Part shown: positions 1 through 64,000 of the stretch, piece after piece | Layout: every line of letters begins with the position of its first letter | Numbering within the stretch: position 1 is the stretch's first letter | IMG/VR virus record: IMGVR_UViG_3300021197_001489 | Span: 248,001-312,000 of that record | DNA length: 64,000 nt | Reading direction: 5' to 3' (one strand) | Position numbers and translations under genes: made by a program | The notes under the pieces: generated by a model | Told to the model about the DNA's origin: nothing | The model's database searches: none | Seen by the model: only the letters and a program-made list of their open reading frames with translations

Positions 1-744
1 CGCAACGTGTACAGCGATCCAAGCAAAATTTTTGACACCATGATGGATATCAAAGAGATCAATGAATGTGGTGACGACATTACTGCATATTACGATGATT
101 TGATTGAATATAGCTCGTGGTATAATCTGCTAGGTGAAGGCAAGCACAAAGTAAATGGCAAGACCATTGAGATTGACTTGTACGAACTTAAGAAGAAACT
201 GTGGATGTGTATTGCAAGTGTAAACGTGCTTGAAGGTATACGCTTTTATGTCAGTTTTGCTTGCAGCTGGGCGTTTGCTGAACTTAAGAAGATGGAAGGC
301 AATGCTAAAATTATCAAGTTTATTGCCCGTGACGAAAACGTACACCTAGCTAGCACACAGCAACTTATGAAACTGTTGCCAAGCGATGATCCAGATTATG
401 CAAAAATTGCAAAAGAGACTGAAGCGGAATTGATCACAATGTTTGAAGATGCTGTTGAGCAAGAAAAACAGTGGGCAAACTATCTGTTCAAGGACGGATC
501 AATGATTGGACTTAATGCACAACTGCTCAAAGAATATGTTGAGTGGATTGCACACAAGCGCATGACAGCCGTTGGATTGCCTAGCAGTTACAAAGGTGGA
601 TCAAATCCTCTTCCGTGGACACAAAAATGGATTGCAGGCGGCGATGTACAAGTTGCTCCTCAAGAAACAGAAATTTCATCATATGTTGTTGGTGGTACCA
701 AGCAAGACGTAGACAGTGAAACATTTAAAGGATTCAGCCTATGA
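1..744 (+). CDS. nrdB: Ribonucleotide reductase class Ia beta subunit (5'-truncated by window edge)
   Basis: Diiron motifs VNVLEGIRFYVSFACS and IARDENVH; C-terminal VAPQETEISSY. The frame is open from base 1. Confidence 0.97.
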   Translation, partial: RNVYSDPSKIFDTMMDIKEINECGDDITAYYDDLIEYSSWYNLLGEGKHKVNGKTIEIDLYELKKKLWMCIASVNVLEGIRFYVSFACSWAFAELKKMEGNAKIIKFIARDENVHLASTQQLMKLLPSDDPDYAKIAKETEAELITMFEDAVEQEKQWANYLFKDGSMIGLNAQLLKEYVEWIAHKRMTAVGLPSSYKGGSNPLPWTQKWIAGGDVQVAPQETEISSYVVGGTKQDVDSETFKGFSL

Positions 745-1007
745 TGTCAGTGACAGTATACACCAAAGACTATTGTTCTTATTGTGAGGCAGCCAAACGT
801 TTGTTAAACAAATTGAATATAGCATTTGAAACAAAAAAAGTTGGTGTAGATGTCACTCGAGAGCAACTGCTAGAGGTTGCACCTAATGCAAGAACTGTAC
901 CGCAGATTGTTATTGGTGGTAAAGTGATTGGCGGATTTGATGAACTTCAAGAGTATATTGACGAAACAAATTTTAACGGAACTGGCTACGGTAACATTTC
1001 TTTTTAA
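741..1007 (+). CDS. grx: Glutaredoxin
   Basis: CSYC active site, RTVPQI and IGGFDEL motifs; overlaps the nrdB stop. Confidence 0.93.
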   Translation: MMSVTVYTKDYCSYCEAAKRLLNKLNIAFETKKVGVDVTREQLLEVAPNARTVPQIVIGGKVIGGFDELQEYIDETNFNGTGYGNISF

Positions 1008-1035
1008 CCACAGGTTGCTGTAGGTAACTACTAGC

Positions 1036-1335
1036 ATGACTTTAGAAAAACACAAAATTTACACACTTAAACTTTCTGACAGCACAGAAGTTGTTGCCAA
1101 AATTGTGAAAGCTGATGCATTCAGCGTTGATATTATCAGTCCAATGTCACTAGTTGCAACACAGCAAGGCTTGCAGATGCTCCCAAGCCTTATGAGTGGA
1201 GATCCCGACAAAAATGTCACCATAAATACAGCTAGTATTATGATGCATGTGGAAGCACACAAAGATATTGTTGCAACCTACATCCAAGCAACCACAGGTA
1301 TTGTAACACAACCGAAAACACTACTAAAGGGTTAA
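1036..1335 (+). CDS. Hypothetical protein, possible Sm-like fold
   Basis: 99-aa ORF; pattern TLKLSDSTEVVAKI followed by short beta strands. Confidence 0.5.
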   Translation: MTLEKHKIYTLKLSDSTEVVAKIVKADAFSVDIISPMSLVATQQGLQMLPSLMSGDPDKNVTINTASIMMHVEAHKDIVATYIQATTGIVTQPKTLLKG

Positions 1336-1337
1336 CA

Positions 1338-1628
1338 ATGCCGGGAGCGGTACGAATAGGTGATACAAACAGCGCAGGTGGGGCAGCATCAGGTAAAGGT
1401 GCCGCCAGTGTATTGATCAACGGCCGCGCTGCATGCATTAAAGGCACCAGTGTTACTCCACATCCTTGCTGCGGTGCTCCTGGTTGTAGTAAACATTGCA
1501 GTGCTAAAACAGTACGCGGCGCACGAAGTGTACTAGCCGAAGGTATTGAAATCAATTTTATTGGCAGCACAGATACTTGCGGACATGCACGAGCCACTGG
1601 TAGTCGTGACGTGATCATTCCAGGATAA
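1338..1628 (+). CDS. PAAR-domain tail spike tip protein
   Basis: GAVRIGD, SVLINGRAAC, PHPCC...H, SVLAEG, DTCGH: PAAR repeats with Zn ligands. Confidence 0.88.
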   Translation: MPGAVRIGDTNSAGGAASGKGAASVLINGRAACIKGTSVTPHPCCGAPGCSKHCSAKTVRGARSVLAEGIEINFIGSTDTCGHARATGSRDVIIPG

Positions 1629-1631
1629 ACT

Positions 1632-3752
1632 ATGGCAACTGGTACAATTACATCAATGATATTAACGGCTGGTGCTAGCATGATAGCCAACGGCAGTGAT
1701 GCTGATCTTGGTGGCAAACCTATTGCTTCAAACAGTGGTGCGCCATTGAGTGTAACTGACAGTGTTAACAGTGAAGTTGGAGCACCAACATTAAAAGTCA
1801 TGAATGACTCCACACTAGAGATACAAGCACTACAAAGTGTTCTGTACACAGTCACAGCCAAGATTACATCAAATCTCAGCACAGCACAAATCAATGAATT
1901 TAGCAGCATGGCAAGCGGATTAGGCGAAAATGTGTTCACTGCGCCATTTGATCTGTATTCAGGAAATGCCTATGCAATACTACACACTGCTGATACTATC
2001 GACAGTGTAATGACATTTGGTCGTACAGAAAGTGCTACTGTGTTAGGCGGTTCATCCACTGCAACAGAAATTGAAGGAGATGCCAAAAAGCTAGGCACAA
2101 TCTTTGGCAGCGCAGTGGCATTTGTTGAAACAAGCAATCAATTCATCAATGCTGCAAATAACAGCGCCAATCTATTTACGGGCGGTACGTTTCCTGGAAT
2201 GGACAGTGTTGTATCTGGATCACTCACAGGAGTTAGTTTAGCCAGCCAGCCACTGGGTGCAGATCTAACTGCACTAGGTGACATTATCAGTTGGCCAAAC
2301 ATTACCAATCTTGGATCCCCAGGGCAACTATTAAGCAACATGCTTGTCAATGGAACACTTGGGCCAATGTATGCTAAATTAAAAACACTGACAGTAAATT
2401 CTCGTATTGCTGCTGTGCTAGGTGCCGACACCAGCACTATTGCCAATTTAACCAATCCAACCCCGACACTTAACGAGCTGGGCATTGACCTAAATCGCGT
2501 AGCAGAAATTGGCGCAAACTTGCCGCGTAGTGTACAACAACAAATTTACAATCTCTTTGTCAGTCTCGATACCACTGAGCTTGCACAAGTAAAAAGCATA
2601 CTGAAATGTACACAAACATACATTGTTACTGGTGCCGACCTGTTTGATCTAACAAAACAATTTCCTACCAGTTACATGACACTTACTGCACCGTCAAGTG
2701 CAAGCGGTATTAGCAACCGTGCTATCTATATAAACACATCTGGCAGTGTAAATGGATTATTTGACAGTCTAGGTTCAAGGTTAGCAAATATACTGCCCAG
2801 TGACTTTGCTGTTGCAAATGGCGCATTGGCTAGGAGTTTTGGGCAAATCAAAAATGTTGAAAACACCAATCTTAATACTTTCTCGACTGCAACAAACGCA
2901 TCTGAAACCATGAAAGACTTGCCACTTATACAAAATTTAACAACCTACATGCCTACAGGTGTTGTAAAATATTGGACCGACTACTACGGATTAACCAGCA
3001 ACATTGACCTTGCCACAGGGCCAAAAGGCAACTTTACACTTGCTGATTGCATCGGATATGCAGCAGGATTTAACAGTGCATTACCACTGAAACAAAACGC
3101 TAGATTACTAGCACAAATGAACACTGCTGGAGAACTGGATGTATTCTACAATGATGCCGGCAGTAGCAGTGCCACCACTGGTGTATTAAAGGTAATAGAG
3201 TACTTGCTGGATGGTGCATACGATCCATCGCCACCAGCAGTGTCGCCTTATGTAATACCAGGCGGTGTATACGGGGCTGGCTCGTATGCAACATTAGCCC
3301 TTGCTTACACAGCCCTTATTACAGCAGCCAAAAATCTGATGCAAAGTCAGTGGACAGCAAACACAACCGCGCAGAGTGTGCAAGCAAACTTCCAACGTAT
3401 CCAAGATCAACAAGCACGAGAGAAATTGAATCGTGTGAAAATGGATTTAGTGCTTGCTGATGTTCAAAGCCAAGACAGCAATGCAACCAGTTTAGCTTCA
3501 AGCCTTGCCAGTTATGCTCTTGAAGCAACTGACGGCGGCCCTAGTGAGTTTCTCGAACGCATTGCAAATTTTGATACGCTTGGTGGACAAGCAATGATTG
3601 CAGCAATGCGTGAAGCTAGAAACATCAGTGTGCTCGGTGCCGCCAATATTGAACAAGATGGTATACTTGACACTGCTCCTCCTGCTAATCCAGGCAGTTT
3701 TTTAAGTTCACAGTACACAGCCGCAGGTGCAGAAGCAATTATTGTAAAGTAA
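1632..3752 (+). CDS. Large hypothetical protein, probably virion/baseplate
   Basis: 706-aa Ala/Ser/Thr/Gly-rich ORF directly after the PAAR gene. Confidence 0.5.
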   Translation: MATGTITSMILTAGASMIANGSDADLGGKPIASNSGAPLSVTDSVNSEVGAPTLKVMNDSTLEIQALQSVLYTVTAKITSNLSTAQINEFSSMASGLGENVFTAPFDLYSGNAYAILHTADTIDSVMTFGRTESATVLGGSSTATEIEGDAKKLGTIFGSAVAFVETSNQFINAANNSANLFTGGTFPGMDSVVSGSLTGVSLASQPLGADLTALGDIISWPNITNLGSPGQLLSNMLVNGTLGPMYAKLKTLTVNSRIAAVLGADTSTIANLTNPTPTLNELGIDLNRVAEIGANLPRSVQQQIYNLFVSLDTTELAQVKSILKCTQTYIVTGADLFDLTKQFPTSYMTLTAPSSASGISNRAIYINTSGSVNGLFDSLGSRLANILPSDFAVANGALARSFGQIKNVENTNLNTFSTATNASETMKDLPLIQNLTTYMPTGVVKYWTDYYGLTSNIDLATGPKGNFTLADCIGYAAGFNSALPLKQNARLLAQMNTAGELDVFYNDAGSSSATTGVLKVIEYLLDGAYDPSPPAVSPYVIPGGVYGAGSYATLALAYTALITAAKNLMQSQWTANTTAQSVQANFQRIQDQQAREKLNRVKMDLVLADVQSQDSNATSLASSLASYALEATDGGPSEFLERIANFDTLGGQAMIAAMREARNISVLGAANIEQDGILDTAPPANPGSFLSSQYTAAGAEAIIVK

Positions 3753-3753
3753 A

Positions 3754-4302
3754 ATGTTTTTCTATGACAATGGTGAAATTTGTGTAACAGCTTTTAGTAG
3801 ATGTGGCCATACCAGTATGTATGAACACTTTGGGCTTCCTGTTTATTCTATTAATGGCAAAATTTCTGACTTTGCAAATTCTAAAACCAAAAAAAAAGTT
3901 TTGGTTGTAAGAAATCCCTACGATAGATTATTGTCGGCTGTCAATAATTCTAAAACACTTAAAGAAAATAATGTGTCATCTGATGATTACACACAATGGA
4001 CTATAGATCATTCAATCCCGCTTTTACAGGATCAAAGACTGCTTAACCTAGACTTTAAAATTATTGACTTTTACAAATTAAACAAGTACATTGGCTTTTC
4101 TAAAGTAACAGTAGTTACTAACTCAGTTAAGCCAGGGGCCTGGCTATGTAGTAAATCCATCTACGACGACTACATGATGCTTTATCATAGTCAAGAAGAA
4201 ATGGAAAGAGAATATCAGGCCTATCGAAGTATCATGATATCACACGACGAGATATCAGTTCCAGAATGGAAATTAATGGTTGACTTTTTGGATAAAAAGT
4301 AG
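3754..4302 (+). CDS. Sulfotransferase-family-like protein
   Basis: RCGHTSM (5'-PSB-like) and VRNPYDRLLSA (3'-PB-like) motifs. Confidence 0.6.
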   Translation: MFFYDNGEICVTAFSRCGHTSMYEHFGLPVYSINGKISDFANSKTKKKVLVVRNPYDRLLSAVNNSKTLKENNVSSDDYTQWTIDHSIPLLQDQRLLNLDFKIIDFYKLNKYIGFSKVTVVTNSVKPGAWLCSKSIYDDYMMLYHSQEEMEREYQAYRSIMISHDEISVPEWKLMVDFLDKK

Positions 4303-4348
4303 TATTATAGTAGTATGATTTGTTTTTATAACAACCCTCAGGTGGACC

Positions 4349-5740
4349 ATGATCAAATTCAACAAAGATGCGTTCAAAGCCGACGGCAGCGTAGTTGCAG
4401 CAGCAAAGTACAATGGATTACAGGTGGCCAGTGATTGGATCCGCGATCTTGAAGATGACAACAGTAGATTACACAAAGAAGGTGTAATTGAAAAAGCTCT
4501 CATAGCGGCCAGACTAGGTAGTTCTAGTGCTGAATGTTTTCTCTACAATTGTTATCTTGCATACAATCCCTATTTTACCTATAATGTAAAGCAGGTTCCG
4601 GAAACGGAAGGCCTAGAGCATAGAGAAAATCCTTGGGTACAGTTTTGGGGATTGTGTGAAAGTTTGCGCACACGCACACTGACAGGACATAAAGCCCGCG
4701 ACACTATTAAAATTATCAGCGAACGCTTTGACAGTGAGCAGTGGAACATGCTGGCACGTCGTGTGCTTATTAAAGATTTACGCTGTGGCATCACTGCAAA
4801 AACACTTAACAAAATATTGGGCAACAGCGAATGGAAGATTCCTGTATTTGAAGTACAGCTAGCGACAGACAGCAAAGGTCATCCTAAGAAGATGACTGGC
4901 TTGTGCAGGCTTGAGCCCAAGTTGGATGGCGTACGAACTATTGCTGTTGGATATCGCAATGGCACTGTGATGCTGTACAGTCGCAACGGTAAAGAGTTCT
5001 CTAACTTCCCTCATATTGCGGAGCAAGTGAGAGCATTGGTGCAAAAACACAACTTACGCTATGACTTGGTGCTGGATGGCGAAATTGTTGGCGACAGTTT
5101 CCAACAGTTGATGAAACATGCACACAGAAAAGATCATGTAGAAAACACTGCGGATTATCATGTTTTTGACATTATGCGCCTTCAAGAGTTAAAAGAAGGA
5201 CATTGCAATCGCAATCAACACAATCGTTTGCAAGCACTTGAAGCACTAGTTTCAATGAGCGGCTTACCAAACATACATCTAACAGATGGCTTTACTGTTG
5301 ATCTTTCTGATGATAATGGCCATAAAACAATGACAGAGTATGCTGAAAAATGTGTCGCTGAAGGTTATGAAGGCATTATGATTAAACGCCTGGACGCTCC
5401 GTATGAATGTAAACGTAGCACATTCTGGATGAAATGGAAACCAGTTATAACAGTAGACTTGGAGGTAATAGATATTGAAGAAGGCACAGGAAGAAACGAA
5501 GGGCGTCTTGGTGCGTTGGTATGCGAAGGTATTGATGATGGTCGTACTATACGGGTTAATGTTGGAAGCGGTTTGTCTGACAGTGATCGTGATAGTTATT
5601 GGGCTCGGCGCAATGATCTAAAAGGCTACATTGTAGAAATCAAAGCAGATGCTGTTACACAAAATCAAGACGGCACATACAGTTTGCGTTTCCCACGATT
5701 TGAAAGATTCAGAGGCTTTGAACCTGGCGAGAAACTGTAA
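4349..5740 (+). CDS. lig: ATP-dependent DNA ligase
   Basis: Motifs EPKLDG (adenylated Lys), LDGEI, HVFD, EGIMIK, KWK; C-terminal OB fold with VGSG and LRFPRF. Confidence 0.96.
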   Translation: MIKFNKDAFKADGSVVAAAKYNGLQVASDWIRDLEDDNSRLHKEGVIEKALIAARLGSSSAECFLYNCYLAYNPYFTYNVKQVPETEGLEHRENPWVQFWGLCESLRTRTLTGHKARDTIKIISERFDSEQWNMLARRVLIKDLRCGITAKTLNKILGNSEWKIPVFEVQLATDSKGHPKKMTGLCRLEPKLDGVRTIAVGYRNGTVMLYSRNGKEFSNFPHIAEQVRALVQKHNLRYDLVLDGEIVGDSFQQLMKHAHRKDHVENTADYHVFDIMRLQELKEGHCNRNQHNRLQALEALVSMSGLPNIHLTDGFTVDLSDDNGHKTMTEYAEKCVAEGYEGIMIKRLDAPYECKRSTFWMKWKPVITVDLEVIDIEEGTGRNEGRLGALVCEGIDDGRTIRVNVGSGLSDSDRDSYWARRNDLKGYIVEIKADAVTQNQDGTYSLRFPRFERFRGFEPGEKL

Positions 5741-5973
5741 TGCATAAAATTTGGTTCGACGTATACGATCGAAATCAATGGTACAACATTATTCGTGAAT
5801 GCAAAAAATGGTTTGGCAAAGAATGGCGCGGGCAACGCGGCGTTCGGCGTAAATTGGATATGTTTCATACATTTCATCGTCCTGTTCGCATCTGGTTTTT
5901 AGTACCAGATCCGGCGTTTAAAACCTGGGTAGACTTAAAATATACGCAGTCGGACCAGAAGCAAAATAAGTAA
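5740..5973 (+). CDS. Hypothetical protein
   Basis: 77-aa ORF coupled to the ligase stop (TAATG). Confidence 0.55.
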   Translation: MHKIWFDVYDRNQWYNIIRECKKWFGKEWRGQRGVRRKLDMFHTFHRPVRIWFLVPDPAFKTWVDLKYTQSDQKQNK

Positions 5974-5980
5974 ATACATT

Positions 5981-8227
5981 ATGTTCTTAGCTTTATTAAT
6001 ATTAATTGTAGCACTTAGCCTTTCAGGCATTGCTGCCTATTATAGTATAATTGGTTTGGCTGCAATCTTTGCGGCAGCAGTCATTCCAATTATAATTATG
6101 GGCGGCATACTGGAGATTGCTAAACTAACAGTGACAGTGTGGTTGCATCAACATTGGAACCGTGCAAAGTTTTTAATGAAAGCATACTTGGTGTCTGCTG
6201 TGGCTGTGCTGATGTTTATCACATCAATGGGAATCTTTGGGTTTCTCAGTAAAAGTCATATCGAACAAACTAGTGCAGGTACAGAACAAATTGTACAAGC
6301 AGAAGTAATTGAAAATAAGATTTTAAGAGCGCAAGCAAAGCAACAGCGTTGGACTGATGAAATCGCAAGACTGCAAGCCGGTGAGACTAGTGGCAGAGTT
6401 GATGCTTTAATTGCACGTGAGCGCGAGCGTATCAAGGATGCAAGAGCAAGTCTGGCACCGCAGATTGATGCAGAAAATGCAAAGGTTCCTGGACTTAGAA
6501 CACAAGCAGAAAAAGAAGTAGCGCAGCAGAACAAACGTTTGTCAGATGCACAGAGTCGCAGTGCTGAGGCTATAAAAGTTGCACAAGCAGAACTTGATAG
6601 ACTGGACGCAGATGTAAAAGCATACACCAGACAAGGGCAAGCAAAAACAGGCGCATTTGGCGGCACAACAGACATGGTTGCCAAAGGCAATGAATTACGC
6701 AAACAACAGCGACGCCAACGTGGTAAGCTACAAGGTGATATTGACAAAGCAAAAAGTGCAGAAGTTAGTGTTGCTAGTGCAGTACAACGTGAAATAACAA
6801 AGATTAACAATCGGCTTGCAGATCAAATAAAAGAAGTAGAAGCTCGTATTGCAGATATACGCAAAACTGTAGAGCCTACCATTGCAAGTGCAAATGAAAA
6901 TATTGCAAAGTATACTACACAAGCAGGCAGTTCAAACAAGGACATTGATGTACGCATTGATGAACTAGAGAATCAAATAGATGCATTACAGCCAACTATA
7001 GATACACTGCGTGAAGATAAGTTTGTGTATGAAAAACAATATAGACAGTTTGAAGCTGAAGTAGGACCGATTAAATACATTGCTGAACTTGTGTACGGTG
7101 CCGACCCTGATCAAAACTTGCTAGAAGAAGCAGTACGTTGGGTTATTATTTTAATTGTTGCAGTTTTTGATCCACTAGCAATCATGATGCTACTTGCTGC
7201 TACTGAAACGTTTGGCTGGCGCCGCAAAGACAAGGAGAGTATTGTTGATAACACGAAAACTGAGAGCGTATTGCCGCCTGCGCCGGTTGAGGAAGCACCG
7301 TCAGGCGACCAGCAAACAGAAGAATCACCAGATGCAGCAACTGACCAATCTGGACCAGAGATTGAAGAAACTGGAGAAGCAGATAGCGCAGATAATCAGA
7401 ACTCTGCGAGGGTAAAAGTACATGTCGAGCATATTGTATTACCTGCTGCAGAAGATACACCCTCTGAATCAATTATAAAAGTTCCAGACGAGCCACTCTT
7501 TCCAGAACACGGAACGCCTGAAGCAAAAGCCTTTAGCGATGATATTGTTGCAGCCGCAATGGCCAAACAGTTTGGTACCAAGGCTGACGAAACAAAGAAG
7601 ATTGAAGAAGAAGTTCAGGATCAAATAATCCTTGAATTTATGCAGCCAGCAGAGGAGCTAGACAATGCCAGCGCGGATTCAGAAGTCACTACAGCAGAGC
7701 AAGAAGAGATCACAGACCTGGGAGAACCCGGACAAACAGAACCCACAGTTGAGGAAGAAACAATTACAGATACTGAGCTTTTTGCTTGGAAAGACGAAGA
7801 TGAAGGCGATCCAGAAAAAAGAGCAAAGCGAATTTGGAAACGACTGAATCCTCAAAGCACACTTAAAGAAGAAGAATACAAATTTTCTCACAAAGTAATT
7901 CCTGAAGTTCCGTGGACTCAGTATATGCGAGCAGACGATTCCGACCTAGACCAGTACACCCGTGCTGACTTTGGAACAAGGTTCCCTACACGTCCGATCA
8001 AAGGTGATACGTTTGTCAGGGTTGATTTTTTGCCAAGTAAACTTTACAAATGGAACGGCAAAAAATGGATTGAAATTGACAAAGAAAACACTGATGCATT
8101 TACCTATAACGAAGAATATATAGCACACCTCATTGAGAAACTTGGTTCTGGTGAATATGACCCTGATCTTTTAAATGATGCAGAACGAGCCCAAATCGAA
8201 CAACAACTTAAAAACCAGGAGCTGTAA
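5981..8227 (+). CDS. Membrane-anchored long coiled-coil protein with acidic C-terminal region
   Basis: Three N-terminal hydrophobic helices, ~270-aa coiled coil, another TM segment ([23 protein letters not shown]), E/D-rich linker, KWNGKKW domain. Confidence 0.7.
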
Positions 8228-9435
8228 TGAGTGATGATCTCAGCAATCAATACGAAAATTGCAATTTTTGTAATAAAAGCAAGAACGACGTCAAAAAGCT
8301 CATTGTTGGGGACAATGTAGCTATTTGTAACGAATGTGTGGATTTATGCGGAGAACTGCTTATTCAGCTAACCAACTCTACAATAAATCCTAAAGAAGAC
8401 AACGACATAAACCCTAGCGAACTCAAGGATTTTCTAGACAAATACGTGGTAGGCCAAGAAAATGCAAAAATTACACTTTCAGTGGCCGTAGCAAATCATT
8501 ACAAAAGAATCAACAACACCAATCCAGACATTGAACTTGACAAAGCTAACGTGTTATTGTTAGGACCAACTGGCTGTGGTAAAACACTGTTGGCAAAAAC
8601 TGTAGCACGTTATCTTGATGTGCCATTCACTGTTGCTGATGCGACATCAATCACGGAAGCAGGATATGTTGGTGACGATGTTGAAACATTGATTTCACGA
8701 TTGTTAGGCAGCGCCAATGGTGATGTTGAACGCTGTGAAAAAGGAATTATCTTTCTCGATGAGGTAGATAAAATTGCTCGCAAAAGTGAAAATACTTCAA
8801 TTACTCGTGATGTAAGTGGAGAAGGTGTACAACAAGCATTGCTTAAAATGGTTGAAGGTACTGTGTGTCGTGTACCGGTTGCTGGTGCAAATCGCAAGAA
8901 TCCACAATCAGAAATGATTGAAGTTGATACCAAAAATATATTGTTTATTGCAGGCGGTGCATTTGTCGGTATCAATGATGTTATCAAACGCAGAGCAGAA
9001 GGATCAGGCATTGGATTTGGTGTTGATGTAAAAACAAATAAAGCTGCTGATCTCAAAGATCTTGAACCTGATGATCTAGTCAAGTATGGCATGATTCCTG
9101 AATTTGTAGGACGCTTCCCAACATGGGTAGGCTTAACTGAATTAACAGTAGACCAGTTGATTTTTGTGTTAACTGAGATTCGCAATAGTTTAGTAGCACA
9201 GTACACCTATTTGTTTAAGACAGACGGTGTTGCACTGACGTTTAGTGATGCGGCACTGCAAGAAATTGCAAGTACTGCAAGCAAACGGAAAACTGGTGCA
9301 AGAAGTTTACAAGCAGAGCTTGAGCGTATACTGATGCCGCATATGTTTAGCCTAAAAGAATATGCAAAAAGCAAGATAACTGAAGTCAAAATCACCCCCG
9401 AACTAGTAAAAACTCCACAAAAATTAGCTGCCTAA
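8227..9435 (+). CDS. clpX: ATP-dependent Clp protease ATP-binding subunit ClpX
   Basis: C4 zinc domain (CNFC...CNEC), Walker [13 protein letters not shown] pore loop, [18 protein letters not shown] loop. Confidence 0.97.
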
Positions 9436-9446
9436 ATAAAGAAAAA

Positions 9447-9492
9447 GGTTGACCTTTCTGTTTAATCTGTTATAATGTATATAACAGTTAGG
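9447..9492 (+). promoter_or_regulatory. sigma70-type early promoter (member of a repeated family)
   Basis: ggTTGACC-17 bp-TATAAT followed by gtatataacagttag. Confidence 0.75.
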
Positions 9493-9493
9493 A

Positions 9494-9706
9494 ATGAGTC
9501 ATATGATGCCAGTACATTTTATAGGTGTAGCACAAGATCAGTTTGTTAGCGCAGTTCGCGTATTTGGCGAGCCTGATTTTGTACACAAATGGCATGATTA
9601 TCGCAGTCATGGAGACATAGACTGGGACAGTGATACAGTTGTTCTAGGCGACAAAGGTCGCACAACCCCTTGCAAATGGAGCTGGCAAGATCATGAACTA
9701 TACTAA
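9494..9706 (+). CDS. Hypothetical protein
   Basis: 70-aa ORF directly behind the early promoter. Confidence 0.55.
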   Translation: MSHMMPVHFIGVAQDQFVSAVRVFGEPDFVHKWHDYRSHGDIDWDSDTVVLGDKGRTTPCKWSWQDHELY

Positions 9707-12020
9707 AATTACACTTGGACTAATGGCATGTACAGCACTGAGTGCTTGTGGCGGCGGCTCAGGTGGCGGTGGGCCAGTAGTTGGTGGCCCACCTAGTAGT
9801 CAATATTATACAACACCTGTAGCGCAAGGCACAGTTGATCCGTTGGCAGGTGCTGCTGAAAATGCAGCATTTGTTGGCGACACATTTATCACTGATTTAG
9901 ATGGTGATGGAGCTACTGACGACATTGTAATGGCAGGCAGACAAACACAGCCTGTATCAGCAGCAAATATTCGTGATAGCAGACTGAGCGTACACTCGTT
10001 TGAGAATGGACAATTGGTTGATAAAACTGCACAGTGGTTTTCAGGAACTGACAATGTAATAATGGGCACAGAGCCTGACGTGCAATTTAGAGATTTCTTT
10101 AAGACAGGCAAACAGGATATGTTTGTATCGCACAGCACTGATATGCAACACTACGGTCCAGCTACATTTTTCCGCAACAATGGCAGCAACTTTACAAAAG
10201 TATCAATCCCTACAGTAGGTATTTGGTCACATGGCAGTGATGTTGGCGATCTCAACAACGACAGCTATGATGACATTATCATGCTGGACTATGGACCAAA
10301 CTCAACTATTGCACTGAACAATACTGTAGATGGATTTACAACATATGTTGATCCACGTGGTCGTAACGGCCATTTTAAAAGTGGAGGATCAGGTGTTGCC
10401 ATTGGTAATTTTATGAATGATGGCGGCAACAATGAAATTATTGTAAGTGACGGTGCGTGTCCATTGCAGTATCTCAATGTTGTTGGATGCGACAATGCAA
10501 ATAGAACCAAAATGTTCAGTGTGGATTTTACTGGCGGTACGTTAACATACACATTTATTAAAGATCTACCATCAGGCGCAAATGCAGCAAACGTCGATCA
10601 CCATGTGAGAGTTGTTAATCATGATTACAACGAAGATGGCAATGCTGATGTGATTGTGTTCTCTCGGACAAGTAGCTCTTGGAGTACAGAACTTAGCGAG
10701 ATACAGTTTTTGCAAAATGACGGTAGCGGTAACTTCACTGACACTACAGCAGATACACTGATTGGATATAAAACTGATACAGCTAGTACTTACAAGCCAA
10801 AATTCTTTGATATCAATGGCGATGGAAAAACTGATATACTGGTAAGTGGTACAGAGTTCGAAGGTAATGGTGGCGGATATAACAGTCATCAGTTTTTGCT
10901 AAAAACAGCCGATAACAAATATATTGCTGCTCATCAAAATATTCTAAAAAACTTTATGAACGATGTTGAAAGCATTGCAACGGGCAACGTCAGTGGCTCA
11001 AGTGTTAACATCTTTCAAGGTGATGATGGTAACCAGTATCTTGTAACATGGGCTAGCACGTCTAGTGTGAGTAGTGACACAAAACTTACACTGTTTATGA
11101 GTCGTCTTGATGATAGTGCAACCACTATCAGTGCTGGAACTGCGGTAACTATGTTGCAAAATGCTTGGCCGTACCTAAGTGATGCACAAGCAACACAGGC
11201 ACTGCTCGATACTAGCACAAGTTTTGCTGGTGGCAATATCATTGATATGAACCGTGCGTATCAGCCAATTGGTAACTTGGCAATGGGAGGCTTGGACTTA
11301 ACTGGCTCAATCACAGGCTTTGATATTGGCAACATTACAGGAATGGCAACTGACAGCCTTGGACGCGGTTACGGTATAGATCTTGCCCAGGCAAACATTG
11401 TGAACACAGGCACTGCTATGTACAACAGTATTGACACAGTGCGCAACGCCTACACTGACGGCGAAGTACACTTTGGTGCAGACAGCGACACACAGCAATG
11501 GACAGTGGGCAACAGCTATTATAAAAATGGTAACGTAGATGTTAGCATGCACATGACACAGTTGAACAGCAACCCTTGGATTGGTTTTAGCGGTGTATGG
11601 GGCGATGTTAAAAACGCCAGCATCATTGACAATGTTGTTACCTACAAGCAGGACAATGTCACACTAAAAGGCAGTGTAATGCATGTGAGTACAAACTTTA
11701 CGCCAGGACTGATCACAGATGTATCCAAGCAAACAGGTGCATGGGCTGAAGCCAGTTACAGTGACGGCGGGTTCCGTGCAGATGTTGGTGTACATCCTGT
11801 TATGTTGTCAGGGTCGGTAACGGCAAACGTTCCAACCAGCATTGACAATACAGGGACAACACACTATACAAACTACAAGTTTGCTTTGCCTAGTAACATT
11901 AATGGTTACATTCGCAGCCAATACAGCACTCCACTTAAACTAGGCAAGTTGAATGTAGCAGCCGCAGTTAGTCAAACAGGGCAGCAAACTACTAGTGTTG
12001 AATATTTCTTTAAATGGTAA
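9693..12020 (+). CDS. Lipoprotein with FG-GAP/VCBS repeats and predicted C-terminal outer-membrane beta-barrel (autotransporter-like)
   Basis: Lipobox LSA-C; repeats DLDGDG, DLNNDS, DYNEDG, DINGDG; alternating beta-strand C-terminus ending YFFKW. Confidence 0.7.
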   Translation: MNYTKITLGLMACTALSACGGGSGGGGPVVGGPPSSQYYTTPVAQGTVDPLAGAAENAAFVGDTFITDLDGDGATDDIVMAGRQTQPVSAANIRDSRLSVHSFENGQLVDKTAQWFSGTDNVIMGTEPDVQFRDFFKTGKQDMFVSHSTDMQHYGPATFFRNNGSNFTKVSIPTVGIWSHGSDVGDLNNDSYDDIIMLDYGPNSTIALNNTVDGFTTYVDPRGRNGHFKSGGSGVAIGNFMNDGGNNEIIVSDGACPLQYLNVVGCDNANRTKMFSVDFTGGTLTYTFIKDLPSGANAANVDHHVRVVNHDYNEDGNADVIVFSRTSSSWSTELSEIQFLQNDGSGNFTDTTADTLIGYKTDTASTYKPKFFDINGDGKTDILVSGTEFEGNGGGYNSHQFLLKTADNKYIAAHQNILKNFMNDVESIATGNVSGSSVNIFQGDDGNQYLVTWASTSSVSSDTKLTLFMSRLDDSATTISAGTAVTMLQNAWPYLSDAQATQALLDTSTSFAGGNIIDMNRAYQPIGNLAMGGLDLTGSITGFDIGNITGMATDSLGRGYGIDLAQANIVNTGTAMYNSIDTVRNAYTDGEVHFGADSDTQQWTVGNSYYKNGNVDVSMHMTQLNSNPWIGFSGVWGDVKNASIIDNVVTYKQDNVTLKGSVMHVSTNFTPGLITDVSKQTGAWAEASYSDGGFRADVGVHPVMLSGSVTANVPTSIDNTGTTHYTNYKFALPSNINGYIRSQYSTPLKLGKLNVAAAVSQTGQQTTSVEYFFKW

Positions 12021-12028
12021 AAAGAAAG

Positions 12029-12059
12029 TTGACAAAGGGGTAGTTTTCCTGTATAAATA
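12029..12059 (+). promoter_or_regulatory. Overlapping sigma70 promoter and T4-type late promoter for hsp20
   Basis: TTGACA (12029)-17 bp-TATAAA; the same bases form TATAAATA (12052-12059). Confidence 0.75.
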
Positions 12060-12061
12060 AT

Positions 12062-12122
12062 ATTGTAAGTTGCTTAACAGGACTTACAATTTAAATCTTG
12101 CTTTTAAAGGAGAAACAAAATG
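12062..12122 (+). promoter_or_regulatory. ROSE-like RNA thermometer in the hsp20 5'UTR
   Basis: 9-bp hairpin ATTGTAAGT/ACTTACAAT, then TCTTGCT-TTTAA-AGGAGA pairing the SD with a bulged G. Confidence 0.7.
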
Positions 12123-12593
12123 ACAAGACTAACCTCACTAGACCTCACACCATTTTATCGTAACGCAGTTGGATTTGATTCACTGTTTGATCGTATGACT
12201 GCCAACATTGATATGGCTGCATCAAGTGGTGGGCAAAACTATCCACCCTATGATATCATTCGTACCGGTGACGAAACCTACAGAATTCAAATTGCTGTTG
12301 CAGGTTTCCAACTAGCTGATATCAAGATCGAACTAGAAAATGGCACATTGAATATTACAGGGCACCAATACAAGCCAGACGTTTCAAAAGAAGACGGCGG
12401 GCAGCTTGCTAACAATGAAGAGTATCTGCACAGAGGAATTTCAAACAGAAACTTCCATCGATCATTTAATTTAGCAGACTACGTCGAAGTTAAAGGTGCG
12501 ACCATTAAGGATGGGATACTCAAAATTGAACTTGAAAGAGTTATTCCTGAGGTAATGAAACCTAAAACCATTGAAATTAAGCACGAATCCTAA
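12120..12593 (+). CDS. ibpA: Small heat shock protein Hsp20 (IbpA-like)
   Basis: GFD.LF, NYPPYDII, AVAGF, YLHRGIS.R.F.RSF.LA, DGILKIEL. Confidence 0.96.
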   Translation: MTRLTSLDLTPFYRNAVGFDSLFDRMTANIDMAASSGGQNYPPYDIIRTGDETYRIQIAVAGFQLADIKIELENGTLNITGHQYKPDVSKEDGGQLANNEEYLHRGISNRNFHRSFNLADYVEVKGATIKDGILKIELERVIPEVMKPKTIEIKHES

Positions 12594-12655
12594 AACTTCA
12601 GATAAGTACAAGTATGCAGAGGGTAATCCTCTGCGTACAGTACAGAGAGAAAACA

Positions 12656-12961
12656 ATGAGCGAAGCAGAAACAAAAACTAAAGTTAGCATCAATGAGCAA
12701 CTCAAAGAGCCTAGTTTGTTTAAACTTATCTACGTCAACGACAACGAAACTGCTATGGAGTTTGTGGTTGAATCATTGGTAGAGATATTTGATTATGCAC
12801 CTACAACCGCTGAAAATTTGACTATTCGTGTACACGAAGAAGGTTCAGCTACAGTAGCAGTGTTGCCATTTGAGATGGCCGAACAAAAAGGTATTGAAGT
12901 TACAGTAAGTGCTAGAGGCGCAGGCTACCCACTTCAGGTCAAACTAGAACCAGAAGTTTAG
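12656..12961 (+). CDS. clpS: ATP-dependent Clp protease adaptor ClpS
   Basis: EP..FKLIYVND..T.MEFVV..L, VHEEG.A.VA, E.AEQK, YPLQVKLEP. Start moved to ATG 12656. Confidence 0.9.
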   Translation: MSEAETKTKVSINEQLKEPSLFKLIYVNDNETAMEFVVESLVEIFDYAPTTAENLTIRVHEEGSATVAVLPFEMAEQKGIEVTVSARGAGYPLQVKLEPEV

Positions 12962-13773
12962 TCGATTACAATACGTTTTGGATAATAAACATGCTTGCAC
13001 CAATCGGTGCCAGCTCTTCCCCTGGCATTGTTTGTATATCGTATGCCATTTATAATTGTATCAACATCACTGTGATAATGTCCAAACACCCAAGTATGTA
13101 CTTTGTGTTCGTGATCTTCTTCTAAACACCTGGTAAGAAAACTATTACCAGTACAATTTAAACTGTGCGAACCTTCCAATGCTACATCATGTCTAACTAA
13201 ATTTACATCAGGAACAAAATGAGATACCAGAACGATATGCTTAATATCAACATGAGTCTGTAACTTTTCGACTGTTTTACACAGAAATCCAGCATCACTC
13301 ATGGCCATTGCTTCGATGTTTTGTCCAGCAAACATATCAATGCCATAGCGTTCTTCAAACCAACGTTTGCTATCAGCATAAGAAAGGTCATTATCAAAGT
13401 CGAAGTTGGTCCAACCGTTGGTACCAACAAATGCCACACCATCGATTATCAGTGTGTTATCTTGCAACCAAATAACATCCGGAATGTTTTCTATTTCTTT
13501 GTGTAGTGTTTTATAACTGTCAGCAAGGTCATGCATTGTCCAACGGTGTTCGTCATTGCCGTCAACATACATTACAACTTTGTAATGATTGGTAAGCTCT
13601 TCCAGCACTGGGCATAAGTCTGCACGTTCTCTGCTGATATCACCAGCAACAACAGCATACAAACTGGTGGCTTTGCCTTCCCAGCTAAACGGTTCATCCC
13701 ATGTATCAACATGTAGATCAGAAATTAAATCGAAGGTTATGTTCATATCATAACTACTTACACAAGGAGACAA
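12958..13773 (-). CDS. Calcineurin-like metallophosphoesterase
   Basis: Motifs SDLH, AGD, GNDEH, VSH, FGHYH. Confidence 0.9.
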   Translation of the reverse strand: MSPCVSSYDMNITFDLISDLHVDTWDEPFSWEGKATSLYAVVAGDISRERADLCPVLEELTNHYKVVMYVDGNDEHRWTMHDLADSYKTLHKEIENIPDVIWLQDNTLIIDGVAFVGTNGWTNFDFDNDLSYADSKRWFEERYGIDMFAGQNIEAMAMSDAGFLCKTVEKLQTHVDIKHIVLVSHFVPDVNLVRHDVALEGSHSLNCTGNSFLTRCLEEDHEHKVHTWVFGHYHSDVDTIINGIRYTNNARGRAGTDWCKHVYYPKRIVID

Positions 13774-13775
13774 GC

Positions 13776-14123
13776 ATGCATATTATTCTTGGCGAAGAAG
13801 CCGCTGCACCAATGAGAAGCAAGTATACAGTGTTACCACTTGATGATATGAAGGTGGGCGATGCACCTGTATTAACTGCTTATTGCATAGTAGAAAATCT
13901 TCCAGTAACTGAACTAGAACAACTAGAGCACACAGTAAATTTACACAACAAGTTGGTTGAAAATTACAAAAAACCAGACTTTGGTTTTTGTGAGCAAGCA
14001 CTGGATCATCTTAAAGGCAAATGGGGCAAGCAACTTGACAGTTTCTATGATGTTCTAAGCGATCGCATTGGCAAATACAAAGACACAGATTTGTCAAATT
14101 GGGATCCAGTACTTTACAAATAG
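13776..14123 (+). CDS. Hypothetical protein
   Basis: RBS AAGGAG before ATG 13776; divergent from the phosphoesterase. Confidence 0.55.
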   Translation: MHIILGEEAAAPMRSKYTVLPLDDMKVGDAPVLTAYCIVENLPVTELEQLEHTVNLHNKLVENYKKPDFGFCEQALDHLKGKWGKQLDSFYDVLSDRIGKYKDTDLSNWDPVLYK

Positions 14124-14132
14124 GAGAATAAC

Positions 14133-14408
14133 ATGTGGGAAATGATTGAACGTATGGCCAGTGATAGACTGTGGATATACACAGCATTAGCGGGCTCAGT
14201 ATTTGGTGCTGCATTTGTAGCATATCTCAGTACCACACGAGTTGGGCTTTGGGCGTATGCAAAGTTTGACCTTGTAATAGATTATCTTGTACAACGTTGG
14301 GGATGGACCTGGTTGCAACAACCAGATGATGCCTGGCGTAAGCGTTATCCTCGTATAACTGCTAAAATCGACGAACTCGAACAGCGTATCAAACAGTTAG
14401 AAAAATAA
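14133..14408 (+). CDS. Hypothetical membrane protein
   Basis: TAGGAG RBS; one TM helix and a C-terminal coiled coil. Confidence 0.6.
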   Translation: MWEMIERMASDRLWIYTALAGSVFGAAFVAYLSTTRVGLWAYAKFDLVIDYLVQRWGWTWLQQPDDAWRKRYPRITAKIDELEQRIKQLEK

Positions 14409-14491
14409 TTGTTTTGGGGCTATAGAGATAAGTAAAGCGAGAATAAAAACTGCTCTTTACTTCTCAATTGTTAACAATAAGGAAAAAATTA

Positions 14492-15331
14492 ATGAAGAAA
14501 ATTTTAATGGCTGCCACTGTGGCGGCTCTAATGTCTACCTCTGCACTTGCAGAAATTACTATTGGGGGTGACATGGAATGGTCATTCCAAGACTCAAACG
14601 GTACATCAAGTAGTGCAGTTGATGGCGATATCAACATCAAGCCAAGTATCACTACTGAAGCAGGATTAACAATTGGTGCTGATTTCAATATCAATCAAGA
14701 CGGCAACGATGATGGAGGCAACAGCCTAACTATCTCGGGCGGCTTTGGTAAAGTTGATCTTGGTGACGTTAACTCTGCCACTGATGCAATTGACGACGTA
14801 ACAGATTGGGGCAAGGTGCTTACTAACGGTTCGCCAAGTACAGACCATGCAGCAATTCTTTCACTGTCACCATTTGCCGGTGCAAAGATCCACGTTTCGG
14901 GTGCTGCTGACAGCAACTATGGCACAACAGCAGGCGCAGGTTATGCCTATGCCGGTACATATGATATTGGTTCAATTGCAACAGTCGGTTATGGCAAGTT
15001 GGAAAACAACAACGACTCAAGTGAAACAGTCATGAACGTCAAAGGTTCAATGGGTCCAATTGGCCTTGGCTACGAGAAGCACACTGCTACAACAGCAGCT
15101 AAAGTAGACACTGATACAACATCAATGTCAGCTGCGTTCACAATGGGTGCAACAACAGTTGCACTTGAGTTGATGAATACAGAAAGTGCTGGTACAAAAT
15201 CAAGTGACGAAACTACATATGGTGTTCACCACACAGTTGCACCTGGTTTAGTTGCTTTTGCTGAGTACACTGACGATGATAAAACAGCGTCCGAAGAAAC
15301 AACAGCAATTGGTATTGCAATGACATTCTAA
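14492..15331 (+). CDS. Outer-membrane porin (alphaproteobacterial general-porin-like)
   Basis: Signal peptide MKKILMAATVAALMSTSALA; N-terminus EITIGG; amphipathic beta strands; terminal Phe (GIAMTF). Confidence 0.88.
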   Translation: MKKILMAATVAALMSTSALAEITIGGDMEWSFQDSNGTSSSAVDGDINIKPSITTEAGLTIGADFNINQDGNDDGGNSLTISGGFGKVDLGDVNSATDAIDDVTDWGKVLTNGSPSTDHAAILSLSPFAGAKIHVSGAADSNYGTTAGAGYAYAGTYDIGSIATVGYGKLENNNDSSETVMNVKGSMGPIGLGYEKHTATTAAKVDTDTTSMSAAFTMGATTVALELMNTESAGTKSSDETTYGVHHTVAPGLVAFAEYTDDDKTASEETTAIGIAMTF

Positions 15332-15354
15332 TTTAGAATAAACTAAACTTTAAA

Positions 15355-15380
15355 TGGGCAGTTACGACTGCCTATTTTTT
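15355..15380 (+). terminator. Rho-independent terminator after the porin
   Basis: GGCAGT-TACG-ACTGCC stem followed by a T run. Confidence 0.85.
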
Positions 15381-15452
15381 ATGGCCATTATATATACACA
15401 GTTATCGCAACACAGCAAGTTAAATATTTGATTGAATTAGGAGATTAAGTAT

Positions 15453-15683
15453 TTGGTATGGGTTTTAGTTGTGGTTAATTTGTTATCCACAGGTCCAAGT
15501 TGGGAGCTCAAAGGCGTTTTTGAAACCAGCGAGGCATGTCAAGTTTTGCTTGAAAAAATTAAAAAAGATAACGCAGGCGTTAATGGCGAAGACTACCACA
15601 ACGGTGAGTTTGCAGTGAACACCACTGCGTTCTGTATACAAACAGACAAAGTGGACAAGGAAGACGTTCCGGACGCAAAATAA
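15453..15683 (+). CDS. Small two-Cys hydrophobic protein (paralog family)
   Basis: Hydrophobic N-terminus, FETSEAC...C pattern. Confidence 0.55.
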   Translation: MVWVLVVVNLLSTGPSWELKGVFETSEACQVLLEKIKKDNAGVNGEDYHNGEFAVNTTAFCIQTDKVDKEDVPDAK

Positions 15684-15800
15684 ATTTTACAAAAAAACCA
15701 TAATACTTACACTATGCAGTTAACTTATTAAACAATACTGATTAAATAATTTTGTCCAGGAGCTAGATGATGCCTGTACCTGGCACGGGCGGAGAAAAAA

Positions 15801-16277
15801 ATGATTGCCGAAGGTTTGGCCGCTATATCACTTGTAAAAGCAAGTGTGGATTTTATCAAGAGCAACATTGATACTGCTAAGGATATCGGTGAGATTGCCG
15901 GAGCCGTTGACGGACTATTCAAGGGACGCGACGAAGTTCAACATGCCCGAAATAAAGCAGGTAAACCGGGCATTGGCGATCAATTTGGTATTAAAAGTGT
16001 TGCTCAGGAAGTCATTGATGCCAAAGTTGCTGAAGAACAACTAGCAGAAATGGCCAGGCTGATTGACATTAGATTTGGTCACGGAACATGGCATGGCATC
16101 CTTGCGGAACGTGCGAAGCGTATACAAGAAGCAAAAGAAGCACGACTTGCAGCCAGACGCAAAGCACAGCGTGAATACAAGGAAATGATGGAACTAGTAC
16201 AATCAATAATAATTTGTATTGTCATTGGTATTGCAGTAATGGCGATTGGCTATGCTGCTTGGCAAGTGTATTCATGA
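15801..16277 (+). CDS. Hypothetical protein with C-terminal TM anchor
   Basis: GGAG RBS; helical body; C-terminal hydrophobic segment. Confidence 0.65.
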   Translation: MIAEGLAAISLVKASVDFIKSNIDTAKDIGEIAGAVDGLFKGRDEVQHARNKAGKPGIGDQFGIKSVAQEVIDAKVAEEQLAEMARLIDIRFGHGTWHGILAERAKRIQEAKEARLAARRKAQREYKEMMELVQSIIICIVIGIAVMAIGYAAWQVYS

Positions 16278-16453
16278 TACACGCATTCATGCTGGTGGTG
16301 TTACTTAATGGTGCCCAGCTACGTTCTGAACCAATGTACTTTATAGACATCGACAGATGCTTGTACTTTGCTGAACGTCTACAAAAGCAAAAAAACTTCT
16401 CTGCATATTGCAAACCAGCTTACGTCCAGCAAGGGCCTACAGTATACCGCTAA
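16274..16453 (+). CDS. Small two-Cys hydrophobic protein (YdfD/DUF1482-like pattern)
   Basis: MIHAFMLVVLL...YFIDIDRC...AYCKP. Confidence 0.55.
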   Translation: MIHAFMLVVLLNGAQLRSEPMYFIDIDRCLYFAERLQKQKNFSAYCKPAYVQQGPTVYR

Positions 16454-16485
16454 TAAATACAGTAGGATACTAATAGGAGTACATC

Positions 16486-16965
16486 ATGGCGGAAATAGAG
16501 TATGGCGGAATCAAAGTAGGCGGCAGTAAGCTACTACTGGTATTACCACTTATTGGCACACTTGGCGGCGGCTTGTGGGCAGGCTTTGAATTCTACAAAG
16601 ACTACACCAACATGAAAGAGATCATTGCAAACATTGACACTGATCAAATTGCTAGCCAGCAAAAACTAATTGATCAACAGCTCAGTGATGCGATAGACTA
16701 TTCACGTGATATCAAGAATGGCCTACGTGAAGACATTGTAAGACTTGAACGTATTGTTGACAAAGTAGAAGATGATATGAACAAGTTGGAAGACAAGACA
16801 CGCACCTATGTTGACGATGCCGAAAAACGCTTTGATACCAAACGTGATGCACTGTTGAATCAATATGTTGCACAAAAGGACATCTTGATTGACAAGGTCG
16901 AGCAACTTAAAAAGTACATGGATAACAAACTTCAGAGAGCTCTTGACAACCCACTTGCAAAATAA
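16486..16965 (+). CDS. Single-TM coiled-coil protein (cassette gene 1)
   Basis: N-terminal TM helix, long heptad repeat; TAAATAC promoter and TAGGAG RBS upstream. Confidence 0.7.
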   Translation: MAEIEYGGIKVGGSKLLLVLPLIGTLGGGLWAGFEFYKDYTNMKEIIANIDTDQIASQQKLIDQQLSDAIDYSRDIKNGLREDIVRLERIVDKVEDDMNKLEDKTRTYVDDAEKRFDTKRDALLNQYVAQKDILIDKVEQLKKYMDNKLQRALDNPLAK

Positions 16966-17005
16966 AAAAATGTGTAAATACAATTACAAACTGGAGAAGA
17001 ATGTT

Positions 17006-17563
17006 GTGTTAAGAATACTATTTGCACTATTATTAACGATGACTGCTGGAACTGCCGTTGCACAAACCACAAGCACGGTTAATACAGACAGTAAAAGTAA
17101 CAGCACAGTAAACACTGAGGCTGATACAAAAACTATTGTGATTTCACCTCCGGGTAGTGCTATATCGCCTAACGTGAGTGCATCAAGCAGTGACTTGTGT
17201 ACAGTAGGAGTTGCTGGTGCAGTACAAACACAGATATTGGGTATAAGTTCAGGCGAAACTGTACGAGATCCAAACTGTGAAAGATTAAAGTTATCTAAAA
17301 CACTTTATGATATGGGTATGAAAGTTGCCGCAGTGAGTGTACTTTGTCAAGATGCTAGAGTGCATGATGCTATGAAGATGGCAGGTACACCATGTCCGTA
17401 TTTAGGTGCAATTGGACAGGCCGCACAAGACGAGTGGGACGCCAATCCTCATAACATCCCAGAACCTGTAGTATTGGAGACCAAACAAGATGTTCAAAAA
17501 AGAAACGGTGCTATCGCTGCTGGCGGCATTAGTATTGGTTTGTTGCTTCTCCTCTTACTCTAA
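17006..17563 (+). CDS. Secreted Cys-containing protein with C-terminal TM anchor (cassette gene 2)
   Basis: Signal peptide, Ser/Thr linker, four Cys (DLC, NCERLK, LCQD, TPCP), C-terminal poly-Leu. GTG start inferred from the RBS. Confidence 0.7.
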   Translation: MLRILFALLLTMTAGTAVAQTTSTVNTDSKSNSTVNTEADTKTIVISPPGSAISPNVSASSSDLCTVGVAGAVQTQILGISSGETVRDPNCERLKLSKTLYDMGMKVAAVSVLCQDARVHDAMKMAGTPCPYLGAIGQAAQDEWDANPHNIPEPVVLETKQDVQKRNGAIAAGGISIGLLLLLLL

Positions 17564-19202
17564 CGCCCAGCAATATACCAGTAATAACCTATTACAAAAT
17601 AATGGCATGGGTTACAATCACAACTATTTGAGGGCCGAAAACTGGTCAGGTACTTACGGTATAGGCTATTGGGGCGGAAGCACTGCTTCAGGTGGTAACA
17701 ATCCAAGTATTCCAAACAGGATGCCAAACAATTCAGGTTTTAATTGGGGAGGTGCAGACAGTACTATTAGTGCAACCATTGCACTTAACACTGCATTACA
17801 ATTAAGTGGTATACAAGTAGAAGGATTTGAATATGAATGGCGTGTTAAAAACTATAACACAACGTCAAGAACACAAACACAAGTCGATCCCTTTGAAATA
17901 ACAGTAGATGTTAAAAAAGCAGATGGATCAATCTTTACATCCTATAATTATCAATATGGTCGAACTGGCTGGCAAGTTTTTTCTGGATCAGAATCATTTG
18001 GTGTGCCTCACTTGCCTGTGTCTTTCTTTGGCGATGTTGTAATATCAGCACAAGCCCAAGATATTGAAAACTATGCAGGACATTACGGTCCTGAATTCAA
18101 CGTTAGCGCAAGTTCATTTAAAATGACCTATAGTCTTGATCCTTGTTACAGTAATCCTCTACATTCGGCTACATGCCCTGGTTATGCAACTGCATTTTAC
18201 AATCAACAATGCACTGCTAATCCATTGTACGATTCAGGTTGTACGGGCTATGCTGCCGCTTATTTGACGCAACAATGTACCAGTAATCCGTTGTACAGCA
18301 CCAGTTGTACAGGATACACAACAGCATATTACAATCAACAGTGTGCTTTAGATGCACTCTATGATAAAGGTTGCAAAGGATATCAGGCCGCATACACAAC
18401 ACAACAATGTTCGTTAGATCCATCATACGATCCAAGCTGTACAGGATACGCAACTGCAATTGGAAATCAACAGTGTATTGCAGATCCTACATCAGATCCA
18501 AGTTGTCCGGACTACTATGTAGAAATGTGTAAAGCAGATGCACTATATGACCAAGGTTGTTCAGGATATTCTACTGCTTACTTTGATCAACAGTGCAGTT
18601 TAGATGGACAATATGATCAGAGCTGTCCAGGATATATAGATCTTTCCGGTAATGATGGCGATGTTGCAGTGCTTGATCCTGTTGTTGATGATGTAGTAAA
18701 TGTAGAAGTGCCAGTGTTTGTTGTTCCGGAACCAGTTGTTGTGGTTGAGGACACAGCGGTAGAAGAAGAAACAGTAGTAGAAGTTGAGATTGTGGAAGTT
18801 GTGATTGACGATACACCACAGGAAATAGTCAGTGACCAAGCCGACTTGATCGAAGAAGAAGTTGTAATGATTGAAAGCGTAAAGAAAATTGATAAAGTTG
18901 AAGCAAAAGCAAAAAAGATAAAAGAAATACGTCAGGAGATTATCGAATCACTTGCAGATAAGATGAGTACTGCGGCCTCGTTTGGAATACAAACTAAAAT
19001 ACAAAGTAGAATAATAAAGGTACTAAATTTTGTACAGGATTTTGATGGGTACGGAAACAATGTTATACCTGATGGTCAATTTGAAGAAGAAGTAAATCTC
19101 AAGGGCGGCAGGAATGTGGATCATCAGTTTGCAAGATGGTTTTTAAACGATCCGAACTATGAACGTTTAGAAGCAATGCAATATGAGTTAAAAGGTTACT
19201 AA
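17490..19202 (+). CDS. Secreted protein with eight Cys/Tyr-rich repeats (cassette gene 3)
   Basis: Signal peptide; repeats C..(N/D)PLY...C.GY..AY..QQ; acidic Val/Glu linker. Confidence 0.75.
   Translation: MFKKETVLSLLAALVLVCCFSSYSNAQQYTSNNLLQNNGMGYNHNYLRAENWSGTYGIGYWGGSTASGGNNPSIPNRMPNNSGFNWGGADSTISATIALNTALQLSGIQVEGFEYEWRVKNYNTTSRTQTQVDPFEITVDVKKADGSIFTSYNYQYGRTGWQVFSGSESFGVPHLPVSFFGDVVISAQAQDIENYAGHYGPEFNVSASSFKMTYSLDPCYSNPLHSATCPGYATAFYNQQCTANPLYDSGCTGYAAAYLTQQCTSNPLYSTSCTGYTTAYYNQQCALDALYDKGCKGYQAAYTTQQCSLDPSYDPSCTGYATAIGNQQCIADPTSDPSCPDYYVEMCKADALYDQGCSGYSTAYFDQQCSLDGQYDQSCPGYIDLSGNDGDVAVLDPVVDDVVNVEVPVFVVPEPVVVVEDTAVEEETVVEVEIVEVVIDDTPQEIVSDQADLIEEEVVMIESVKKIDKVEAKAKKIKEIRQEIIESLADKMSTAASFGIQTKIQSRIIKVLNFVQDFDGYGNNVIPDGQFEEEVNLKGGRNVDHQFARWFLNDPNYERLEAMQYELKGY
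18138..18640 (+). repeat. Eight tandem ~22-aa Cys-Tyr repeats (coding)
   Basis: DPCYSNPLHSATCPGY, QCTANPLYDSGCTGY, QCTSNPLYSTSCTGY, QCALDALYDKGCKGY, QCSLDPSYDPSCTGY, QCIADPTSDPSCPDY, MCKADALYDQGCSGY, QCSLDGQYDQSCPGY. Confidence 0.9.
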
Positions 19203-19203
19203 A

Positions 19204-19362
19204 ATGTTCTATGTTATAATAATTACAGTTGGAATTCTTTCATACAACTTTGACAATCTATATTTCAAAGACATAGAAACTTGTCGTTATCATAAGGCAA
19301 AGTTGGAACAGTCATTGCTGTTTTATAAGAGAGATACCAAAGTCGAATGTAAACTCAAATGA
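19204..19362 (+). CDS. Small two-Cys hydrophobic protein (not in ORF track)
   Basis: Hand translation: MFYVIIITVGILSYNFDNLYFKDIETCRYHKAKLEQSLLFYKRDTKVECKLK. Confidence 0.55.
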   Translation: MFYVIIITVGILSYNFDNLYFKDIETCRYHKAKLEQSLLFYKRDTKVECKLK

Positions 19363-19553
19363 TTGTGTTGGTGATCATATGCTTGTTGGTAGTTTTGCTT
19401 GCAACTCTGATAGGAGGTGTTTATATCTATGAGGATATAGACTGGTACACAGAACCACCGAGAACAGAGATAGAAATTAAAGCACAAGATATTAAAGCAA
19501 GAATAGCATGGATAAAATTGGATATGGCGGCATTTTTACAAAATACTAGCTAA
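19359..19553 (+). CDS. Small membrane protein
   Basis: N-terminal TM helix; ATGA overlap with the upstream gene. Confidence 0.5.
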   Translation: MIVLVIICLLVVLLATLIGGVYIYEDIDWYTEPPRTEIEIKAQDIKARIAWIKLDMAAFLQNTS

Positions 19554-19560
19554 TAAATAG

Positions 19561-20154
19561 ATGATGGAACCATCACAAGAATACTACGACGCAGTTGCCA
19601 AAGGCACACACTTTCAAGAAACTGAAAGTGCTTGGGCAGGTGCTGACAGTAAAAACTATATTGAACAAGTTAAATGCCTTGCAAAGCATCATAAAGCAAA
19701 AACACTGCTCGACTACGGTTGCGGCAAAGGTGAACAGTACACACTTAAAGCTCCGCCTTTTGACGAGCGTACTGGTTTTAAAAGCTACTACCTATTTGAT
19801 CCATGTGTGCAACGCTACAGCAAACCGCCTCGCAGTAACAGAAAATTTGACGCAATTATCTGTTTACAAGTTATAAGACACATACCCAATAAAGATATTC
19901 AATGGCTTAAAGAGTACTTTGAACGTGCTGCCAAGAAGTTTGTGCTTATTGGCGAGTATGATCCTACCTTTAAACAAAAGCCAAAAAAAGTAACCAATGC
20001 TGATTCAGAAAGTAGAACAATTGACTTTTACCAAGAAGCGTTTGCAGACTGGAACAGTTCAGCAGAACTGTACTTTCATTGGCGAAAACACCAATGTGAA
20101 GTGACCAGAAGAGACAACAATAAGATTATAAATATCACTAACATGGAGAGCTAG
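19561..20154 (+). CDS. Class I SAM-dependent methyltransferase
   Basis: LLDYGCGKG, FDP, FDAIICLQVIRHIP. Confidence 0.85.
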   Translation: MMEPSQEYYDAVAKGTHFQETESAWAGADSKNYIEQVKCLAKHHKAKTLLDYGCGKGEQYTLKAPPFDERTGFKSYYLFDPCVQRYSKPPRSNRKFDAIICLQVIRHIPNKDIQWLKEYFERAAKKFVLIGEYDPTFKQKPKKVTNADSESRTIDFYQEAFADWNSSAELYFHWRKHQCEVTRRDNNKIINITNMES

Positions 20155-20155
20155 A

Positions 20156-20488
20156 ATGGGCGAAGAAGAAATTAAACAAGCAGGGTTTCACCCAGCAGAC
20201 ACCAACGGTGATGGAAACGTTACCAATGATGAACATGAAATGTACATGGAATTCAAACGTAAAGAACTTGAAGATCAAGATGCAATGCGCGATGCACAGC
20301 GTAAGATGGCATGGTTTAGTTTAGCAGGTATGCTCCTATATCCAGCTATTGTGCTAATTGCGGTGCTAGCCGGCATTGACCAAGCAGCAAAAATACTAGG
20401 CGATATGGCAGCCGTTTACTTTGTTTCAGTAGCAGCTATTGTTGCAGCATTCTTTGGTGCGCAAGCATATAACAAACCTAAGAAATAG
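20156..20488 (+). CDS. Putative holin-like membrane protein with EF-hand-like loop
   Basis: DTNGDGNVTNDE loop, two TM helices, basic C-terminus. Confidence 0.55.
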   Translation: MGEEEIKQAGFHPADTNGDGNVTNDEHEMYMEFKRKELEDQDAMRDAQRKMAWFSLAGMLLYPAIVLIAVLAGIDQAAKILGDMAAVYFVSVAAIVAAFFGAQAYNKPKK

Positions 20489-21042
20489 TGTACCCCCATC
20501 CATACTACTGCTGGCCAGACTATCCTGGCGTTGAAAACTTTTACTTTGTAAACATTCCAAAAAATTGCAGTACCACAGTGCGCAACTGGGCAGCATGGAT
20601 TGGAACACGTAATGGCAAACTAACCAAGCCTTTTCGTTTTACCATTCTGCGTGATCCGTATGGTAGACTCAAGAGTACATTTGCATATGGACTGAGTCAG
20701 CGATACAGTTACTTGGAAACGGTTGAAAGCATTGGCAACAAACTGTTAGGAGCCAGCGAGCTTTCTGGAGACTTGCTGACACATTTTATACCGCAGCATG
20801 TGTTTCTTGAACATGCGCCAGTTAAACCAGAACATTATTATCACAGTGGGCAGATGCGTGAATTGCGTCAAGAACTAAGCAACCGCAGCGGAATCGATCT
20901 TATATGGATACATGAGAATCGCAGCAGGTACAGTGCTGAGTTCACTGAGCAGTACAACAACTGGTTTGTAAAAAATCAAACCTGGATCGATGATTACCTT
21001 GGCCGAGATGTCGAATTATATGCTCAACACATTGTCTCTTAG
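20488..21042 (+). CDS. Sulfotransferase-family protein
   Basis: FVNIPKNCSTTVR and ILRDPYGRLKSTF; HFIPQ. Confidence 0.75.
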   Translation: MYPHPYYCWPDYPGVENFYFVNIPKNCSTTVRNWAAWIGTRNGKLTKPFRFTILRDPYGRLKSTFAYGLSQRYSYLETVESIGNKLLGASELSGDLLTHFIPQHVFLEHAPVKPEHYYHSGQMRELRQELSNRSGIDLIWIHENRSRYSAEFTEQYNNWFVKNQTWIDDYLGRDVELYAQHIVS

Positions 21043-22074
21043 CTCTTGGGTTATTGAATCAAAAAATTCATCACTAAAAAACAGCGTTTTGTTTTTGCTG
21101 GCTATAGTTTTACAGCTATTCCAAATTGATTCCTGTTGATTATCAGGTAAGTTATTGATACGATCCATCTCTTTTATGACCATGAGCATGCGCTTGTCGC
21201 AGTCTGATTCTGTATCATAACTTTCGTCAATAAAGGGTGAGAATGTTTCGAATCCGTAACTGCGCAAATATTTCAGTGTTCCAGCACCATTCAGTATCAT
21301 AAAAGGATGCCCGCATGCAATTGGGCGTAGTGTTTTTTCTGTAAGGTGGATGCGACCATCGTATACAGTTTCTAACACAATGCTGCAATTTGTTTTTGCA
21401 AAGTCTTCGCAGTTATATTCAGCACTGCTATTGCTGTTAACAACGGCGTCAGGATCAATACTGCCCAGTTGCTTTCTGTCAACAAACCTAAGCAGTTTTA
21501 AAAAATGTTGTCGGTATTGTCTTGTGCCAGTTGTGCCTCTGGCATACACTAACCAATTAGCCTCTTTGTCTTCTTGCGGTAGTTCAAGACGTTGGTCATA
21601 CTGAGCATATCTATACCAGTCTCGAGCAATTGCTGCATGACTCCACCAATAAGCACATGCAAATAGTCCACTGTCTTCATAGCGTTCTACTTGAGGGCTA
21701 GCCAGTTCACTGTGTAATAATATCCATTTTTCTGTGAAGTTTTGTGGGTGCTGCCATCTTAGATTTAGGTTCTCATAGTTAGATTTTTTAATATCATCGA
21801 TTTGTGTTGGAATAAAGTTACCACTAGCTACAAGTGCGTTGAGGATCTTTTGATCATCACTGTACATGTCAAAATCCAATGGCTCTTGATCGTGACAAAT
21901 TAGCACAGGAAAAGCAGCGTATTTTTTACGATATATATCTTCGTTCATTCGATCTACATTGCTTACTAGATTGGCAATATCTTTTTGTCCCCAGGGATAG
22001 AAGTATTTGATTAAAAATTTATTTTCTACCACCTGGGCGACAAAATTGTATAAATTACTAGTAGGAACAGACAT
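21016..22074 (-). CDS. Hypothetical protein, glycosyltransferase-like C-terminus
   Basis: SIVLET...LTEKTLRPI..GHPF..L...GTLKYLRSYGF resembles the GT10/fucosyltransferase-like donor-binding region. Start moved to ATG 22074. Confidence 0.5.
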   Translation of the reverse strand: MSVPTSNLYNFVAQVVENKFLIKYFYPWGQKDIANLVSNVDRMNEDIYRKKYAAFPVLICHDQEPLDFDMYSDDQKILNALVASGNFIPTQIDDIKKSNYENLNLRWQHPQNFTEKWILLHSELASPQVERYEDSGLFACAYWWSHAAIARDWYRYAQYDQRLELPQEDKEANWLVYARGTTGTRQYRQHFLKLLRFVDRKQLGSIDPDAVVNSNSSAEYNCEDFAKTNCSIVLETVYDGRIHLTEKTLRPIACGHPFMILNGAGTLKYLRSYGFETFSPFIDESYDTESDCDKRMLMVIKEMDRINNLPDNQQESIWNSCKTIASKNKTLFFSDEFFDSITQELRDNVLSI

Positions 22075-22090
22075 CTTAGAAAGGTACCTT

Positions 22091-23326
22091 ATGAGAATTG
22101 GATTTATTGGGCTTGGCAAGCTCGGACTTGATTGCGCCGAAGTAATGGCAGAAAAGTATACAGTACATGGCTACGATATTTACCCGCGTACTTCGGACAG
22201 TGTAAAAGTTTGTAGCACTCCCAAAAAGATGATTGACAACAGTGATTGGATTTTTATTGCTGTTCAAACGCCACACACAGAAGGTTATGATGGTAGTGTT
22301 CCTAGCTCGCACATGGAACCCAAAGACTTTGGACATGATGCTGTTAAAGATGCTATTAACATGGTAAACGAACTGGCTATCGAACCAAAAAAGATTGTGC
22401 TTATTTCAACAGTGCTTCCTGGAACTACACGACGTGAGTTTTATCCCTTGCTAAACAGTGAGCATCAATTTTTATACAATCCATACTTGATTGCAATGGG
22501 CAGTGTAAAGTGGGACTTTGCTAACCCTGAAATGGTTATGATAGGTACCGAAACAGGTGATCCTACAGAGATGGAAGATCTAATCAATCTGTATCGCCCA
22601 CTGATGAAAAACAATCCACGTTATGTTACAGGTACCTGGGACGAATGCGAAAGTATAAAGATATTTTACAACACATTTATCAGTGCTAAAGTAGGGCTTG
22701 TAAACATGATACAAGACTTTGCACTAAAGATAGGCAACATAAACGTTGACGTTGTTACAGACGCTCTAGCACAGAGTACAATGCGTATTATGGGTCCGAA
22801 GTACATGACAGCAGGCATGGGAGACTCAGGCGCATGCCATCCACGAGATAACATTGCACTGCGTTGGCTTGCAAAAGAATACGATATCGGTTACGATATG
22901 TTTGATACTATTATGGGTGCTAGAGAAGTACAAGCAAAGAATCTAGCAGACTTTTTGGTAGAACACGCCGACGGCAAGCCTATTGTGATACACGGGAAAG
23001 CATACAAACCTGATGTGCCTTTTTGTATCGGAAGTTATAGCACACTGATTGGTTTCTACATTGAAGAGCAAGGATTGCCGGTAAAGTATGTAGATCCAAT
23101 TGCAGACAATCCAAAAGACGTAGTTGATAGCATTGACGAAGCATCAATGATATTGTATGCACACAATAGATATATCACATACGGTTATACTGGACAGTAT
23201 ACCAAGGATGATACTTTCTACTGTGACATTCCACCAGGTTCTGTTGTTGTTGATCCATGGAGAAACCTGCCTAAACACAGTAACAGTTACGAAGTAATAC
23301 ATTATGGCAACACCAGACCACAATAA
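22091..23326 (+). CDS. ugd: UDP-glucose/GDP-mannose dehydrogenase family
   Basis: GFIGLGKLG, IAVQTP, STVLPGT, YNP, E..KIFYN, GDSGACHPRD, GKAYKP. Confidence 0.92.
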   Translation: MRIGFIGLGKLGLDCAEVMAEKYTVHGYDIYPRTSDSVKVCSTPKKMIDNSDWIFIAVQTPHTEGYDGSVPSSHMEPKDFGHDAVKDAINMVNELAIEPKKIVLISTVLPGTTRREFYPLLNSEHQFLYNPYLIAMGSVKWDFANPEMVMIGTETGDPTEMEDLINLYRPLMKNNPRYVTGTWDECESIKIFYNTFISAKVGLVNMIQDFALKIGNINVDVVTDALAQSTMRIMGPKYMTAGMGDSGACHPRDNIALRWLAKEYDIGYDMFDTIMGAREVQAKNLADFLVEHADGKPIVIHGKAYKPDVPFCIGSYSTLIGFYIEEQGLPVKYVDPIADNPKDVVDSIDEASMILYAHNRYITYGYTGQYTKDDTFYCDIPPGSVVVDPWRNLPKHSNSYEVIHYGNTRPQ

Positions 23327-23828
23327 AACATGGTGGCAAGGACACAGTGCTCCAGTATGGCAAGGAGCATTTGAAGACCTGCCATACAAAAACGAACCGT
23401 TCAATGATCCTGTAAGTTTAGCAGAATGGCGCAAGCTAGGGTACACACAAACAAAGTTCACCGGCGATATGTATGACATGCGCAATTCTGCACCCGGATG
23501 GATGAATGCAATTCGCAAAGTATTGCCTTGGAAACATTTTTCATGGAGTGTTTACAGAATGGATCCAGGGTGTTGCTTGCCAACACACGGCGATACATAT
23601 GCACGTTTCTGTAAGTTATACAACATCACAGACATGTACACAGTTCACAGAGCAATATTTTTTATGAAAGATTGGGAAAGCGGACACGTCTTTGAAATAG
23701 ATGGTGTACCGCAAACACAATGGCGTGCCGGAGACTACTATGTGTGGCGAAATGATACTGAGCATCTAGCAGCCAACGTTGGCAAAACACCTAGATACAG
23801 TCTACAGATTACTGGAGTTATCGAGTGA
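23304..23828 (+). CDS. 2OG-Fe(II)/cupin-fold oxygenase-like protein
   Basis: Facial triad H-G-D ... H (PTHGD, TEHLAAN); YSLQITG. Confidence 0.75.
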   Translation: MATPDHNKTWWQGHSAPVWQGAFEDLPYKNEPFNDPVSLAEWRKLGYTQTKFTGDMYDMRNSAPGWMNAIRKVLPWKHFSWSVYRMDPGCCLPTHGDTYARFCKLYNITDMYTVHRAIFFMKDWESGHVFEIDGVPQTQWRAGDYYVWRNDTEHLAANVGKTPRYSLQITGVIE

Positions 23829-24745
23829 AAATCCACAGTTACAATGAATGGGATCAACTTAGGGAAACCTATGTTGGCATAGCCAACCATGCCAATTGGC
23901 CAAGTGATGATCCAGTGTTCGCCAACGAAAGTGAAAAAACACTGTGGAAAGAAACGCCAGTACCAAGTGGTGCTGTGCCGCAGTGGATCATTGACGAAGC
24001 CAATGAAGACCTAGACAGTTTAGCAGCAATATTAGTTAAGCAAGGTGTTAAAGTCAATCGCCCAACTGATATAAACTTCCAAATGATGGGCGGCATGTAC
24101 AACTACTGCCCACGTGATAGACTATTAATTGCCGGTGACAGAATACTTGATCCGCCAATGATGTATCCGTGTAGAAACATGGAAGTGCTTTGTTACAAAG
24201 AAATGACTGAAGGCAATACAGTTATTGAAATGCCGCGTGATCAAGGCTTAACGCTGGATGCAGCAAACATCTGCAGACTTGGAGATACTTGGTTATATCT
24301 TGAAAGCGAAAGTGGCAATAGAGCAGCATACGAATGGCTGTGCGAAAAGTTTCCAAGTATTAACATCGAACTGGTAAACTTTTATGCAGGAGTACACATT
24401 GACAGTACCATTGTGCCACTGCGTGAAGGATTGCTGCTTGCAAACAGGCCTCGTGTAAAATCAAAACGTTACTTGCCAAAAGTTCTCAAAGATTGGAAAA
24501 TCATCTATGTTGATGACATGGTGCCGCAAAGTTTTCATGAATATCCATATGCCAGTAAATGGATTGGATTGAACATGTTGGCTGTGAATAGCAACACCGT
24601 AATAATGGACCCGGCCCAGACTGACCTTATAAATACTCTGGAGAAGCATAAGTTTAACATTATAACGCACACACTGCGACACAGCAGAACACTGGGCGGC
24701 GGACATCACTGTGTAACACTAGATACCTGGAGAGAAAATGCTTGA
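23825..24745 (+). CDS. Amidinotransferase (glycine/inosamine-phosphate amidinotransferase family)
   Basis: SYNEWD, YCPRD, DAAN, HIDST, GGGHHCVTLD; catalytic Asp/His/Cys present. Confidence 0.92.
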   Translation: MKIHSYNEWDQLRETYVGIANHANWPSDDPVFANESEKTLWKETPVPSGAVPQWIIDEANEDLDSLAAILVKQGVKVNRPTDINFQMMGGMYNYCPRDRLLIAGDRILDPPMMYPCRNMEVLCYKEMTEGNTVIEMPRDQGLTLDAANICRLGDTWLYLESESGNRAAYEWLCEKFPSINIELVNFYAGVHIDSTIVPLREGLLLANRPRVKSKRYLPKVLKDWKIIYVDDMVPQSFHEYPYASKWIGLNMLAVNSNTVIMDPAQTDLINTLEKHKFNIITHTLRHSRTLGGGHHCVTLDTWRENA

Positions 24746-25988
24746 CGCTAATATATTAAATCAACTTGTCCAAGATGAAATTAAGAAAAATGTCAATGAA
24801 CAAATAAACACTGCACTTAGCTCTTCAGAATGGTTACAAGATCTTGAGTCACGAATCGTTGCGCATGTACAGGATCGAATCACTGCTCGTTTTGCCAACA
24901 TCAGTACTATTCCAGACCTTGTAAGCACAGTAAGTTCAAGTGTTGAAAAAATGTTCAAAGATGGGCTTGTGCCTAGCCTTGATAACTTGGTGGATAACAC
25001 ACTGCTTGAACAGGCAGTTGATCAAGCAGTTGAAAATCTAGTAAGAGACACTGTTGAAAATTTAATGTTCAATGAATCATGGATGGTAAAGATTCAAACG
25101 CAAATCTCTCGCGAAATGAGTGATCGTATTTCAAAGACACTCAAACAAGTGAATATCAAAGATGTACTACGTGAAGTAGTAATTGAAAATGCAGGAACAC
25201 TCACAGCAGATCTCAACAGAGAACTCACTGTTGAAGATGGATTAGTTATTGTCAAGCGTCATCTTAATGCTGAAAGTGCTAGCTTTGAAGAAGGTATTGT
25301 GGTTAAAGGTCCTGCAAGTTTTACAAAAAGTGTAACAGTAGATGGTGATCTTGCTATCAAAGGACGTATCAATACCAACAACAGAAGTTTTATCGAACTT
25401 GCTGAAGTTATTGAAACAAATGCTTACAACAAACTCAAAGAAGAGTTTCTTGAACTTGCAAGCGATTCAATTATTGATCGAGTTCAAAAAGGTATCGATG
25501 TCAAGGCAATAAACATTCTTGGTAAACCATTGGTTGACGATGGAGAACTTAGCAGTGGTATTGTTAACAGTAATCTTACCACTGTTGGTACATTAAGTAG
25601 TTTACAGGTTGGTACTTATTTAAGTGCTAATAATCATAGAGTAGGTATCAATACCACCACACCAACCAGTGCGCTAAGTGTTTGGGACAACGAAGTCAGC
25701 ATTGAAATAGGCAAACACAGTCAAAATTCAGCACAAATTGGCACAGCAAAAGCACACAGTCTTAGTTTACTAACTAATAATCAACAACAATTAACCATTA
25801 ACGCAGATGGGCTAACTTGGGTAAAAGAACTACAGGTTGGGCGTAACAAGATTGCAACAGCTGGTTTAACCCCAGGGCATTCTGGAGCAAAAGGTGATAT
25901 TGTATTCAATAGCAACTACAAACAAGGCGAGCCATTTGCCTGGGCATGCTTGGGTGCATATCGCTGGGCGGAGCTAAAGTCAGCCTAA
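24738..25988 (+). CDS. Hypothetical protein, probably structural (fibre-like C-terminus)
   Basis: Helical N-terminus; NLTTVGTLSSL, VGINTTTP and terminal GDIVFN...WAC...W. Confidence 0.5.
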   Translation: MLDANILNQLVQDEIKKNVNEQINTALSSSEWLQDLESRIVAHVQDRITARFANISTIPDLVSTVSSSVEKMFKDGLVPSLDNLVDNTLLEQAVDQAVENLVRDTVENLMFNESWMVKIQTQISREMSDRISKTLKQVNIKDVLREVVIENAGTLTADLNRELTVEDGLVIVKRHLNAESASFEEGIVVKGPASFTKSVTVDGDLAIKGRINTNNRSFIELAEVIETNAYNKLKEEFLELASDSIIDRVQKGIDVKAINILGKPLVDDGELSSGIVNSNLTTVGTLSSLQVGTYLSANNHRVGINTTTPTSALSVWDNEVSIEIGKHSQNSAQIGTAKAHSLSLLTNNQQQLTINADGLTWVKELQVGRNKIATAGLTPGHSGAKGDIVFNSNYKQGEPFAWACLGAYRWAELKSA

Positions 25989-26536
25989 TGGAAGTTTCTT
26001 GGGTACTAAGTGCTGATTACAGTGATCCAATTGTAAAGCCAGAAACACTCAAAGAGATTGGGTCAACTTGGGGTAGCTGGAAAACCTGGCGCGGGTACAG
26101 CACCGACAATGTGTTGTGTTTCGATGACACAAAGGCACAGGATCTAATTAAACGTGCGTTTCACAGTGTGTGTAACTTTTACATTCCTGAAAAAAGCTAC
26201 ATAACACTTAACCGTCCAAGTGGTGTCAAAGTGTTTGATGGTGATTTTCCGGCTGAATTTGAAAATCAAGAAGACGTTATTGCTATGCATCTAGTAAGCC
26301 AAAGCGAGTTGGTACTGCTGTTGGGCTTTGATCTACAAGAAATCACCGATACCGATACTGTTTCAAAACATCTAAAGAAAAACTACGAAGCCGCAGTTCG
26401 TGCTGTGATCAAAAACCACCCTAATACACAGTGGGTATTTGTTGATCATCCTGGCGAAATGGATAAAAGTTTTGAAGAAATAGAAAATATCACTTGCGAT
26501 ACCTATGAAAATGTGTTACAATTACTAGGTAACTAA
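25988..26536 (+). CDS. Hypothetical protein
   Basis: TAATG coupling with the upstream gene. Confidence 0.55.
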   Translation: MEVSWVLSADYSDPIVKPETLKEIGSTWGSWKTWRGYSTDNVLCFDDTKAQDLIKRAFHSVCNFYIPEKSYITLNRPSGVKVFDGDFPAEFENQEDVIAMHLVSQSELVLLLGFDLQEITDTDTVSKHLKKNYEAAVRAVIKNHPNTQWVFVDHPGEMDKSFEEIENITCDTYENVLQLLGN

Positions 26537-26554
26537 GACACCTAGGAGAATTAC

Positions 26555-27577
26555 ATGGCTGCTCGCGTAGGCTTTTGCTGCAAGTATCTGCATCCAGATC
26601 AGACACAAAAGAAAAAAGTCCTAATGGAGATCCAGCAACAGCGTACAGAAAAATGTACCACTGTTGCGTGGCTTAAACGGCAGACTCGTGAAGTTGCTGA
26701 ACAGCGTTTGTATGACATCATGCAACACAACATGCAAAGCGCGGCCAACTTGGTTGAGTATGTAGGACGCCTTGAGCCAGGATTGCGAATGGTGCGACTG
26801 GGCAGCAATCAATTGCCCATGTACACACAGCCAGACTTCAGTTACTTTTGGCAACAACCTGATATCAAAGTTGAATTGGCAAAAGGTTACGCACAAGTAG
26901 GCAAACTTGCACGACAGTGGGATGTGCGCCTAAGTTTTCACCCTGGACAGTTTTGCGTATTAGCCAGTGACAGTGAAGATATCGTAAATAGAAGCATAGA
27001 GGAGTTTGAATATCATGTTGACATGGTCAGATGGATGGGCTTCGGCCGTAAATTCCAAGACTTCAAGTGTAATGTCCACATCAGCGGTCGCCAGGGTCCA
27101 GCCGGTATCCAACGAGTCCTCCCAAGACTATCTCCAGAAGCGCGAAACTGCATTACTATTGAGAATGACGAGATGTCGCACGGTCTCGACGCATCGCTTG
27201 AGCTCAGCAAAGACGTCGCCCTCGTTCTTGATATACACCACCACTGGGTCCGTACCGGTGAATACATCGAGGCCACCGACGATAGAGTTCTTCGCGTAAT
27301 TGATAGCTGGCGCGGTATACGCCCAGCATTGCATTACTCAGTATCACGTGAAGACATACTGGTTGATCACGATCCTAATGTGCGTCCAGATATGGAAAGT
27401 TTACTCGCAGCAGGCTTCAAGAAACAAAAACTTAGAGCGCACAGTGACTTCTACTGGAATCATGCAGTCAACGAATGGGCTGCAACATTTGCCAAAGATT
27501 TTGACATACAATGTGAGAGCAAGTGCAAGAATCTTGCCAGTCATGCATTCCACAATAACTATATTAAAGGAGACTAA
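26555..27577 (+). CDS. uvsE: UV damage endonuclease UvsE/UvdE
   Basis: GFCCK, VRLGS, RLSFHPGQF, NVHISG, IEND, VLDIHHHW, HYS, HSD, E.KCK. Confidence 0.95.
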   Translation: MAARVGFCCKYLHPDQTQKKKVLMEIQQQRTEKCTTVAWLKRQTREVAEQRLYDIMQHNMQSAANLVEYVGRLEPGLRMVRLGSNQLPMYTQPDFSYFWQQPDIKVELAKGYAQVGKLARQWDVRLSFHPGQFCVLASDSEDIVNRSIEEFEYHVDMVRWMGFGRKFQDFKCNVHISGRQGPAGIQRVLPRLSPEARNCITIENDEMSHGLDASLELSKDVALVLDIHHHWVRTGEYIEATDDRVLRVIDSWRGIRPALHYSVSREDILVDHDPNVRPDMESLLAAGFKKQKLRAHSDFYWNHAVNEWAATFAKDFDIQCESKCKNLASHAFHNNYIKGD

Positions 27578-27578
27578 A

Positions 27579-27770
27579 ATGCGTCAATCAACTGAACATG
27601 TGTTTCACAACAAGTTTACCAGAATTTCAGACCTCATGCATCGCTATCGTGCAGAAGGTGTAAAAGACGGAGGCAGACCAGCAGCAGAGTACCGTGGTGC
27701 TCGCAGGAATACAGCACGGTTAAGTTATAGAATTGCCAAAAAAGCTGTTAAAGCTGAATATCAAGAATAA
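27579..27770 (+). CDS. Small basic hypothetical protein
   Basis: AAGGAG RBS; 63 aa. Confidence 0.5.
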   Translation: MRQSTEHVFHNKFTRISDLMHRYRAEGVKDGGRPAAEYRGARRNTARLSYRIAKKAVKAEYQE

Positions 27771-27972
27771 ACTGATCACTGGGTTTTGTGTTATCATATT
27801 CGATGCACTTCACCCGCATTAGGCCGTTGCTTAAACCTTTCCACGAACCATCTGTGGTTAGATTAGCGGCGGCTTTTTCACATTTTTGCAACGTATTAAA
27901 TGTCAAAAACTCTGGATGCGGTATCCAAACTCCTGGTGCTGCCAATACAAACACCACTAGTGCGTACATCAC
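27748..27972 (-). CDS. Small two-Cys hydrophobic protein (paralog family)
   Basis: MYALVVFVL...FNTLQKC...VKC. Confidence 0.55.
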   Translation of the reverse strand: MMYALVVFVLAAPGVWIPHPEFLTFNTLQKCEKAAANLTTDGSWKGLSNGLMRVKCIEYDNTKPSDQFILDIQL

Positions 27973-27975
27973 GTG

Positions 27976-28461
27976 TTAGATATTATCTTTGTTTGCAACA
28001 ATACTTCCGTTGCCAAACAAATCAACTGCTTTCCAGCTTAGATAAATCTTGTATCCAGGAACCTTTGGATCAGCATCTCGCATTCCTTCTAAGAAAACTT
28101 TGTCTGACGCAACTTTTGCAGTCTTTACTAGATCGCTATCTTGGGCATCGCCTTTATTCCAACGGTACTGCCTTATAGTTTTGTATAGTAGGTCGTGTAT
28201 TATAGCTGCTCTAGCAACGTCAAATGGTGCAATTAACCACCACATCATCCTTGGCACACTTGCTAAGTCAGTAACGAATCCTGATGGCACTGTAATAGTT
28301 TCAGTTTTGTTGTTTTCTCTTTTAACTTTGACACCTACACCCTTGAGTGCATCAATTTCATCTACTGTAAGTGCAGATGTTGTATAAGATAGATCTCTGC
28401 CAAGTGTCCACTTTCTAGGTGGATTAAACTCAGCCATAATTTTATTATTAAATTGTCCCAT
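27976..28461 (-). CDS. DUF1353-like protein
   Basis: ITVPSGFVTDLASVPR and AAIIHDLLY; TATAAATA on the minus strand just upstream. Confidence 0.8.
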   Translation of the reverse strand: MGQFNNKIMAEFNPPRKWTLGRDLSYTTSALTVDEIDALKGVGVKVKRENNKTETITVPSGFVTDLASVPRMMWWLIAPFDVARAAIIHDLLYKTIRQYRWNKGDAQDSDLVKTAKVASDKVFLEGMRDADPKVPGYKIYLSWKAVDLFGNGSIVANKDNI

Positions 28462-28586
28462 GTATAGCTCCTTGTGGTGTATTTATAAACCAAAATAGCT
28501 ATTTCGGTAAAGCCATTTATAGACTTTTGGTAAAACGATGCTATACTTAAATAGTAAGTAAAACACTTTACCAATTGGAGGCAAAT

Positions 28587-28871
28587 ATGGTAGGGACTTT
28601 TATGTTGCTGTTTAATCTAACAGTAAGCGGACCAAGCGGTGCCGCAGGCGATGAGATCATAAATGTGTACAGCAAAAGATTTGATACACAGATCAAATGC
28701 GAACAGTTTTTAGATGATTATGAATGGCTGATTCGCAGCAAAGGCGTTAGTGCATTTCAAGACATGCTGAAAAAAGGTTACAGTGTAAAACTAAACAGTG
28801 TAACCTGTGATACACCAGCGGAAGCAGCAAGTGTGTCTAAAGCAATTACTCAAAACATGGGTCGTGGATAA
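28587..28871 (+). CDS. Small two-Cys protein (paralog family)
   Basis: FMLLFNL...FDTQIKC...VTC. Confidence 0.5.
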   Translation: MVGTFMLLFNLTVSGPSGAAGDEIINVYSKRFDTQIKCEQFLDDYEWLIRSKGVSAFQDMLKKGYSVKLNSVTCDTPAEAASVSKAITQNMGRG

Positions 28872-29671
28872 TGAAACGTTTACTACAAACTGTTGCAATG
28901 ATGTCTTGTTTAAGCTCGCCAGTTGCAGCTGAGCAGTGGGACGGAACTTGGCCGCCCCCAGAAGTGATTCGCACTGAAGATCTGATTCTTGGCGGACTGC
29001 TTATGAACTTTCTTGATCAGTTCAACGAAGAGAAAAAGTTTGAAAAACAGCGCAGGCAACCAATATACACTGCACCTGATGCAAACAATCTCAATACCAG
29101 TGGTATGAACACAGCATACAACAGCTACAAACAGCAAGCAAATGCTGGCGATGAACAGATAAAAGGATTGCTTTCTGGTTATCCGCACCGTGCATACAGA
29201 GTAAGCATGCGAAATGCTACCTACAACATGCAGAACCGTGACATGATTGTGAATGTAAACTTTGTTGTAAGTTGGAACCCTAGCTTTTTAGCCGAACTAA
29301 ACCACACACTGTTGCAAACTGGCACCAATACTGCTAGTCCAACACACTGGGCATTTGTTAACACTTCGCACAGTCAAGACAGAACGGGCAAGAAATATCG
29401 GTTCGATCAAACACGCGGTGACTTGTTGATTAATACACTGTATCGGGCAGGCCCTCAAATACAGGTGCTAGCAGGCGGAAGAAGTCTGGGTTGCTGGGAT
29501 ATTCCTGAGCTTAGTGGACGTTCAAACAGTGCCACAGGTATGGTACAAACGACCCGTAACGGAGTAACATTTAAGACTTGGATGGAGTTACAGAGCAGTA
29601 TCAGTTTTGCAGTGCAAACGCCACCTGATAATGTTCAATTGAGAGTTGTGAACCAGAACTTATGCCTCTAG
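28871..29671 (+). CDS. Secreted hypothetical protein
   Basis: Signal peptide MKRLLQTVAMMSCLSSPVAA. Confidence 0.6.
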   Translation: MKRLLQTVAMMSCLSSPVAAEQWDGTWPPPEVIRTEDLILGGLLMNFLDQFNEEKKFEKQRRQPIYTAPDANNLNTSGMNTAYNSYKQQANAGDEQIKGLLSGYPHRAYRVSMRNATYNMQNRDMIVNVNFVVSWNPSFLAELNHTLLQTGTNTASPTHWAFVNTSHSQDRTGKKYRFDQTRGDLLINTLYRAGPQIQVLAGGRSLGCWDIPELSGRSNSATGMVQTTRNGVTFKTWMELQSSISFAVQTPPDNVQLRVVNQNLCL

Positions 29672-31203
29672 GTTCTGCGTTCACGGCCTAAGGCCTTGCT
29701 ATCAAGGTCTCCACCACGAGGCTGAGCTTTGACATCACTTGTTTGTGTGCCGGGCTCAGCCTTTTTCACTGGCTGATTATCAGGAATGTCTGTACTAATA
29801 TCGGCAATCTCTGTTTCTTCATCAGTTGCGCCATTTTTAAGAACTTTGAATACCAAGTTGCCTTTGCCTTGCGTACTCATATAACTCTTAGCAGCACTCA
29901 TTAACACACCACTGACAGTTTTGCTTGGATACACACACTGGAATGGTTTTACATTAATAGTATCTTCGGTGTTTGTGCTAAGTGTGTACATCTGTACCAA
30001 TGCACTGTGATTCAGTATATCACTGGCTGCTTCACTGAAGTTGGTATCGTCATTTACTATATCGCATATAGGATATGCAATTGCACTTAGCATATGTTCA
30101 ATTGGAATAATTCTAGTCATGTCACGTGCTTTGCGTCCATTGTATAGTTCTTGAAGTTTGTCACTTTTAAGCACACTCATTACGTCATCATCTGGACCTA
30201 GGCCTTTTAGTTCTTTGACTTGCGTTTTTTCATCAGGGGTAATAAATCCAAATGCAATACCAAGATTCAATGGTCCATCAGTGTGACCACCATTTTTGAT
30301 TATTTCCATTATGCTAATCGCTTCTTGATATTTTTCTACTAGACGTTTGCCTTCTGGAGCCTCGCGTAAATCTTGCACACTTTTAAGCAAGTTGATAACA
30401 CTGGCCATTGCTCCTGCTTGAGCTTTTGAAGATATTTTTATTTGCTTCCCATCTGGATTGATTAGCAAACTGTCAAACAATCCATCTGTGGTACCGGCAT
30501 TGAAACTGATAACACAACTACTATAGCCTGATCCACTGAAGAAAATATCTTCAGCTTCAGCAGCATTGCCGTCTGTGTTCTTGCCCAGGATCAATGCCAT
30601 TGGCTGAAGCATTTCACAAAAGTAATTTGAAAATGCTTCTGGATTCATATTGCCTCTTGGGATCTCCATTGGAAAGTCATTGGCCATAAAGTAATCTGTA
30701 GCAGCAACTTCGTCTGAATCTTCGCCAAACTTGGCAACAATCTGTTTGCGTATACTGTCTGGTGTTTGACTTTGTAAATCTGTGAGTATTTCAGTTGGCT
30801 TGTAACCCGAGTTTTCTTTGACAGCAGCTTTGCTTTGGTACTTGAAGCCACCAGGTAAATCGTTAGGGAATCTGTTTAGTGATCTGTTTGGATTAATCTT
30901 TTGAAACCATCTACCAACTACAAAGTCCTTGCCTGCTGCGTCTACAAAACGTGCCAGTCCAAATGCTTTGTTTGAACCTTGACTGTTTGCCCATTGTATC
31001 TCTGTGTCAGAAATCCCCAACTGTGCAGTCAAATCCAGCAGTGCAGCGTTCATTGCGTCTGCGTCCTCATAACCGTCTTTTTCTGGAAAAAAGTCTAAAC
31101 TTTGAAAGGTTAATACGTCACCTTCAGGATTAGCAAATTTTTCGCCCGGTTTACGGTTCGCTAGACCCACTCCTTCAGCAATGATTTCTACATATTCTCT
31201 CAT
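29668..31203 (-). CDS. Hypothetical protein
   Basis: 511-aa ORF; GAGG RBS; GATAAGTA late-type promoter upstream on the minus strand. Confidence 0.65.
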   Translation of the reverse strand: MREYVEIIAEGVGLANRKPGEKFANPEGDVLTFQSLDFFPEKDGYEDADAMNAALLDLTAQLGISDTEIQWANSQGSNKAFGLARFVDAAGKDFVVGRWFQKINPNRSLNRFPNDLPGGFKYQSKAAVKENSGYKPTEILTDLQSQTPDSIRKQIVAKFGEDSDEVAATDYFMANDFPMEIPRGNMNPEAFSNYFCEMLQPMALILGKNTDGNAAEAEDIFFSGSGYSSCVISFNAGTTDGLFDSLLINPDGKQIKISSKAQAGAMASVINLLKSVQDLREAPEGKRLVEKYQEAISIMEIIKNGGHTDGPLNLGIAFGFITPDEKTQVKELKGLGPDDDVMSVLKSDKLQELYNGRKARDMTRIIPIEHMLSAIAYPICDIVNDDTNFSEAASDILNHSALVQMYTLSTNTEDTINVKPFQCVYPSKTVSGVLMSAAKSYMSTQGKGNLVFKVLKNGATDEETEIADISTDIPDNQPVKKAEPGTQTSDVKAQPRGGDLDSKALGRERRT

Positions 31204-31329
31204 GGATACCTCAATTTTCTTAGTGTCGTATTACTTATCAAAAAACTCGTTATAATGCATAGATCTCCGACTCTAAATAATATACTGGCCGAGCAGTTAT
31301 AGGTCAGTTTAACAAAAGGAGGTTTCCAA

Positions 31330-31563
31330 ATGGATATCTTAAAATCAATCCAAGGATGGGCAAGTGCTCTAACAGAAGTGGCAGTATCGTTACTTGCTTT
31401 AGGCATTACACTTGAAGTCTTAGTAGGCGGAAAGAATGTACCATTCTGGCCAGACATTACAATTATAGGTAATGTAACTGACATCATCACAGCATTGTCA
31501 GCCCAGGGACTAGTAGGTCTAGTTGCTGTTTGGGTACTATATTCAATTTACAACAAAAAGTAA
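31330..31563 (+). CDS. Small two-TM membrane protein
   Basis: AAGGAGG RBS; two hydrophobic helices. Confidence 0.7.
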   Translation: MDILKSIQGWASALTEVAVSLLALGITLEVLVGGKNVPFWPDITIIGNVTDIITALSAQGLVGLVAVWVLYSIYNKK

Positions 31564-31586
31564 TCTATTATAGCTACTCTCTTAAG

Positions 31587-31635
31587 GAGTAGTGAGACCT
31601 ATTCTTGCGGATCCGGTTTCACTACTCTTTTTTTT
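31587..31635. terminator. Terminator between convergent genes
   Basis: GAGTAGTGAGACC...GGTTTCACTACTC followed by a T run. Confidence 0.8.
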
Positions 31636-31636
31636 A

Positions 31637-31807
31637 TTAACGGCAACTGAATCCGTTTACTTCTGCAGTTAAACGCTTCTCAAGTTCTGCTACTGTGTAA
31701 CTTGCTTCACGGTACTTTAGTGGCTGTCCCATCGGGACGCCGGCCCACGAGCCAGTTTTTGCATTTGTAAAGTTCATTTTAAAAATATTCTTAAGCAGTT
31801 TAGTCAT
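31637..31807 (-). CDS. Small hypothetical protein (56 aa, not in ORF track)
   Basis: GGAG RBS; MTKLLKNIFKMNF...NGFSCR. Confidence 0.5.
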   Translation of the reverse strand: MTKLLKNIFKMNFTNAKTGSWAGVPMGQPLKYREASYTVAELEKRLTAEVNGFSCR

Positions 31808-31855
31808 TGTTTTTCTCCATGATAATTTTTTGCAATCTGCTGATTGTTTTCGGAT

Positions 31856-32029
31856 TCATTTTGTATCTCCCATCATTAAATTTCTTGCTTCTTGGTAATA
31901 ACCCATTTGTGCTAGTGCGCTTGCAGCTCTTGCTCTGCCTATACTTTCAGTTATTTCCATACATTTTTCCAGTGTGTTTTCTACTGCATCACAAAATGTG
32001 CAGTATGTTTGTGTTAATACATGTGCCAT
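31856..32029 (-). CDS. Small hypothetical protein (57 aa, not in ORF track)
   Basis: MAHVLTQTYCTFC...GRARAASALAQMGYYQEARNLM; TAATG coupling. Confidence 0.6.
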   Translation of the reverse strand: MAHVLTQTYCTFCDAVENTLEKCMEITESIGRARAASALAQMGYYQEARNLMMGDTK

Positions 32030-32205
32030 TAATAATTAATTCCTTTAATTGGTGTTTTGCCTGTTGACATTAGGTGTTGGTATGCCCATTCCCAGTCAGC
32101 GCCATATTCTGTTTTTGCCCAGCATAACATTTGCTGGTCATATTGTTGTCTATTGCGTGATCCAAAAACCACACGTAGACTTGCAAATAACTTTTCAGTC
32201 ATCAT
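32029..32205 (-). CDS. Small hypothetical protein (58 aa, not in ORF track)
   Basis: AAGGAG RBS; ...MLCWAKTEYGADWEWAYQHLM... Confidence 0.6.
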   Translation of the reverse strand: MMTEKLFASLRVVFGSRNRQQYDQQMLCWAKTEYGADWEWAYQHLMSTGKTPIKGINY

Positions 32206-32225
32206 CTTTCTCCTTGATGTAATTT

Positions 32226-32358
32226 TTGCTTGAGGAAAGCAATACCGCGGTCTTTTCCGCCGTCAGTAGTCTTTGCTACCGTCATCTGCTTTTAAGGCGC
32301 GAGCCGCCCTAGTCTTTCCCAGTGCCACTCATTTTTTCGGAGCTGAGGTCGCTCTTTT
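32226..32358 (-). ncRNA. Candidate structured ncRNA or leader with three NAAAGA-loop hairpins
   Basis: GC-rich non-coding tract behind GATAAATA; hairpins CTGG-GAAAGA-CTAG, CGGTAG-CAAAGA-CTACTG, GCGG-AAAAGA-CCGC, TTGCTT-TCCTC-AAGCAA. Confidence 0.6.
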
Positions 32359-32454
32359 AATAAACTTATTTATCGAATAGTACAGCGATGCTTACGTTTT
32401 TTCGCGGTTCTGCGTTAAAATAACGCAGGTTTTTGCAACCAAAAGGCATTTTCT

Positions 32455-32508
32455 GGTTGACCTTTGATCTATATGTGTTATACTGTATGTACAGTTAGAA
32501 ACAAGGAG
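32455..32508 (+). promoter_or_regulatory. Early promoter with conserved leader (copy 1)
   Basis: ggTTGACC-17-TATACT then gtatgtacagttagaaacaaggag. Confidence 0.85.
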
Positions 32509-32514
32509 AAGCAA

Positions 32515-32763
32515 ATGATTAATTATATTGGTGCAAAAAACGGCGGTATTGAAATGTCAGACAGCAACAGTGTTGTTGGATTTTCTGATACTGCACAAGG
32601 CATTGCAAATATCATTTGCAAATACGGCTTGGATCGCAATGTGTATGGTAGTTCAACCATGGACTTTGCTGACGAAGAAGGCTTTGATCACTATGATGGC
32701 GCAAAGAATCTATGGGATCAAGCAGTTGATATCTATAACTGGAACGTAAACAAAGTAGCATAA
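32515..32763 (+). CDS. Early hypothetical protein
   Basis: ATG after the leader RBS AAGGAG. Confidence 0.6.
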   Translation: MINYIGAKNGGIEMSDSNSVVGFSDTAQGIANIICKYGLDRNVYGSSTMDFADEEGFDHYDGAKNLWDQAVDIYNWNVNKVA

Positions 32764-33235
32764 GGAGTCGATATGTTTGTTGAATATATGGTTACCATGA
32801 TTGGCGGTTCAGCATTGATTTGTTCGCTTGATTATTTCACCGGAGCATTTGGAGTGATAGTATGAATGAAATTCTAAAAGATATCGAAACACTTTCTGTA
32901 ATCAAAGAAGCAGTCCAACTAGGTGCTGACAAGGAACAGATTATCAAAGTGTTGGAAAGCAGTATCCGCTGTAAAGAATTTGAAATTGCAAATTTTGAAC
33001 ATCAGCTAGAGATGGAGTTTGAAAATGGGTCGCACTAGACAGGAATGCATTGAGCAGTTGGAAGAACTGGAAACCTGGATGGATGAAATGTTTTCGCAGG
33101 TTGAGCGCAAAGTTGAATGGTCAATGAGTGACTACATGAACAGTGAAGATGCAAAGTCACTGTGTTCTCCGTTTTACTCAGGATTGAATCACTTGGGCAT
33201 GAAGATTACTGAACTACGCCAGCAAGTGCAAGTAA

Positions 33236-33463
33236 ATGGATAGTGTGCTAAAATGGGTTGCCACTAGTATACTGTGTGTAGGCAGTTACATTGTGAGTGC
33301 GCATCCCGAAGCATACCCACTGGGTCCACTTGTGTTGTTCACTGGTGGACTTGTGTGGCTTGTGGTTAGTGTAATGTGGCGTGAACGTGCGCTTATTATC
33401 ACCAATGGTGTTATGTGCAGCATTACTGTATTTGGATTGGCCAAATACTACGGTTACATTTAA
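33236..33463 (+). CDS. Small multi-TM membrane protein
   Basis: Three hydrophobic helices. Confidence 0.6.
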   Translation: MDSVLKWVATSILCVGSYIVSAHPEAYPLGPLVLFTGGLVWLVVSVMWRERALIITNGVMCSITVFGLAKYYGYI

Positions 33464-33473
33464 CCAAAAACAA

Positions 33474-33502
33474 TTGACGAGCTCTTCGATGTACTGTAAA
33501 CT
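33474..33502 (+). promoter_or_regulatory. sigma70-type promoter in front of a non-coding hairpin region
   Basis: TTGACG-17 bp-TAAACT. Confidence 0.6.
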
Positions 33503-33508
33503 GTATAC

Positions 33509-33616
33509 ATTGTTCGAAATAGGCTTTCTAGTAGATCGGACATTGAGTCGCTGTCAATTCCCAAAGACACCTCAAGGAGGGCATGCTGCGGGAGTGTGCC
33601 TTCCTTCTTTGGGAAT
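33509..33616 (+). ncRNA. Candidate ~110-nt small RNA with a long bulged hairpin
   Basis: ATTCCCAAAG/CTTTGGGAAT (10 bp) and AAGGAGGGCAT/GTGCCTTCCTT (11 bp) helices separated by a one-sided ACACCTC bulge. Confidence 0.55.
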
Positions 33617-33642
33617 AAGTATTTAAAATAAAGGAATAGTAA

Positions 33643-33981
33643 ATGGAATATACATTGTTTGAAACCATAGCAATCACTGGATTGGTGTTTACTTTGTACC
33701 TTCTGTACAAATGGTATCGCCATGCAGTACAACGTAACAAACATGCCGAAGCAGCCTTCAAAGAATTTGTTGAGCGCATTGTGCTTTGTAAAGTTGAGCA
33801 TGAAGACGGTGTATTTTATCTTTACAATGGCTTGAACAACGAATTTGTTACACAAGGTAAAACCAGTGCAGAAATTGAAAAGTTTATTAACAGCCACGAC
33901 AACAAGTTTTTTATGAACTGGGGTTTTGATGAAGAAATTGTTGAACAAGTTAAACGCATGGAAGCAGAATTTATTAAATGA
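33643..33981 (+). CDS. Hypothetical protein with N-terminal TM
   Basis: AAGGA RBS; N-terminal TM helix. Confidence 0.6.
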   Translation: MEYTLFETIAITGLVFTLYLLYKWYRHAVQRNKHAEAAFKEFVERIVLCKVEHEDGVFYLYNGLNNEFVTQGKTSAEIEKFINSHDNKFFMNWGFDEEIVEQVKRMEAEFIK

Positions 33982-34661
33982 TATTGTGTGTTGGTGATAG
34001 TTTTACCTATGGAAATGAGCTAGACGATCGCAATGACGCTTGGCCAAGTGTGCTTGATTCTATAACAGATTGTGCAGTTGTTCGTGTTGCCCGTCCAGGT
34101 GCAACCAATAGCTGGATTGCCAATAAAGTTGTGCAAAAAAGCATAGCATTAAAACCAGAAACAGTTATTGTTGCCTGGTCTAGCTCTGACCGATACGAGT
34201 TTTTTCTCAAAGAAGGTCATGAAAGTGAATGCTTCAACATAAATGACGGTAACAATATACCTTTTATTAAACAGTTATACTCAGAATATCACAATAGGAC
34301 TGGCAAGTTTATTGAATGGATTTTCCAAGCAATACTTGTACAAAACTTTTTAGAAAATTGTGGGATAAAATACCTGTTTGTAAATGCATTTGCAATTGAT
34401 GATATAATCGAGCAGAACAAAGGTAATCCTTATTTCAAAGAAATATTTTCCTATTTAAACACAGAACATTTTGTTGGCTGGCCCAATGAAAATTTTATCA
34501 CCTGGACCGCTGGTTTGCCATTGGGTCCAAAAGGTCATTTTCTAGAACAAGGACACCGAGTGGTTGCAGAAAAACTGCATTACCATCTTGGAGATATGCT
34601 AAAAGGAGAACAATATGCAAAGAGAAAGTCACTGGCAATACATGAAGCGTCGGATGCGTGA
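33978..34661 (+). CDS. SGNH/GDSL-hydrolase-like protein
   Basis: CVGDSFTYG, ARPGATN, C-terminal KGHFLEQGH. Confidence 0.7.
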   Translation: MILCVGDSFTYGNELDDRNDAWPSVLDSITDCAVVRVARPGATNSWIANKVVQKSIALKPETVIVAWSSSDRYEFFLKEGHESECFNINDGNNIPFIKQLYSEYHNRTGKFIEWIFQAILVQNFLENCGIKYLFVNAFAIDDIIEQNKGNPYFKEIFSYLNTEHFVGWPNENFITWTAGLPLGPKGHFLEQGHRVVAEKLHYHLGDMLKGEQYAKRKSLAIHEASDA

Positions 34662-35111
34662 AGACACTGATAAACAGGGAATCTGTCCTGTAATGTCTCC
34701 GTGGGAAGCAGCAAGACGTATTCGCGCAATGGACCAACGTATTATAGAATTGGAGAATGCAGTTGCAGAGCTATGCGGAAGACAGCCTGAAAACAACAAT
34801 AAAGACTGATTTAGCATTTCAGTTAACTATGATATTGGCAAGTTGTATGATTGTGTTTACAACCACTAGTCTGGGTATGATTATTGGCGGCGGCAGCTGT
34901 CTTTATGCATTCCTTGCTTTTATTTTTGCGCCAAGATGATGAACGATTTAAAACCCTATGATTATGTAGTTGTTTCAGTGACTGCGTGGATGATAATGAA
35001 CCATGTAAAAGTCATACTGATGTACGGACAAAATGGCTTGTTGACTGGCGCAGTAGGTATTTGGTTGTTTTGGACTATATTTAATTTGTATTCTAATTGG
35101 AGGGCGCGATA

Positions 35112-35549
35112 GTGTTTGATTTATTTAAAAAAAGCAAACCAGCAGGCTTGTACTTTGCCTACGGTGCTAACATGTGCAAACGCAGTATGAGGCACCGTTG
35201 CCCAAATGCTAAACCAGTAAAAGCATTTTATTTGATTGGTTGGCGCTTGATGTTTAGCAACCATGCTACCATTGTTCCTGCAGCTCATAGCGCAGTGCCT
35301 GGATGTTTGTGGAGCATTACAGAAGACTGTGAAAAATCACTGGATGGTTTTGAGGGCTTTCCAGGGTATTATAGCAAAATTTGGTTGACACAACACGGTG
35401 AATCATTTATGGTATATGAAATGAACCCGCCACTGAATCCCAAGTATACACCAGATAACAGTTATGTTAATCTATTACAAGAAGGCTACAACGACTGGGA
35501 TCTTGATCCACAGTACCTGGATGACGCATTATACTATGAGCTCGGATAA
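35112..35549 (+). CDS. Gamma-glutamylcyclotransferase (AIG2-like)
   Basis: YFAYGANM, VPGCLW, LDGFEG..YY. Confidence 0.85.
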   Translation: MFDLFKKSKPAGLYFAYGANMCKRSMRHRCPNAKPVKAFYLIGWRLMFSNHATIVPAAHSAVPGCLWSITEDCEKSLDGFEGFPGYYSKIWLTQHGESFMVYEMNPPLNPKYTPDNSYVNLLQEGYNDWDLDPQYLDDALYYELG

Positions 35550-35787
35550 CACACTGTACAGTGAGTACATGAATCTTATTAAAACTGGAGAAGGTTTTTC
35601 GCATGCTATTGCCATTGAACGCAACAGCGGCGAAGTTGATTCGGTGATTTTGTGGTGCAAAACAAACTTTGAAGACACTTGGCGTTGGCAAATTTGTCGC
35701 AGTAGTTCGCCAAGGCAACCTGGGCACTACACATTTTTCTTTAATAATAATTCAGATTACATGGCTTTTGTGTTAAAATATGGTTGA
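35536..35787 (+). CDS. Hypothetical protein
   Basis: Overlaps the GGCT stop; W-rich. Confidence 0.5.
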   Translation: MSSDNTLYSEYMNLIKTGEGFSHAIAIERNSGEVDSVILWCKTNFEDTWRWQICRSSSPRQPGHYTFFFNNNSDYMAFVLKYG

Positions 35788-35837
35788 CCTTTTTGTAAAT
35801 ATCGGTTATACTATATATAACAGTTAGAAAAAAGGAG
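35782..35837 (+). promoter_or_regulatory. Early promoter with variant leader
   Basis: ggTTGACC...TATACT atatataacagttagaaaaaaggag. Confidence 0.8.
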
Positions 35838-35843
35838 AATGAT

Positions 35844-36050
35844 ATGGGAATGAGCTCATATGTTATGGATTGCGAAGAACAATTTATTGAAGCAGTAAGT
35901 GTTCGAATTGGGGACTGCGAACAGATTGAAGAACTTTATGAAGCACTAGTTAAAGATCGCTGCTTTCTTTATCTTAAGCATATGTGCGGTGCCGAACGCC
36001 AAGAATTAATTAGTGAACTTTGGGAAGAGTTTTGGTCTCGCTATGTCTAA
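35844..36050 (+). CDS. Early hypothetical protein
   Basis: Directly follows the promoter and RBS. Confidence 0.6.
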   Translation: MGMSSYVMDCEEQFIEAVSVRIGDCEQIEELYEALVKDRCFLYLKHMCGAERQELISELWEEFWSRYV

Positions 36051-36207
36051 GCACACCAAATATAAACATCCAGGAGGAGATAGTCCAGTGCAGTATGAAG
36101 CAAATTCACCATTGATGCAGGAAATGAAAAAACCGCCATTAAAATTTGTCAAAAATCAAAGTTATGGACTGAAAGCAATTAAGCGTAACACGCAGATTAG
36201 AAATCAA

Positions 36208-36951
36208 TCACGCTAAGTTAAACACTGTGTCTGGGTTGCTGTTTGCTAGTATTTCTCTAGTACGTTCTGTTTTAAGTCCAGTCATCTGTAGCACTGCTCT
36301 TGGATGACTGCTTGCATTTGCTGTACAGTGTGGCACATTACTCCAATCAAACACATGCACTTCGCCCGCACGCCATTTATCATATATGCAATTGCCATAC
36401 ATATAAAAATGTCCTGGCTTCCAATCATCTAGCATAATAGTGATACGCACTATACGCTCTGGGTCTTCTGGACAACGATCCCACAGTTTGTCAATGTGCA
36501 TGTTAAACATCTGACCAGTCATCTGTATGTGTGCTTGCCACTTGACTAAACTAACACCATCACTGGTTAGCTGAAAGTAGTCCATCATTTTGTAAAGAGT
36601 TGGATAGTCTGACCAGTCTGCAAAACTATTTTTATTGGTAAGCATTATGCCTTTTGGATCACCGCCTGCTTGTGCAATGTCGTACTCTTCTTGGGACAGC
36701 ATGTCAGGATCTTTTTGCTTTTGAGCAAAATGTTTGCGAGTTGCCCAGTTTACAGGATGTGTTGCTTGTACAAGTCTATCACGTTCCTCACGCCAGTCTC
36801 CTTCAAATCTGCCAATTACGTTAAACCAATCGCCTGGACGATCCTCTACAGTGTCATCAAAATGATATTCACTGTGCCTAACAGTCCAATCCCAGCTGCT
36901 AGGATATAAATCTGGATTGTCTAGTTTTGTATTTTTATTCCAGTCTCTCAT
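36208..36951 (-). CDS. 2OG-Fe(II)/aspartyl-beta-hydroxylase-like oxygenase
   Basis: NMHID...PHCTAN; VLQMTG; same architecture as 23304-23828. Confidence 0.75.
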   Translation of the reverse strand: MRDWNKNTKLDNPDLYPSSWDWTVRHSEYHFDDTVEDRPGDWFNVIGRFEGDWREERDRLVQATHPVNWATRKHFAQKQKDPDMLSQEEYDIAQAGGDPKGIMLTNKNSFADWSDYPTLYKMMDYFQLTSDGVSLVKWQAHIQMTGQMFNMHIDKLWDRCPEDPERIVRITIMLDDWKPGHFYMYGNCIYDKWRAGEVHVFDWSNVPHCTANASSHPRAVLQMTGLKTERTREILANSNPDTVFNLA

Positions 36952-37325
36952 TATATGTCTCCTGCTGCTCGCAATACGTCTCGCATGTCTGTTGCACTGA
37001 TATTGTGTACTGTTTCTCCTAAGTTGTGTTTGGTAAAACTATAGCCAACATCACGTCCGTAACTGATATCAACGATGTTAGGTGCTTTCCATACAATATA
37101 ATGTTCAGTGTAATTGTATCCTGCTGCTTGCAAACCGTCTCTTATGCCGTGCCATACCTGCTCGTAATCAAATGGATTATCATTATCAATAGGCATTTCT
37201 CGGACCATTATTAGTACCTGTCCAGTTTTTTCTAATGCCTTAGCAAACAGTGCGGTGTGTCCATCATGCCATGGTTGAAACCTGCCAAGCATCTGTGTTG
37301 TGGGTTTGTTCCAATCAAACATCAC
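36951..37325 (-). CDS. HxGH nucleotidyltransferase (cytidylyltransferase-like)
   Basis: MLGRFQPWHDGH; ISAT.MR. Confidence 0.85.
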   Translation of the reverse strand: MMFDWNKPTTQMLGRFQPWHDGHTALFAKALEKTGQVLIMVREMPIDNDNPFDYEQVWHGIRDGLQAAGYNYTEHYIVWKAPNIVDISYGRDVGYSFTKHNLGETVHNISATDMRDVLRAAGDI

Positions 37326-37510
37326 ATTGACTCAATGTGCTTGATTGTATCGATGCGTATAGTAACTTGCCTGTGCAAATCATCTACAATTGCGTGAACG
37401 TCTTTATCTTTACCGGGGCCTGCTTTAATTAATGCAGACTTTTGCTCAGTAATAAGTGCTAGTATTTCTTTTCTAAGTGCTTCAATTGCAACCTCTTGCC
37501 ACATTTCCAT
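37322..37510 (-). CDS. Small hypothetical protein
   Basis: 62-aa ORF coupled within the operon. Confidence 0.5.
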   Translation of the reverse strand: MEMWQEVAIEALRKEILALITEQKSALIKAGPGKDKDVHAIVDDLHRQVTIRIDTIKHIESM

Positions 37511-37953
37511 TATAGTCTCTCCGTAGGTTTGTTTTGTTGTTTAAGCATGTAATTGGTGACAACCTTTGAAAGTTCTGTGTGCGTATCTTTAAACCAGGAT
37601 GATACGTGATAGTCGTAATAGTCTGGTTTTACAAATATGACATTTGTATCTTCGTATTGACTTTTTTTGATAGTATCCATCCACACTGTATAGTCAGCGT
37701 TAAACCAATCCCTAGCGAGCTGTGTGGGACAAACAAAATCTGCAACTGCAATTTTTCCTGCCATTACTACGCCATCTGCTAGATGACACATTCGCAAAGT
37801 TTGACGTAATCTTCCTTTTATACTGAAGTCCCAGTCATCGTATTGTGTTCGAACAGTATCTGCATTAAGCCATACGCCGCCTATCAGCTCGGCAAAAGGC
37901 TTAGCCAGTGTGCTTTTGCCGCTGCCCGGTAATCCACATATCAATATTTTCAT
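37510..37953 (-). CDS. cysC: Adenylylsulfate (APS) kinase-like P-loop kinase
   Basis: ILICGLPGSGKSTLA, LNAD.VR, D.DFS..GR.RQ, DFVCPT. Confidence 0.8.
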   Translation of the reverse strand: MKILICGLPGSGKSTLAKPFAELIGGVWLNADTVRTQYDDWDFSIKGRLRQTLRMCHLADGVVMAGKIAVADFVCPTQLARDWFNADYTVWMDTIKKSQYEDTNVIFVKPDYYDYHVSSWFKDTHTELSKVVTNYMLKQQNKPTERL

Positions 37954-37971
37954 ATTCAGGCATATCCTTTG

Positions 37972-38649
37972 TTAGAATTTAGTATCTTTTTCAACATGCG
38001 GCTTACTTCCATCAATCATTGTACCTATGTCGTTTCTACGTCTGTCAAGCCAACTGTTTTCTACATAGTGTACATACTTTGCATTTGGATCTTTGTTTAG
38101 TATGTAATGCAGTTTTTCATTGCTGTAGTCAACTGGAATATCAAGTACACTATCTAAACTTTTTACATATTGATGTCTAAACATGTAAAGCAATTCAACA
38201 CTTAGAAAAGTGTGCTTGTATTCCATTAAGTCATCAATCTTATTTAAGTAGTTGTGTAAACTTTCTACACCTCTTTTACGCAGTTGATTTTGTGCAGTAA
38301 TGTTTTGGTCTCTGCCAATAATACCAACTTGTAAGTTGCCTTTTTCATTTAACCTGCGCAATACTTCTGCATAGTCAGGATACTTTGTTTGCCTTACGCC
38401 ATTACTATGATCTTTATCAACATAAGGACCACTAACACTTAGCACATAGTTTTCATGCTCTGTCCAGTCATAGGCGTCAATGTGTTCAGGCGTGTTCCAA
38501 ATATCTTTGTATGGAGCATTATCATGGTTTACCCAGTACTCACGCAACAGTTGATCCCAGCCATGCACATTGCTGTGCATGGATAAGACTTTGCTGAACA
38601 CATGGTTACCAGTGCCTTGTGGGCCACTTATAACTAGTATGTTTGCCAT
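37972..38649 (-). CDS. Sulfotransferase/P-loop-like protein
   Basis: VISGPQGTGNHVFSKVL and IIGRDQN. Confidence 0.5.
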   Translation of the reverse strand: MANILVISGPQGTGNHVFSKVLSMHSNVHGWDQLLREYWVNHDNAPYKDIWNTPEHIDAYDWTEHENYVLSVSGPYVDKDHSNGVRQTKYPDYAEVLRRLNEKGNLQVGIIGRDQNITAQNQLRKRGVESLHNYLNKIDDLMEYKHTFLSVELLYMFRHQYVKSLDSVLDIPVDYSNEKLHYILNKDPNAKYVHYVENSWLDRRRNDIGTMIDGSKPHVEKDTKF

Positions 38650-39707
38650 TATTTTACCAACTCTGGCTTGAAGATTGATTTAAGACCAAATGCTTCTGTG
38701 TTGAACTTTACCAGTGTTTGCAGTGCATCAGCAGTTACAAACTTCATCAGTGTGTTTACTTGTGCATTGCCTGCATCACCTAGCATCCACTCATAGTTGC
38801 CAACTTTCTTTTGAATCTTCTTGATTGACTCAGGATTGGTTGACACCTTTTCAAGTGCTGCCACAAGTTTTGCTCTATTAGGATTGCCTTTGTTTACCCA
38901 CAATGCTTTTTGTAATCCATCTCGGAAACTTTTTACCAGCTTGTATGCATCTGCTAGATCGCCTTTTGGGTCTGCTTTGTACAGGGCAGAAAATTGTGTT
39001 TCCATTTGAATGCCTGGATAGTTTGGATCATCTGCGTGGGTACCGTCTGGCTGTAGAATGCCATGATGGAACCATAAACGTGCTTCACCTTTGTCAATTA
39101 CTGGCTGTACATGCTTTTTGAATGAAGCAGGATTTTCACGAGTGCCATTGAGTTCGCCACGCTTGAATGCAAGACGTCTTTCGTTGCCCTTCATTCCTTT
39201 AATCCAGTTTACCTTTTCGTTGAAGCAACCAACGTATGCTTCTGTGCTAGGTAAATTACCACACTTTAGCAGTGTCATTGCGATACCTTCAGGAACTTTA
39301 CCGCCGCCTCCTGAGAAACTTGTTCTGTCAGCATTGGGATTATGATCGCCATGTACTGCTGTAATAATGTTAAGGTTCATTAGTCCAACTGAATCATAGT
39401 CAGCATAGTTGTAATCCACTGCTTCTTGTAAGAAACTTACACCGTTGCCGCCGTTGGATACCATAATAGTTTTGTCATCAAAACGCAGTTCATTGTGGAA
39501 CTTGTTAAAGCCTGGAATATCCCTTGCACCACGGATGTGCTTGAGAATAATTTTTTCATCCAAGTATTTTTCCATCTCAGTGGCCACAATCTGTGCCCAC
39601 TGACTTGTACCGCCGCCTGGCTTCTGTGGTACAATCATTGTGTAATCAGCAACTGCTGATGTTGTAAAACCTAGCATCAGTGCTAGTGATAATAAAAGTT
39701 TACGCAT
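38649..39707 (-). CDS. tctC: Tripartite tricarboxylate transporter substrate-binding protein (TctC/Bug-like)
   Basis: Signal peptide; MIVPQKPGGGTS; next to tctA. Confidence 0.8.
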   Translation of the reverse strand: MRKLLLSLALMLGFTTSAVADYTMIVPQKPGGGTSQWAQIVATEMEKYLDEKIILKHIRGARDIPGFNKFHNELRFDDKTIMVSNGGNGVSFLQEAVDYNYADYDSVGLMNLNIITAVHGDHNPNADRTSFSGGGGKVPEGIAMTLLKCGNLPSTEAYVGCFNEKVNWIKGMKGNERRLAFKRGELNGTRENPASFKKHVQPVIDKGEARLWFHHGILQPDGTHADDPNYPGIQMETQFSALYKADPKGDLADAYKLVKSFRDGLQKALWVNKGNPNRAKLVAALEKVSTNPESIKKIQKKVGNYEWMLGDAGNAQVNTLMKFVTADALQTLVKFNTEAFGLKSIFKPELVK

Positions 39708-41139
39708 AATCTATTCTTCCTTTTCTCATAATGCTGTATACAAATATTCCAATAATACACACAATTAGTGACATGAATATTGGACGTGTGATTAATGTTT
39801 CCACAGTGTAAAGTCCTGTGATCTGAAATGTTAATCCTTCAACTTTTTCTGCCAGTATGTAACCGATTAACATAGCAGGTCTGCTAAACTTGTAGTGTCG
39901 CATTGTAAATCCTATTACAGAAAATACTGCTAACATTGCAAGGTCTTCCCAACCGCCTGTGTACTGCATTGAAGTAAAAATAATCAATCCTAGTAGCACA
40001 GGAAAATAATATTTGTATGGAACTGCGGCCAGTTTACTAATTGGCTTGATTAAAACCATACAAATCAGTGCAACTACAACTGTGGCACCTAAAAAGCCAA
40101 ATGTCATACTTGCAAATAATTCTGTGTCTTCTGCAATATCTGGCGTGCCCAGTTCGATGCCCAAGTACATAAACAGGCTCATCAATATAGCTGCAAACTT
40201 TGCACCTGGTATGCCAAATATAACTGTGGTAATCATTGATGTTGCCTTTTGTGCATTGTTAGCACCCTCAGGTCCTATCACACCCTTGATGTTGCCATTG
40301 CCAAACTTTTCTTTGGGATTACTGGCAACTGCTTGTCCATACGCCATCCAGTCTGCCATTTGCCCACCTAGTCCAGGCAACAAGCCAATGAACGCACCTA
40401 TAAAGCCACCGCGCAAAGCAAGCCATCTGTTCTCCCAACTTGCTTTCATGCCTGCCCATAGCTCACCATCGCGTATTTCACTGTCAGCAGTGCTGTGCTT
40501 TAAAAACAGCCCTCGTGTTAGTTCAGGAACAGCAAACAGTCCTGCGGCAACTGCCATTATCTGTATACCATCTTCTAAGTAGAACCAATATTGTGCGCCG
40601 AATCTGGCTGCATTATTATCTGGGTTGACACCTACCATGCCTACAAAGATTCCAAAAGCAATAGCAAGGATGGTGCGGAACCAAAACTGGTTGGTTAAAA
40701 ATCCCACAGTGACAAATGCCATTAAAACAAAAGCCCACAGTTCAGGCACACCCAGTATATAGATTAAATTGGTATACCATGGCAACAATAAAAATACCAA
40801 ACACCCCCAAAGCAAACCGTTTACAGTTGATGTTGTTACTGCGGCACTGATAGCATAGCCTGCTCTGCCACGTTGGGCTAGTGGAAAGCCATCAACCATG
40901 GTAGCGGCTGCACTGTTAGCACCGGGTATGCCTAGCAGTATTGCAGTGAAACTGTCACCTGTTGTGCTTGCAGCAACTACTGCCATAAGGAATATTACTC
41001 CCATATATGGCTCGTGTGCAAAGTAGCTAATAAATCCAAACAGTGCAACCAAACCTGTTGTTGCCCCTGCACTGGGAATAATGCCTATAATTAGGCCATA
41101 AAATACTCCGCCGAGCAGATATGTAATCATCTCGATCAT
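39700..41139 (-). CDS. tctA: Tripartite tricarboxylate transporter permease TctA
   Basis: ILLGIPG...AATMVDGFPLA..G, IGLLPGLG, GPEGANNA, FGIPG; about 12 TM helices. Confidence 0.92.
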   Translation of the reverse strand: MIEMITYLLGGVFYGLIIGIIPSAGATTGLVALFGFISYFAHEPYMGVIFLMAVVAASTTGDSFTAILLGIPGANSAAATMVDGFPLAQRGRAGYAISAAVTTSTVNGLLWGCLVFLLLPWYTNLIYILGVPELWAFVLMAFVTVGFLTNQFWFRTILAIAFGIFVGMVGVNPDNNAARFGAQYWFYLEDGIQIMAVAAGLFAVPELTRGLFLKHSTADSEIRDGELWAGMKASWENRWLALRGGFIGAFIGLLPGLGGQMADWMAYGQAVASNPKEKFGNGNIKGVIGPEGANNAQKATSMITTVIFGIPGAKFAAILMSLFMYLGIELGTPDIAEDTELFASMTFGFLGATVVVALICMVLIKPISKLAAVPYKYYFPVLLGLIIFTSMQYTGGWEDLAMLAVFSVIGFTMRHYKFSRPAMLIGYILAEKVEGLTFQITGLYTVETLITRPIFMSLIVCIIGIFVYSIMRKGRIDYA

Positions 41140-41186
41140 ACCGAATCCACCGCCAAAAAGCAGTGCCTTTAAAAAGTTAGGGGGTA

Positions 41187-41225
41187 TTACAAGCGAACTC
41201 TTTTACATTCAGGCGTTGCTTGTAA
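41187..41225 (-). promoter_or_regulatory. 5' stem-loop in the tctA leader
   Basis: TTACAAGC...GCTTGTAA inverted repeat just after CTAAGTA (41237-41243, minus). Confidence 0.45.
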
Positions 41226-41235
41226 GTGTATGCTT

Positions 41236-41916
41236 TTACTTAGTACGCCAAACAAAGTACAGTCGATTTTTATGACTGTCAGTTCTAATATCCAGTATGT
41301 CGACGCCAAGTTGATCGGCACAGTTTACAATAAAGTTAGCGTCCCAAGGATAAAAACTAATCCATGTTGACTCATCTCTATCATGTGGCAAACCTGGATT
41401 AGCACGGAAAAATATTACTGCGCCTGGATTGCATAAACTTACTGCATGTTCAAGTTCAGCAAATATTTTTGAAGTTGATCCAAAGTTGATTGAACCCAAT
41501 GCCATCATTGCGTCATACTTTTCACCTGGATGGTAGTCTAACAACTTAACACAAATATCAGCTGAATCGTTATATGGATCAATGCCAATGAGATTGTGTA
41601 TTTTTCCTTTAAACTCGTGATATCCGCAACCAATGTCTAGCACCTTACGTGGCCTTAGTTGGTTTACTTCGTCAATCAATGCAGGTCCTGAATATTTAAA
41701 TCTTTTAATATGTCCTTGCCATACATTGCGAAAGTAATTGTCCAAGACTAGATCATCAATCTTGTCTACTAATTCACCAATGTTGGTATAACTTACGTCT
41801 TCAACGTCTACATTGAATGTACCACGAATTGCTTGCCGTAGCGTTTCTGGCTTGCGCAGTAGCTTGGGTGAAACATGTATCATGTTTTCCAGTTTATTGA
41901 GTATTTTGTGATTCAT
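41236..41916 (-). CDS. Class I SAM-dependent methyltransferase
   Basis: VLDIGCG, GIDP, YD...ALGSINF, FRANPG. Confidence 0.8.
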   Translation of the reverse strand: MNHKILNKLENMIHVSPKLLRKPETLRQAIRGTFNVDVEDVSYTNIGELVDKIDDLVLDNYFRNVWQGHIKRFKYSGPALIDEVNQLRPRKVLDIGCGYHEFKGKIHNLIGIDPYNDSADICVKLLDYHPGEKYDAMMALGSINFGSTSKIFAELEHAVSLCNPGAVIFFRANPGLPHDRDESTWISFYPWDANFIVNCADQLGVDILDIRTDSHKNRLYFVWRTK

Positions 41917-42781
41917 TTTTTAGTTTCCATTGTTTGTAAAAATAGTCTGCATATATTTTGTTTGCTGCTTGGTTATGATGATAACCGTCACGATTGCAGT
42001 AGAGATCTTTGTAAAGCTCGTATTCGTGTAAAAAATTACCTGGCATATCTGGATGAGGCTCCACGCCTTTGATAAATTCTGCATATGTTGGACAACCTTC
42101 GAATCGCAGATTATTGTAAGAACTTTCTACGGTGTACTTCAATCTATTCTGATCAACAACGGCTACGTGGTCTGCATAATACTGTGGAGGATATGGCAGT
42201 TTATATATTCCCAATTTATTCAAGTCTTTTCTCCAGTTTGTCAACGCTTCGCCTGATTGTGCTTCATATGCATCTGTTAAACGGTGTGTTGCAAAATATA
42301 GAATCTTTTGATTATCTTCTACAGGGTATTGAATAAAATCTTCGCCGTGCAATTTACGATGAAGAAAAACTGACATACGTTCTGCGGTAAACACAGTATA
42401 CATAACAAAAGTATTTTTTACATCAAATAAAGTACAAGCTCTTTCTGCTACCAGCTTTATGGTATCATTGGCGGCGCTATTCATACCCAGATTAATTGTG
42501 GGAATATCAAAATGTTCTGCCAATTGGCTACACCAACTGTGTTCTATCGGCCCGCCAACGTTGACAACAACACTATCTCCTATGCAGATGTTTACAGGCT
42601 TGCCAAGAAATTGTGTATATTCTGGTCCTCTAAAACCCCAACTGTTAAACTGATATTCAAAGTCAGGATACGCATGCCACTCTTCTCTTGTGCGGTTGCA
42701 CCCATCTGGGTTATCCATACTAAATGTTTTAGCTGTAAGGTTGGCCTTACCAACAAAATATTGAAAATCATCAATCAACAT
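41894..42781 (-). CDS. SGNH-like hypothetical protein
   Basis: FNSWGFRG, CIGDS, NLGMNSA, C-terminal RDGYH. Confidence 0.55.
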   Translation of the reverse strand: MLIDDFQYFVGKANLTAKTFSMDNPDGCNRTREEWHAYPDFEYQFNSWGFRGPEYTQFLGKPVNICIGDSVVVNVGGPIEHSWCSQLAEHFDIPTINLGMNSAANDTIKLVAERACTLFDVKNTFVMYTVFTAERMSVFLHRKLHGEDFIQYPVEDNQKILYFATHRLTDAYEAQSGEALTNWRKDLNKLGIYKLPYPPQYYADHVAVVDQNRLKYTVESSYNNLRFEGCPTYAEFIKGVEPHPDMPGNFLHEYELYKDLYCNRDGYHHNQAANKIYADYFYKQWKLKNESQNTQ

Positions 42782-43349
42782 CAGGTCTGTGTGTTCCTAC
42801 AAAAATATCATTATGCTTGTGATGTTGTTTCCATTGTACACTATTCTTCTGTGCAAAGTCAAGTATCAATTTGTTCTGTTCTTGAATACGGTAAGACATT
42901 AAATAATCACTTTCGTACCAGTCATAGTTTGGATATGTAATATCAAAACCGCCTGCTTGCTTCCACCAAAGGAAACTTGGCCAGTCTGGTCTGTAAATCA
43001 ATTGTATCCAAGCAAGTGGATAGGCATCTTGTATTTGTTCAAAGTAGTAGGGCCACTCATGACTCATTAACAGTTTGCATCCACTATTTTCAGTGTAGGG
43101 AGCATCTAAGTTGCTGCGATTTAGACTGCAATCAAACTCCATGCCGGTGCCATAATATGCTTCAGTGTGTCCTATTTTGGAATGGTGTTGGTATGCGCGA
43201 TGTGCTGCACGGTCAGTGCAGTTGTAGTTGTTAGAGCTTTTGATTTCTTTAGCAATACCACTCCAGCGACTGCCCGGCACGCCTGTAAAAAAGATGTACT
43301 CCGGTAATGTCATTTTGGTATAAGTATCCTGTCTATATTTCGAGGACAA
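42771..43349 (-). CDS. Sulfotransferase/P-loop-like protein
   Basis: FFTGVPGSRWSG, LMSHE, LIYRP. Confidence 0.45.
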   Translation of the reverse strand: MSSKYRQDTYTKMTLPEYIFFTGVPGSRWSGIAKEIKSSNNYNCTDRAAHRAYQHHSKIGHTEAYYGTGMEFDCSLNRSNLDAPYTENSGCKLLMSHEWPYYFEQIQDAYPLAWIQLIYRPDWPSFLWWKQAGGFDITYPNYDWYESDYLMSYRIQEQNKLILDFAQKNSVQWKQHHKHNDIFVGTHRPDVD

Positions 43350-43942
43350 ACTGCAACCACTTTGTAATTGTATTCAGTTTCTAATAGTGTAATCGCAATG
43401 TCTTGATTGCGAAAACCAGGTTGTGCTTCGCATACTATTAATGGTTTATACGTTCGAATAGTTTTATCTGCACCTTTGATTATGTCGTATTCGAATCCAT
43501 CAGTATCTATTTTAATATAATCTACATCATTGATATTAAAATCATCCAATGGGTATGTTTTTTCATTATAATCTGGATTACCGAAGAAGCTGTCGGTTCG
43601 TGGGTATTCACATATGGTATTGCCCACACAACATCTAAAGTAAGTTACCTTGTCTTTTCTGATATTACGTGGAAATAGTTTACGAACCCTAGGATCAAAT
43701 CCATACACATGCCCAAAGTGTTCTTGCAAATACCGTGTGTATTCTCCGTCTCTACAACCAATATCTACTGCATTTCTAAAATGTTTTATATAAGGTTGAC
43801 TCAATAACCATGTTAGTTTGCAGTGGTGATTGGGAAACTCCTGTATACCATCTGGGCTATGAAAGAAGTCTCTTGCATACCATTCGCTTTCAAAAATGTA
43901 AGACTCTGGCATAAATGTAGTAGGCTCAATTGGATAGTGCAT
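43310..43942 (-). CDS. FkbM-family methyltransferase
   Basis: AVDIGCRDG, GFDP, LDDF...DYIKIDTDGFE.DIIKGA..TI...KPLI.CE. Confidence 0.85.
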   Translation of the reverse strand: MHYPIEPTTFMPESYIFESEWYARDFFHSPDGIQEFPNHHCKLTWLLSQPYIKHFRNAVDIGCRDGEYTRYLQEHFGHVYGFDPRVRKLFPRNIRKDKVTYFRCCVGNTICEYPRTDSFFGNPDYNEKTYPLDDFNINDVDYIKIDTDGFEYDIIKGADKTIRTYKPLIVCEAQPGFRNQDIAITLLETEYNYKVVAVCPRNIDRILIPK

Positions 43943-44001
43943 GATATTATTAATTATCTATGCATTTTTCAGCGGAAAAATAAAGCCAAATGGCATTATT
44001 C

Positions 44002-44055
44002 GGTTGACCATTAGGATATATGTGTTATACTGTATGTACAGTTAGAAACAAGGAG
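44002..44055 (+). promoter_or_regulatory. Early promoter with conserved leader (copy 2)
   Basis: ggTTGACC-17-TATACT gtatgtacagttagaaacaaggag. Confidence 0.85.
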
Positions 44056-44061
44056 TAGAAC

Positions 44062-44286
44062 ATGTCAAAGATGGCTTCAAATGCAAAGTTCAAGCAGTTT
44101 GTTACAAACCTTAGTGTTGAAGATCAGCACACTGTGATCGAGCGTCAGAGTCGTTTGCTTCCTGCATTTATCATGCAAGAAGTTGCCAGTACTAACAATC
44201 CAAAAGTTATTCGCAAGTTGGAGAGCCGCCTGAAGCAGGTTCGCTTGATGATGAGTTCATTGATTGCAAATGGGAGTGTAGTATAA
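44062..44286 (+). CDS. Early hypothetical protein
   Basis: Follows the leader RBS. Confidence 0.6.
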   Translation: MSKMASNAKFKQFVTNLSVEDQHTVIERQSRLLPAFIMQEVASTNNPKVIRKLESRLKQVRLMMSSLIANGSVV

Positions 44287-44452
44287 TGGTTAAGTTTAGA
44301 ATCGTTACTAAGTTTAAAAATGGTCAGTTGGCTGAAACTGTTCGCGGCACTGAAGAGGGCATGCAAAACGCAGTTGAGGCAATTAGAGCAGACGATCAAG
44401 TTGAGGGCGTTAATGTGTTTGAAGAAGTTTGTATTATACGAGATTTTGTATA

Positions 44453-44749
44453 ATGGAAAAAGGCAACATAGTTTGGCTTGAAGGCAAAAGCCGCCACGGC
44501 AAGAACCGTATTGACCAGCATGGCAATCCTTGGACTGTTAATGCAAAAGGCAAGTTTAGTGGCAATGACGCAGTGCGTATGCGCAGTGAACGTGAAACAT
44601 TCAACATCGGGCAAGGTCGTAAAATACACGACGAACGCTGGGTGTTCTTGAAAGACGATCCTAACTTTTGGGTCAAATGTGATGCAGACGCCATGGAGCG
44701 TTTGTGCGATGCTAACATTCCTACAGATTGGTTGACAAAAGATGTTTAG
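44453..44749 (+). CDS. Hypothetical protein
   Basis: MEKGNIVWLEGKSRHGKNRI..HG..W. Confidence 0.55.
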   Translation: MEKGNIVWLEGKSRHGKNRIDQHGNPWTVNAKGKFSGNDAVRMRSERETFNIGQGRKIHDERWVFLKDDPNFWVKCDADAMERLCDANIPTDWLTKDV

Positions 44750-44872
44750 AAAAATATTGGATTGGTATGAAAGACACGATGGTTTGGAAATACTGGTAAT
44801 GGCATTTTGTATGAGTGTATTTGCATTGGTTATATATACATTCCTTGCAGAAGTAGTTTCGAGGATAGTAGG

Positions 44873-45361
44873 ATGATAAAAGAAGCGTTATTGGGAATCA
44901 CTGTTGCGTTTACTTCACCAGCAGAACATACCTGCCTTGCTAAAAATATCTATTTTGAAGCTCGCAATCAAAGTATTTCTGGCATGATTGCTGTTAGCCA
45001 TGTTGTGCTCAACAGGGTAAAGCATGAGCGTTTTCCTAACACAATCTGCGAAGTTGTAAAGCAAGGTGTTATGAGTCGTTGGTGGAAGAAAACAATGAAT
45101 CGAGATGTGCCTGTGAAAAACATGTGCCAGTTTAGTTGGTTCTGCGATGGACTCAGTGATGCACCAAAAGAACGTGCTGCATGGGAACGTGCGTGGGAAG
45201 TTGCACAAGATGCACATAGTTTGCACTTTATGGATGTTGACCTCAGTGACAACAGCATGTGGTATCATGCTAAAAGTGTTAAGCCACAATGGCGCAGTGA
45301 TTTTGATTATGTGGGGCAAATCGACGACCACTTGTTCTATCGGCAGAAAACGGTCAAATAA
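44873..45361 (+). CDS. Cell wall hydrolase, SleB (Hydrolase_2) family
   Basis: CLAKNIYFEAR, V.LNRV...FPNTIC.VV.Q, CQFSW.CDG, HLFY. Confidence 0.92.
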   Translation: MIKEALLGITVAFTSPAEHTCLAKNIYFEARNQSISGMIAVSHVVLNRVKHERFPNTICEVVKQGVMSRWWKKTMNRDVPVKNMCQFSWFCDGLSDAPKERAAWERAWEVAQDAHSLHFMDVDLSDNSMWYHAKSVKPQWRSDFDYVGQIDDHLFYRQKTVK

Positions 45362-45362
45362 A

Positions 45363-45393
45363 GGTTGACATTGTGTGCGCTTCTGCTACAATG
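45363..45393 (+). promoter_or_regulatory. sigma70-type promoter
   Basis: ggTTGACA-17-TACAAT. Confidence 0.7.
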
Positions 45394-45440
45394 TGTGCAT
45401 GTTGTTGGAAAGAGTTCAGCAACAAAACAAAAAACGGAGA

Positions 45441-45725
45441 ATGTTTAATATGACTACAAGTAACGTAACTACCAAGCAGGACAAGGTCCTCACTGCACTT
45501 ATGGCTGGCGAGCAGCTTACTGGCAAGCAAATTTCAGCACGTTTTGGTGTTGGCAATGCCCGTGCAACTGTATCAGCTCTACGCATGAAAGGCTTTGCCA
45601 TTTATGCTAACGAGTCAACAGATACAAAAGGTCGCGTAAAGATCAAGTATCGTATTGGTCGCCCAAGCCGCGCTGTTGTTGCTGCTGGTTATAAGGCACT
45701 TGCTGCTGCTTCACGTGCAGCCTAA
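45441..45725 (+). CDS. Winged-helix/HTH DNA-binding protein
   Basis: VLTALMAGEQLTGKQISARFGVGNARATVSALRMKG; basic. Confidence 0.7.
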   Translation: MFNMTTSNVTTKQDKVLTALMAGEQLTGKQISARFGVGNARATVSALRMKGFAIYANESTDTKGRVKIKYRIGRPSRAVVAAGYKALAAASRAA

Positions 45726-45746
45726 TCTACTTTAGACTGCATTTGG

Positions 45747-45775
45747 GAAAGCCACCTTCGGGTGGCTTTCTTTTT
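45747..45775 (+). terminator. Rho-independent terminator with UUCG tetraloop
   Basis: GAAAGCCACC-TTCG-GGTGGCTTTC-TTTTT. Confidence 0.92.
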
Positions 45776-45787
45776 ATAAGTAGTAGT

Positions 45788-47674
45788 ATGAAGAACGTAT
45801 ATCTGGCACAAATGAGCTTGGAATTGCCAGGATCGAACTATTATTATTTTCCATACAGTATTGGAGTGGTTTGGGCATACGCAACTACACAACCTGATAT
45901 AAATGAAAACTATCAATTGTGTAATATTTTTAGCGTAAAAGAGCCAATCGACCGTTTAATGGAAAAAATTGTTGATCCAGGAATACTTGGACTTTCAAGT
46001 TATACATGGAACACCATGTACAACGAGGAACTTGCACGACGTGTCAAAGAAAAGTATCCTGAATGCACAGTGATAATTGGTGGGCCAAATACGCCTAACA
46101 ACAGCGAAGGGTATTTTGAAACCCGCCCTTATGTAGATTTTATAACACATCAAGAAGGCGAGGGGTCATTTACTGGATTACTTCGGCATCTTGTGGGCAA
46201 GCAGGAACTGATGGAAATTGCTGGGATCAGCATCAATAACAACGGCAAAACTGTAATGACCGGGCCAAGTCAACGTGTGGCTCTCGACGATGTACCATCC
46301 CCATATCTCATGGGCCTGTTTGACAACATCAAAACTGAACACCCGAACTTGATATTTAATGGTGTGCTCGAGACCAATAGAGGATGTCCGTTTATGTGTA
46401 CATTCTGTGACTGGGGCGGCACAACATTTTCAAAACTAAAACGTTTTGGCATGCAACGCATAGCTGACGAAATTGACTGGATGGGTCGCAACAAGATTGA
46501 AATGGTTGTAAACAGTGATGCCAACTTTGGTATACTCAAAGAACGCGATGTACTCATTGCAGATATGTTGATTGAGACCAAACAAAAGTACGGCTTTCCT
46601 GTACTGTTTGATACAAACTGGAGCAAGAACGCAACAACACAACTAGTCGACATTGCTGTCAAACTTATGGAAGCGCAGATGATGAGACGCTTTACCATGG
46701 CATTGCAAAGCACTAACCAAGACGTCTTAAAGAATATTAAACGTGTAAATCTCAAAGAAGAAGCAATGACTCGTGTTGCAGAAACTGCCTTTAGCAATGG
46801 CATGAGCGTTAACACCGAATTAATTATTGGCCTGCCTGGTGAAACATGGGAGTCATGGACTTCTGGTTTGTGTCATCTATTAAGTAGGGATATTATTGTT
46901 GAAGCGTATCCTGTGACTATATTGATGAACAGTGAAATGGGCCAGGATGACTATATTGACAAACATGGTATCACATCAACAACACTAAAAAGTTTTTTCT
47001 CTAAGTATGTTGATGAATGGCAAATCATGCTTACTGGAACAAACACATTGCCCGAAGCACAGATGAAAAAATTATGGTTATGGACTTGGCTTACATCAAT
47101 GATGGATGCAAATGGATATACACAGGTTGTATCGCGCTATCTCAACAAACGTCACGGCGTGCCATTTGAAAAGTTCTACGAGCGGCTGCTGGACTATGGA
47201 CTTGAAACACCCGATAGTGCGTTTCATCCTTGGTTGCACAAGTGGCAAGACTATGCTGAACAACTGGAGTTCAACATGTTTCTAGCCGGACTAACTTATT
47301 CACCTGTGATGCAAGACCTTGGACTGCACAAACGACAGCAAACCTATCAGGACATTTACGCTGTAGCACAGGAATTTGCTCCGCAAGATACACTGTTGCA
47401 GGATGTTATGATAGCGCAAGAGAGGCAACAAACCATATTCAATCACGAAGAAACAACCAAAATTACACTGAACGCCAATGTGTTTGAATACTCGTTGGGC
47501 AAAGAAGAATTAGATATTGCGCCAACAAGCTATGTATTCCACAGGGCATATCCGCCAAAAGGCACAAATCCTAGCTGGGTTGAGTGGTATAACAGTACTA
47601 GAAAAAACAAAAAGTGGCAGGCTAGGGTAGAAAAAATCACAAAAAAAGCAACTCTTTTTCACGAAAACGGTTGA
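45788..47674 (+). CDS. B12-binding radical SAM protein
   Basis: N-terminal cobalamin-binding-like domain (GLSSYTWN, IIGGP, EGE); TNRGCPFMCTFC (CxxxCxxC); D.NFG; ELIIGLPGET. TATAAGTA promoter at 45775. Confidence 0.92.
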   Translation: MKNVYLAQMSLELPGSNYYYFPYSIGVVWAYATTQPDINENYQLCNIFSVKEPIDRLMEKIVDPGILGLSSYTWNTMYNEELARRVKEKYPECTVIIGGPNTPNNSEGYFETRPYVDFITHQEGEGSFTGLLRHLVGKQELMEIAGISINNNGKTVMTGPSQRVALDDVPSPYLMGLFDNIKTEHPNLIFNGVLETNRGCPFMCTFCDWGGTTFSKLKRFGMQRIADEIDWMGRNKIEMVVNSDANFGILKERDVLIADMLIETKQKYGFPVLFDTNWSKNATTQLVDIAVKLMEAQMMRRFTMALQSTNQDVLKNIKRVNLKEEAMTRVAETAFSNGMSVNTELIIGLPGETWESWTSGLCHLLSRDIIVEAYPVTILMNSEMGQDDYIDKHGITSTTLKSFFSKYVDEWQIMLTGTNTLPEAQMKKLWLWTWLTSMMDANGYTQVVSRYLNKRHGVPFEKFYERLLDYGLETPDSAFHPWLHKWQDYAEQLEFNMFLAGLTYSPVMQDLGLHKRQQTYQDIYAVAQEFAPQDTLLQDVMIAQERQQTIFNHEETTKITLNANVFEYSLGKEELDIAPTSYVFHRAYPPKGTNPSWVEWYNSTRKNKKWQARVEKITKKATLFHENG

Positions 47675-47722
47675 CATAAGCTATAAACCTGTTATACTGT
47701 ATGTACAGTTAGAAACAAGGAG
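47669..47722 (+). promoter_or_regulatory. Early promoter with conserved leader (copy 3)
   Basis: ggTTGACA-17-TATACT gtatgtacagttagaaacaaggag. Confidence 0.85.
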
Positions 47723-48103
47723 ATGCTTATGCCACAGATTTTTACAGTTTATCAGATCGTTATTGACAAAGACCTTAGTGATCTTATCAACAAAGAAGGT
47801 CACGGTTGTCATGTAAAGAGCCTGGCTCGCATGCAAGCAATGCTGGAAGGCGATGTGCGTCTTGGTGTAATGCATGATTGTTACACAAAGGTAGCAGAAG
47901 TTGTTGCTGATGATTTGGAGCATGTGTTTGAAGTTGGTAACATTGGTCCTGAGGACCGTATTACACGCCTTGAAAAGATGACCAGCATCAGCGTTGGAGA
48001 CATTATTGCAGATGCAGATGGCGTCTGTAGTGTAGTTAACAATGTTGGATTTACTCCACTTGCACCGTCATTCCACAAAATGGTATTGAAGGAGGCAGCA
48101 TAA
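47723..48103 (+). CDS. Early hypothetical protein
   Basis: Follows the leader; SISVGDII motif. Confidence 0.6.
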   Translation: MLMPQIFTVYQIVIDKDLSDLINKEGHGCHVKSLARMQAMLEGDVRLGVMHDCYTKVAEVVADDLEHVFEVGNIGPEDRITRLEKMTSISVGDIIADADGVCSVVNNVGFTPLAPSFHKMVLKEAA

Positions 48104-48242
48104 TGTATGAAGTATTTCTATGTGGAGTAGGCACTATTCCTAATCGCAAGTTTCGCACTGTAGAAGATGCAGTTAAGCATGCGAAAAAACTTAACAGAGA
48201 CGCGCAAATCTTTAAAGTGCGCGAGGCTTTTACTCCTGTCAA

Positions 48243-48455
48243 ATGGGTTTTCGCGAGGCGCTAATGGGACATCCAGCAGAAAGCATCAACACCAAGGACC
48301 ACTGGGCAGTTGGCTTTGAGTGGCCAGTTGTTGGGAGCAAGGGCGATTTATACACAGTTGAAATGACACATTATGGTTTTGAGTGTGATTGTCCTGCATA
48401 CAGAAAGTGCAAGCATATCAAAAGCATTGAGGAGAGGTTTAATGACCAAGACTGA
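48243..48455 (+). CDS. SWIM zinc-finger protein
   Basis: YTV...ECDCPAYRKCKHI. Confidence 0.75.
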   Translation: MGFREALMGHPAESINTKDHWAVGFEWPVVGSKGDLYTVEMTHYGFECDCPAYRKCKHIKSIEERFNDQD

Positions 48456-49086
48456 TCCGGTGGCGTTTAGCGCAGAAGATATTTGGGGTGCGGCTGCACA
48501 TGCAACTCGCGTCAACGAGGGCTATTTGAAAGAAGATGAATACAACTGGAACACTGCTCGGTTAACCAAACATGCAAACAGAGATGTTGCCAAGAAAGCA
48601 CTGGCTGAAAGCACTATCACAGAGGCTGATCGCAAGGAGGGCATGGAGGCACGGCACTTCTTGCACAGCCGACTAACAATGAAGGCGCTGTCCAAGCGAC
48701 TCACAGATTTTGAAGCAGGACTTGCCAAAGCAGTGGCATTAGACGAGTTTATTGTGCCGCAAGACAGAATGATGATTGGCATTGTTAACAGTCAAATAGT
48801 CAGCTATCATCGCCAGCTTCAAGAAGAATCAATGACCAAGGATGCAGTGTGGGGATATGTAGCAGAAGTTGGCCTGCGTGTTGACTTAAAAGTGACACCG
48901 ACTGCACGTTTTTGGATTGACAGATACGACACTTTCCGTTATAATAGTATTACAAAAGACGGATATAAAGCCAGCTTCTACTACAGAGAAAGACTTGAAG
49001 TAGGCAATACAGTGGAAGTTCGCGGCACTGTTAAGAAACATGCGGACAATACAACATATCTTAATCGCGTAAAGATTGAAGGGTAG
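48442..49086 (+). CDS. Hypothetical protein with possible C-terminal OB-like domain
   Basis: GGAG RBS; C-terminal VEVRGTVKKH...TYLNRVK. Confidence 0.55.
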   Translation: MTKTDPVAFSAEDIWGAAAHATRVNEGYLKEDEYNWNTARLTKHANRDVAKKALAESTITEADRKEGMEARHFLHSRLTMKALSKRLTDFEAGLAKAVALDEFIVPQDRMMIGIVNSQIVSYHRQLQEESMTKDAVWGYVAEVGLRVDLKVTPTARFWIDRYDTFRYNSITKDGYKASFYYRERLEVGNTVEVRGTVKKHADNTTYLNRVKIEG

Positions 49087-49092
49087 AATAAA

Positions 49093-49473
49093 ATGGAAAA
49101 GAAGTTTACAGTTGCAGGTACTGCTACACAGCATGGTATTACCAAAGTGCGTTTTGCAAACGACTATGTAAGTCGTTACAAGATCCTAATCAAGAATGGC
49201 TGTGACCCAATTAACCTTGTTGAGTTGCCGGAGCCAATGACCAAAATGGAGGCTCTCAAGTATATGGACAGCCTCAAGTGGGACGGTGACGATGGCTATG
49301 CAGTTAGTGCAAAGCTCTATGAGAAGATGAAGGAAATCAAAAAAGGCGAGTACAAGAAAGAAATTTCTATTGCTGAGATCCGTTCACGCAAGGTGGATGT
49401 GACTCCTGCGGATATTCTTGAGCAGACTGGCTTTGTTGATGTTGATTGCAGTGAGCTTGAGTTAGAGGACTAA
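49093..49473 (+). CDS. Hypothetical protein
   Basis: FTVAGTA...KVRFAND...LVELPEPMTK.EA. Confidence 0.6.
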   Translation: MEKKFTVAGTATQHGITKVRFANDYVSRYKILIKNGCDPINLVELPEPMTKMEALKYMDSLKWDGDDGYAVSAKLYEKMKEIKKGEYKKEISIAEIRSRKVDVTPADILEQTGFVDVDCSELELED

Positions 49474-49475
49474 GC

Positions 49476-49805
49476 ATGGCACAGGCACTGAGTTTTTGTA
49501 AAGGTTGCATGACTGATGCTGCGTGGGCACCAGGCGGACTTTGTCCAACCTGTATGTTGCGCGAGCAAATAGAAAAAAGTCAGCAGCCGCAAACTGCAGG
49601 ATACACTTATAACCCAGACGTTGAACCTCCAATGAATTTACTTGGGCAGTTTCTTGGTATGATTGCTGGTTGGGGACTAACAGTTGGGTTATTTATATGG
49701 GTATTTAAAGATGACACATACTGGAACTGTGTACTGGACGCTTTGATGCTGCCATTTTGGGCTCTGTTCTATTTGGCTTCTTTTATACTTCATATATTCA
49801 CGTAA
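49476..49805 (+). CDS. Zn-ribbon-like membrane protein
   Basis: CKGC...CPTC plus two TM helices. Confidence 0.5.
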   Translation: MAQALSFCKGCMTDAAWAPGGLCPTCMLREQIEKSQQPQTAGYTYNPDVEPPMNLLGQFLGMIAGWGLTVGLFIWVFKDDTYWNCVLDALMLPFWALFYLASFILHIFT

Positions 49806-49811
49806 ACTACA

Positions 49812-50126
49812 GTGTCATATGACGTGCAACTAAATATTCTTGATATGTTCAATAGCAAAGAAGAACTTGACGATCTCTTTGGAAATGACGAAGGCGTAGC
49901 GGCAATGGTAATTGCCCTGTGTGCTACAATGTATGACAATGGGATTAGAGTAATACACATTGGAGGACTCATGCGTATGCTGGGTGTGCCCAATAAGGAT
50001 GCTCAAAAACATGATCACGAATGTTTTGAGTTAGGTGATAACTTCTATGAACAAATTGAAGAAATGGGCTTTGAACGAATCGATGAACATGCACTGCATC
50101 TCAATGTCAATCAAACTGTGCATTAA
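49812..50126 (+). CDS. Hypothetical protein
   Basis: 104-aa ORF in the operon. Confidence 0.5.
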   Translation: MSYDVQLNILDMFNSKEELDDLFGNDEGVAAMVIALCATMYDNGIRVIHIGGLMRMLGVPNKDAQKHDHECFELGDNFYEQIEEMGFERIDEHALHLNVNQTVH

Positions 50127-50148
50127 TTTTAAAACTTAGGAGAATACA

Positions 50149-50325
50149 ATGTCATCTCATGATACACTCGTAGAACAAATGGAAGCATACTTGGCTGAAA
50201 ATGCCAAGTTCACTGATAAAAAAGTTAAAGCAGCGGCTACTCGTGCCAGAGGTGCTTTGCAGGCAATTGGCAAAGCTGTCAAAGAGCGCCGCAAAGAAAT
50301 TATCGAAGAGAAGAATGCTCTCTAA
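50149..50325 (+). CDS. Histone H1-like (Hc1-type) small basic protein (not in ORF track)
   Basis: TAGGAG RBS; MSSHDTLVEQMEAYLAENAKFTDKKVKAAATRARGALQAIGKAVKERRKEIIEEKNAL. Confidence 0.7.
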   Translation: MSSHDTLVEQMEAYLAENAKFTDKKVKAAATRARGALQAIGKAVKERRKEIIEEKNAL

Positions 50326-50355
50326 AACCTAACTATCAATTTACAAGGAACAGTC

Positions 50356-50712
50356 ATGGATAACGATTATATTACGTTAATTGATCATACTGCGTTAGGT
50401 GAGGACGATTTAACACCCTATAGTATAAATGTTCCTTGTAACTTGATCGATGAGGACAATATTTTTTCAATGAATCACGAAGTAAGTGGAAAAATGGTCA
50501 TAAATGGCAAAGATGCCGACATTGAAATTAATGGTGTTAGCATCACTGAAACACTGAGTGGTATCCAAGAAAGACTGGCTATCCTGCAACCCAACCCAGA
50601 ACTAGAAAAAGAATTTTTAGAGCTGGCCAAAATTAGAAAACAATATACCAAACTTGAAAAAACATTGCTTGAAAAGAAAGCAGTGTGGGACGCTCTCGGA
50701 AGGGATGATTAA
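50356..50712 (+). CDS. Hypothetical protein
   Basis: AAGGA RBS; 118 aa. Confidence 0.55.
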
Positions 50713-51032
50713 TGACATATGTAGTCACTGAGGCCTGCATTAAGTGCAAGCATCAAGACTGTGTCGAAGTATGCCCTGTAGATTGTTTCTATGAAGGCCC
50801 AAACTTTCTCACAATTGACCCTGATGAGTGTATTGACTGTGCAGTTTGTGTGCCAGAATGTCCTGTTGATGCAATTGTACCTGATTCAGAATCTGACCAA
50901 TTTTGGCTTGATCTTAATGCTGAACTGGCTATACTGTGGAAAGACAACAACATCACTGAAGTTGGCGAAGTTCCTGCAGATGCAGCCGAATGGAAAGACG
51001 TCAAGCTAAAATTGCACCTGCTAGAACGATAA
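50712..51032 (+). CDS. fdxA: Ferredoxin (FdxA-type, two Fe-S clusters)
   Basis: [29 protein letters not shown]...[17 protein letters not shown]. Confidence 0.96.
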
Positions 51033-51035
51033 TTT

Positions 51036-51075
51036 GGTTGACTTTGTCGCACACTATGTTATACTGTATACAGTG
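51036..51075 (+). promoter_or_regulatory. Early promoter with variant palindromic leader
   Basis: ggTTGACT-17-TATACT gtatacagt. Confidence 0.75.
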
Positions 51076-51098
51076 AAATTAGACGGAGCAGCTATCAA

Positions 51099-51482
51099 AT
51101 GACTATGCATTTAGTGAGAGGCATGTCCAGCCTCAAAACACAAGGTCATAAACACACAGGTTTGACACAGCGAGACAGAGACGCCAAAGTCGCACATGAT
51201 AAATGGTTGCGCGAGCGTGGATTGCATCCTACACAACTCAAAGCAAAACTTCCGCATAATGCAAAAGGCAAACGCTTAGGTGTAGGTACGATGCCTGACT
51301 ATAGCTCAAGGCAAGAAACTGTGCCCACTAGTGATCGTATTATGGCTACTGCAACCAAGAAGCATGAGAATACATATACAGGTAACGAGATTGCAGGCAT
51401 TGGATTGTTACACAAAAGTAATCTTGTTCCTGTGCGCAAGGACAGTAACGACGCAAAAGAAATTGCTAGAATGAGGAGATAA
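51099..51482 (+). CDS. Basic hypothetical protein
   Basis: MHLVRG...YTG.EI.GIGLLHKSNLVPV. Confidence 0.6.
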   Translation: MTMHLVRGMSSLKTQGHKHTGLTQRDRDAKVAHDKWLRERGLHPTQLKAKLPHNAKGKRLGVGTMPDYSSRQETVPTSDRIMATATKKHENTYTGNEIAGIGLLHKSNLVPVRKDSNDAKEIARMRR

Positions 51483-52107
51483 CAGTGGCACTTGGCAGCG
51501 TTGGACAGAATCTATTACACGCTCTGCAATGGGAAATATATGACTTTAGGGTAGCAGACGCTAAGGAGCAATGGGATCTAGACCAAGATGAAGCAGCGGC
51601 TGTTGAAAAGTGGATGGTTAATCGTATCGAACAACTTAGGAAACAGAGGGACGAATGAAACATTTGGTGGTTGATACTGTAAACAAAGTAACACAAACAA
51701 CTCGTTTATATACCTATGACATTGACGAGCCGCAACAGGTCACACAGTTGCTGGAAAAACACAACAACAATAATGAATTTGTTGCTGCTTACAAGGTGAT
51801 TGAGCATGAAGCGAGTGTATAGTGTAACCATTAATGGTGCTAACGATTGTGTGTGTATGACTGAGTCAGAAGCATCATTTGTTACTTTGAAGTTTGCTGA
51901 AAAATTAAAAATGTATGACATGACTGCACGTCACGGAATGAAGCCTGAACACTTGCACAAATTACAACGCTATGAAGATGCATTGTTGCCTCATAACTGT
52001 GTGCGAGTTGGCGCAAAGCCTATCTACACCAAGGGCATTGGTCCAGGACAATTTGGCGGCTCTGCACAAGTGATGTGGGAATTTCAAGACCTAATGGAGA
52101 TGAAAAT

Positions 52108-52386
52108 ATGACTAAGTATACACAACAAATTGAGCAAGACGGCGTAAAGGCTGCATTGATCAATGGAATTATTGAAGTTGCATTTACCAAAGCAGATGGT
52201 AGTTTGCGCAAAATGAATGCTACACTGTTAGAAAGTGTAGTTCCTAAAGCAAACAAGGAGGACCCTCTAAGCACCAAAGCAGTGCGCAAAGTCTCACCAG
52301 AAGTTTGCGTAATTTGGGATGTTGATGCCAACTGTTGGAAAAGTTTCCGCTGGGATCGACTGAAAACTGTAGAGGAGAAAACTTGA
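52108..52386 (+). CDS. WYL_2/SH3-like beta-barrel phage protein
   Basis: VAFTKADGSLRKMNATL...WDV....WKSFRWD. Confidence 0.7.
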   Translation: MTKYTQQIEQDGVKAALINGIIEVAFTKADGSLRKMNATLLESVVPKANKEDPLSTKAVRKVSPEVCVIWDVDANCWKSFRWDRLKTVEEKT

Positions 52387-52601
52387 GTAAAGAAGGACTT
52401 GTTACTTTTGAAGGTAAGGTAACTGAATTGCTACGTGGTGGTATGTTTCGCGTAATTATCGAAGGTAATGGCCACGAACTTATAGCACAATTAAACGGTC
52501 GAATGCGCATGCACAAAATCAAAGTGCTGTCTGGCGATACTGTGGAATTAGAAGTATCGCCATATGATCTTTCTAAAGGCCGTATTACCCGGCGTCGGTA
52601 A
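52383..52601 (+). CDS. infA: Translation initiation factor IF-1
   Basis: TTG start after GAGGAG; FEGKVTELL...FRV...G.MRMHKIKVL.GD.V.LEVSPYDLSKGRIT.R. Confidence 0.95.
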   Translation: MSKEGLVTFEGKVTELLRGGMFRVIIEGNGHELIAQLNGRMRMHKIKVLSGDTVELEVSPYDLSKGRITRRR

Positions 52602-52631
52602 ATATTCCTGTAACAACAACAAGGAACTCCT

Positions 52632-53090
52632 GTGCTATCAAAATTAGATTTCAAACAAATAGTAAACATTCTTGGCGACGATCCAGTTCGACCACACCTC
52701 AATGGCAAATTTCGCTGCACCAAGGGTCGCGAAGTGTACGCACTCTATGAAGATCAATTTGCTGAACAAGCACCAGTTCTTCACAAAGGGCCACTGGCAG
52801 TAATTTGTGTAGCCTACACCAACGAAGTTCCAATCACTGAACAGGAACTTGAACAGTACAGTGATCCTAACGGAAACATTGCAGTGTTTTACACAGTGTG
52901 GAGTTACAACCGCGGCGCAGGACGACAGATTGTTCTGGATGTTGCAAGTTATTTGAAACGTGAGCGCAGCGTAACACGCTGGGTGACTCTTAGCCCACTT
53001 ACAGAAATGGCAGAACGTTTCCATTTACGCAACGGCGCCACACTGCTCGCACGTGGAGCGGAGTGCCAAAACTTTGAATACATGGTATGA
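52632..53090 (+). CDS. Hypothetical protein (acyltransferase-like fold possible)
   Basis: AVFYTVWSY..GAGR...VTLSP..EMAERFH..NGA. Confidence 0.5.
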   Translation: MLSKLDFKQIVNILGDDPVRPHLNGKFRCTKGREVYALYEDQFAEQAPVLHKGPLAVICVAYTNEVPITEQELEQYSDPNGNIAVFYTVWSYNRGAGRQIVLDVASYLKRERSVTRWVTLSPLTEMAERFHLRNGATLLARGAECQNFEYMV

Positions 53091-53797
53091 TTCTTCCAAT
53101 TACAGAAGTTGAACACTACACTGATCAACTGTTTCGTATCAAGCTAGAAAGACCGCAATCGTATAGATTTAATGCAGGTGAGTTTACCATGATTGGGCTG
53201 TCTAAAGGCGATATTAGTCGCGCATACAGCTTCACTAGCGGCCCTGGCGATGATTACCTAGAGTTTTACAGCATCAAAGTACTTAATGGCCCGCTTACAG
53301 GACGTTTACAGCATGTGAAACCTGGCGATACGTTAGAAGTTGGAGACAAACCCACAGGAAGTCTTACACTTGCAAATATTGAACTTGGCGGCAATTTATG
53401 GTTGTTAGCAACAGGCACAGGCATTGCGCCTTTTATCAGCATCCTGCGTGACCCTGCAACATATGATTGTTTTGACAGCGTAACAGTAGTTTGGAGTGTG
53501 CGCACAGAACCAGAGCTGGATGCGTATCAAGACTTTATTAACGAAATGCCTGTGCGTTTTATACCTGTGATTACACAGGCAGGCAATACGTGGAGAGGTC
53601 TAGACACCCGCATAACAAACTTGCTAGATTGGAAATGCATATTAGTAGACCGTGATCCTGCTCTAAACAAAGTGATGATTTGTGGCAGTCTTGACTTCAA
53701 CAATGATGTAAAAACACGTCTGACTGATTGGGGTTGGAGCGAAGGGAATCGCAAAAGTGCAGGCACATTTGTGGTTGAACGTGCATTTGTTGGATAA
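53087..53797 (+). CDS. fpr: Ferredoxin--NADP+ reductase (bacterial Fpr type)
   Basis: RAYS (FAD), G.LT, LATGTGIAPF, VMICGS, terminal ERAF. Confidence 0.94.
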   Translation: MILPITEVEHYTDQLFRIKLERPQSYRFNAGEFTMIGLSKGDISRAYSFTSGPGDDYLEFYSIKVLNGPLTGRLQHVKPGDTLEVGDKPTGSLTLANIELGGNLWLLATGTGIAPFISILRDPATYDCFDSVTVVWSVRTEPELDAYQDFINEMPVRFIPVITQAGNTWRGLDTRITNLLDWKCILVDRDPALNKVMICGSLDFNNDVKTRLTDWGWSEGNRKSAGTFVVERAFVG

Positions 53798-53804
53798 GTA
53801 CAAT

Positions 53805-54359
53805 ATGCAAGAAGATATCAGAAACCTTATACAATTAACCGAAGCCAAAGAAGAAAAACTTGCGGCTGATCCGTTACCATATAGCAGTGGTGATCTAGAA
53901 CCTGTACTGTCAAAAGACAACGTCGATTATCACTACAATGTGCTAACCAAAGGCTATGTAAATCGCTACAACAAAGGCGAAGGTGATCCGAAGTTTAATT
54001 ATGGTGGAGCAAAACTGCACAATCTTTTCTGGACACAACTACAACCACCTAAAGGATCAAACCGTCCTAAAGGGACGATTAAAGAGTTCATCGACAAGCA
54101 TCATGAAGACTATGACAATTTCAAAAAAGAAATGCTTGCTGCGGCTATGAGCATACAAGGTTCGGGTTGGGTATATCTTGCCAAAAACGGCAGTATAAAA
54201 ACTACACCCAATCAGTCATACAAAACTGATATACTGTTGCCAATTGATATGTGGGAACACAGTTTTATGGATTATATTCCAGCAAAAGATGCTAAGAAAA
54301 AATACATTGAAAACATGATGAAGATTGTTAACTGGGATGTTATTAACGGGAGACTATGA
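53805..54359 (+). CDS. sod: Fe/Mn superoxide dismutase
   Basis: LPY...LEP, ligand His (DYH), LHNLFW, GSGW..L, DMWEH. Confidence 0.9.
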   Translation: MQEDIRNLIQLTEAKEEKLAADPLPYSSGDLEPVLSKDNVDYHYNVLTKGYVNRYNKGEGDPKFNYGGAKLHNLFWTQLQPPKGSNRPKGTIKEFIDKHHEDYDNFKKEMLAAAMSIQGSGWVYLAKNGSIKTTPNQSYKTDILLPIDMWEHSFMDYIPAKDAKKKYIENMMKIVNWDVINGRL

Positions 54360-54526
54360 TGATTAAAAAATTTATTACAAGCAGACTTGACGAGCGCACT
54401 AGTTGGGACGGCGCGGCACTTATTGCAATTGGTGTAATTATACTGATTGCAGGACCGTTTGCCAAACTTGCAGCTTATGCAGCTATAGCTTATGGAGCAT
54501 GGACAATATGGAAAAAAGAACAGTAA
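54356..54526 (+). CDS. Small two-TM membrane protein (not in ORF track)
   Basis: MMIKKFITSRLDERTSWDGAALIAIG...GAWTIWKKEQ. Confidence 0.55.
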   Translation: MMIKKFITSRLDERTSWDGAALIAIGVIILIAGPFAKLAAYAAIAYGAWTIWKKEQ

Positions 54527-55011
54527 AACTTGCACTGGTTGCAATCTTATGTTTTGGTCTTGGAATACTGGCAACCTGGATTGGTTGCTCAATTTGGGAC
54601 AAACACAGCCACAGGATAACTTGGGAGTACCCAATTACCAAAATTAATGGAGAAACTCCTCCGGGCAAAATGCAGCCATTGGTAAACACTGAAACCATGC
54701 TTGATACAACACAAAGCGACGGTATGCGTTTGGTAGTGATGAAAGGCACACGACTTGCAGGAACTAGAGTTGCAATACATGTGCATCAATACGGTGGTCA
54801 CACCTGTGTACTCGAAGGAACCATAACTGATTTTGTTGAAGGTAAACCAAACGGCGTTTATCCAGCAGGCACCTGTTATTATATGCCAGCAAATACTCCA
54901 ATGAGTGCTGCCAATCTTGGAACAGAAGATGCATTATTAATTGATACATTTGTTCTTCCGTTTGATGTTCCAACGATTACAATAATGGAGCCAGGGTATG
55001 ACACAGAATAA
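54508..55011 (+). CDS. Cupin-domain protein with N-terminal TM/signal
   Basis: IHVHQYGGHTCVLEG...GTCYYMPANTPMSAAN. Confidence 0.75.
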   Translation: MEKRTVKLALVAILCFGLGILATWIGCSIWDKHSHRITWEYPITKINGETPPGKMQPLVNTETMLDTTQSDGMRLVVMKGTRLAGTRVAIHVHQYGGHTCVLEGTITDFVEGKPNGVYPAGTCYYMPANTPMSAANLGTEDALLIDTFVLPFDVPTITIMEPGYDTE

Positions 55012-55139
55012 ACCGGCAATGGCTCCTAAAGAGCCAGGGCAAAAACCCAAGAATAAATGGGACTACAGTAAAGAATACAGCGAGCGTGACTGGATGCGAA
55101 CTGTAGGCTACGGAACGCCAGATGGAAAGTATTTCAAAG

Positions 55140-55445
55140 ATGATAACGATCACTGAAGAAGCAAAACAGTATTTGGATAAAGTACGCAACGACGACTACG
55201 TTACACTTGGTGTAAAGGGTGGTGGCTGTTCAGGCTTTACCTATGTGTGGGACTTTAAAAACAACTGGCCAGATGTAAACTGGAGTGAGCCATACGCAGA
55301 TGCACTGGTGTTAGACCCAATGGCAGAAATGTTTGTAGCAGGTTGTACCATAGACTACAAAAATGAACTAGGTGGTAGTTATCTTACAGTAATCAACCCA
55401 AATGCAACTGCAACCTGTGGCTGCGGGGAGAGCTTTGCTGCTTAA
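55140..55445 (+). CDS. iscA: HesB/IscA-family Fe-S cluster assembly protein
   Basis: LGVKGGGCSGF.Y, IDY, NPNA..TCGCGESF. Confidence 0.94.
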   Translation: MITITEEAKQYLDKVRNDDYVTLGVKGGGCSGFTYVWDFKNNWPDVNWSEPYADALVLDPMAEMFVAGCTIDYKNELGGSYLTVINPNATATCGCGESFAA

Positions 55446-55447
55446 TC

Positions 55448-55455
55448 CATAAATA
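55448..55455 (+). promoter_or_regulatory. T4-type late promoter for structural genes
   Basis: CATAAATA upstream of 55479; the same sequence recurs at 56401-56408. Confidence 0.7.
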
Positions 55456-55478
55456 CACAAGTATTAAAGGATTGATAG

Positions 55479-55940
55479 ATGGCACAACAAATAATCGACT
55501 TAGGAACTTCGGCAAACGCAGGCGACGGTGATAATCTTCGCAGTGCAATGGATAAAACCAACGATAACTTCACTGAAGTTTACACTGCTGGTCCAGTTGG
55601 TTCAAACATTTCAATCACAAACAACTCAATTTCAAGCACCAACACAAATGGCAACATTACACTAGCCACAGATGGCACTGGTGTTATTCAAGTTGCTAAC
55701 GATATTGTACCTGATGTTAACAACACACGCTGGATTGGTAGTGCTAATGTACGTCCATTAGGAGCATACATCGGAACTGCTGGAGTAATAAGTTCAGGAC
55801 CATTGACTCTTCCTACATTTGCAGACAATACCGCAAGAGATGCTGCAATTACGCAACCAGCCGCGGGTATGATAATCTTTAATACAACAGGCACAAAGTT
55901 CCAAGGATACACAGGCAGTGCTTGGGTTGACTTAAACTAG
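55479..55940 (+). CDS. Baseplate wedge/tail-fibre connector-like protein
   Basis: T4 gp9/gp10-like N-terminus QIIDLGTSANAGDGDNLRSAMDKTNDNFTEVY. Confidence 0.75.
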   Translation: MAQQIIDLGTSANAGDGDNLRSAMDKTNDNFTEVYTAGPVGSNISITNNSISSTNTNGNITLATDGTGVIQVANDIVPDVNNTRWIGSANVRPLGAYIGTAGVISSGPLTLPTFADNTARDAAITQPAAGMIIFNTTGTKFQGYTGSAWVDLN

Positions 55941-55953
55941 TAAAGGATAAGCA

Positions 55954-56382
55954 ATGGGATTCATAAAAGATACAGACGGTATTGCCAGATCACGTAAAGC
56001 AGATAAAGACATTACCTATAGATATGCCGATGCAGATGTAAACACATTTTTAGGTGGCGGTACTGCAGGTAGTATTGTTACAGCTGGAGGAATCACTGGT
56101 GGCATACAAACCATAAGTGGTCCAGGTGCAATCAACCTCACAACATTATACACTGAACTTACAACAACTGGTGCAGATGCATTCTCACTTGCAAATGGTG
56201 CCGCAGGGCAGATTAAAATAATCACCTTGCTTGTAGACGGCGGTAACGCAACAATCACTCCAACTACATTTTCAAACGGCACATCAATCACAATGGACGC
56301 CGCAAATGATTCAGTTACAATGATCTATGGTACCAACGGTTGGCAGATAATTGCCGCACAAGCAATAACTGTTAATGCATAA
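55954..56382 (+). CDS. Structural/fibre-associated protein
   Basis: Beta-rich; shares a module with the C-terminus of 62466-63374. Confidence 0.6.
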   Translation: MGFIKDTDGIARSRKADKDITYRYADADVNTFLGGGTAGSIVTAGGITGGIQTISGPGAINLTTLYTELTTTGADAFSLANGAAGQIKIITLLVDGGNATITPTTFSNGTSITMDAANDSVTMIYGTNGWQIIAAQAITVNA

Positions 56383-56435
56383 ACTTTAGTTTACAATTGC
56401 CATAAATACTCATAACAGCAAGTTAGAGGTTCAGT

Positions 56436-58586
56436 ATGGCAAGACAAGTAATTAATGTAGGCGCAACCGCAAATGACGGCACCGGAGACGGTCTCCGTAC
56501 TGCCTATATCAAGTGTAACGATAACTTTCAAGAACTGTATCAAACCTCAACAACTCCTATACAGATTGTCAACGGCACTTCAAACGTAGCAGTTACTGAA
56601 AATGCCAATGTCACGGTATCAATTGCTGGCAGTGCCAATGTTGTAAACTTTGCTGGCAGCATAACAGAATTTACCGGTAATGCTTCTATCAGTGGCGACC
56701 TGTCTATTGGTAACAGTGTAACTGTTACACAGGACGTTACAATAAGTGATCAACTTATTATTGTAGGCACCCTGGGCAGCAATATGATTCCTGACGGTAA
56801 CGGCACTAGAGACTTAGGGTCAAATGCAGCAAAATGGAAGGACCTATATCTAAGCGGTACCAGTACCGTCCTTGGAAATATAACGTCATCAGCAAACATA
56901 GCTGGTGCTAATATTATTGCATCACAAGATGTTATAATTGCCGGGCAACATGTCACAACTGGAAATGTAACAGCTGGGAACATAATCACTGCTGGTGTTG
57001 TCACTGCAACAGGTAATGTCACCGGTGGAAACTTGGTTACAGGCGGTTCTGTAGCAGCAACTGGAGATATTAGCGGCGCAGCTATTACAGCAACAGGCAA
57101 CTTTAGTGCATTAAATATTACTGCAACAGGCAGTGCAAACATAACTGCTGGCGGCTTTTTTGTAGGTGATGGTGGATTTTTATCCAACGTCACTGCCGCG
57201 TCAAACGTTGCAGTAACTCAAATTGCCAACGGAACATCAGTTGTAGGCATAAGTTCATCAGGTGGTAACGTTGAACTTACATCAGGTGGTGTATTAACAT
57301 TCCAATCAAACGGCACAAACTTAGACGTACTTCGACCACTCACAGTAACTGGTAACGTAACTGCTACTGGAAACACAAGCGGCGGTAACTTAATTACAGC
57401 TGGTAGAGTTGTTAGTACAGGAAACATAGTATCAAGTGGTAATATCAGTGCTGTAAACTTCTTAGGTAACGGTAGTTTCTTAACGGGCGTTGCATCAACT
57501 GCTATAACAAACGGCACATCAAATGTCACAGTTGCAAGTGGCGCTGCTACAACAGTTGGAGTTGCTGGCACTACTAGGCTTACTGTAAGTGCAACTGGCG
57601 CCGCTGTAGCAGGACTAATAACTGCAACTGGCAATATTACTGCTACAGGTAATGTAGCAGGCGGAAACGTAGTAACTGGTGGTTTAATAACTGCAACAGG
57701 CAATATCACTGCTACAGGTAATGTAGCAGGTGGAAACCTAGTAACTGGTGGTGCAGTAATTGCTACCGGGGCAGTAACTGGTGCAACACTTGCCGGTGAC
57801 GGATCAGCATTAACTGCACTAAATGGAACCAATATAGCAAGTGGTACAGTTGCAGCCGCTAGAGTGGCAACACTCAACCAAAATACAACTGGTAGTGCAG
57901 CCACACTCACAACCGCAAGAGCAATTGCACTAACAGGTGACGTAACTGGTACTGCCGACTTTGATGGTAGTGCAGGCATTAGTATTGCGGCTACTATTGC
58001 AGCTAACTCAGTTGCACTTGGCACAGACACAACAGGTAATTATGTTGCTACAGGTGCAGTTAGCGGTGTTGGTCTTAGTGGTAGTTCAAGTAGTGAAGGT
58101 GGTACATTTACTGTAACATCAAATGCTACAAATCTTAACACAGCCTCAACTATTGTTGCAAGAGATGCCTCAGGTAACTTTGTTGCTGGCACAATAACTG
58201 CACTTGCAACTTCAGCACAATATGCTGACATTGCAGAGATGTATAGCAGTGATCACCCACACGAACCCGGCACAGTGCTAGAGTTTGGCGGTGCAGCAGA
58301 AGTAACCCGTAGCAGTCAAGACGCTTCGCCAAGAGTAGCAGGAGTAGTGAGTACCAAGCCAGCACACTTGATGAACAACGAACAAGATGGTGTTGCAGTT
58401 GCATTGGTAGGGCGCGTACCAACACATGTTGTTGGTCCTGTGCGCAAAGGTGACATGATGGTTGCCACAGCAAATGGCAGAGCAAGAGCCGAGGCTAATC
58501 CAGCAATGGGAACTGTGATTGGCAAAGCACTGGAAAATTTTGATGATGCTCAAGGGACAATTGAAGTAGTAGTAGGAAGGTTCTAA
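56436..58586 (+). CDS. Tail fibre protein with C-terminal chaperone-like (Peptidase_G2/S74-type) domain
   Basis: gp9-like N-terminus, G-N-(V/I)-T-A repeats, YADIAEMY...GVVST.PA..M...VALVGRVP...IGKALE. Confidence 0.8.
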   Translation: MARQVINVGATANDGTGDGLRTAYIKCNDNFQELYQTSTTPIQIVNGTSNVAVTENANVTVSIAGSANVVNFAGSITEFTGNASISGDLSIGNSVTVTQDVTISDQLIIVGTLGSNMIPDGNGTRDLGSNAAKWKDLYLSGTSTVLGNITSSANIAGANIIASQDVIIAGQHVTTGNVTAGNIITAGVVTATGNVTGGNLVTGGSVAATGDISGAAITATGNFSALNITATGSANITAGGFFVGDGGFLSNVTAASNVAVTQIANGTSVVGISSSGGNVELTSGGVLTFQSNGTNLDVLRPLTVTGNVTATGNTSGGNLITAGRVVSTGNIVSSGNISAVNFLGNGSFLTGVASTAITNGTSNVTVASGAATTVGVAGTTRLTVSATGAAVAGLITATGNITATGNVAGGNVVTGGLITATGNITATGNVAGGNLVTGGAVIATGAVTGATLAGDGSALTALNGTNIASGTVAAARVATLNQNTTGSAATLTTARAIALTGDVTGTADFDGSAGISIAATIAANSVALGTDTTGNYVATGAVSGVGLSGSSSSEGGTFTVTSNATNLNTASTIVARDASGNFVAGTITALATSAQYADIAEMYSSDHPHEPGTVLEFGGAAEVTRSSQDASPRVAGVVSTKPAHLMNNEQDGVAVALVGRVPTHVVGPVRKGDMMVATANGRARAEANPAMGTVIGKALENFDDAQGTIEVVVGRF
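57612..57749 (+). repeat. 69-bp tandem duplication within the fibre gene
   Basis: GLITATGNITATGNVAGGN(V/L)VTG occurs twice. Confidence 0.85.
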
Positions 58587-61500
58587 ATGGCACAACCAGT
58601 TTGGGTAACACCTGCAGGAGACCTCGGAACTATTGCCGAAAGTTTGTTCTTCCAAGTACCAATTGAAGCAACTGACTCAGATGGCTCAACAGTAAAGTAC
58701 AGTTTGATAGCTGGCAAACTTCCTGAAGGTATTCAAGTAACAGAAAACGGTAGCATTGAAGGTGTACCGCTGGCATATGCTAGAGTCAAGGGTGTACCAA
58801 CTGAAGTTTCTGAAAACGTAACATCAACATTTGCAGTCCGAGCTACTAGTACAGTTGATAGTCAAATTAACGACAGAACATTTGAGTTAACTGTTACTGG
58901 TCAAGATATTCCAACATTTACTACACCAGCTGGGTCGCTAGGCACATTTTTTGACAGTGATATAATTAATATTACAATTGGGTTTACTGATCAAGATCCT
59001 AACGATACTGTGGTAATCACAGTTGACAACGGAGAATTACCACCCGGATTAACTATCAATCCTACAACTGGTGTGATATCAGGATATATAGTGCCAGTAA
59101 GCAATTTGCCTGATGATGCTACTTCAGGATTTGATGCTAGTGAATGGGATTTGTATCCGTTTGATTTTTCTACTCGCAGTATAAACAAAACCTATGAATT
59201 TACACTGAGCATTACAGATGGTAAAGATCAAAATTTAAGAACGTTTTCAATGTATGTGGGCAGTCGCGACAGTTTAACCGCAGACACCACAGACTTTACA
59301 GCAGACAGTGAAGTGTTGACAGCAGATCTGTCGCCACAGCGTACTCCACTTATTACAAATTTCCCAGCAGCGGATCCACCATATGCAGCAGGATTTATTG
59401 GCCTGTTTAGACATGACAATTTCTTTGCATACCAAATTCTAGGATTGGATCTTGATGGAGACGCATTTGAATTTGAAATTGCATTAGGAGATTCAAGTGA
59501 CATTCCCCCTGGATTGGTATTTGATAGATTCACAGGTTGGCTAACTGGCTTCTTCCCAGATCAAGGTGCAACAGAAAAAGACTACAGTTTTGCTATCACC
59601 ATTTACAAAAAAGACAACAACGCAGTTGTAAGCGAACCTTATAACTATACGATGTCGGTTATAGGCAGTATTGAAAGTTCAGTTACTTGGCTGACCGGCA
59701 CATTGATTCCAGACAGAGATGTGAATGATCCAATATACAGTCTTGGCACAATAGACAACGGCGAAACCAGCATGCTGGCTGTTAAAGCAACCAATCCAAG
59801 TGGGCGTTTTTTACAATTTAAACTAAAAGCTGGCAGCTATCCAAGCACACCAGGGCAGTACAACTTGCTACCACAAGGGTTGCAACTTTTGGCTAGCGGT
59901 GAAATTGCCGGACGTGTAAGTTTTAATACCTTTGCAATTGATGGAGGAACAACCACATTTGACAAAAATACCACAACAAGGCTTGAGAACGCTGAAACCA
60001 CATTTGATAAAGCCTTTGACTTCACTGTGGTTGCATATAGCAGTGATGGCCTGGTCAGTGTAAGCAGAAAGTTCCGTATCACAGTTGACAGAGCATACAA
60101 CTCACCATATAATGGATTATATATCAAAGCCATGCCGGATCAAGCAGATAGAAATTTTGTAAACAGCCTTTTACAAGACACAGATATCATTCCTCCTAGT
60201 CGTGTATATCGTCCTGATGATCCCTATTTTGGTGTGGCTAAAGATGTGGTATACAATCATGCATACAGTTTAGACACTGCTACACTTGACGAATACTTAC
60301 TTGCATTAAGCAAAAACCATTTTCGCAAAAAGATTATTCTTGGACCTATTAAAACAGCACAAGCACTCAATCCCGACGGGTCTGTTGAATACGAAGTTGT
60401 TTACAGCGACATTGTTGACACAGGAGTGAATAGTTTAGGACAAAGTCCAGCACAAAGTATCACACTTCCTTATCCTGCAACAGTGTACAGCGAAACAGCC
60501 ACTGAAGCACGACAATTGTTTGAAGACAACTTCACCAACGGCAACGTTGCAGATGCAAATGTAACTGCACTGGATCAAATGAGTGTTGCTTACTTGGAAG
60601 AGTCAAGAGACCTAAACATGTTGGCAAACATTGCAAGTCAGATGGCAAAAGATTGGATAGCTGATGGACAACCTGGAGACCCTGCTCCAATATGGACTGG
60701 CGATAAGTATATTCCAAATCCCAAAGTAAACGATGTGTTCAACTGGACTCCCAGTAACCAATGTCCTGTAAACATGGAAGAGCCGCTTAGATATGACAAA
60801 TTTAAAACACAGTTAGCAGCTCTAACAGCCAATGACATAATATGGTGTGATTACACAGTTGAAGTGGATGATAAAGCTGATCCTGAAGGTAAGAAGAAGA
60901 AAACTGTTCGCAGTATTGCTCCTTTTGGATGGCTAATCGAATACGGTGATACTGCGTACATTGTGATGCGTGGTACACAAAATGAATATGATGGCAAGAT
61001 CGACACCATGGCAGCCAAAGTTATCAATCCAATTGCTGGATTTGGCAAAGGCAAAACACACAACGGATTTACTATTGCTTACAAAGGGCTTGGTCCAAAA
61101 GGCGAAGAGCGTCCTGCAGATGTCCCAGGTATCAGTTTGTTTGATGCACTAAACAACACCACTAAAACAAAAATCAAAATTGGCGGACACAGCCTTGGCA
61201 GTGCAATCAGCACACTTATAACCAATTATGCACAAACTTTTAACAAGTTTGACCGCATTGAAGGATATGTAAGCGCATCACCAACAGTGGGCAATCAAAA
61301 ATACGCCGACTATTTCAATGCTCTTCAAGACAAAGACGGCAACATGCTGGGCAACACTTTCTACAGACTCACAAACAAAAATGATATTGTGCCAATGATA
61401 CCTGGATCATGGTTACAATATATAGCAGTAGCACAAGAAGTGTTATTTGATGCTCCTTACACTGATCCTGATAACCTTGTAAAAACTGCAAAAAATCATC

Positions 61501-62453
61501 AGATTTGTTGTTGCTATGCGTATGCACTTAAACATCCACTGGATGTATTCAATCCTAGCAATGAAGATTCATCATGCAAGTTCCCTGTTGGACCGGCAAG
61601 TCCGGATTATTTCTCACTGGAACAACATCTTGACAGTTTGATATTGTATTACGGTTCGTGGGTAGATAACCCTGATGGCACAGTTTCCACCACTTTCACT
61701 ACTGTATACCCAAACAGTTTGATCAATATGAGAGATCAAGTGATTGATGTAGTAGGACAACAAAGTACAGTACTTCCGCTGTGGATGACCACAAAGCAAA
61801 CAGACGGCAGAGTGTTAGGATTTACCAAGGCATGGGTAATTTGCTATGCACAACCTGGTGAAAGTGACCGAATCAGTTACAACATACGCACACAGTTTGG
61901 CGAAATATTAAACAGAGTAGACTTCATCAGTGATAGATATATCCTGGACAATCAACTAACTGCCGCTTGGGTACCAAACGAAGACTCAACAGACGGCGGC
62001 AACTGGAATCCAAGTCCACCACTTAGCACAACGTTTGATGTCGACTTTTACGTTGACTGGACTGCAATATCAACTGCTATACTTGGAATTGCTGTTGGCC
62101 TCACCAATAATTTAAGTCCAGTTGCAAATGCTGTTACGAGTGGATTTGCCAACGGCGACTTCAACGAAAGTGGTGTTATTACTGCCGCAGATGCACTTGA
62201 TGCGGCCAAATTCGGAGCTGATACGTTAGAAGATGGTACTGCAAAAACACGCATCCAAACTATTTTTGAGCCAGCACTAAGACTTGCACGGACTAACGAC
62301 CCAACAACGTATAATGAATATTTTGTTGGTGCAGGAAACACAACCACATTTGATGGCAACAGTTTGAGGTTTACTAGCCCTGTGGATGTTTACGGCAAGA
62401 CGGACAAGTATGATAAATACCTCGTATTCCCCAAGACGAATATTTTAGGATAA
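58587..62453 (+). CDS. Large virion/baseplate protein with Ig-like repeats and an internal class-3 lipase domain
   Basis: YSLIAG.LP.G, GELPPGL.IN..TG.ISG and IPPGL.FD..TG.LTG repeats; internal VMRGT, HNGF, GHSLG, SPTVGN, NKNDIVP, H. Confidence 0.8.
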   Translation: MAQPVWVTPAGDLGTIAESLFFQVPIEATDSDGSTVKYSLIAGKLPEGIQVTENGSIEGVPLAYARVKGVPTEVSENVTSTFAVRATSTVDSQINDRTFELTVTGQDIPTFTTPAGSLGTFFDSDIINITIGFTDQDPNDTVVITVDNGELPPGLTINPTTGVISGYIVPVSNLPDDATSGFDASEWDLYPFDFSTRSINKTYEFTLSITDGKDQNLRTFSMYVGSRDSLTADTTDFTADSEVLTADLSPQRTPLITNFPAADPPYAAGFIGLFRHDNFFAYQILGLDLDGDAFEFEIALGDSSDIPPGLVFDRFTGWLTGFFPDQGATEKDYSFAITIYKKDNNAVVSEPYNYTMSVIGSIESSVTWLTGTLIPDRDVNDPIYSLGTIDNGETSMLAVKATNPSGRFLQFKLKAGSYPSTPGQYNLLPQGLQLLASGEIAGRVSFNTFAIDGGTTTFDKNTTTRLENAETTFDKAFDFTVVAYSSDGLVSVSRKFRITVDRAYNSPYNGLYIKAMPDQADRNFVNSLLQDTDIIPPSRVYRPDDPYFGVAKDVVYNHAYSLDTATLDEYLLALSKNHFRKKIILGPIKTAQALNPDGSVEYEVVYSDIVDTGVNSLGQSPAQSITLPYPATVYSETATEARQLFEDNFTNGNVADANVTALDQMSVAYLEESRDLNMLANIASQMAKDWIADGQPGDPAPIWTGDKYIPNPKVNDVFNWTPSNQCPVNMEEPLRYDKFKTQLAALTANDIIWCDYTVEVDDKADPEGKKKKTVRSIAPFGWLIEYGDTAYIVMRGTQNEYDGKIDTMAAKVINPIAGFGKGKTHNGFTIAYKGLGPKGEERPADVPGISLFDALNNTTKTKIKIGGHSLGSAISTLITNYAQTFNKFDRIEGYVSASPTVGNQKYADYFNALQDKDGNMLGNTFYRLTNKNDIVPMIPGSWLQYIAVAQEVLFDAPYTDPDNLVKTAKNHQICCCYAYALKHPLDVFNPSNEDSSCKFPVGPASPDYFSLEQHLDSLILYYGSWVDNPDGTVSTTFTTVYPNSLINMRDQVIDVVGQQSTVLPLWMTTKQTDGRVLGFTKAWVICYAQPGESDRISYNIRTQFGEILNRVDFISDRYILDNQLTAAWVPNEDSTDGGNWNPSPPLSTTFDVDFYVDWTAISTAILGIAVGLTNNLSPVANAVTSGFANGDFNESGVITAADALDAAKFGADTLEDGTAKTRIQTIFEPALRLARTNDPTTYNEYFVGAGNTTTFDGNSLRFTSPVDVYGKTDKYDKYLVFPKTNILG

Positions 62454-62465
62454 AAAGAGAGAAAC

Positions 62466-63374
62466 ATGGCAAGCAACATCAACCCCAACAATATCGATAC
62501 CACCTACCCTATTGCTGGGCAGGATAACGACAGCCAGGGCTTTCGTGATAACTTTACAAACGTCAAAACAAACTTTGAATATGCAGAGACTGAAATTGAT
62601 GATTTGCAAGCAAAAGGTATCTTCAAAAGTGCGCTGACCGGCACAACATTAGACAACGACATGGCAGGCGGACTAATCAAAAACGCAAAAACACAAGGTT
62701 TTCGCGGGACACGCATTGCACTTGGTGCAGTAACTGGTTCAACAGCAATTGATTATAGTGCAGGACAGTGGTATACTGTTACTACATCTGGATCAATTAC
62801 ACTGGCATTTAGTAATATTCCAGCAAGCGGCAACGCAAGTTGGTTTAATGTTCGAATCAATGTTGCCAACATTGCACACACTGTTACACTTCCAGCCACA
62901 GTTGGAGCAAGTGGTTCTGCACAGAGTGTAGCCGGCATCCAAGGCATCAGTTCAAATGTAATTACATTTAACGAAACTGGCACCTATGAGTTTGAATTCC
63001 ACACAGATGACGGTGGAACAACAATTTACCTAAGTGAACTAACACGCCCACGCAACAGACTGATGAATCCAATACAGCTTGCAGGCAGTGAAGATTTAGC
63101 CGCATCTGGTGCAGCCAGTTTAGCAAAGACTACCAGTTACTTTACAACAGGCGGTGCAGAAACAAGCACACTAGCCGCAGGTGTTGAAGGACAAGTTAAA
63201 GTCCTTGCTATGCTAGGCGATGGCGGTGATATGGTAACCACAGTGACTAATGCAGGATGGAAAGCATCAGGCACAGGTATTATTACATTCAGCGACATTG
63301 GCGAAGCAGTAACACTTATGTATATCAATAGCAAATGGTTTTGCATTGGTAACAACGGCGCTGCGTTTGGATAA
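62466..63374 (+). CDS. Structural protein (fibre/baseplate-like)
   Basis: MASNINPNNIDTTYPIAGQDNDSQGFRDNF...I.DLQ N-terminus; beta-rich body. Confidence 0.65.
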   Translation: MASNINPNNIDTTYPIAGQDNDSQGFRDNFTNVKTNFEYAETEIDDLQAKGIFKSALTGTTLDNDMAGGLIKNAKTQGFRGTRIALGAVTGSTAIDYSAGQWYTVTTSGSITLAFSNIPASGNASWFNVRINVANIAHTVTLPATVGASGSAQSVAGIQGISSNVITFNETGTYEFEFHTDDGGTTIYLSELTRPRNRLMNPIQLAGSEDLAASGAASLAKTTSYFTTGGAETSTLAAGVEGQVKVLAMLGDGGDMVTTVTNAGWKASGTGIITFSDIGEAVTLMYINSKWFCIGNNGAAFG

Positions 63375-63390
63375 CGGTAAATTAAATTAT

Positions 63391-63419
63391 TGACATACTG
63401 ACTCCTCTACGCTATAATT
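63391..63419 (+). promoter_or_regulatory. sigma70-type promoter for mazG
   Basis: TTGACA-17-TATAAT. Confidence 0.75.
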
Positions 63420-63441
63420 AGTAAAGTGTAGAGGAGTTTTT

Positions 63442-63852
63442 ATGACACAAGTAGATTTAAATCGTTACAAAGAATTTGTTCAAACAGTAACAAGCGAACA
63501 AAGCAATGATACAATAGCAATGCATCTGGCAATGACTGAACTAGAAGCAGTTAGTGGTGTTAACATGGCACTGTTGTTGACTGGTGCAGTTGGACTTAGT
63601 GCTGAAGGTGGCGAGTTTATGGAAATTGTAAAGAAGTGCATCTTTCAAGGCAAACCCATGGATGAAGATACGCAGTTCCATGCAAAACGTGAATTGGGAG
63701 ACATCATGTGGTACTGGATTAACAGTTGCCGCGCACTCAACATTGATCCCAATGATGTTATTGAAGAAAATGTACGCAAATTAGAAAAACGCTATCCCGG
63801 CGGAAGTTTTGATGTGCATTACTCAGAGAACAGACAAGCAGGCGATCTCTAG
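63442..63852 (+). CDS. mazG: MazG-like nucleotide pyrophosphohydrolase
   Basis: GL.AEGGEFMEIVKK, ELGDIMWY, N..KL..RYP. Confidence 0.92.
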   Translation: MTQVDLNRYKEFVQTVTSEQSNDTIAMHLAMTELEAVSGVNMALLLTGAVGLSAEGGEFMEIVKKCIFQGKPMDEDTQFHAKRELGDIMWYWINSCRALNIDPNDVIEENVRKLEKRYPGGSFDVHYSENRQAGDL

Positions 63853-64000
63853 TGGAACATCCGTTAATTGGTAACATTGACGAGCTGTCCGAAAGTGACA
63901 TCATTGACAAAATTACTGAACTTAACAAAAAGTATTACGCAAGTATGAGACTGGGCAACTCCCACTTAACCAATCAAGTAGGAATGGCACTTGAAACATA
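63852..64000 (+). CDS. Hypothetical protein (3'-truncated by window edge)
   Basis: GTG overlapping the mazG stop; open to the window end (VEHPLIGNIDELSE...). Confidence 0.5.
   Translation, partial: MEHPLIGNIDELSESDIIDKITELNKKYYASMRLGNSHLTNQVGMALET

Follow-up and report, generated by a model that had tools for sequence, protein, structure and literature searches.

A giant-phage lipoprotein gene that joins an FG-GAP propeller to the end of a subtilase domain and a predicted outer-membrane barrel

Autotransporters are regarded as bacterial devices for virulence and adhesion. The phage proteins that we know of in the outer membrane of a host are only small lipoproteins or 8-strand barrels: T5 Llp, produced from an early gene, masks the receptor, lambda Bor is a lipoprotein and lambda Lom is an 8-strand barrel. 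Among the lipidated autotransporters, NalP of Neisseria and SphB1 of Bordetella carry a lipid that is thought to retain the passenger at the cell surface, and lipidated autotransporter adhesins are also known (PMC9289746).

Here we describe a phage gene whose product combines features of these systems. It lies in a stretch of 64,000 nucleotides (the window), namely positions 248,001 to 312,000 of the IMG/VR record IMGVR_UViG_3300021197_001489, for which an earlier note, made from the letters only, had proposed a phage-encoded outer-membrane protein with a replaced protease passenger.

The gene, its promoter and its phage

By its gene content, the 316-kb record, which IMG/VR rates as 91% complete, is the genome of a T4-like phage: it encodes a terminase and a T4-type Gp23 capsid protein (E 5e-98), which bears out the phage origin that had been claimed for the protein. 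The lipoprotein gene occupies 9693..12020 of the + strand, begins with ATG and encodes 775 amino acids (protein P0001). The ORF is real, as had been assumed; the minus-strand ORFs competing with it are at most 110 aa long and are unsupported. It has a non-structural setting, next to genes for a ligase, ClpX, Hsp20, ClpS, a phosphoesterase and a porin. In the window as well as in relatives, it is surrounded by phage genes with nucleotide-sugar and envelope functions. A 748-aa protein encoded upstream gives a weak PHROG match to 'virion structural protein' (E 1.4e-5). Neither Rfam nor tRNA scans gave a match in the gene region or anywhere in the window.

The early promoter that had been placed at 9447 is found as a sigma70-type promoter-like site matching at 11 of 12 positions, its true position being 9449-9476 (Table 1). 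Matches of equal strength occur eight times on the + strand of the window, where about 1.2 would be expected, and in 9/9 syntenic relatives a TTGAC(A/T) box, a 16-nt spacer and a TG-extended TATA(C/G)T lie closely upstream of the corresponding gene. No T4 late-type motif (TATAAATA) was seen in the upstream sequence inspected. Sigma70-type promoters are the early class in T4-like phages, and early expression of the lipoprotein gene would be expected from this arrangement.

A 70-aa ORF between the promoter-like site and the lipoprotein gene overlaps the start of the latter by 14 nt, and the two genes are therefore probably co-transcribed and translationally coupled. Homologues of this ORF (46% identity) occupy the same place between clpX and the FG-GAP gene in loci L011-L013, L015 and L020. 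The next sigma70-type promoter-like site appears to mark the 3′ boundary of the putative two-gene unit.

Table 1. Features in and around the lipoprotein gene (window coordinates; aa numbering of P0001).
Feature	Position	Strand	Basis or content
Sigma70-type promoter-like site	9449..9476	+	TTGACC, 16-nt spacer, TG-extended TATAAT; between clpX and the 70-aa ORF
ORF of 70 aa, putative gene upstream of the lipoprotein gene	9494..9706	+	no Pfam or PHROG match
Type II signal peptide with lipobox L-S-A-C, aa 1-19 (putative lipidation at Cys19)	9693..9749	+	sequence
Gly/Pro-rich, predicted flexible tether, aa 20-36	9750..9800	+	pLDDT <50
Predicted seven-bladed FG-GAP (integrin-like) beta-propeller, aa 38-472	9804..11108	+	Pfam, AF2, Foldseek
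C-terminal vestige of an S8 domain, aa 478-527	11124..11273	+	50-residue HMM, alignment, Pfam S8 overlap
Conserved Gly-rich linker between vestige and barrel, aa 528-585	11274..11447	+	alignment
Predicted C-terminal 12-stranded beta-barrel, aa 586-775 (~190 aa), with stop codon	11448..12020	+	AF2, VIA-align, Foldseek
Next sigma70-type promoter-like site	12029..12057	+	TTGACA, 17-nt spacer, TATAAA; before the hsp20 gene

Domain architecture and protease-bearing relatives

A profile of aa 470-775 retrieves a family of 190 protein clusters (E<=1e-3; clusters at 50% identity). In the tree of the shared C-terminal region, which covers 128 non-redundant members, one branch (SH-aLRT 99) separates 17 sequences with an intact Peptidase_S8 domain (S8-type) from 111 sequences of the FG-GAP type (FG-type), to which P0001 belongs.

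The N-terminus of P0001 consists of MNYTK, a hydrophobic stretch and the lipobox L16-S-A-C19, i.e. it has the positive N-region and the hydrophobic core of a lipoprotein together with a lipobox (searched as [LVI][ASTVI][GAS]C within about the first 30 residues). Cys19 is invariant in a 42-sequence alignment, and a lipobox followed by a Gly run is present in 96 of the 105 full-length FG-type relatives; the lipobox and Gly/Pro linker that the earlier note had read from the letters are confirmed. The poly-Gly stretch is family-wide and extends to some S8-type relatives: P0168, P0184, P0187, P0256, P0258 and P0265 are all predicted to be lipidated and carry the same tether.

The tether leads into a domain matched by Pfam FG-GAP_3 (PF13517; 56.7 bits against a cut-off of 26.9, E 3.6e-15, in 4 stretches) and FG-GAP (PF01839; 28.8 bits against a cut-off of 22.1, E 1e-6). 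AF2 models about 28 strands across aa 43-472, mostly at pLDDT 75-94, and Foldseek matches the model to CRTAC1, integrin alpha and the PVL and AAL2 lectins (E 4e-7 to 1e-6); as modelled, the fold is a seven-bladed FG-GAP/VCBS propeller. DxDxDG-type repeats are indeed present, although 'about six' was a generous count: four are canonical (starting at aa 68, 186, 311 and 373), and two or three more are degenerate (about aa 134 and 239). Residues D186, D194, D311, D373, N375, D377 and D381 are invariant in the 42-sequence alignment, and Ca2+ binding is predicted for the four canonical loops with their invariant acidic residues. The mature protein has a single closely spaced Cys pair, C256 and C266, in the propeller; having only one such pair is consistent with the known limits on autotransporter passengers. 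A folded propeller of 430 aa would be an unusual autotransporter cargo.

The segment that follows had been noted as resembling the C-terminal helices of S8 subtilases (aa 484-527), with no catalytic GTS in front of it. Both statements stand, and the likeness is one of homology, established through relatives that retain the whole protease. A Pfam scan of 20 profile hits, chosen for unusual length or match position, finds Peptidase_S8 in 19 (E 1e-14 to 1e-51), with the end of the S8 domain overlapping the start of the profile match; in P0184, for example, the S8 domain spans 517-817 and the profile match 776-1096. Across the 17 non-redundant S8-type members, which are the homologues with intact S8 that the earlier note had said to look for, the overlap amounts to the last 40-50 S8 residues. 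A 50-residue HMM of the vestige alone scores 10-27 bits at the end of the S8 domain in 19/19 S8 relatives, while the maximum among 399 shuffled or reversed control sequences is 5.6 bits.

Residues 478-527 thus correspond to about the last 40 S8 positions of the sister clade plus some 10 residues beyond, and comprise the second half of the catalytic-Ser helix, the last helix and the final hairpin; W492, L504, P525 and G527 are invariant in the 42-sequence alignment. In the S8 relatives the catalytic Ser lies 8-10 residues before the start of the retained piece. At this position P0001 has no G-T-S motif, and neither the whole protein nor its parts give a Pfam S8 match at E<=10. With no Asp/His/Ser triad, no alpha/beta core and no profile match, P0001 is, on its sequence, not a protease.

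Since intact-S8 relatives are built on the same C-terminal unit and overlap it at the vestige, the earlier note was right to read the propeller as a substitute for a protease passenger. Homology shows that the family's ancestor had an S8 protease as its passenger, the core of which was exchanged for a propeller in the FG branch. The claim of a replacement is therefore supported, but not as an event in this phage: with 111 of the 128 members being FG-type, the swap is ancestral to a large family. No propeller occurs in the S8 relatives; their long N-termini were searched for one of the FG-GAP type, as a possible intermediate architecture, with a negative result. We hold the architecture and evolutionary origin described here with high confidence.

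Between the vestige and the barrel lies a Gly-rich linker of 58 aa that is common to FG-type and S8-type relatives, with G538, G542 and D554 invariant in the 42-sequence alignment. Folding of the C-terminal part by itself gives it a pLDDT of 35-40, compared with about 50-87 in the full-length model. Ahead of strand 1 the prediction shows only a 4-residue helix (aa 568-585 are of low confidence), and relatives have a longer insert at this position. The linker may run through the barrel or plug it; its path, and whether the barrel is closed, are read from superposition statistics only.

The C-terminus had been described as rich in beta-strands and ending in an aromatic residue, and a failure to model it as a membrane barrel had been named as an outcome that would speak against the proposal. 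AF2 places about 12 long antiparallel strands over aa 586-773, mostly at pLDDT 74-89 in the full-length model, and the protein ends in Y-F-F-K-W. A terminal aromatic residue is shared by 67/111 FG-type and 16/17 S8-type relatives, and 109 of the 111 FG-type sequences have an aromatic residue within the last 4 positions; freshwater-type relatives end in ...FWID, without a terminal aromatic. The predicted barrel strands are rather polar.

Used as a query against Pfam, NCBIfam and PDB sequences, both alone and in profile form, aa 480-775 yielded no usable match. Autotransporter PF03797 has no match at E<=10 in aa 480-775 or 560-775, none at E<=1 in a six-frame translation of the phage genome and none at E<=1e-3 in the S8-type relatives. 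Foldseek with the C-terminal model returned outer-membrane barrels only, the PDB matches being weak (E >= 8e-3, TM 0.24-0.35), and clear structural matches required a wide search with VIA-align. The best 50 of these are all beta-barrel membrane proteins, nearly all of the bacterial outer membrane, with a few organellar ones. The highest Z scores are those of KdgM (12.8; 141/171 residues, rmsd 3.5), CymA (12.5) and NanC (11.6), and the autotransporters AIDA-I (11.0), NalP (10.8 over 180 residues), EspP (10.8) and BrkA, Hbp and EstA (9.4-10.2) follow. The barrel is thus outside the Pfam Autotransporter family and, as modelled, structurally at least as close to KdgM and NanC as to NalP and AIDA-I; the likeness to KdgM is structural only, aa 480-775 being without any Pfam match. 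An ESM Atlas feature search gave, as a lead only, generic outer-membrane barrel families at scores of at most 0.87.

Predicted location and possible role

We modestly favour a reading in which the gene product is a non-virion envelope protein, made in the Gram-negative host, with a masking-type role. Host RNA polymerase would transcribe the gene from the sigma70-type promoter, and the product would be exported by Sec, lipidated at Cys19, cleaved by signal peptidase II and carried to the outer membrane by Lol, where BAM would insert the 12-stranded barrel. By analogy with NalP and SphB1, the passenger could then be placed on the cell surface, held by lipid and barrel, with the S8 tail, linker and barrel retained as a conserved unit for membrane anchoring and translocation. 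There the propeller would bind a surface component of the infected cell that the protease form would cleave, and binding may mask or alter phage receptors, resulting in superinfection exclusion and in protection of the progeny from adsorbing to debris. The outer-membrane location is likely: the lipobox, the predicted barrel of 12 strands at the C-terminus and the aromatic last residue are marks of this compartment. Surface display, argued by analogy, is evenly balanced, and receptor masking is possible but doubtful.

The lack of a PF03797 match and of a predicted long pore-spanning helix counts against this model, as do best matches that are stand-alone 12-strand porins of equal size (with a Z gap below 2 to the autotransporters), the rather polar strands, the unusual cargo and the ...FWID ends of freshwater-type relatives. 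The missing PF03797 match and pore helix and the porin-like barrel would suit a periplasmic propeller: the lipid would sit in the inner leaflet of the outer membrane, where Lol delivers by default, the barrel would be just an anchor or a small KdgM-like channel, and the propeller, or the protease in S8-type proteins, would act on peptidoglycan, periplasmic proteins or the ejection apparatus of an incoming phage. We consider this arrangement unlikely. The domain order is that of type Va proteins (signal peptide, passenger, C-terminal barrel), the conserved linker of both forms lies directly before strand 1, and the lipobox, S8 domain and barrel of the sister clade mirror those of the surface-acting NalP and SphB1 (PMC9289746).

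A surface propeller could also be an adhesin or lectin through which infected cells adhere to one another, to particles or to hosts not yet infected, altering sinking or grazing or bringing hosts near the burst. Its resemblance to integrin alpha, CRTAC1 and the fungal GlcNAc-binding lectins PVL and AAL2, the precedent of lipidated autotransporter adhesins (PMC9289746) and the nucleotide-sugar and envelope genes around it all agree with such a function. In related phages, however, a protease fills the same slot: S8-type P0271 and FG-type P0106/P0110 both lie between GTP cyclohydrolase I and HIT plus PTPS genes, and the flanking genes on these phage contigs share 39-80% identity. This agrees better with a surface target being removed or masked than with adhesion, which we regard as rather improbable.

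Copies of the gene on bacterial contigs raise the question of whether a bacterial outer-membrane lipoprotein was acquired by chance, or a bacterial stretch mis-assembled into the phage. Two low-GC alphaproteobacterial MAGs carry copies on true bacterial contigs, together with ValRS, LepA, LeuA and PurK, and an S8-type copy adjoins RecR and DnaX. The bacterial copy, however, is nested within the phage clade (support 100), and its GC of 0.36-0.37 is nearer to that of the phage (0.41-0.43) than are its flanks (0.29-0.30); the nesting and the GC therefore point to a phage as donor and a bacterium as recipient. In IMG/VR the family occurs at 40 or more loci, several of them on 228-344 kb contigs. 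Ten of 40 are syntenic with the window, the order clpX, gene, hsp20, clpS is kept in ten IMG/VR loci and in the 24 contigs carrying P0080, and other giant-phage lineages also have the gene. The nearest ESM Atlas clusters are labelled Viruses/Uroviricota. A chance passenger or an assembly error is thus very improbable.

Neither megablast with the region nor tblastn with the protein matched any of 50,697 deposited phage genomes, and a PHROG search with the whole protein was likewise negative. Among 185,579 species genomes scanned by pattern, a single locus turned up; it belongs to a Lake Baikal 'Alcaligenaceae' MAG and lies on a 280-kb contig, which may itself be a phage. In the literature searched, FG-GAP, subtilisin or autotransporter-like proteins were not described from giant phages, and a comparative review of 224 jumbo phages does not mention them.

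Least probable of all is a virion protein, i.e. a VCBS/FG-GAP receptor-binding or decoration protein, for which the occurrence of FG-GAP/VCBS repeats in adhesive proteins and the weak match of the upstream 748-aa protein could be cited, and against which stand the conserved lipobox, barrel and terminal aromatic residue as signals for export and outer-membrane insertion, a non-structural gene neighbourhood that is 66-114 kb away from the capsid and terminase genes, a sigma70-type promoter without the late motif and the lack of a PHROG match.

A role as a spanin was rejected on size and architecture.

Returning to the masking-type envelope protein, we tentatively propose that the S8 tail, the Gly-rich linker and the ~190-aa barrel could form an undescribed minimal autotransporter-like translocator, i.e. 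a display platform of giant phages on which protease or propeller can be swapped and which is occasionally passed to bacteria. If true, this would be a phage-borne type V-like secretion module for the destruction or masking of receptors. The distribution of the family suggests that large modular surface proteins on their hosts are routine for uncultured giant phages, and the locus offers a natural case of passenger replacement on a conserved translocator, complete with its molecular scar. The compact barrel is a candidate display scaffold, the family provides a handle on superinfection and receptor-bearing debris in marine and freshwater giant phages, and the nested copies in low-GC alphaproteobacterial MAGs could serve as a host-linkage marker.

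Comparison with known systems

The propellers of the integrin alpha head, CRTAC1, PVL and AAL2 share the DxDxDG loops and the fold, at 13-15% identity, from which the ligand cannot be inferred; none of them is fused to a membrane barrel. With peptidase S8 the relation is one of homology, limited to the end of the domain in the sister clade, the triad and core being missing here. KdgM and NanC have the same strand number and size as the barrel and are its best structural matches, but at 7-9% identity, and they stand alone, without lipid anchor or N-terminal domain.

T5 Llp, the Cor lipoproteins of phi80/N15 and lambda Bor and Lom, which serve exclusion or a change of the cell surface, are likewise phage-encoded, carry host export signals and reach the outer membrane. 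They are, however, small single-domain proteins of about 60-200 aa without homology to P0001, and none combines an anchor, a large binding domain and a barrel.

In the S8-type sister clade, a lipobox, an S8 passenger and an aromatic-ended 12-strand barrel occur together as in the lipidated autotransporters NalP, SphB1 and AasP. In the model, P0001 itself has a C-terminal 12-strand outer-membrane barrel after an N-terminal passenger, as type Va proteins do, and this barrel superposes on the translocators of NalP and AIDA-I. It differs from NalP, SphB1 and AasP in a barrel of ~190 aa as opposed to ~270 aa and in the lack of a PF03797 match. Compared with lipidated subtilisin autotransporters as a group, the gene encodes neither a beta-helix stalk nor a predicted long pore helix, carries a propeller in place of the protease and belongs to a phage.

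Architecture of the lipoprotein

The 775-aa product carries the lipobox described earlier from the sequence, L-S-A-C19. Ahead of it stand a short charged N-terminal stretch and a hydrophobic core, and a Gly/Pro tether comes next. Every sequence of the 42-sequence alignment keeps Cys19, and the lipobox and Gly run are found in 96 of 105 full-length relatives. In Pfam, the protein matches FG-GAP_3 over four stretches (56.7 bits; cut-off 26.9) as well as FG-GAP. As for the Ca-binding repeats, previously put at about six, four are canonical DxDxDG loops with invariant acidic residues (beginning at aa 68, 186, 311 and 373), whereas the remaining two or three are degenerate. The full-length AlphaFold model, based on the 42-sequence alignment (mean pLDDT 78.9), predicts a propeller of seven blades with about 28 strands (aa 43-472), which Foldseek matched to CRTAC1, integrin alpha heads and the fungal lectins PVL and AAL2.

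Residues 480-775 have no match in Pfam, NCBIfam, PHROGs or PDB sequence searches. When aa 470-775 were modelled with 43 homologues, two helices (481-491 and 497-506) were followed by an ill-defined stretch and about twelve long antiparallel strands (586-773). This agrees with the strand-rich C-terminus and final aromatic residue noted earlier, the last residues being Y-F-F-K-W. The barrel pLDDT in the full-length model is mostly 74-89. Foldseek searches with the C-terminal model returned outer-membrane barrels only, with weak matches. In VIA-align, an exhaustive structural search of the barrel model, the matches include KdgM (Z 12.8; 141 of 171 residues; rmsd 3.5 Å), CymA (Z 12.5), NanC (Z 11.6), AIDA-I (Z 11.0), NalP and EspP (both Z 10.8) and FapF (Z 10.7). 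The best 50 rows are all beta-barrel membrane proteins, nearly all from the bacterial outer membrane and a few organellar, and the C-terminal domain therefore does model as a transmembrane barrel, on which the earlier note had staked its reading. Membership in the Pfam Autotransporter family was rejected, as no protein match was obtained at E<=10; across the whole phage genome, nothing matched that family at E<=1.

Subtilase ancestry and passenger exchange

A word search with aa 480-775 found 148 proteins. Among the 120 matches listed, all lengths fit an FG-GAP-plus-C-domain build and nearly all proteins have FG-GAP Pfam domains. Because family scans left the domain open and the claim hinged on differently built relatives, an exhaustive profile search was run with the C-terminal region, yielding 190 clusters at E<=1e-3. 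Twenty matches, picked for unusual length or match position, were scanned with Pfam. The homologues with an intact S8 domain that the earlier note had proposed to look for are indeed present: Peptidase_S8 occurs in 19 of the 20 (E 1e-14 to 1e-51), and the propeller, also searched for, is absent from these S8 relatives. The last 40-50 residues of their S8 domains overlap the start of the C-terminal match, e.g. in the relatives P0184 (S8 517-817, match 776-1096) and P0174 (S8 308-612, match 564-909).

In the alignment, the helix A-G-T-A...W-P-Y-L-S of the lipoprotein family falls on the V-A-G-A...W-P-Y-M-K helix of the S8 relatives, which comes after their G-T-S-M-A-A-P motif; the alignment also takes in the next helix, the hairpin G-x-G-L-L-D, the Gly-rich linker and the barrel. 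An HMM of aa 478-527, built from FG-type (propeller-bearing) sequences only to exclude any barrel contribution to the score, matches every one of the 19 S8 relatives where the S8 domain ends, scoring 10-27 bits, compared to a maximum of 5.6 bits for 399 shuffled or reversed sequences. These results uphold the suggested likeness to C-terminal S8 helices lacking the catalytic motif. In the 16 relatives with a located motif, the aligned start comes 8-10 residues after the catalytic Ser. The lipoprotein therefore retains only the post-Ser subtilase tail and cannot be a protease. Invariant W492, L504, P525 and G527 show that the tail is constrained, and it is read as part of a conserved anchoring unit.

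In a quick IQ-TREE phylogeny of 128 non-redundant sequences, computed on the shared region, one branch (SH-aLRT 99) parts 17 S8-type from 111 FG-type proteins, which points to one passenger swap in a family rich in phage members. Because the lipobox and poly-Gly tether recur in several S8-type proteins, the part exchanged is the internal passenger. Among the S8-type proteins, P0184 and P0271 are encoded on phage-like contigs and P0193 on a clearly bacterial one, adjoining RecR, YbaB and DnaX. P0271 and the FG-type P0106 and P0110 occupy a common slot on related phage-like contigs, in the order epimerase, GTP cyclohydrolase I, gene, HIT, PTPS; identity is 39-80% for the flanking genes but only 27% for the shared C-domain. 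This slot is embedded in a gene cluster for 7-deazaguanine and sugar nucleotides.

Phage and bacterial contexts

The source record (316 kb, with the window at bases 248,001-312,000; completeness rated 91% by IMG/VR) has a T4-type major capsid gene near 143.6 kb (Pfam Gp23, E 4.7e-98) and a large terminase gene near 191.6 kb, and is therefore a T4-like giant phage. The genes flanking the lipoprotein gene are non-structural (see table), and no RNA families or tRNAs were found in this region. With the porin gene, 2.4 kb downstream and also present in syntenic marine relatives (e.g. L003, 12864-13826), the phage has at least two outer-membrane proteins. The 70-aa ORF product could be a partner or chaperone; counterparts are found at the equivalent position in five relatives (46% identity).

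Coordinates of features in the window and of the shared slot on other contigs
Feature	Coordinates	Strand	Remarks
Sulfotransferase-like auxiliary ORF	3754-4302	+	weak match
ATP-dependent DNA ligase	4349-5740
748-aa membrane and coiled-coil protein	5981-8227
ClpX	8227-9435	+
70-aa ORF	9494-9706	+	no family match; overlaps lipoprotein gene start by 14 nt
Lipoprotein gene	9693-12020	+	775 aa
Hsp20	12120-12593	+
ClpS	12614-12961	+
Metallophosphoesterase	12958-13773	opposite to lipoprotein gene
Gram-negative porin	14468-15331	+	Pfam Porin_4, E 6.7e-22
UDP-glucose/GDP-mannose dehydrogenase	22007-23326	+	auxiliary gene
UV endonuclease UvdE	26555-27577	+	auxiliary gene
TctA (tripartite tricarboxylate transporter large subunit)	39700-41139	-	full-length, E 2.7e-91; in minus-strand block
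B12-binding radical SAM protein	45743-47674	+	auxiliary gene
1288-aa protein	58587-62453	+	class 3 lipase domain (E 3e-16), He_PIG Ig-like domains
Sigma70-type sites	9449, 12029, 45365, 47671, 48917, 58951, 60085, 63390	+
Slot, S8 form (L053)	7001-9022
Slot, FG-GAP form (L006)	8001-10415
Slot, FG-GAP form (L009)	8001-10445

Elsewhere in the window, the ORFs adjoining TctA have no Pfam match and could be its TctB and TctC partners, and the 1288-aa protein could be an enzyme that degrades the envelope, either secreted or associated with the virion.

The promoter proposed ahead of the gene is present (TTGACC, 16-nt spacer, TG-extended TATAAT; 11/12 match), but at 9449-9476 rather than 9447. Sites matching the sigma70 consensus at >=11/12 number eight on the plus strand of the window and one on the minus strand, with about 1.2 expected, and the eight resemble a group of early-class promoters read by the host polymerase. 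The first two are consecutive and so bracket the 70-aa ORF and the lipoprotein gene. All nine syntenic relatives examined have TTGAC(A/T), a 16-nt spacer and TG-extended TATA(C/G)T shortly upstream of the FG gene. Since the sigma70-type promoters of T4-like phages are their early class, early expression of the lipoprotein gene is a reasonable inference.

An IMG/VR scan identified 40 loci, several of them on contigs 228-344 kb long; all that include the N-terminal part of the gene are FG-type, and 10 are syntenic with the window (clpX, gene, hsp20, clpS). The close relative P0080 is found on 24 contigs, TARA marine assemblies among them, and in the ESM Atlas the closest clusters bear the label Viruses/Uroviricota. 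The gene is absent from the 50,697 deposited phage genomes searched. The sole match among species-representative genomes is on a contig (NSIQ01000026.1, 280,609 bp) of a Lake Baikal 'Alcaligenaceae' MAG; judging by its size and FG-type gene, this contig may belong to a giant phage that was binned into the MAG.

FG-type genes also lie among housekeeping genes in two 'Alphaproteobacteria bacterium' MAGs, with ValRS and IlvD, and RecQ, LepA, LeuA and PurK, as neighbours. P0042, the one MAG copy in the tree, is nested within a marine phage clade (support 100). The GC content of the MAG genes is 0.36-0.37 versus 0.29-0.30 for their flanks; that of the phage gene is 0.43 and of the window 0.41. Phage-to-bacterium transfer is the simplest reading, and it hints at the phage host group. 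The MAG copies (L002, about 9940-12286; L008, about 9900-12247) have no in-frame ATG ahead of the lipobox; the coding sequence of their signal peptide precedes the called start, and an ATT-type start codon would be needed. A resolvase gene adjoins the copy in L002.

Proposed role and known systems

The analyses establish or strongly support the architecture, export and lipidation signals, barrel fold, S8 ancestry, phage context and conservation. The lipoprotein would be processed by Sec, Lgt and LspA, sorted by Lol and inserted by BAM. It may then mask or alter a surface receptor, a role suggested because protease and binding module are interchangeable at a single phage locus, because the promoter is early-type and because porin and sugar-nucleotide genes accompany the gene.

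In the literature searched, no giant phage is described as encoding FG-GAP, subtilisin or autotransporter-like proteins, and a 224-genome comparative review does not mention them. The gene is best described as coding for a phage-borne, autotransporter-like lipoprotein, probably of the outer membrane, whose passenger was exchanged and which retains a remnant of the protease tail. The main rival, which we consider unlikely, has a periplasmic propeller and a barrel that serves as an anchor or small channel. It draws on the barrel model matching KdgM and NanC slightly better than autotransporter barrels, on a pore helix not being predicted and on the barrel lacking a sequence match to the Autotransporter family (PF03797). 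Display of the passenger on the cell surface, the reading we prefer, would follow the analogy with NalP and SphB1, which are lipidated subtilisin autotransporters (PMC9289746).

What the first reader, a model, noticed from the sequence alone, without database searches (positions are those of the whole stretch)
12029..12122. ROSE-like RNA thermometer and dual early/late promoter on a phage hsp20
Seen: TTGACA-17-TATAAA overlaps exactly with a T4-type late box TATAAATA (12052-12059). The leader has a perfect 9-bp 5' hairpin (12062-12090) and then UCUUGCU-UUUAA-AGGAGA. This pairs U96-A113, C97-G112, U98-A111, U99-G110, G100 bulged, C101-G109, U102-A108. Known: ROSE elements upstream of alpha/gamma-proteobacterial sHsp genes use a U(U/C)GCU motif with a bulged G opposite the SD. 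Inference: the phage heat-gates its chaperone translation throughout infection; this also hints at a proteobacterial host.
Basis: partly seen in the sequence, partly recalled or inferred. Interest (0 to 1): 0.7.

Follow-up and report, generated by a model that had tools for sequence, protein, structure and literature searches.

The report
ROSE-like RNA leader on phage hsp20
The leader of this marine jumbo phage's small heat-shock gene carries the same ribosome-site-masking RNA fold that bacteria use as a thermometer, and over 70 distinct phage hsp20 leaders examined here share it, but whether it senses temperature is untested.

Summary
The window lies in a 316-kb marine T4-related jumbo phage that has a gp55-type late sigma factor.

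Comparative evidence:
- A covariance model (R1) built from 68 homologous phage hsp20 leaders hits only this leader in the phage's own genome (57.9 bits).
- R1 gave 91 matches (90 directly upstream of hsp20) in the 99 sources searched, and it hit the hsp20 leader of all 8 cultured phages tested. These infect cyanobacteria, SAR11, OM43 and Sinorhizobium.
- Hairpin I covaries strongly.
- The CUUGCUU/AAGGAG helix with a bulged G is about 99% pairable across the family.
- R1 also hits the validated Pseudomonas aeruginosa ibpA thermometer. Rfam ROSE_3 is the only Rfam family that hits the phage leaders, and always below its threshold.

This is a divergent, phage-borne branch of the short Pseudomonas-type ROSE element.

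The dual promoter is also conserved. ATAAATA sits 2-5 nt before hairpin I in 54 of 78 leaders, and 24 of those have a TTGACA-like -35 at 17 nt.

Caveats:
- Thermosensing is untested.
- The phage SD hairpin is predicted to be much weaker than validated thermometers.
- In this leader a competing pairing with codons 1-3 is predicted to be more stable.
- The proteobacterial-host inference fails, because phages of cyanobacteria carry the same leader.

The parts
12029..12034 (+). -35 hexamer TTGACA of a sigma-70-type (early) promoter
   Evidence: Read. A hexamer within 1 mismatch of TTGACA lies at 17-nt spacing in 24 of the 54 homologous leaders that carry the late box next to hairpin I. The exact TTGACA-N17-TATAAATA is found in 14 other hsp20 loci.
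12052..12059 (+). TATAAATA: a T4-type late promoter box that overlaps a -10-like TATAAA (5/6 match, lacking the T at -7)
   Evidence: ATAAATA is enriched 15-fold upstream of ORFs. A gp55-like late sigma factor is present. The box lies 2-5 nt before hairpin I in 54 of 78 unique leaders. The consensus scanner does not list it as a sigma-70 promoter, because the last base of the -10 is A.
12062..12090 (+). Hairpin I. The DNA palindrome is 9+9 nt. The likely RNA stem is 12065-12070 / 12082-12087. The apex is U12071.G12081, bulged G12072, C12073-G12080, U12074-A12079, with loop 12075-12078.
   Evidence: Six of 7 lower-stem pairs show compensatory double changes across 76 distinct leaders, with frequent G.U pairs, so the pairing is at RNA level. 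The same UGCC...GGG apex occurs in Rfam ROSE_3 hairpin I.
12096..12102 (+). Anti-SD UCUUGCU containing the ROSE motif UUGCU, with G12100 bulged
   Evidence: TTGCTT is invariant in the 13-sequence alignment. Of 76 distinct leaders, 72 have U(U/C)GCU and 4 have UUCGUU, which keeps the pairing with the bulge moved by one position. The motif is unique in the genome.
12103..12107 (+). A/U loop of hairpin II. ViennaRNA adds a U12103-A12107 pair, leaving a 3-nt loop.
   Evidence: Loop length and sequence vary among homologues.
12108..12113 (+). Shine-Dalgarno AGGAGA, the 3' strand of hairpin II
   Evidence: The helix is 99.3% pairable on the model-fitted alignment and 98.8% on the MAFFT alignment.
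12120..12593 (+). hsp20 (IbpA-type small heat-shock protein, 157 aa). The start codon is 12120-12122. Bases 12122-12128 (G.CAAGA) can pair with 12096-12101 as a competing structure.
   Evidence: The competing structure is seen. R110 and Y41 align with E. coli IbpA R93 and Y34, the residues needed for binding its own mRNA (PMC10474464).
12616..12634 (+). 7-bp GC-rich hairpin between hsp20 and clpS, preceded by ATAAGTA at 12602-12608. It has no T-run.
   Evidence: Read. It is not listed as a terminator. Context only.
12656..12961 (+). clpS (Clp protease adaptor), the next gene on the same strand
   Evidence: Pfam ClpS 7e-20; phrog_27368.

Best explanation
The 12062-12122 leader is a divergent, phage-borne member of the short two-hairpin ROSE-like class, the Pseudomonas ibpA type (Rfam ROSE_3). 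It probably entered phages together with an ibpA-type sHsp gene and was then kept in many phage lineages.

How it most likely works:
- Transcription starts near 12064-12066. It comes from a gp55-dependent late box (TATAAATA) that also serves as the -10 of a sigma-70 promoter with a consensus -35. The mRNA would therefore be made both early and late (inferred).
- The RNA begins with hairpin I. This stable 5'-terminal stem-loop probably scaffolds the fold and protects the mRNA (inferred).
- Hairpin II pairs CUUGCU(U) with (A)AGGAG around a bulged G and a U.G wobble, which masks the ribosome-binding site.
- Because hairpin II is marginally stable, warming, or anything else that opens it, frees the SD and raises Hsp20 translation (inferred).

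Shown here: the sequence features, their conservation and covariation, their uniqueness in the genome, and the homology to a validated thermometer family.

Inferred: the transcription start, the temperature response and its set-point. The set-point is predicted to be 25-30 C lower than in Pseudomonas or Salmonella.
For: - Covariance model R1 hits only this leader in the 316-kb genome (57.9 bits, E 2e-10; next best 20 bits).
- R1 gave 91 matches in the 99 sources searched. Ninety lie directly before hsp20 and one is an orphan copy in L020. The proteins are 40-67% identical to the window's.
- R1 hits the leader of all 8 cultured phages tested.
- Structure counts on 76 distinct leaders: 95.6% of cells paired against 78.8% in shuffles and 49-61% when partners are slid. 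Hairpin I has double changes in 6 of 7 pairs. Hairpin II is 99.3% paired, with U.G to C-G, C-G to U.G and one C-G to G-C exchange. The structure-blind MAFFT alignment gives the same picture.
- The UUCGUU variant keeps full complementarity with the bulge shifted by one.
- Extended stems covary in L116 (GAA/UUC), L106 (CCUC/GAGG) and L031 (AG/CU).
- R1 hits the P. aeruginosa ibpA leader (31 bits, E 1.5e-5), which itself scores 69 bits on ROSE_3.
- ROSE_3 is the only Rfam family that hits the phage leaders: 10 of the 28 phage loci scanned scored 26.8-36.6 bits.
- The U.G / bulged G / C-G geometry is the one defined and crystallised for ROSE-like elements (PMC11342760). The 61-62-nt two-hairpin ibpA leaders are validated thermometers (PMC3669281).
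- Promoter evidence.
Against: - No experiment has been done.
- The window's own leader gives no ROSE hit at E<=10, and relatives stay below ROSE_3's 43-bit threshold.
- Nearest-neighbour energies are weak. The isolated hairpin II is -3.4 kcal/mol at 20 C and -1.4 at 37 C for the window, and the family medians are the same. The P. aeruginosa and Salmonella values are -7.3/-4.7 and -8.7/-5.4.
- In the full window leader the SD is predicted about 77% unpaired at all temperatures, because UCUUGC pairs better with G.CAAGA in codons 1-3 (-4.9 against -2.6 kcal/mol at 20 C).
- The upper G-C clamp, which was essential in P. putida (PMC3669281), is replaced by U-A pairs.
- Covariation in hairpin II is limited, because the SD side is fixed by its own function.
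- The -10 lacks the conserved T at -7.
- No transcription start could be read from the metatranscriptome contigs.
Confidence: 0.62

Rival explanations
1. The leader is mainly an autoregulatory site. The phage Hsp20, like gammaproteobacterial IbpA, binds its own structured 5' UTR and represses translation until it is titrated away by unfolded or aggregating proteins, for example during capsid assembly. Temperature would be secondary or irrelevant. This can coexist with the thermometer model.
For: - E. coli, Cedecea and Vibrio IbpA repress their own translation by binding the ROSE-type 5' UTR. This needs R93 and an aromatic residue at position 34 (PMC10474464).
- The R93 equivalent (R110 in the window protein) is invariant in all 9 phage Hsp20s aligned. 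Y41 (=Y34) is Y or F in every one.
- The hairpin I apex (UGCC...GGG with a bulged G) is conserved in sequence, beyond what a mere stem requires.
- The weak predicted hairpin II would benefit from a protein clamp.
Against: - The K98 equivalent, where alanine abolished repression in E. coli, is S, T, G, A or V in 8 of the 9 phage proteins aligned and R in one (L031).
- The R93-type arginine is common among sHsps, so it is weak evidence.
- No binding data exist.
- The RNA determinants of IbpA binding are not defined.
Confidence: 0.2
2. In this lineage the closed state is not the ROSE helix. It is the pairing of UCUUGC (12096-12101) with G.CAAGA (12122-12128), which occludes the start codon and first codons and leaves the SD in a loop. 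The ROSE resemblance would be ancestral baggage.
For: - This is the ViennaRNA minimum-energy and centroid structure.
- It is about 2 kcal/mol more stable than the ROSE helix at every temperature.
- Close relatives that begin AUGACAAGA share UCUUG.
Against: - The partner is lost in many family members, for example those beginning AUGACUAAA or AUGGUAAAU, while anti-SD/SD complementarity is universal.
- Most other members instead have GUCA(U) upstream pairing with (A)UGAC. That stem is compatible with the ROSE helix and extends it.
- The whole leader's fold is not unusually stable (z = -1.19).
Confidence: 0.12
3. There is no translational control. The 5' hairpin only stabilises the mRNA, or is a DNA operator. 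CUUGCUU is conserved for another reason, such as a MotA-box-like promoter element, or it is there by chance.
For: - The T4 MotA box is TGCTTtA (quoted in PMC9004378), which resembles TTGCTTTT / TTGCTTAA.
- 5'-terminal hairpins are known mRNA stabilisers (general knowledge).
Against: - MotA-box-like words are not enriched upstream of genes (9 found, 9.1 expected) and none has a -10 at the right distance.
- A start 30 nt downstream of such a box would fall inside the CDS.
- Stem sequences differ between phages while staying complementary, with many G.U pairs. That fits RNA pairing, not a protein-bound DNA palindrome.
- The motif is unique to hsp20 in the genome and is reciprocally similar to ROSE_3.
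Confidence: 0.04

Closest known systems
Short ROSE-like RNA thermometers of Pseudomonas ibpA (Rfam ROSE_3, RF02523; Krajewski et al. 2013, PMC3669281)
   Same: - A 5' UTR of about 55-62 nt in front of an ibpA-type sHsp gene.
- Two hairpins.
- A hairpin I apex of UGCC-loop-GGG with a bulged G.
- Hairpin II pairs (A)CU(U/C)GCU with AGGAG around a bulged G.
- The start codon is outside the helix.
- The covariance-model hits are reciprocal.
   Different: - The element is encoded by phages.
- A phage late box, with or without a sigma-70 -35, replaces the sigma-32 promoter.
- The upper G-C clamp is replaced by U-A pairs.
- Predicted stability is about half.
- All phage leaders score below ROSE_3's threshold, and the window's own leader gives no hit.
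- Many members add a GUCA/UGAC lower stem that covers the start codon.
Classical ROSE (Bradyrhizobium hspA ROSE1) and enterobacterial ibpA ROSE_2 (RF01832)
   Same: The U(U/C)GCU anti-SD, the bulged G and the sHsp context are shared (PMC3669281, PMC11342760). The Salmonella ibpA control scored 94.9 bits on ROSE_2.
   Different: These have three to four hairpins and a longer, more stable thermosensing stem. No ROSE or ROSE_2 hit was found in the window or in any phage leader. R1 does not hit the Salmonella ibpA leader.
ROSE-like thermometers upstream of ABC transporter genes (PMC11342760, PMC12857270)
   Same: The same UUGCU / bulged G / U.G wobble core, confirmed by a crystal structure and by deletion of the bulged G.
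   Different: The downstream genes differ, the elements are bacterial, and there is no conserved hairpin I of the ibpA type.
Phage lambda cIII mRNA thermosensor (from my own knowledge, not checked here)
   Same: It is a phage-encoded mRNA whose translation depends on a temperature-sensitive RNA structure.
   Different: It switches between two alternative structures and works in the opposite direction (less translation at high temperature). It has no ROSE motif and is unrelated in sequence.
T4-type late promoters (TATAAATA read by gp55) overlapping sigma-70 promoters
   Same: The box sequence is the same, the phage has a gp55 homologue, and the box is enriched 25-35 nt before start codons.
   Different: Here the consensus is NATAAATA(C), as in marine T4-like phages. 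The hsp20 box lies 67 nt before the ATG because the leader is inserted between them. It doubles as a -10 for a consensus -35.
IbpA self-repression through its own 5' UTR (PMC10474464)
   Same: The sHsp is of the same IbpA type, the leader is a ROSE-type structure, and the R93 and Y34 equivalents are conserved.
   Different: The K98 equivalent is not conserved, and binding has not been tested for any phage protein.

Membership tests
ROSE-like RNA thermometer (literature definition) | Lies in the 5' UTR of a small heat-shock (ibpA/hsp20) gene | tested here: met
   Bases 12062-12119 directly precede hsp20.
ROSE-like RNA thermometer (literature definition) | A U(U/C)GCU motif pairs imperfectly with the SD in the 3'-proximal hairpin | tested here: met
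   UUGCU at 12098-12102 pairs with AGGA at 12108-12111. RNAalifold predicts the helix. It is 98.8-99.3% pairable across 68-76 distinct leaders.
ROSE-like RNA thermometer (literature definition) | A bulged G opposite the SD, next to a U.G or C-G pair | tested here: met
   G12100 lies between U12099.G12110 and C12101-G12109. The geometry matches PMC11342760. It is conserved in 72 of 76 leaders and shifted by one position in 4. This is a predicted structure only.
ROSE-like RNA thermometer (literature definition) | One or more additional 5' hairpins | tested here: met
   Hairpin I shows compensatory changes in 6 of 7 pairs.
ROSE-like RNA thermometer (literature definition) | Heat-induced melting of the SD hairpin and heat-induced translation | not testable with these tools
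   Only nearest-neighbour predictions are available. The isolated hairpin II goes from -4.9 kcal/mol at 10 C to -1.4 at 37 C. The helix evaluated within the leader reaches about 0 near 40 C. In the full leader the predicted SD accessibility hardly changes with temperature. The validated P. aeruginosa control is also poorly described by this model.
Pseudomonas-type short ROSE (PMC3669281) | G-C pairs flank the ROSE/SD core on both sides | tested here: not met
   The lower clamp C12097-G12112 is present. The upper clamp is replaced by U-A pairs in the window and in most phage leaders.
Rfam ROSE_3 (RF02523) | Covariance-model score at or above the gathering threshold of 43 bits | tested here: not met
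   The window gives no hit at E<=10. Ten of the 28 phage loci scanned scored 26.8-36.6 bits. The control, P. aeruginosa ibpA, scores 69.2 bits.
Rfam ROSE_3 (RF02523) | Reciprocal similarity between the phage-leader model and a bona fide member | tested here: met
   R1 hits the P. aeruginosa ibpA leader at 31.1 bits, E 1.5e-5, aligned end to end. It also hits 3 of 80 bacterial ibpA loci: a Pseudomonadales MAG, Gynuella and Hahella.
Rfam ROSE (RF00435) and ROSE_2 (RF01832) | Covariance-model match | tested here: not met
   There are no hits in the window or in the phage leaders.
Rfam freshwater-2 (RF02980) | Score at or above 49.9 bits | tested here: not met
   The score is 27.3 bits, E 0.028. 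The alignment shows the clearest agreement over the generic AAAGGAGAAA..AUG ribosome-binding site, and several predicted pairs are broken.
T4-type late promoter | A TATAAATA box, a gp55-type sigma factor in the genome, and enrichment of the box before genes | tested here: met
   The box is at 12052-12059. The sigma factor matches phrog_12791 at 3.6e-74 and T4 gp55 at 2e-6. ATAAATA is enriched 15-fold. No gp45 homologue was found by sequence. The transcription start was not mapped.
Sigma-70 (early) promoter | TTGACA, 17 nt, TATAAT | tested here: inconclusive
   Eleven of 12 positions match, but the -10 ends in A instead of the conserved T, so the scanner rejects it. Conservation of the -35 at 17 nt in 24 of 54 homologues argues that it is used.
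T4 MotA-dependent middle promoter | A MotA box TGCTTtA 11-13 bp upstream of a -10, enriched before genes | tested here: not met
   Nine were found against 9.1 expected in upstream regions, and none has a -10 at the right distance.
IbpA-type self-repression | R93, aromatic residue 34 and basic residues 97/98 in the protein, with binding to its own 5' UTR | tested here: inconclusive
   The R93 equivalent is invariant and the Y34 equivalent is Y or F. The R97 equivalent is mostly R or K. The K98 equivalent is not basic in 8 of the 9 phage proteins aligned. Binding cannot be tested here.

The most novel reading that the evidence does not exclude
The hsp20 leader defines a large virus-borne clade of ROSE-type RNA sensors, kept in the hsp20 core gene of marine T4-like phages (cyanophages, pelagiphages, methylophages) and related jumbo phages. 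Its set-point is tuned to cool ocean temperatures. It may also be coupled to Hsp20 binding its own mRNA, so that chaperone output follows both temperature and the load of unfolded virion proteins. That would be a protein-independent environmental sensor built into phage infection programmes on a global scale.
Probability: 0.3. Interest if true: 0.75.

Novelty: new member of a known kind. Interest (0 to 1): 0.6.

Why it matters
hsp20 is a core gene of marine T4-like cyanophages (PMC3037559), and its role and regulation are unclear. A conserved ROSE-type leader gives the first concrete, testable handle on when phages make this chaperone.

If it works, ocean temperature could directly tune a phage gene through RNA structure, with no protein sensor involved. 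A 2024 review still treated this idea as speculation (PMC10884466). My literature searches found no report of ROSE-like elements in phages.

The finding also shows a regulatory RNA carried into viruses with its gene while the promoter was exchanged: sigma-32 in bacteria, late box with or without sigma-70 in phages. It adds a naturally weaker, A/U-rich set of ROSE variants that may be useful for studying how thermometer set-points are tuned. Rfam's ROSE_3 model missed every one of the 28 phage loci scanned here, so current annotation may overlook them.

Tried and rejected
- **Rfam at gathering thresholds on the whole window:** nothing found.
- **Rfam at E<=10 on 11900-12300:** no ROSE family. 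There was only a sub-threshold freshwater-2 match, whose clearest agreement is over the generic ribosome-binding site. I rejected it as a membership. A paper search for 'freshwater-2' found nothing.
- **Whole-leader fold:** not unusually stable (z = -1.19). Single-sequence thermodynamics would therefore not have flagged the element.
- **Temperature scans of SD accessibility:** these gave flat curves and also misdescribed the validated P. aeruginosa control. I treat them as uninformative about function.
- **TATAAATA as an 8-mer:** not enriched in the window. The enriched signal is the 7-mer ATAAATA.
- **T4 gp45 sliding clamp:** no homologue found by sequence. A divergent clamp is not excluded.
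- **MotA-box reading of TGCTT:** rejected.
- **DNA-operator (CIRCE-like) reading of the 9-bp palindrome:** rejected, because the stems covary and include G.U pairs.
- **Terminator reading:** no T-run, and not listed by the scanner.
- **Metatranscriptome contigs:** they cover hsp20 from about 12050 to 12353 in RNA libraries, partly from relatives. One contig runs on into a relative's promoter. They give no transcription start and do not prove transcription.
- **Bacterial hsp20 homologues:** the search with the protein alignment failed, so I repeated it with the single protein. Only 3 of 80 bacterial loci carry an R1-like leader, so no donor or host could be named.
- **Close DNA relatives among isolated phages:** none, apart from a 118-bp stretch within hsp20 in the Melnitz phages.
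Full report
**1.

Reading 11700-12800 confirms every coordinate:
- TTGACA at 12029-12034, a 17-nt spacer, TATAAA at 12052-12057 and TATAAATA at 12052-12059.
- A perfect 9-nt inverted repeat at 12062-12070 / 12082-12090.
- UCUUGCU at 12096-12102, UUUAA, AGGAGA at 12108-12113 and the ATG at 12120.

The ORF at 12120-12593 is an Hsp20/alpha-crystallin protein (Pfam 1.2e-16; phrog_432). It is followed by clpS at 12656-12961.

**2. Genomic setting**

The window is bases 248,001-312,000 of a single 316,012-bp virus record, estimated 91% complete. DNA that matches it is held by seawater metagenomes.

The phage has a T4-type DNA polymerase, gp46/gp47-like nucleases, a large terminase and a Clp-type ATPase. 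It also has a gp55-type late sigma factor (T4 gp55 at E 2e-6; phrog_12791 at 3.6e-74).

Two promoter classes show up in the sequence:
- Consensus TTGACA-N16-18-TAnnnT sites occur 38 times on the + strand and 4 times on the - strand, mostly just before ORFs.
- The 7-mer ATAAATA has 32 of its 47 copies within 80 nt upstream of an ORF on the sense strand, a 15-fold enrichment. It usually lies 25-35 nt before the ATG, often in front of large, probably structural, genes.

The full 8-mer TATAAATA is not enriched. The late consensus here is NATAAATA(C), as in marine T4-like phages.

At hsp20 the box is 67 nt from the ATG. The extra length is the structured leader.

**3. Comparative evidence**

Viral contigs encoding Hsp20 relatives (40-67% identity) have strikingly similar leaders. 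From 5' to 3' they carry:
- a late box;
- 2-5 nt further on, a hairpin whose stem differs from phage to phage but whose apex is UGCC-loop-GGG;
- a short linker;
- (A/U)CUUGCUU;
- an A/U loop;
- AAGGAGA;
- about 7 nt;
- AUGAC.

I built covariance model R1 from 68 leaders.
- In the phage's own genome R1 finds only the hsp20 leader (57.9 bits, E 2e-10). The next match scores 20 bits.
- Across the 99 sources searched it gives 91 matches, 90 of them directly before hsp20.

On the 76 distinct sequences:
- 95.6% of cells form standard pairs, against 78.8% in shuffles and 49-61% with slid partners.
- Hairpin I has double changes in 6 of 7 pairs, with up to six pair types.
- The anti-SD/SD helix is 99.3% paired.

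The structure-blind MAFFT alignment agrees: 88.7% overall and 98.8% for hairpin II.

Variants are telling. Four leaders have UUCGUU instead of UUGCUU, which keeps every pair and moves the bulged G by one position. Eleven have UCGCU, the other allowed ROSE form. L116, L106 and L107 lengthen the helix with matching changes on both strands.

In the genome, U(U/C)GCU just upstream of an SD occurs only at hsp20, among 145 SD-bearing ORFs.

**4. Relation to known ROSE elements**

The literature defines ROSE-like thermometers by a U(U/C)GCU motif that pairs imperfectly with the SD around a bulged G (PMC3669281, PMC11342760). The crystal structure shows U.G, bulged G, C-G, which is the arrangement at 12099-12101.

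Pseudomonas ibpA has the shortest known form: a 61-62-nt leader with two hairpins and the AUG unpaired. It has been validated by reporters, toeprinting and probing (PMC3669281).

I used records in the phage collection that are really bacterial as controls. Salmonella ibpA scores 94.9 bits on ROSE_2, and P. aeruginosa ibpA scores 69.2 bits on ROSE_3.
- R1 hits the P. aeruginosa leader end to end (31.1 bits, E 1.5e-5).
- ROSE_3 is the only Rfam family that hits phage leaders. Melnitz scores 34.1 and C48C1 scores 26.8. Eight of 20 metagenomic leaders score 27.7-36.6. All are under the 43-bit threshold.
- ROSE_3's hairpin I consensus (AUGCCGAAGUCGGGU) is nearly the phage apex.
- The window's own, more diverged apex (UUGCUUAACAGGA) explains why it gave no ROSE hit.

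R1 also matches the hsp20 leader of every cultured phage tested:

| Phage | R1 score (bits) |
|---|---|
| Melnitz | 59 |
| C48C1 | 33.6 |
| Sinorhizobium phage Phosso | 33.3 |
| Syn33 | 32.2 |
| S-CAM8 | 30.9 |
| HTVC115P | 30.9 |
| HTVC008M | 28.8 |
| P-SSM3 | 26.2 |

Only 3 of 80 bacterial ibpA loci match R1: a Pseudomonadales MAG, Gynuella and Hahella.

I therefore file the element as a divergent phage branch of the Pseudomonas-type short ROSE. It is not a member by Rfam's threshold.

**5. Promoter**

Among 78 unique upstream regions:
- 54 have ATAAATA 2-5 nt before hairpin I;
- 24 of these have a hexamer within 1 mismatch of TTGACA at 17-nt spacing (14 are perfect), where about 1.4% would be expected by chance;
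- 13 have TATAATAAATA, in which a consensus -10 overlaps the late box.

L023, L024, L027 and L032 place the late box inside the spacer of a TTGACA-17-TATAAT promoter. The bacterial sigma-32 promoter seen before P. aeruginosa ibpA is absent.

The combination of an early-type and a late-type signal is thus a conserved theme, and the late box is its most constant part.

Caveats:
- The window's -10 (TATAAA) lacks the conserved T at -7.
- No 5' ends are available. RNA-library contigs cover hsp20 but are uninformative about the start.

A start 5-7 nt after the box puts the 5' end at about 12064-12066. Hairpin I would then be 5'-terminal with about 6 of its 9 lower pairs. This fits the outermost model pair being unpaired in 30 of 76 leaders.

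**6. Mechanism and its weak points**

The shown facts fit an SD-masking hairpin that opens with temperature. The energetics are marginal.

Predicted energy of the isolated hairpin II, in kcal/mol:

| Leader | 10 C | 20 C | 30 C | 37 C |
|---|---|---|---|---|
| Window (the family medians are almost the same) | -4.9 | -3.4 | -2.2 | -1.4 |
| P. aeruginosa ibpA | -9.1 | -7.3 | -5.6 | -4.7 |

If the phage element is a thermometer, its set-point is roughly 25-30 C lower. That is plausible for ocean hosts but unproven.

The upper G-C clamp, essential in P. putida, is missing.

In the window's leader ViennaRNA prefers UCUUGC pairing with G.CAAGA in codons 1-3. This would hide the start codon rather than the SD. 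That partner is not conserved across the family. Most members instead have GUCA(U) pairing with (A)UGAC, which extends the ROSE helix over the start codon.

A second, compatible mechanism is autoregulation. IbpA represses its own translation by binding its ROSE-type leader through R93 and Y34 (PMC10474464). Both residues are conserved in the phage proteins (R110 and Y41 in the window). The K98 equivalent is not.

**7. Host inference and novelty**

The leader occurs in phages of cyanobacteria, alphaproteobacteria and gammaproteobacteria, so it is not evidence for a proteobacterial host.

I found no report of ROSE-like elements in phage genomes. A 2024 review only speculates about phage RNA thermometers (PMC10884466).

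The kind of element is known. The phage clade, its breadth, its promoter swap and its weak A/U-rich sensor stem are new.

Noticed in passing
window 47671-47730 (genome 295,671); also genome 59,031 and 71,237; L027 and L032 just upstream of hairpin I: Several consensus early promoters are followed at about +1 by a conserved GTACAGTTAGAAA(A/C)AGGAG leader. ACAGTTAG is about 9-fold enriched upstream of ORFs. At genome 59,031 it forms an 11-nt inverted repeat around the -10. In L027 and L032 it forms an extra RNA hairpin in the hsp20 leader. It could be an operator or a shared early-leader element.
   Followed up: partly
L020 1003-1070 (IMG/VR contig 3300027861_000181): A close relative has an orphan second copy of the hsp20 leader (49.3 bits). 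It sits where hsp20 starts in the window's phage. About 2 kb follows, including a pentapeptide-repeat protein, and then hsp20 with a different hairpin I. This looks like an insertion that duplicated or replaced the leader.
   Followed up: partly
genome 64,834-64,864 (L004 4834-4864), outside the window: This is the only other TTGACA-N17-TATAAATA in the genome. It lies 86 nt before an 82-aa ORF and may be a second dual early/late promoter.
   Followed up: no
genome about 5,950-9,118 (L001) and window 12120-12961: The phage carries a set of proteostasis genes: a DnaJ-like N-terminus after a consensus promoter at genome 5,950, a 766-aa Clp-type ATPase (phrog_4871, 2e-231), and hsp20 with clpS next to it. 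None of the others has the R1 leader.
   Followed up: partly
window 12602-12634: Between hsp20 and clpS there is ATAAGTA, a word 6.6-fold enriched upstream of ORFs. It is followed by a 7-bp GC-rich hairpin (12616-12622 / 12628-12634) with no T-run. It could be a late-type promoter plus a 5' hairpin for clpS, or a processing or stability element.
   Followed up: no
window 12071-12081, and the same position in all homologues: The apex of hairpin I repeats the ROSE geometry. A pyrimidine pairs with G, then comes a bulged G, then C-G (UUGCU...AGGA in the window, YGCC...GGG elsewhere). The leader thus holds two copies of the bulged-G motif. ROSE_3 shares this. Its role is unknown.
   Followed up: partly
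window 12049-12122: There is a sub-threshold match to Rfam freshwater-2 (27.3 bits against 49.9). The clearest agreement is over the AAAGGAGAAA..AUG ribosome-binding site. Whether freshwater-2 is itself a phage gene leader was not checked.
   Followed up: no
genome 53,236 (L003): A consensus early promoter is followed directly by a tRNA-like sequence, so the phage probably encodes tRNAs. No tRNA scan was run.
   Followed up: no
window 14468-15331: This is a 287-aa ORF with a signal-peptide-like N-terminus and a Gly/Thr/Ala-rich composition reminiscent of an outer-membrane porin. It was not searched.
   Followed up: no
window 9693-12020: The gene upstream of hsp20 encodes a 775-aa FG-GAP repeat protein with a lipoprotein-like N-terminus (Pfam FG-GAP_3, 3.6e-15). 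Its C-terminal end (...KW) is conserved in the relatives L017-L020, so the synteny with hsp20 is old.
   Followed up: partly

What the first reader, a model, noticed from the sequence alone, without database searches (positions are those of the whole stretch)
32205..32373. Candidate novel structured RNA: three G-NAAAGA-C hairpins plus an anti-SD hairpin, heading an operon of unannotated small proteins
Seen (minus strand): late-type box GATAAATA (32373-32366), then ~135 nt of GC-rich non-coding sequence in an AT-rich genome. It contains CTGG-GAAAGA-CTAG (32322-32309), CGGTAG-CAAAGA-CTACTG (32281-32264) and GCGG-AAAAGA-CCGC (32260-32247). The stems differ in sequence but the loops share the consensus NAAAGA with a G-C closing pair, as expected for selection on structure. 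An outer helix GAGC...GCTC encloses the first hairpin. A fourth hairpin TTGCTT-TCCTC-AAGCAA has a loop region (UUUCCU) able to pair with the downstream SD AGGAGA (~32214-32209). Three 56-58-aa ORFs follow, two linked by TAATG, all missed by the ORF track. Inference: a multivalent protein-binding RNA (sponge like CsrB, or boxB-like antitermination site) or a translational switch, possibly bound by one of the small proteins. I do not recognise it as a known Rfam family.
Basis: partly seen in the sequence, partly recalled or inferred. Interest (0 to 1): 0.8.

Follow-up and report, generated by a model that had tools for sequence, protein, structure and literature searches.

The report
New structured leader RNA in marine phages
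The flagged stretch is a real, previously uncatalogued folded RNA that heads a small-protein operon in many uncultured marine phages; its helices are kept by compensating mutations, but what binds it and how it controls the genes is still inferred.

Summary
Homologous leaders occur in more than 60 distinct marine viral and metagenome contigs, always on the coding strand just upstream of a homologue of the first small ORF. A covariance model built only from distant relatives finds the window copy at 67.7 bits (E about 1e-15). Four helices covary strongly: 94% of cells paired against 73% in shuffles, and 20 of 24 pairs change on both sides. Loops keep N-A-N-A-G-A with a G-C closing pair and a 5' UGRC flank.

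Corrections: the outer helix GAGC...GCTC is not conserved and is replaced by a covarying hairpin, HP1b. The 'anti-SD' hairpin HP4 is almost invariant, so covariation cannot test it, and folding gives little SD pairing in the window. No Rfam family matches.

In relatives the operon often carries DUF1127 or DUF3563 small proteins; a DUF1127 protein is a known RNA binder.

Most likely this is a cis-acting, protein-responsive leader that controls translation or stability. That mechanism is inferred. An sRNA/sponge role, a riboswitch and antitermination remain open. It is a new RNA family of a known general kind.

The parts
32367..32374 (-). Promoter-like box GATAAATA (TATAAATA in most relatives)
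   Evidence: Sequence. 37 of 64 distinct upstream contexts have TATAAATA and 15 have NATAAATA within 120 nt of the motif. That it is a T4-type late promoter is inferred.
32340..32354 (-). P0: 5'-proximal hairpin GAGC-GACCTCA-GCTC
   Evidence: In the minimum-free-energy fold. Stem invariant and loop variable in window-type relatives. Absent in L165 and in the distant type, so it is dispensable.
32309..32322 (-). HP1: CTGG-GAAAGA-CTAG, preceded by GTGGCA
   Evidence: Helix 1 of model R1. All 5 pairs show changes on both sides across the family; 96.8% of cells paired.
32296..32308 (-).
   Evidence: Stems seen include GGCG/CGCC, AGCG/CGCT, GCCG/CGGC, AGCAT/ATGCT, CGCAT/ATGCG, GGCAT/ATGCC and GGCTG/CAGCC. 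Helix 2: 5 of 5 pairs change on both sides.
32282..32295 (-). Linker TTAAAAGCAGATGA. Its AAAGCAG (32292-32286) can pair with TTGCTTT (32242-32236), forming 'P-alt'
   Evidence: The P-alt fold is within about 1 kcal/mol of the HP4 fold. Linker variants are only C/T or A/G changes that keep pairing. Inferred, not proven.
32264..32281 (-). HP2: CGGTAG-CAAAGA-CTACTG
   Evidence: Aligned to helix 3 of R1, which is a C-CAAAG-G hairpin in distant relatives. 5 of 5 pairs change on both sides.
32244..32263 (-). HP3: GCGG-AAAAGA-CCGC, with lower pairs A-T and C-G around a G/G mismatch
   Evidence: 11 different fully paired stems in 34 distinct close relatives, with the loop kept. Helix 4: 4 of 4 pairs change on both sides.
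32226..32242 (-). HP4: TTGCTT-TCCTC-AAGCAA, the invariant pyrimidine-loop element
   Evidence: GGTATTGCTTTCCTCAAGCA is identical in loci fetched by protein homology with ORF1 at only 60-74% identity. Its core stays nearly invariant down to about 35% ORF1 identity. Helix 5: 2 pairs never vary and 1 changes on both sides. L267 shows a compensated variant, GATTT/AAATC.
32224..32329 (-). Match to covariance model R1, which was built from distant relatives
   Evidence: 67.7 bits, E = 1e-15. It is the only hit in the 64-kb window.
32209..32214 (-). Shine-Dalgarno AGGAGA of ORF1
   Evidence: Sequence. Complementary to TTTCCT of HP4, but the predicted pairing probability is 0.02.
32029..32205 (-). ORF1, 58 aa, 'WAKTEYGxDWxxAY' family
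   Evidence: 13 close homologues. The profile search finds 189 clusters. No Pfam family.
31856..32029 (-). ORF2, 57 aa (YCxFC ... ARAAS.LA.MGYY)
   Evidence: Conserved in the operon of relatives. Start overlaps the ORF1 stop as TAATG.
31637..31807 (-). ORF3, 56 aa, possibly a divergent DUF3563-like protein
   Evidence: hhalign against DUF3563-like operon partners: probability 23%, E = 9e-4. Inconclusive.
31577..31640 (.). Long hairpin at the end of the operon, between convergent genes. A T-run follows on the + strand and an A-run precedes on the - strand
   Evidence: Sequence. Picked up as a spurious mir-71-like hairpin on both strands.

Best explanation
The stretch is the 5' leader of the mRNA for a three-gene small-protein operon. 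It is a member of a previously uncatalogued family of structured RNAs in uncultured marine phages.

Anatomy. The RNA is built from modular hairpins. Each unit has a 5' UGRC(R) flank, a 4-6 bp stem of free sequence closed by G-C, and a hexaloop N-A-N-A-G-A. One structural hairpin (HP1b) and an almost invariant pyrimidine-loop element (HP4, GGUAUUGCUUUCCUCAAGCA) complete it. HP4 lies 11-25 nt before the ribosome-binding site in most members.

Proposed mechanism (inferred). The repeated loops are operators for an RNA-binding protein. The small proteins of the operon are the first candidates; in many relatives these include DUF1127 or DUF3563 types. Occupancy would decide which of two nearly isoenergetic folds the 3' part takes: HP4, or a helix between the linker and the 5' half of HP4. 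That choice would set translation initiation and/or mRNA stability of the operon in cis.

Confidence. About 0.9 that it is a real structured RNA family. About 0.4 that the cis-acting, protein-responsive mechanism is right; the confidence field gives the latter.
For: Shown:
- Hairpins at the stated coordinates.
- Homologous leaders in more than 60 distinct contigs, always upstream of an ORF1 homologue on the same strand.
- A model built from distant relatives finds the window copy at 67.7 bits and nothing else in the window.
- Among about 80 unrelated viral loci the model's confident hits were further true members of the family; six weaker ones (13-22 bits, E 0.002-0.6) remain unassigned, and two of them overlap the gut-phage hairpin arrays.
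- Covariation: 94.1% of cells paired against 73.4% in shuffles; 235 against 59 cells changed on both sides; 0 of 500 shuffles reach this; slid controls give 29-46%.
- RNAalifold on the MAFFT alignment recovers HP1 and HPx independently, and HP3 in part.
- 25 distinct stems but only 7 loop variants, all N-A-N-A-G-A. 51 of 56 hairpin instances have G[AG]C in the 5' flank, against 23% expected.
- G-U cells outnumber A-C cells 44 to 23 on this strand.
- The leader is far more conserved than ORF1.
- RNA-library contigs cover the leader plus ORF1. One run has depth only over 31962-32405.

Supporting the mechanism, all indirect:
- The hairpin number varies from 1 to 5, as expected for modular operators.
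- The HP4 and P-alt folds are within about 1 kcal/mol in the window. Across 48 members the ensemble difference is -0.4 +/- 0.3 kcal/mol.
- Linker substitutions keep P-alt pairing.
- DUF1127 genes lie in the operon of about half of the distinct viral relatives. DUF1127 CcaF1 binds RNA (PMC8034643).
Against: - No binding, structure-probing or reporter data exist.
- The window's own operon has no recognisable DUF1127, and ORF3's link to DUF3563 is inconclusive.
- HP4 has no covariation support. RNAalifold prefers another pairing for that region, GGGG with CCUC.
- Predicted SD sequestration is negligible in the window: 0.02, with SD accessibility 0.71 against 0.70.
- Three types of ORF1-bearing phage loci lack the motif (L226, L234, L255), so it is not obligatory.
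- The same hairpin unit occurs in unrelated gut-phage contigs before other genes. This argues for a general factor rather than an operon-specific protein.
- The model-fitted alignment leans towards the structure it was fitted to.
- Contigs from RNA libraries can contain DNA.
Confidence: 0.4

Rival explanations
1. [quoted passage not shown] The invariant C/U-rich HP4 loop would act as a seed against purine-rich host ribosome-binding sites. This would be a phage analogue of the alphaproteobacterial Cuckoo/CcsR RNAs that sit beside DUF1127 genes.
For: HP4 is invariant over phages whose ORF1 is only about 35-45% identical, as expected for a seed aimed at a conserved external target. In one group of relatives the motif directly follows another gene and is followed by a terminator-like hairpin before ORF1. 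DUF1127 genes are in the operon. CcsR RNAs lie in the 5' or 3' UTR of DUF1127 genes and carry anti-SD loops (PMC8034643).
Against: In the window and most relatives no terminator or known processing site separates the RNA from ORF1. There is only one pyrimidine loop, UUUCCUC rather than CCUCCUCCC, and no Rfam ar14 or CcsR match. No target is known. There is no significant complementarity to E. coli 16S rRNA.
Confidence: 0.17
2. A small-molecule riboswitch. The linker:HP4 helix (P-alt) would close a three-way junction made of HP2/HPx and HP3, with conserved junction strands UGACG, UGCACCG/UGACG and GG. HP4 would be the expression platform.
For: Junction nucleotides are highly conserved. There are two near-isoenergetic folds that share one strand. 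Linker changes are compatible with pairing.
Against: The number and kind of hairpins inside the supposed junction vary from 1 to 4, which is unusual for a ligand pocket. Conserved terminal loops repeated in tandem point to a macromolecular partner. The downstream genes give no hint of a ligand. P-alt has no two-sided covariation, because HP4 does not vary.
Confidence: 0.12
3. A transcription antitermination site, nut/boxB-like or put-like. The hairpins would load a factor on RNA polymerase so that it reads through downstream terminators.
For: The loops are purine-rich and closed by G-C, resembling the boxB loops GAAAA/GAAGA (my own knowledge). In one relative group (L142, L145, L161, L177, L206) and in other phage arrays (L050, L055) a strong terminator-like hairpin follows the element.
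Against: The loops are hexaloops whose first base varies, not a GNRA-like pentaloop. No boxA-like CGCUCUUUA is in the leader (read). The window has no terminator between the leader and the ORFs. The operon ends at a hairpin facing a convergent gene, so read-through has no obvious purpose. No N-like protein was identified.
Confidence: 0.1
4. A passive 5' stabiliser or processing module. The hairpins would protect an abundant late mRNA from 5'-end-dependent decay, with no specific effector.
For: The position is at the extreme 5' end, behind a conserved promoter box. Similar arrays precede probably highly expressed structural genes in other phages. Copy number is variable.
Against: Simple stabilisers do not need an invariant loop sequence, a conserved 5' flank or a 20-nt invariant element.
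Confidence: 0.1
5. A DNA-level signal (operator repeats, iterons or an origin) rather than an RNA.
For: It lies in a divergent intergenic region and contains repeated short motifs.
Against: Stems change freely with compensation while loops stay fixed. G-U pairs are favoured on the coding strand (44 against 23). The motif always has one orientation relative to ORF1.
Confidence: 0.03

Closest known systems
Cuckoo / CcsR RNAs (Rfam ar14 group) next to DUF1127 genes in Alphaproteobacteria, with the RNA-binding DUF1127 protein CcaF1 (PMC8034643)
   Same: A multi-hairpin RNA in the UTR of an operon of very small proteins. A C/U-rich, anti-SD-like hairpin loop. DUF1127 genes in the same operon in about half of the phage relatives.
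   Different: There is only one pyrimidine loop, UUUCCUC rather than CCUCCUCCC. The other loops are purine-rich NANAGA or CAAAG. No Rfam match. The window's own operon has no recognisable DUF1127. The setting is phage-borne and marine.
Lambda-type nut sites (boxA plus the boxB hairpin bound by N)
   Same: Short G-C-closed hairpins with A-rich purine loops in an early part of a phage transcript. Some relatives have a terminator-like hairpin downstream.
   Different: The loop is a hexaloop with a variable first base. There are 1-5 copies. No boxA, no N-like protein seen, and no terminator in the window's leader.
Phage 5'-UTR motifs of unknown function: GP20-a and GP20-b (RF02991, RF03003), and the candidate structured RNAs of Fremin et al. 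2023 (PMC10690425)
   Same: Covarying structured RNAs placed directly upstream of one phage gene family, found only by comparative genomics.
   Different: No match to GP20-a or GP20-b, or to any other Rfam model. The downstream gene family is different. I could not check whether it is one of the 10,006 unnamed candidates, because the supplements are not held.
CsrB/RsmZ-type protein sponges
   Same: Many hairpins that present the same short loop motif.
   Different: The defining GGA in the loops is absent; the loops read NANAGA. The RNA is a leader fused to an mRNA, not a free-standing sRNA with its own terminator.
ANTAR dual-hexaloop substrates
   Same: Tandem small hairpins with conserved hexaloops that a protein reads (my own knowledge of Ramesh et al. 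2012).
   Different: The conserved positions differ: A2, A4, G5 and A6 here, against A1 and G4 there. In the window the last hairpin does not overlap a terminator.

Membership tests
Any Rfam 15 family | Score at or near the family's gathering threshold | tested here: not met
   No hit in the window at gathering thresholds. Nothing in the leader at E up to 10. Nothing on the motif in 8 diverse relatives at E up to 1.
Lambda nut / boxB | 5-bp stem with a GNRA-like pentaloop (GAAAA, GAAGA or GACAA) | tested here: not met
   All 56 distinct hairpin instances have the 6-nt loop N-A-N-A-G-A. The first base is G, A or C.
Lambda nut / boxB | A boxA element (CGCUCUUUA-like) beside boxB | tested here: not met
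   None in 32206-32373, read. The nearest is UGCUUUCCUCAA inside HP4.
Lambda nut / boxB | Downstream terminators that are read through, and an N-like arginine-rich protein | tested here: inconclusive
   No terminator between leader and ORFs in the window. Terminator-like hairpins are present in one relative group. No search for an N-like protein was possible.
CsrB/RsmZ sponge | Repeated (A)GGA motifs in hairpin loops | tested here: not met
   Loops are GAAAGA, CAAAGA, AAAAGA, GATAGA, GAGAGA, GACAGA and AAGAGA. None has GGA within the loop.
Cuckoo / CcsR RNA | Two or more hairpins whose loops carry CCUCCUCCC | tested here: not met
   There is a single loop, UUUCCUC. No ar14 or CcsR-type Rfam hit.
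Cuckoo / CcsR RNA | Adjacency to a DUF1127 gene (CIN1 context) | tested here: inconclusive
   Not met in the window. Met in relatives: Pfam DUF1127 twice in L289, and the signature in 31 of 59 distinct viral loci.
ANTAR substrate | Two hexaloops with A at position 1 and G at position 4, the second overlapping a terminator | tested here: not met
   The conserved positions here are A2, A4, G5 and A6. No terminator overlaps in the window. The definition is from my own knowledge.
Riboswitch (general) | A fixed aptamer architecture with a conserved core, plus an alternative-pairing expression platform | tested here: inconclusive
   Conserved junction strands and two competing folds are present. The helix number is not fixed.
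Type III toxin-antitoxin RNA (ToxI-like) | Near-identical tandem direct repeats followed by a terminator and a toxin gene of about 170 aa | tested here: not met
   The units differ in stem sequence. The downstream proteins are 56-58 aa.
GP20-a / GP20-b phage leader motifs | Rfam RF02991 or RF03003 match upstream of a GP20 gene | tested here: not met
   No Rfam match in the window, in relatives or in the gut-phage arrays. No GP20 Pfam domain downstream.

The most novel reading that the evidence does not exclude
The hairpin unit (5' UGRC flank, free stem closed by G-C, N-A-N-A-G-A loop) may be a general recognition code for an as yet unknown RNA-binding factor. Unrelated phages would use it: marine jumbo and T4-like phages, and human-gut phages. 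They place it in tandem before selected genes. In the marine lineage it would be coupled to DUF1127/DUF3563-type small proteins. That would make a phage counterpart of the CcaF1-Cuckoo RNA module, perhaps acquired together with host (Pelagibacterales-like) small-protein genes.
Probability: 0.25. Interest if true: 0.8.

Novelty: new variant of a known kind. Interest (0 to 1): 0.66.

Why it matters
Few structured regulatory RNAs of phages are understood. This one is widespread in ocean viromes and is supported by unusually clear covariation. It is tied to a family of tiny proteins that also occurs in Pelagibacterales-type genomes. Its link to DUF1127-type proteins offers a concrete and cheap experiment: test RNA against the small proteins. 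That experiment could reveal how phages use small RNA-binding proteins. The recurring hairpin unit in unrelated phages hints at a shared factor that is still unknown.

Tried and rejected
- **Rfam.** No match at gathering thresholds or at permissive thresholds, on the window, on 8 relatives or on 8 other hairpin-array loci.
- **Cultured phages.** No DNA or protein match for the leader, for ORF1 or for a distant-type leader and ORF1.
- **Outer helix GAGC...GCTC around HP1.** Rejected, because relatives replace the 3' arm by HP1b sequences.
- **16S rRNA mimicry or complementarity.** This was a lead from memory. Local alignment to E. coli rrsH on both strands is no better than shuffles.
- **Anti-SD sequestration by HP4.** Complementarity exists, but predicted pairing is 0.02 in the window and 0.16 on average. 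Kept only as a weak possibility.
- **Regulon idea.** Only one further G-NANAGA-C hairpin lies in the 64-kb window, at 38315, so there is no genome-wide set here.
- **First DNA pattern scan.** Mostly noise. It nevertheless contained true family members and the gut-phage arrays.
- **ORF3 as DUF3563.** Inconclusive.
- **Protein atlas for ORF1 and ORF2.** Only unnamed clusters.
- **Supplements of the IMG/VR structured-RNA catalogue.** Not held.
- **Pseudoknot between the GGAAGUU loop and a downstream AACUU.** Not consistent across members (read).

Full report
**1. What is in the window**

The window comes from a 316-kb viral contig, IMGVR_UViG_3300021197_001489. It has no near relative among 50,697 deposited phage genomes.

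On the minus strand the intergenic region between two divergent genes reads as follows:
- a box GATAAATA (32374-32367);
- a small hairpin P0 (32354-32340) and an A-rich stretch;
- HP1, CTGG-GAAAGA-CTAG (32322-32309);
- HP1b, GGCG-GCTCG-CGCC (32308-32296);
- a linker, TTAAAAGCAGATGA;
- HP2, CGGTAG-CAAAGA-CTACTG (32281-32264);
- HP3, GCGG-AAAAGA-CCGC (32260-32247);
- HP4, TTGCTT-TCCTC-AAGCAA (32242-32226);
- an A-rich spacer, the SD AGGAGA (32214-32209) and the ATG at 32205.

Three ORFs of 58, 57 and 56 aa follow. The first two are joined by TAATG. The operon ends at a long hairpin (31577-31640) that faces a convergent gene.

Three G-NANAGA-C hairpins within 75 nt is far more than chance: the whole window has four, and block shuffles give 1.7 per window. 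The thermodynamic signal of the single sequence is modest (z = -2.0). No Rfam family matches.

**2. Relatives**

*Gathering them.*
- ORF1 has 13 close homologues at 60-100% identity.
- The contigs that encode them carry the same leader.
- From P0 to the SD the leader is almost identical, although ORF1 is only 60-74% identical.
- An exact search for the 21-nt HP4 element found 65 metagenome and 10 viral stretches. These give 51 distinct leaders.
- A profile of ORF1 finds 189 protein clusters.
- A scan of viral contigs with this profile returned 80 loci with ORF1 at 35-100% identity.
- Nearly all of those loci carry a recognisable version of the RNA.
- Three ORF1-bearing locus types lack it (L226, L234, L255).
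- The cellular homologues in Pelagibacterales/HIMB59 genomes lack it too.

*Covariance model.*
- A covariance model (R1) was built only from the distant type. It hits the window at 32329-32224, minus strand, with 67.7 bits and E about 1e-15.
- It gives one hit per locus, always on the ORF1 strand.
- Among about 80 loci fetched by the hairpin pattern scan, its confident hits outside the window's own contig were three further true members. Six weaker hits (13-22 bits, E 0.002-0.6) remain. Two of these, L022 and L059, overlap the gut-phage hairpin arrays of section 6.

**3. Structure**

*Close relatives.* HP3 occurs with 11 different stems, all fully paired, while the loop stays NANAGA.

*Whole family (59 distinct rows).*

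| Measure | Observed | Control |
|---|---|---|
| Cells forming a standard pair | 94.1% | 73.4% in shuffles; 29-46% with slid partners |
| Pairs with a change on both sides | 20 of 24 | mean 14.5 of 24 in shuffles |
| Cells changed on both sides | 235 | 59 in shuffles |
| Shuffles reaching the observed values | 0 of 500 | - |

- HP1, HP1b, HP2/HPx and HP3 are each supported by these counts.
- That alignment was fitted to the model, so it leans towards the structure.
- RNAalifold on the plain MAFFT alignment recovers HP1 and HPx on its own, and HP3 in part.
- The stems listed by simple parsing tell the same story.
- G-U cells outnumber A-C cells 44 to 23, which fits the ORF strand being the RNA strand.

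*The hairpin unit.*
- It is defined beyond its stem. The 25 distinct stems carry only seven loops, all N-A-N-A-G-A, with a G-C closing pair.
- 51 of 56 instances have G[AG]C in the 5' flank, usually UGAC or UGGC, against 23% expected.
- 38 of 56 instances are followed by GG.
- The number of such hairpins varies from one to five.
- In distant members one position holds a C-CAAAG-G hairpin. Another often holds CCGG-GGAAGUU-CCGG.

HP1b takes its place.

**4. The 3' element**

- GGUAUUGCUUUCCUCAAGCA is the most conserved part of the RNA. It does not vary, so covariation can neither support nor reject HP4.
- One divergent member has a compensated stem, GAUUU/AAAUC (L267).
- Two other pairings compete for the same strand.
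  - The linker (AAAGCAG in the window; AAGUGAU or GCAAU elsewhere) can pair with the 5' half of HP4. Every linker variant seen keeps this pairing.
  - RNAalifold prefers GGGG with CCUC.
- In the window the HP4 fold and the linker fold differ by about 1 kcal/mol.
- Across 48 members, enforcing or forbidding HP4 changes the ensemble energy by only -0.4 +/- 0.3 kcal/mol.
Predicted SD:loop pairing is nevertheless 0.02 in the window and 0.16 on average, and SD accessibility changes little.
- A two-state 3' domain is therefore plausible. The simple anti-SD picture is weakly supported.

**5. Context**

- *Promoter box.* TATAAATA or NATAAATA lies within 120 nt upstream in 52 of 64 distinct contexts. 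Some relatives have an extended -10 box instead. That the box is a T4-type late promoter is an inference.
- *Transcription.* Contigs from four marine metatranscriptomes lie on the region.
  - One spans ORF1 and the leader (32026-32336). One run has depth only over 31962-32405.
  - In that run a high-depth contig starts about six bases upstream of 32357, just after the box.
  - This fits a leader transcript. Contigs carry no strand, and DNA carry-over cannot be excluded.
- *The operon.* It is conserved as ORF1, a DUF3563-like or DUF1127 protein, and ORF2.
  - DUF1127 is confirmed by Pfam twice in L289. Its signature is present in 31 of 59 distinct viral loci.
  - A DUF1127 protein, CcaF1, binds RNA. 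It sits next to Cuckoo/CcsR RNAs, whose loops carry an anti-SD motif (PMC8034643).
  - The window's ORF3 is at best a remote DUF3563 relative.
- *A variant arrangement.* In one group of relatives the motif directly follows another gene. A terminator-like hairpin then precedes ORF1.

**6. A wider pattern, seen in passing**

The same hairpin unit appears in tandem (3-4 copies) directly before the SD of other genes in unrelated contigs. Examples:
- L008 and L085, with stems CGCG against CGTG/CACG;
- L012;
- L022 and L059, before a phrog_13908 protein whose relatives come from human faecal viromes;
- L050, L055 and L112.

None matches Rfam or the GP20 motifs. This suggests a modular unit read by a widely available factor.

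**7. Interpretation**

*Settled.* This is a genuine, conserved, structured RNA on the coding strand. It forms the 5' leader of a small-protein operon and is absent from Rfam.

*Inferred.* It acts in cis as an array of protein operators that controls translation or stability through the two-state 3' domain.

*Rivals.* The alternatives are a released sRNA or sponge of the Cuckoo type, a small-molecule riboswitch, an antitermination site, a passive stabiliser and a DNA signal. They are weighed in the Rival explanations section.

*Membership.* It fails the defining features of boxB/nut, CsrB, Cuckoo, ANTAR, ToxI and GP20-a/b. It may already be among the unnamed candidates of a 2023 IMG/VR screen (PMC10690425), which I could not check.

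**8. Verdict**

This is a new RNA family within the known kind of structured phage leader RNAs. The mechanism is unresolved.

Noticed in passing
L008 about 5135-5202(-), L085 about 2784-2852(+), L012 about 4178-4249(-), L022 about 5247-5316(-), L059 about 4087-4159(-), L050, L055, L112: Tandem arrays of 3-4 copies of the same hairpin unit (UGAC-type flank, free stem, G-GAAAGA-C or G-GACAGA-C loop). They lie directly upstream of the SD of other genes in unrelated viral contigs. In L012, L022 and L059 the downstream gene is a phrog_13908 protein, with relatives in human faecal viromes. No Rfam or GP20 match.
   Followed up: partly
L289 1151-1204 (-): A glutamine riboswitch (RF01739, 49 bits, above the gathering score). 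It lies about 150 nt from the RNA motif and points the other way, in a marine viral contig.
   Followed up: no
L294-L307 (genome contigs): ORF1-family genes paired with a DUF3563 gene occur in Pelagibacterales and HIMB59-type MAGs and single-cell genomes, without the RNA motif. This may hint at the host range of these phages or at the origin of the gene pair.
   Followed up: partly
window 32457-32484 (+) and about 51040-51075 (+): Strong sigma-70-like promoters, TTGACC/TTGACT-16-TATACT. Each is followed at once by a short palindrome (CTGTATGTACAG or CTGTATACAG). This looks like a shared early-promoter/operator design.
   Followed up: no
window 32409-32429 (+): A terminator-like hairpin, TCTGCGTTAAAATAACGCAGG followed by TTTTTG, on the + strand. 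It lies between the two divergent promoters, antisense to the region just upstream of the leader's promoter box. It is not conserved in relatives.
   Followed up: partly
window 32240-32261 and 32530-32551: A 22-nt inverted similarity (82%) between the HP3/HP4 junction of the leader and the first codons of the divergent gene. Both transcripts therefore carry a similar GG.G.AAAA.AC.GCGGUAUUG string. It may be chance.
   Followed up: no
window about 50800-51030 (+); L003 3008-3370, 4162-5301: Auxiliary-type genes in this phage lineage. The window has a ferredoxin-like ORF. Related contigs have a class I cytochrome c-like ORF, a serine hydroxymethyltransferase-like ORF and plastocyanin-family (cupredoxin) genes just downstream of the small-protein operon (L200, L150, L206).
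   Followed up: no
window 38315 (-): One more G-CAGAGA-C motif with a 4-bp stem (TTGG/CCAA), outside the leader. It is probably chance.
   Followed up: no
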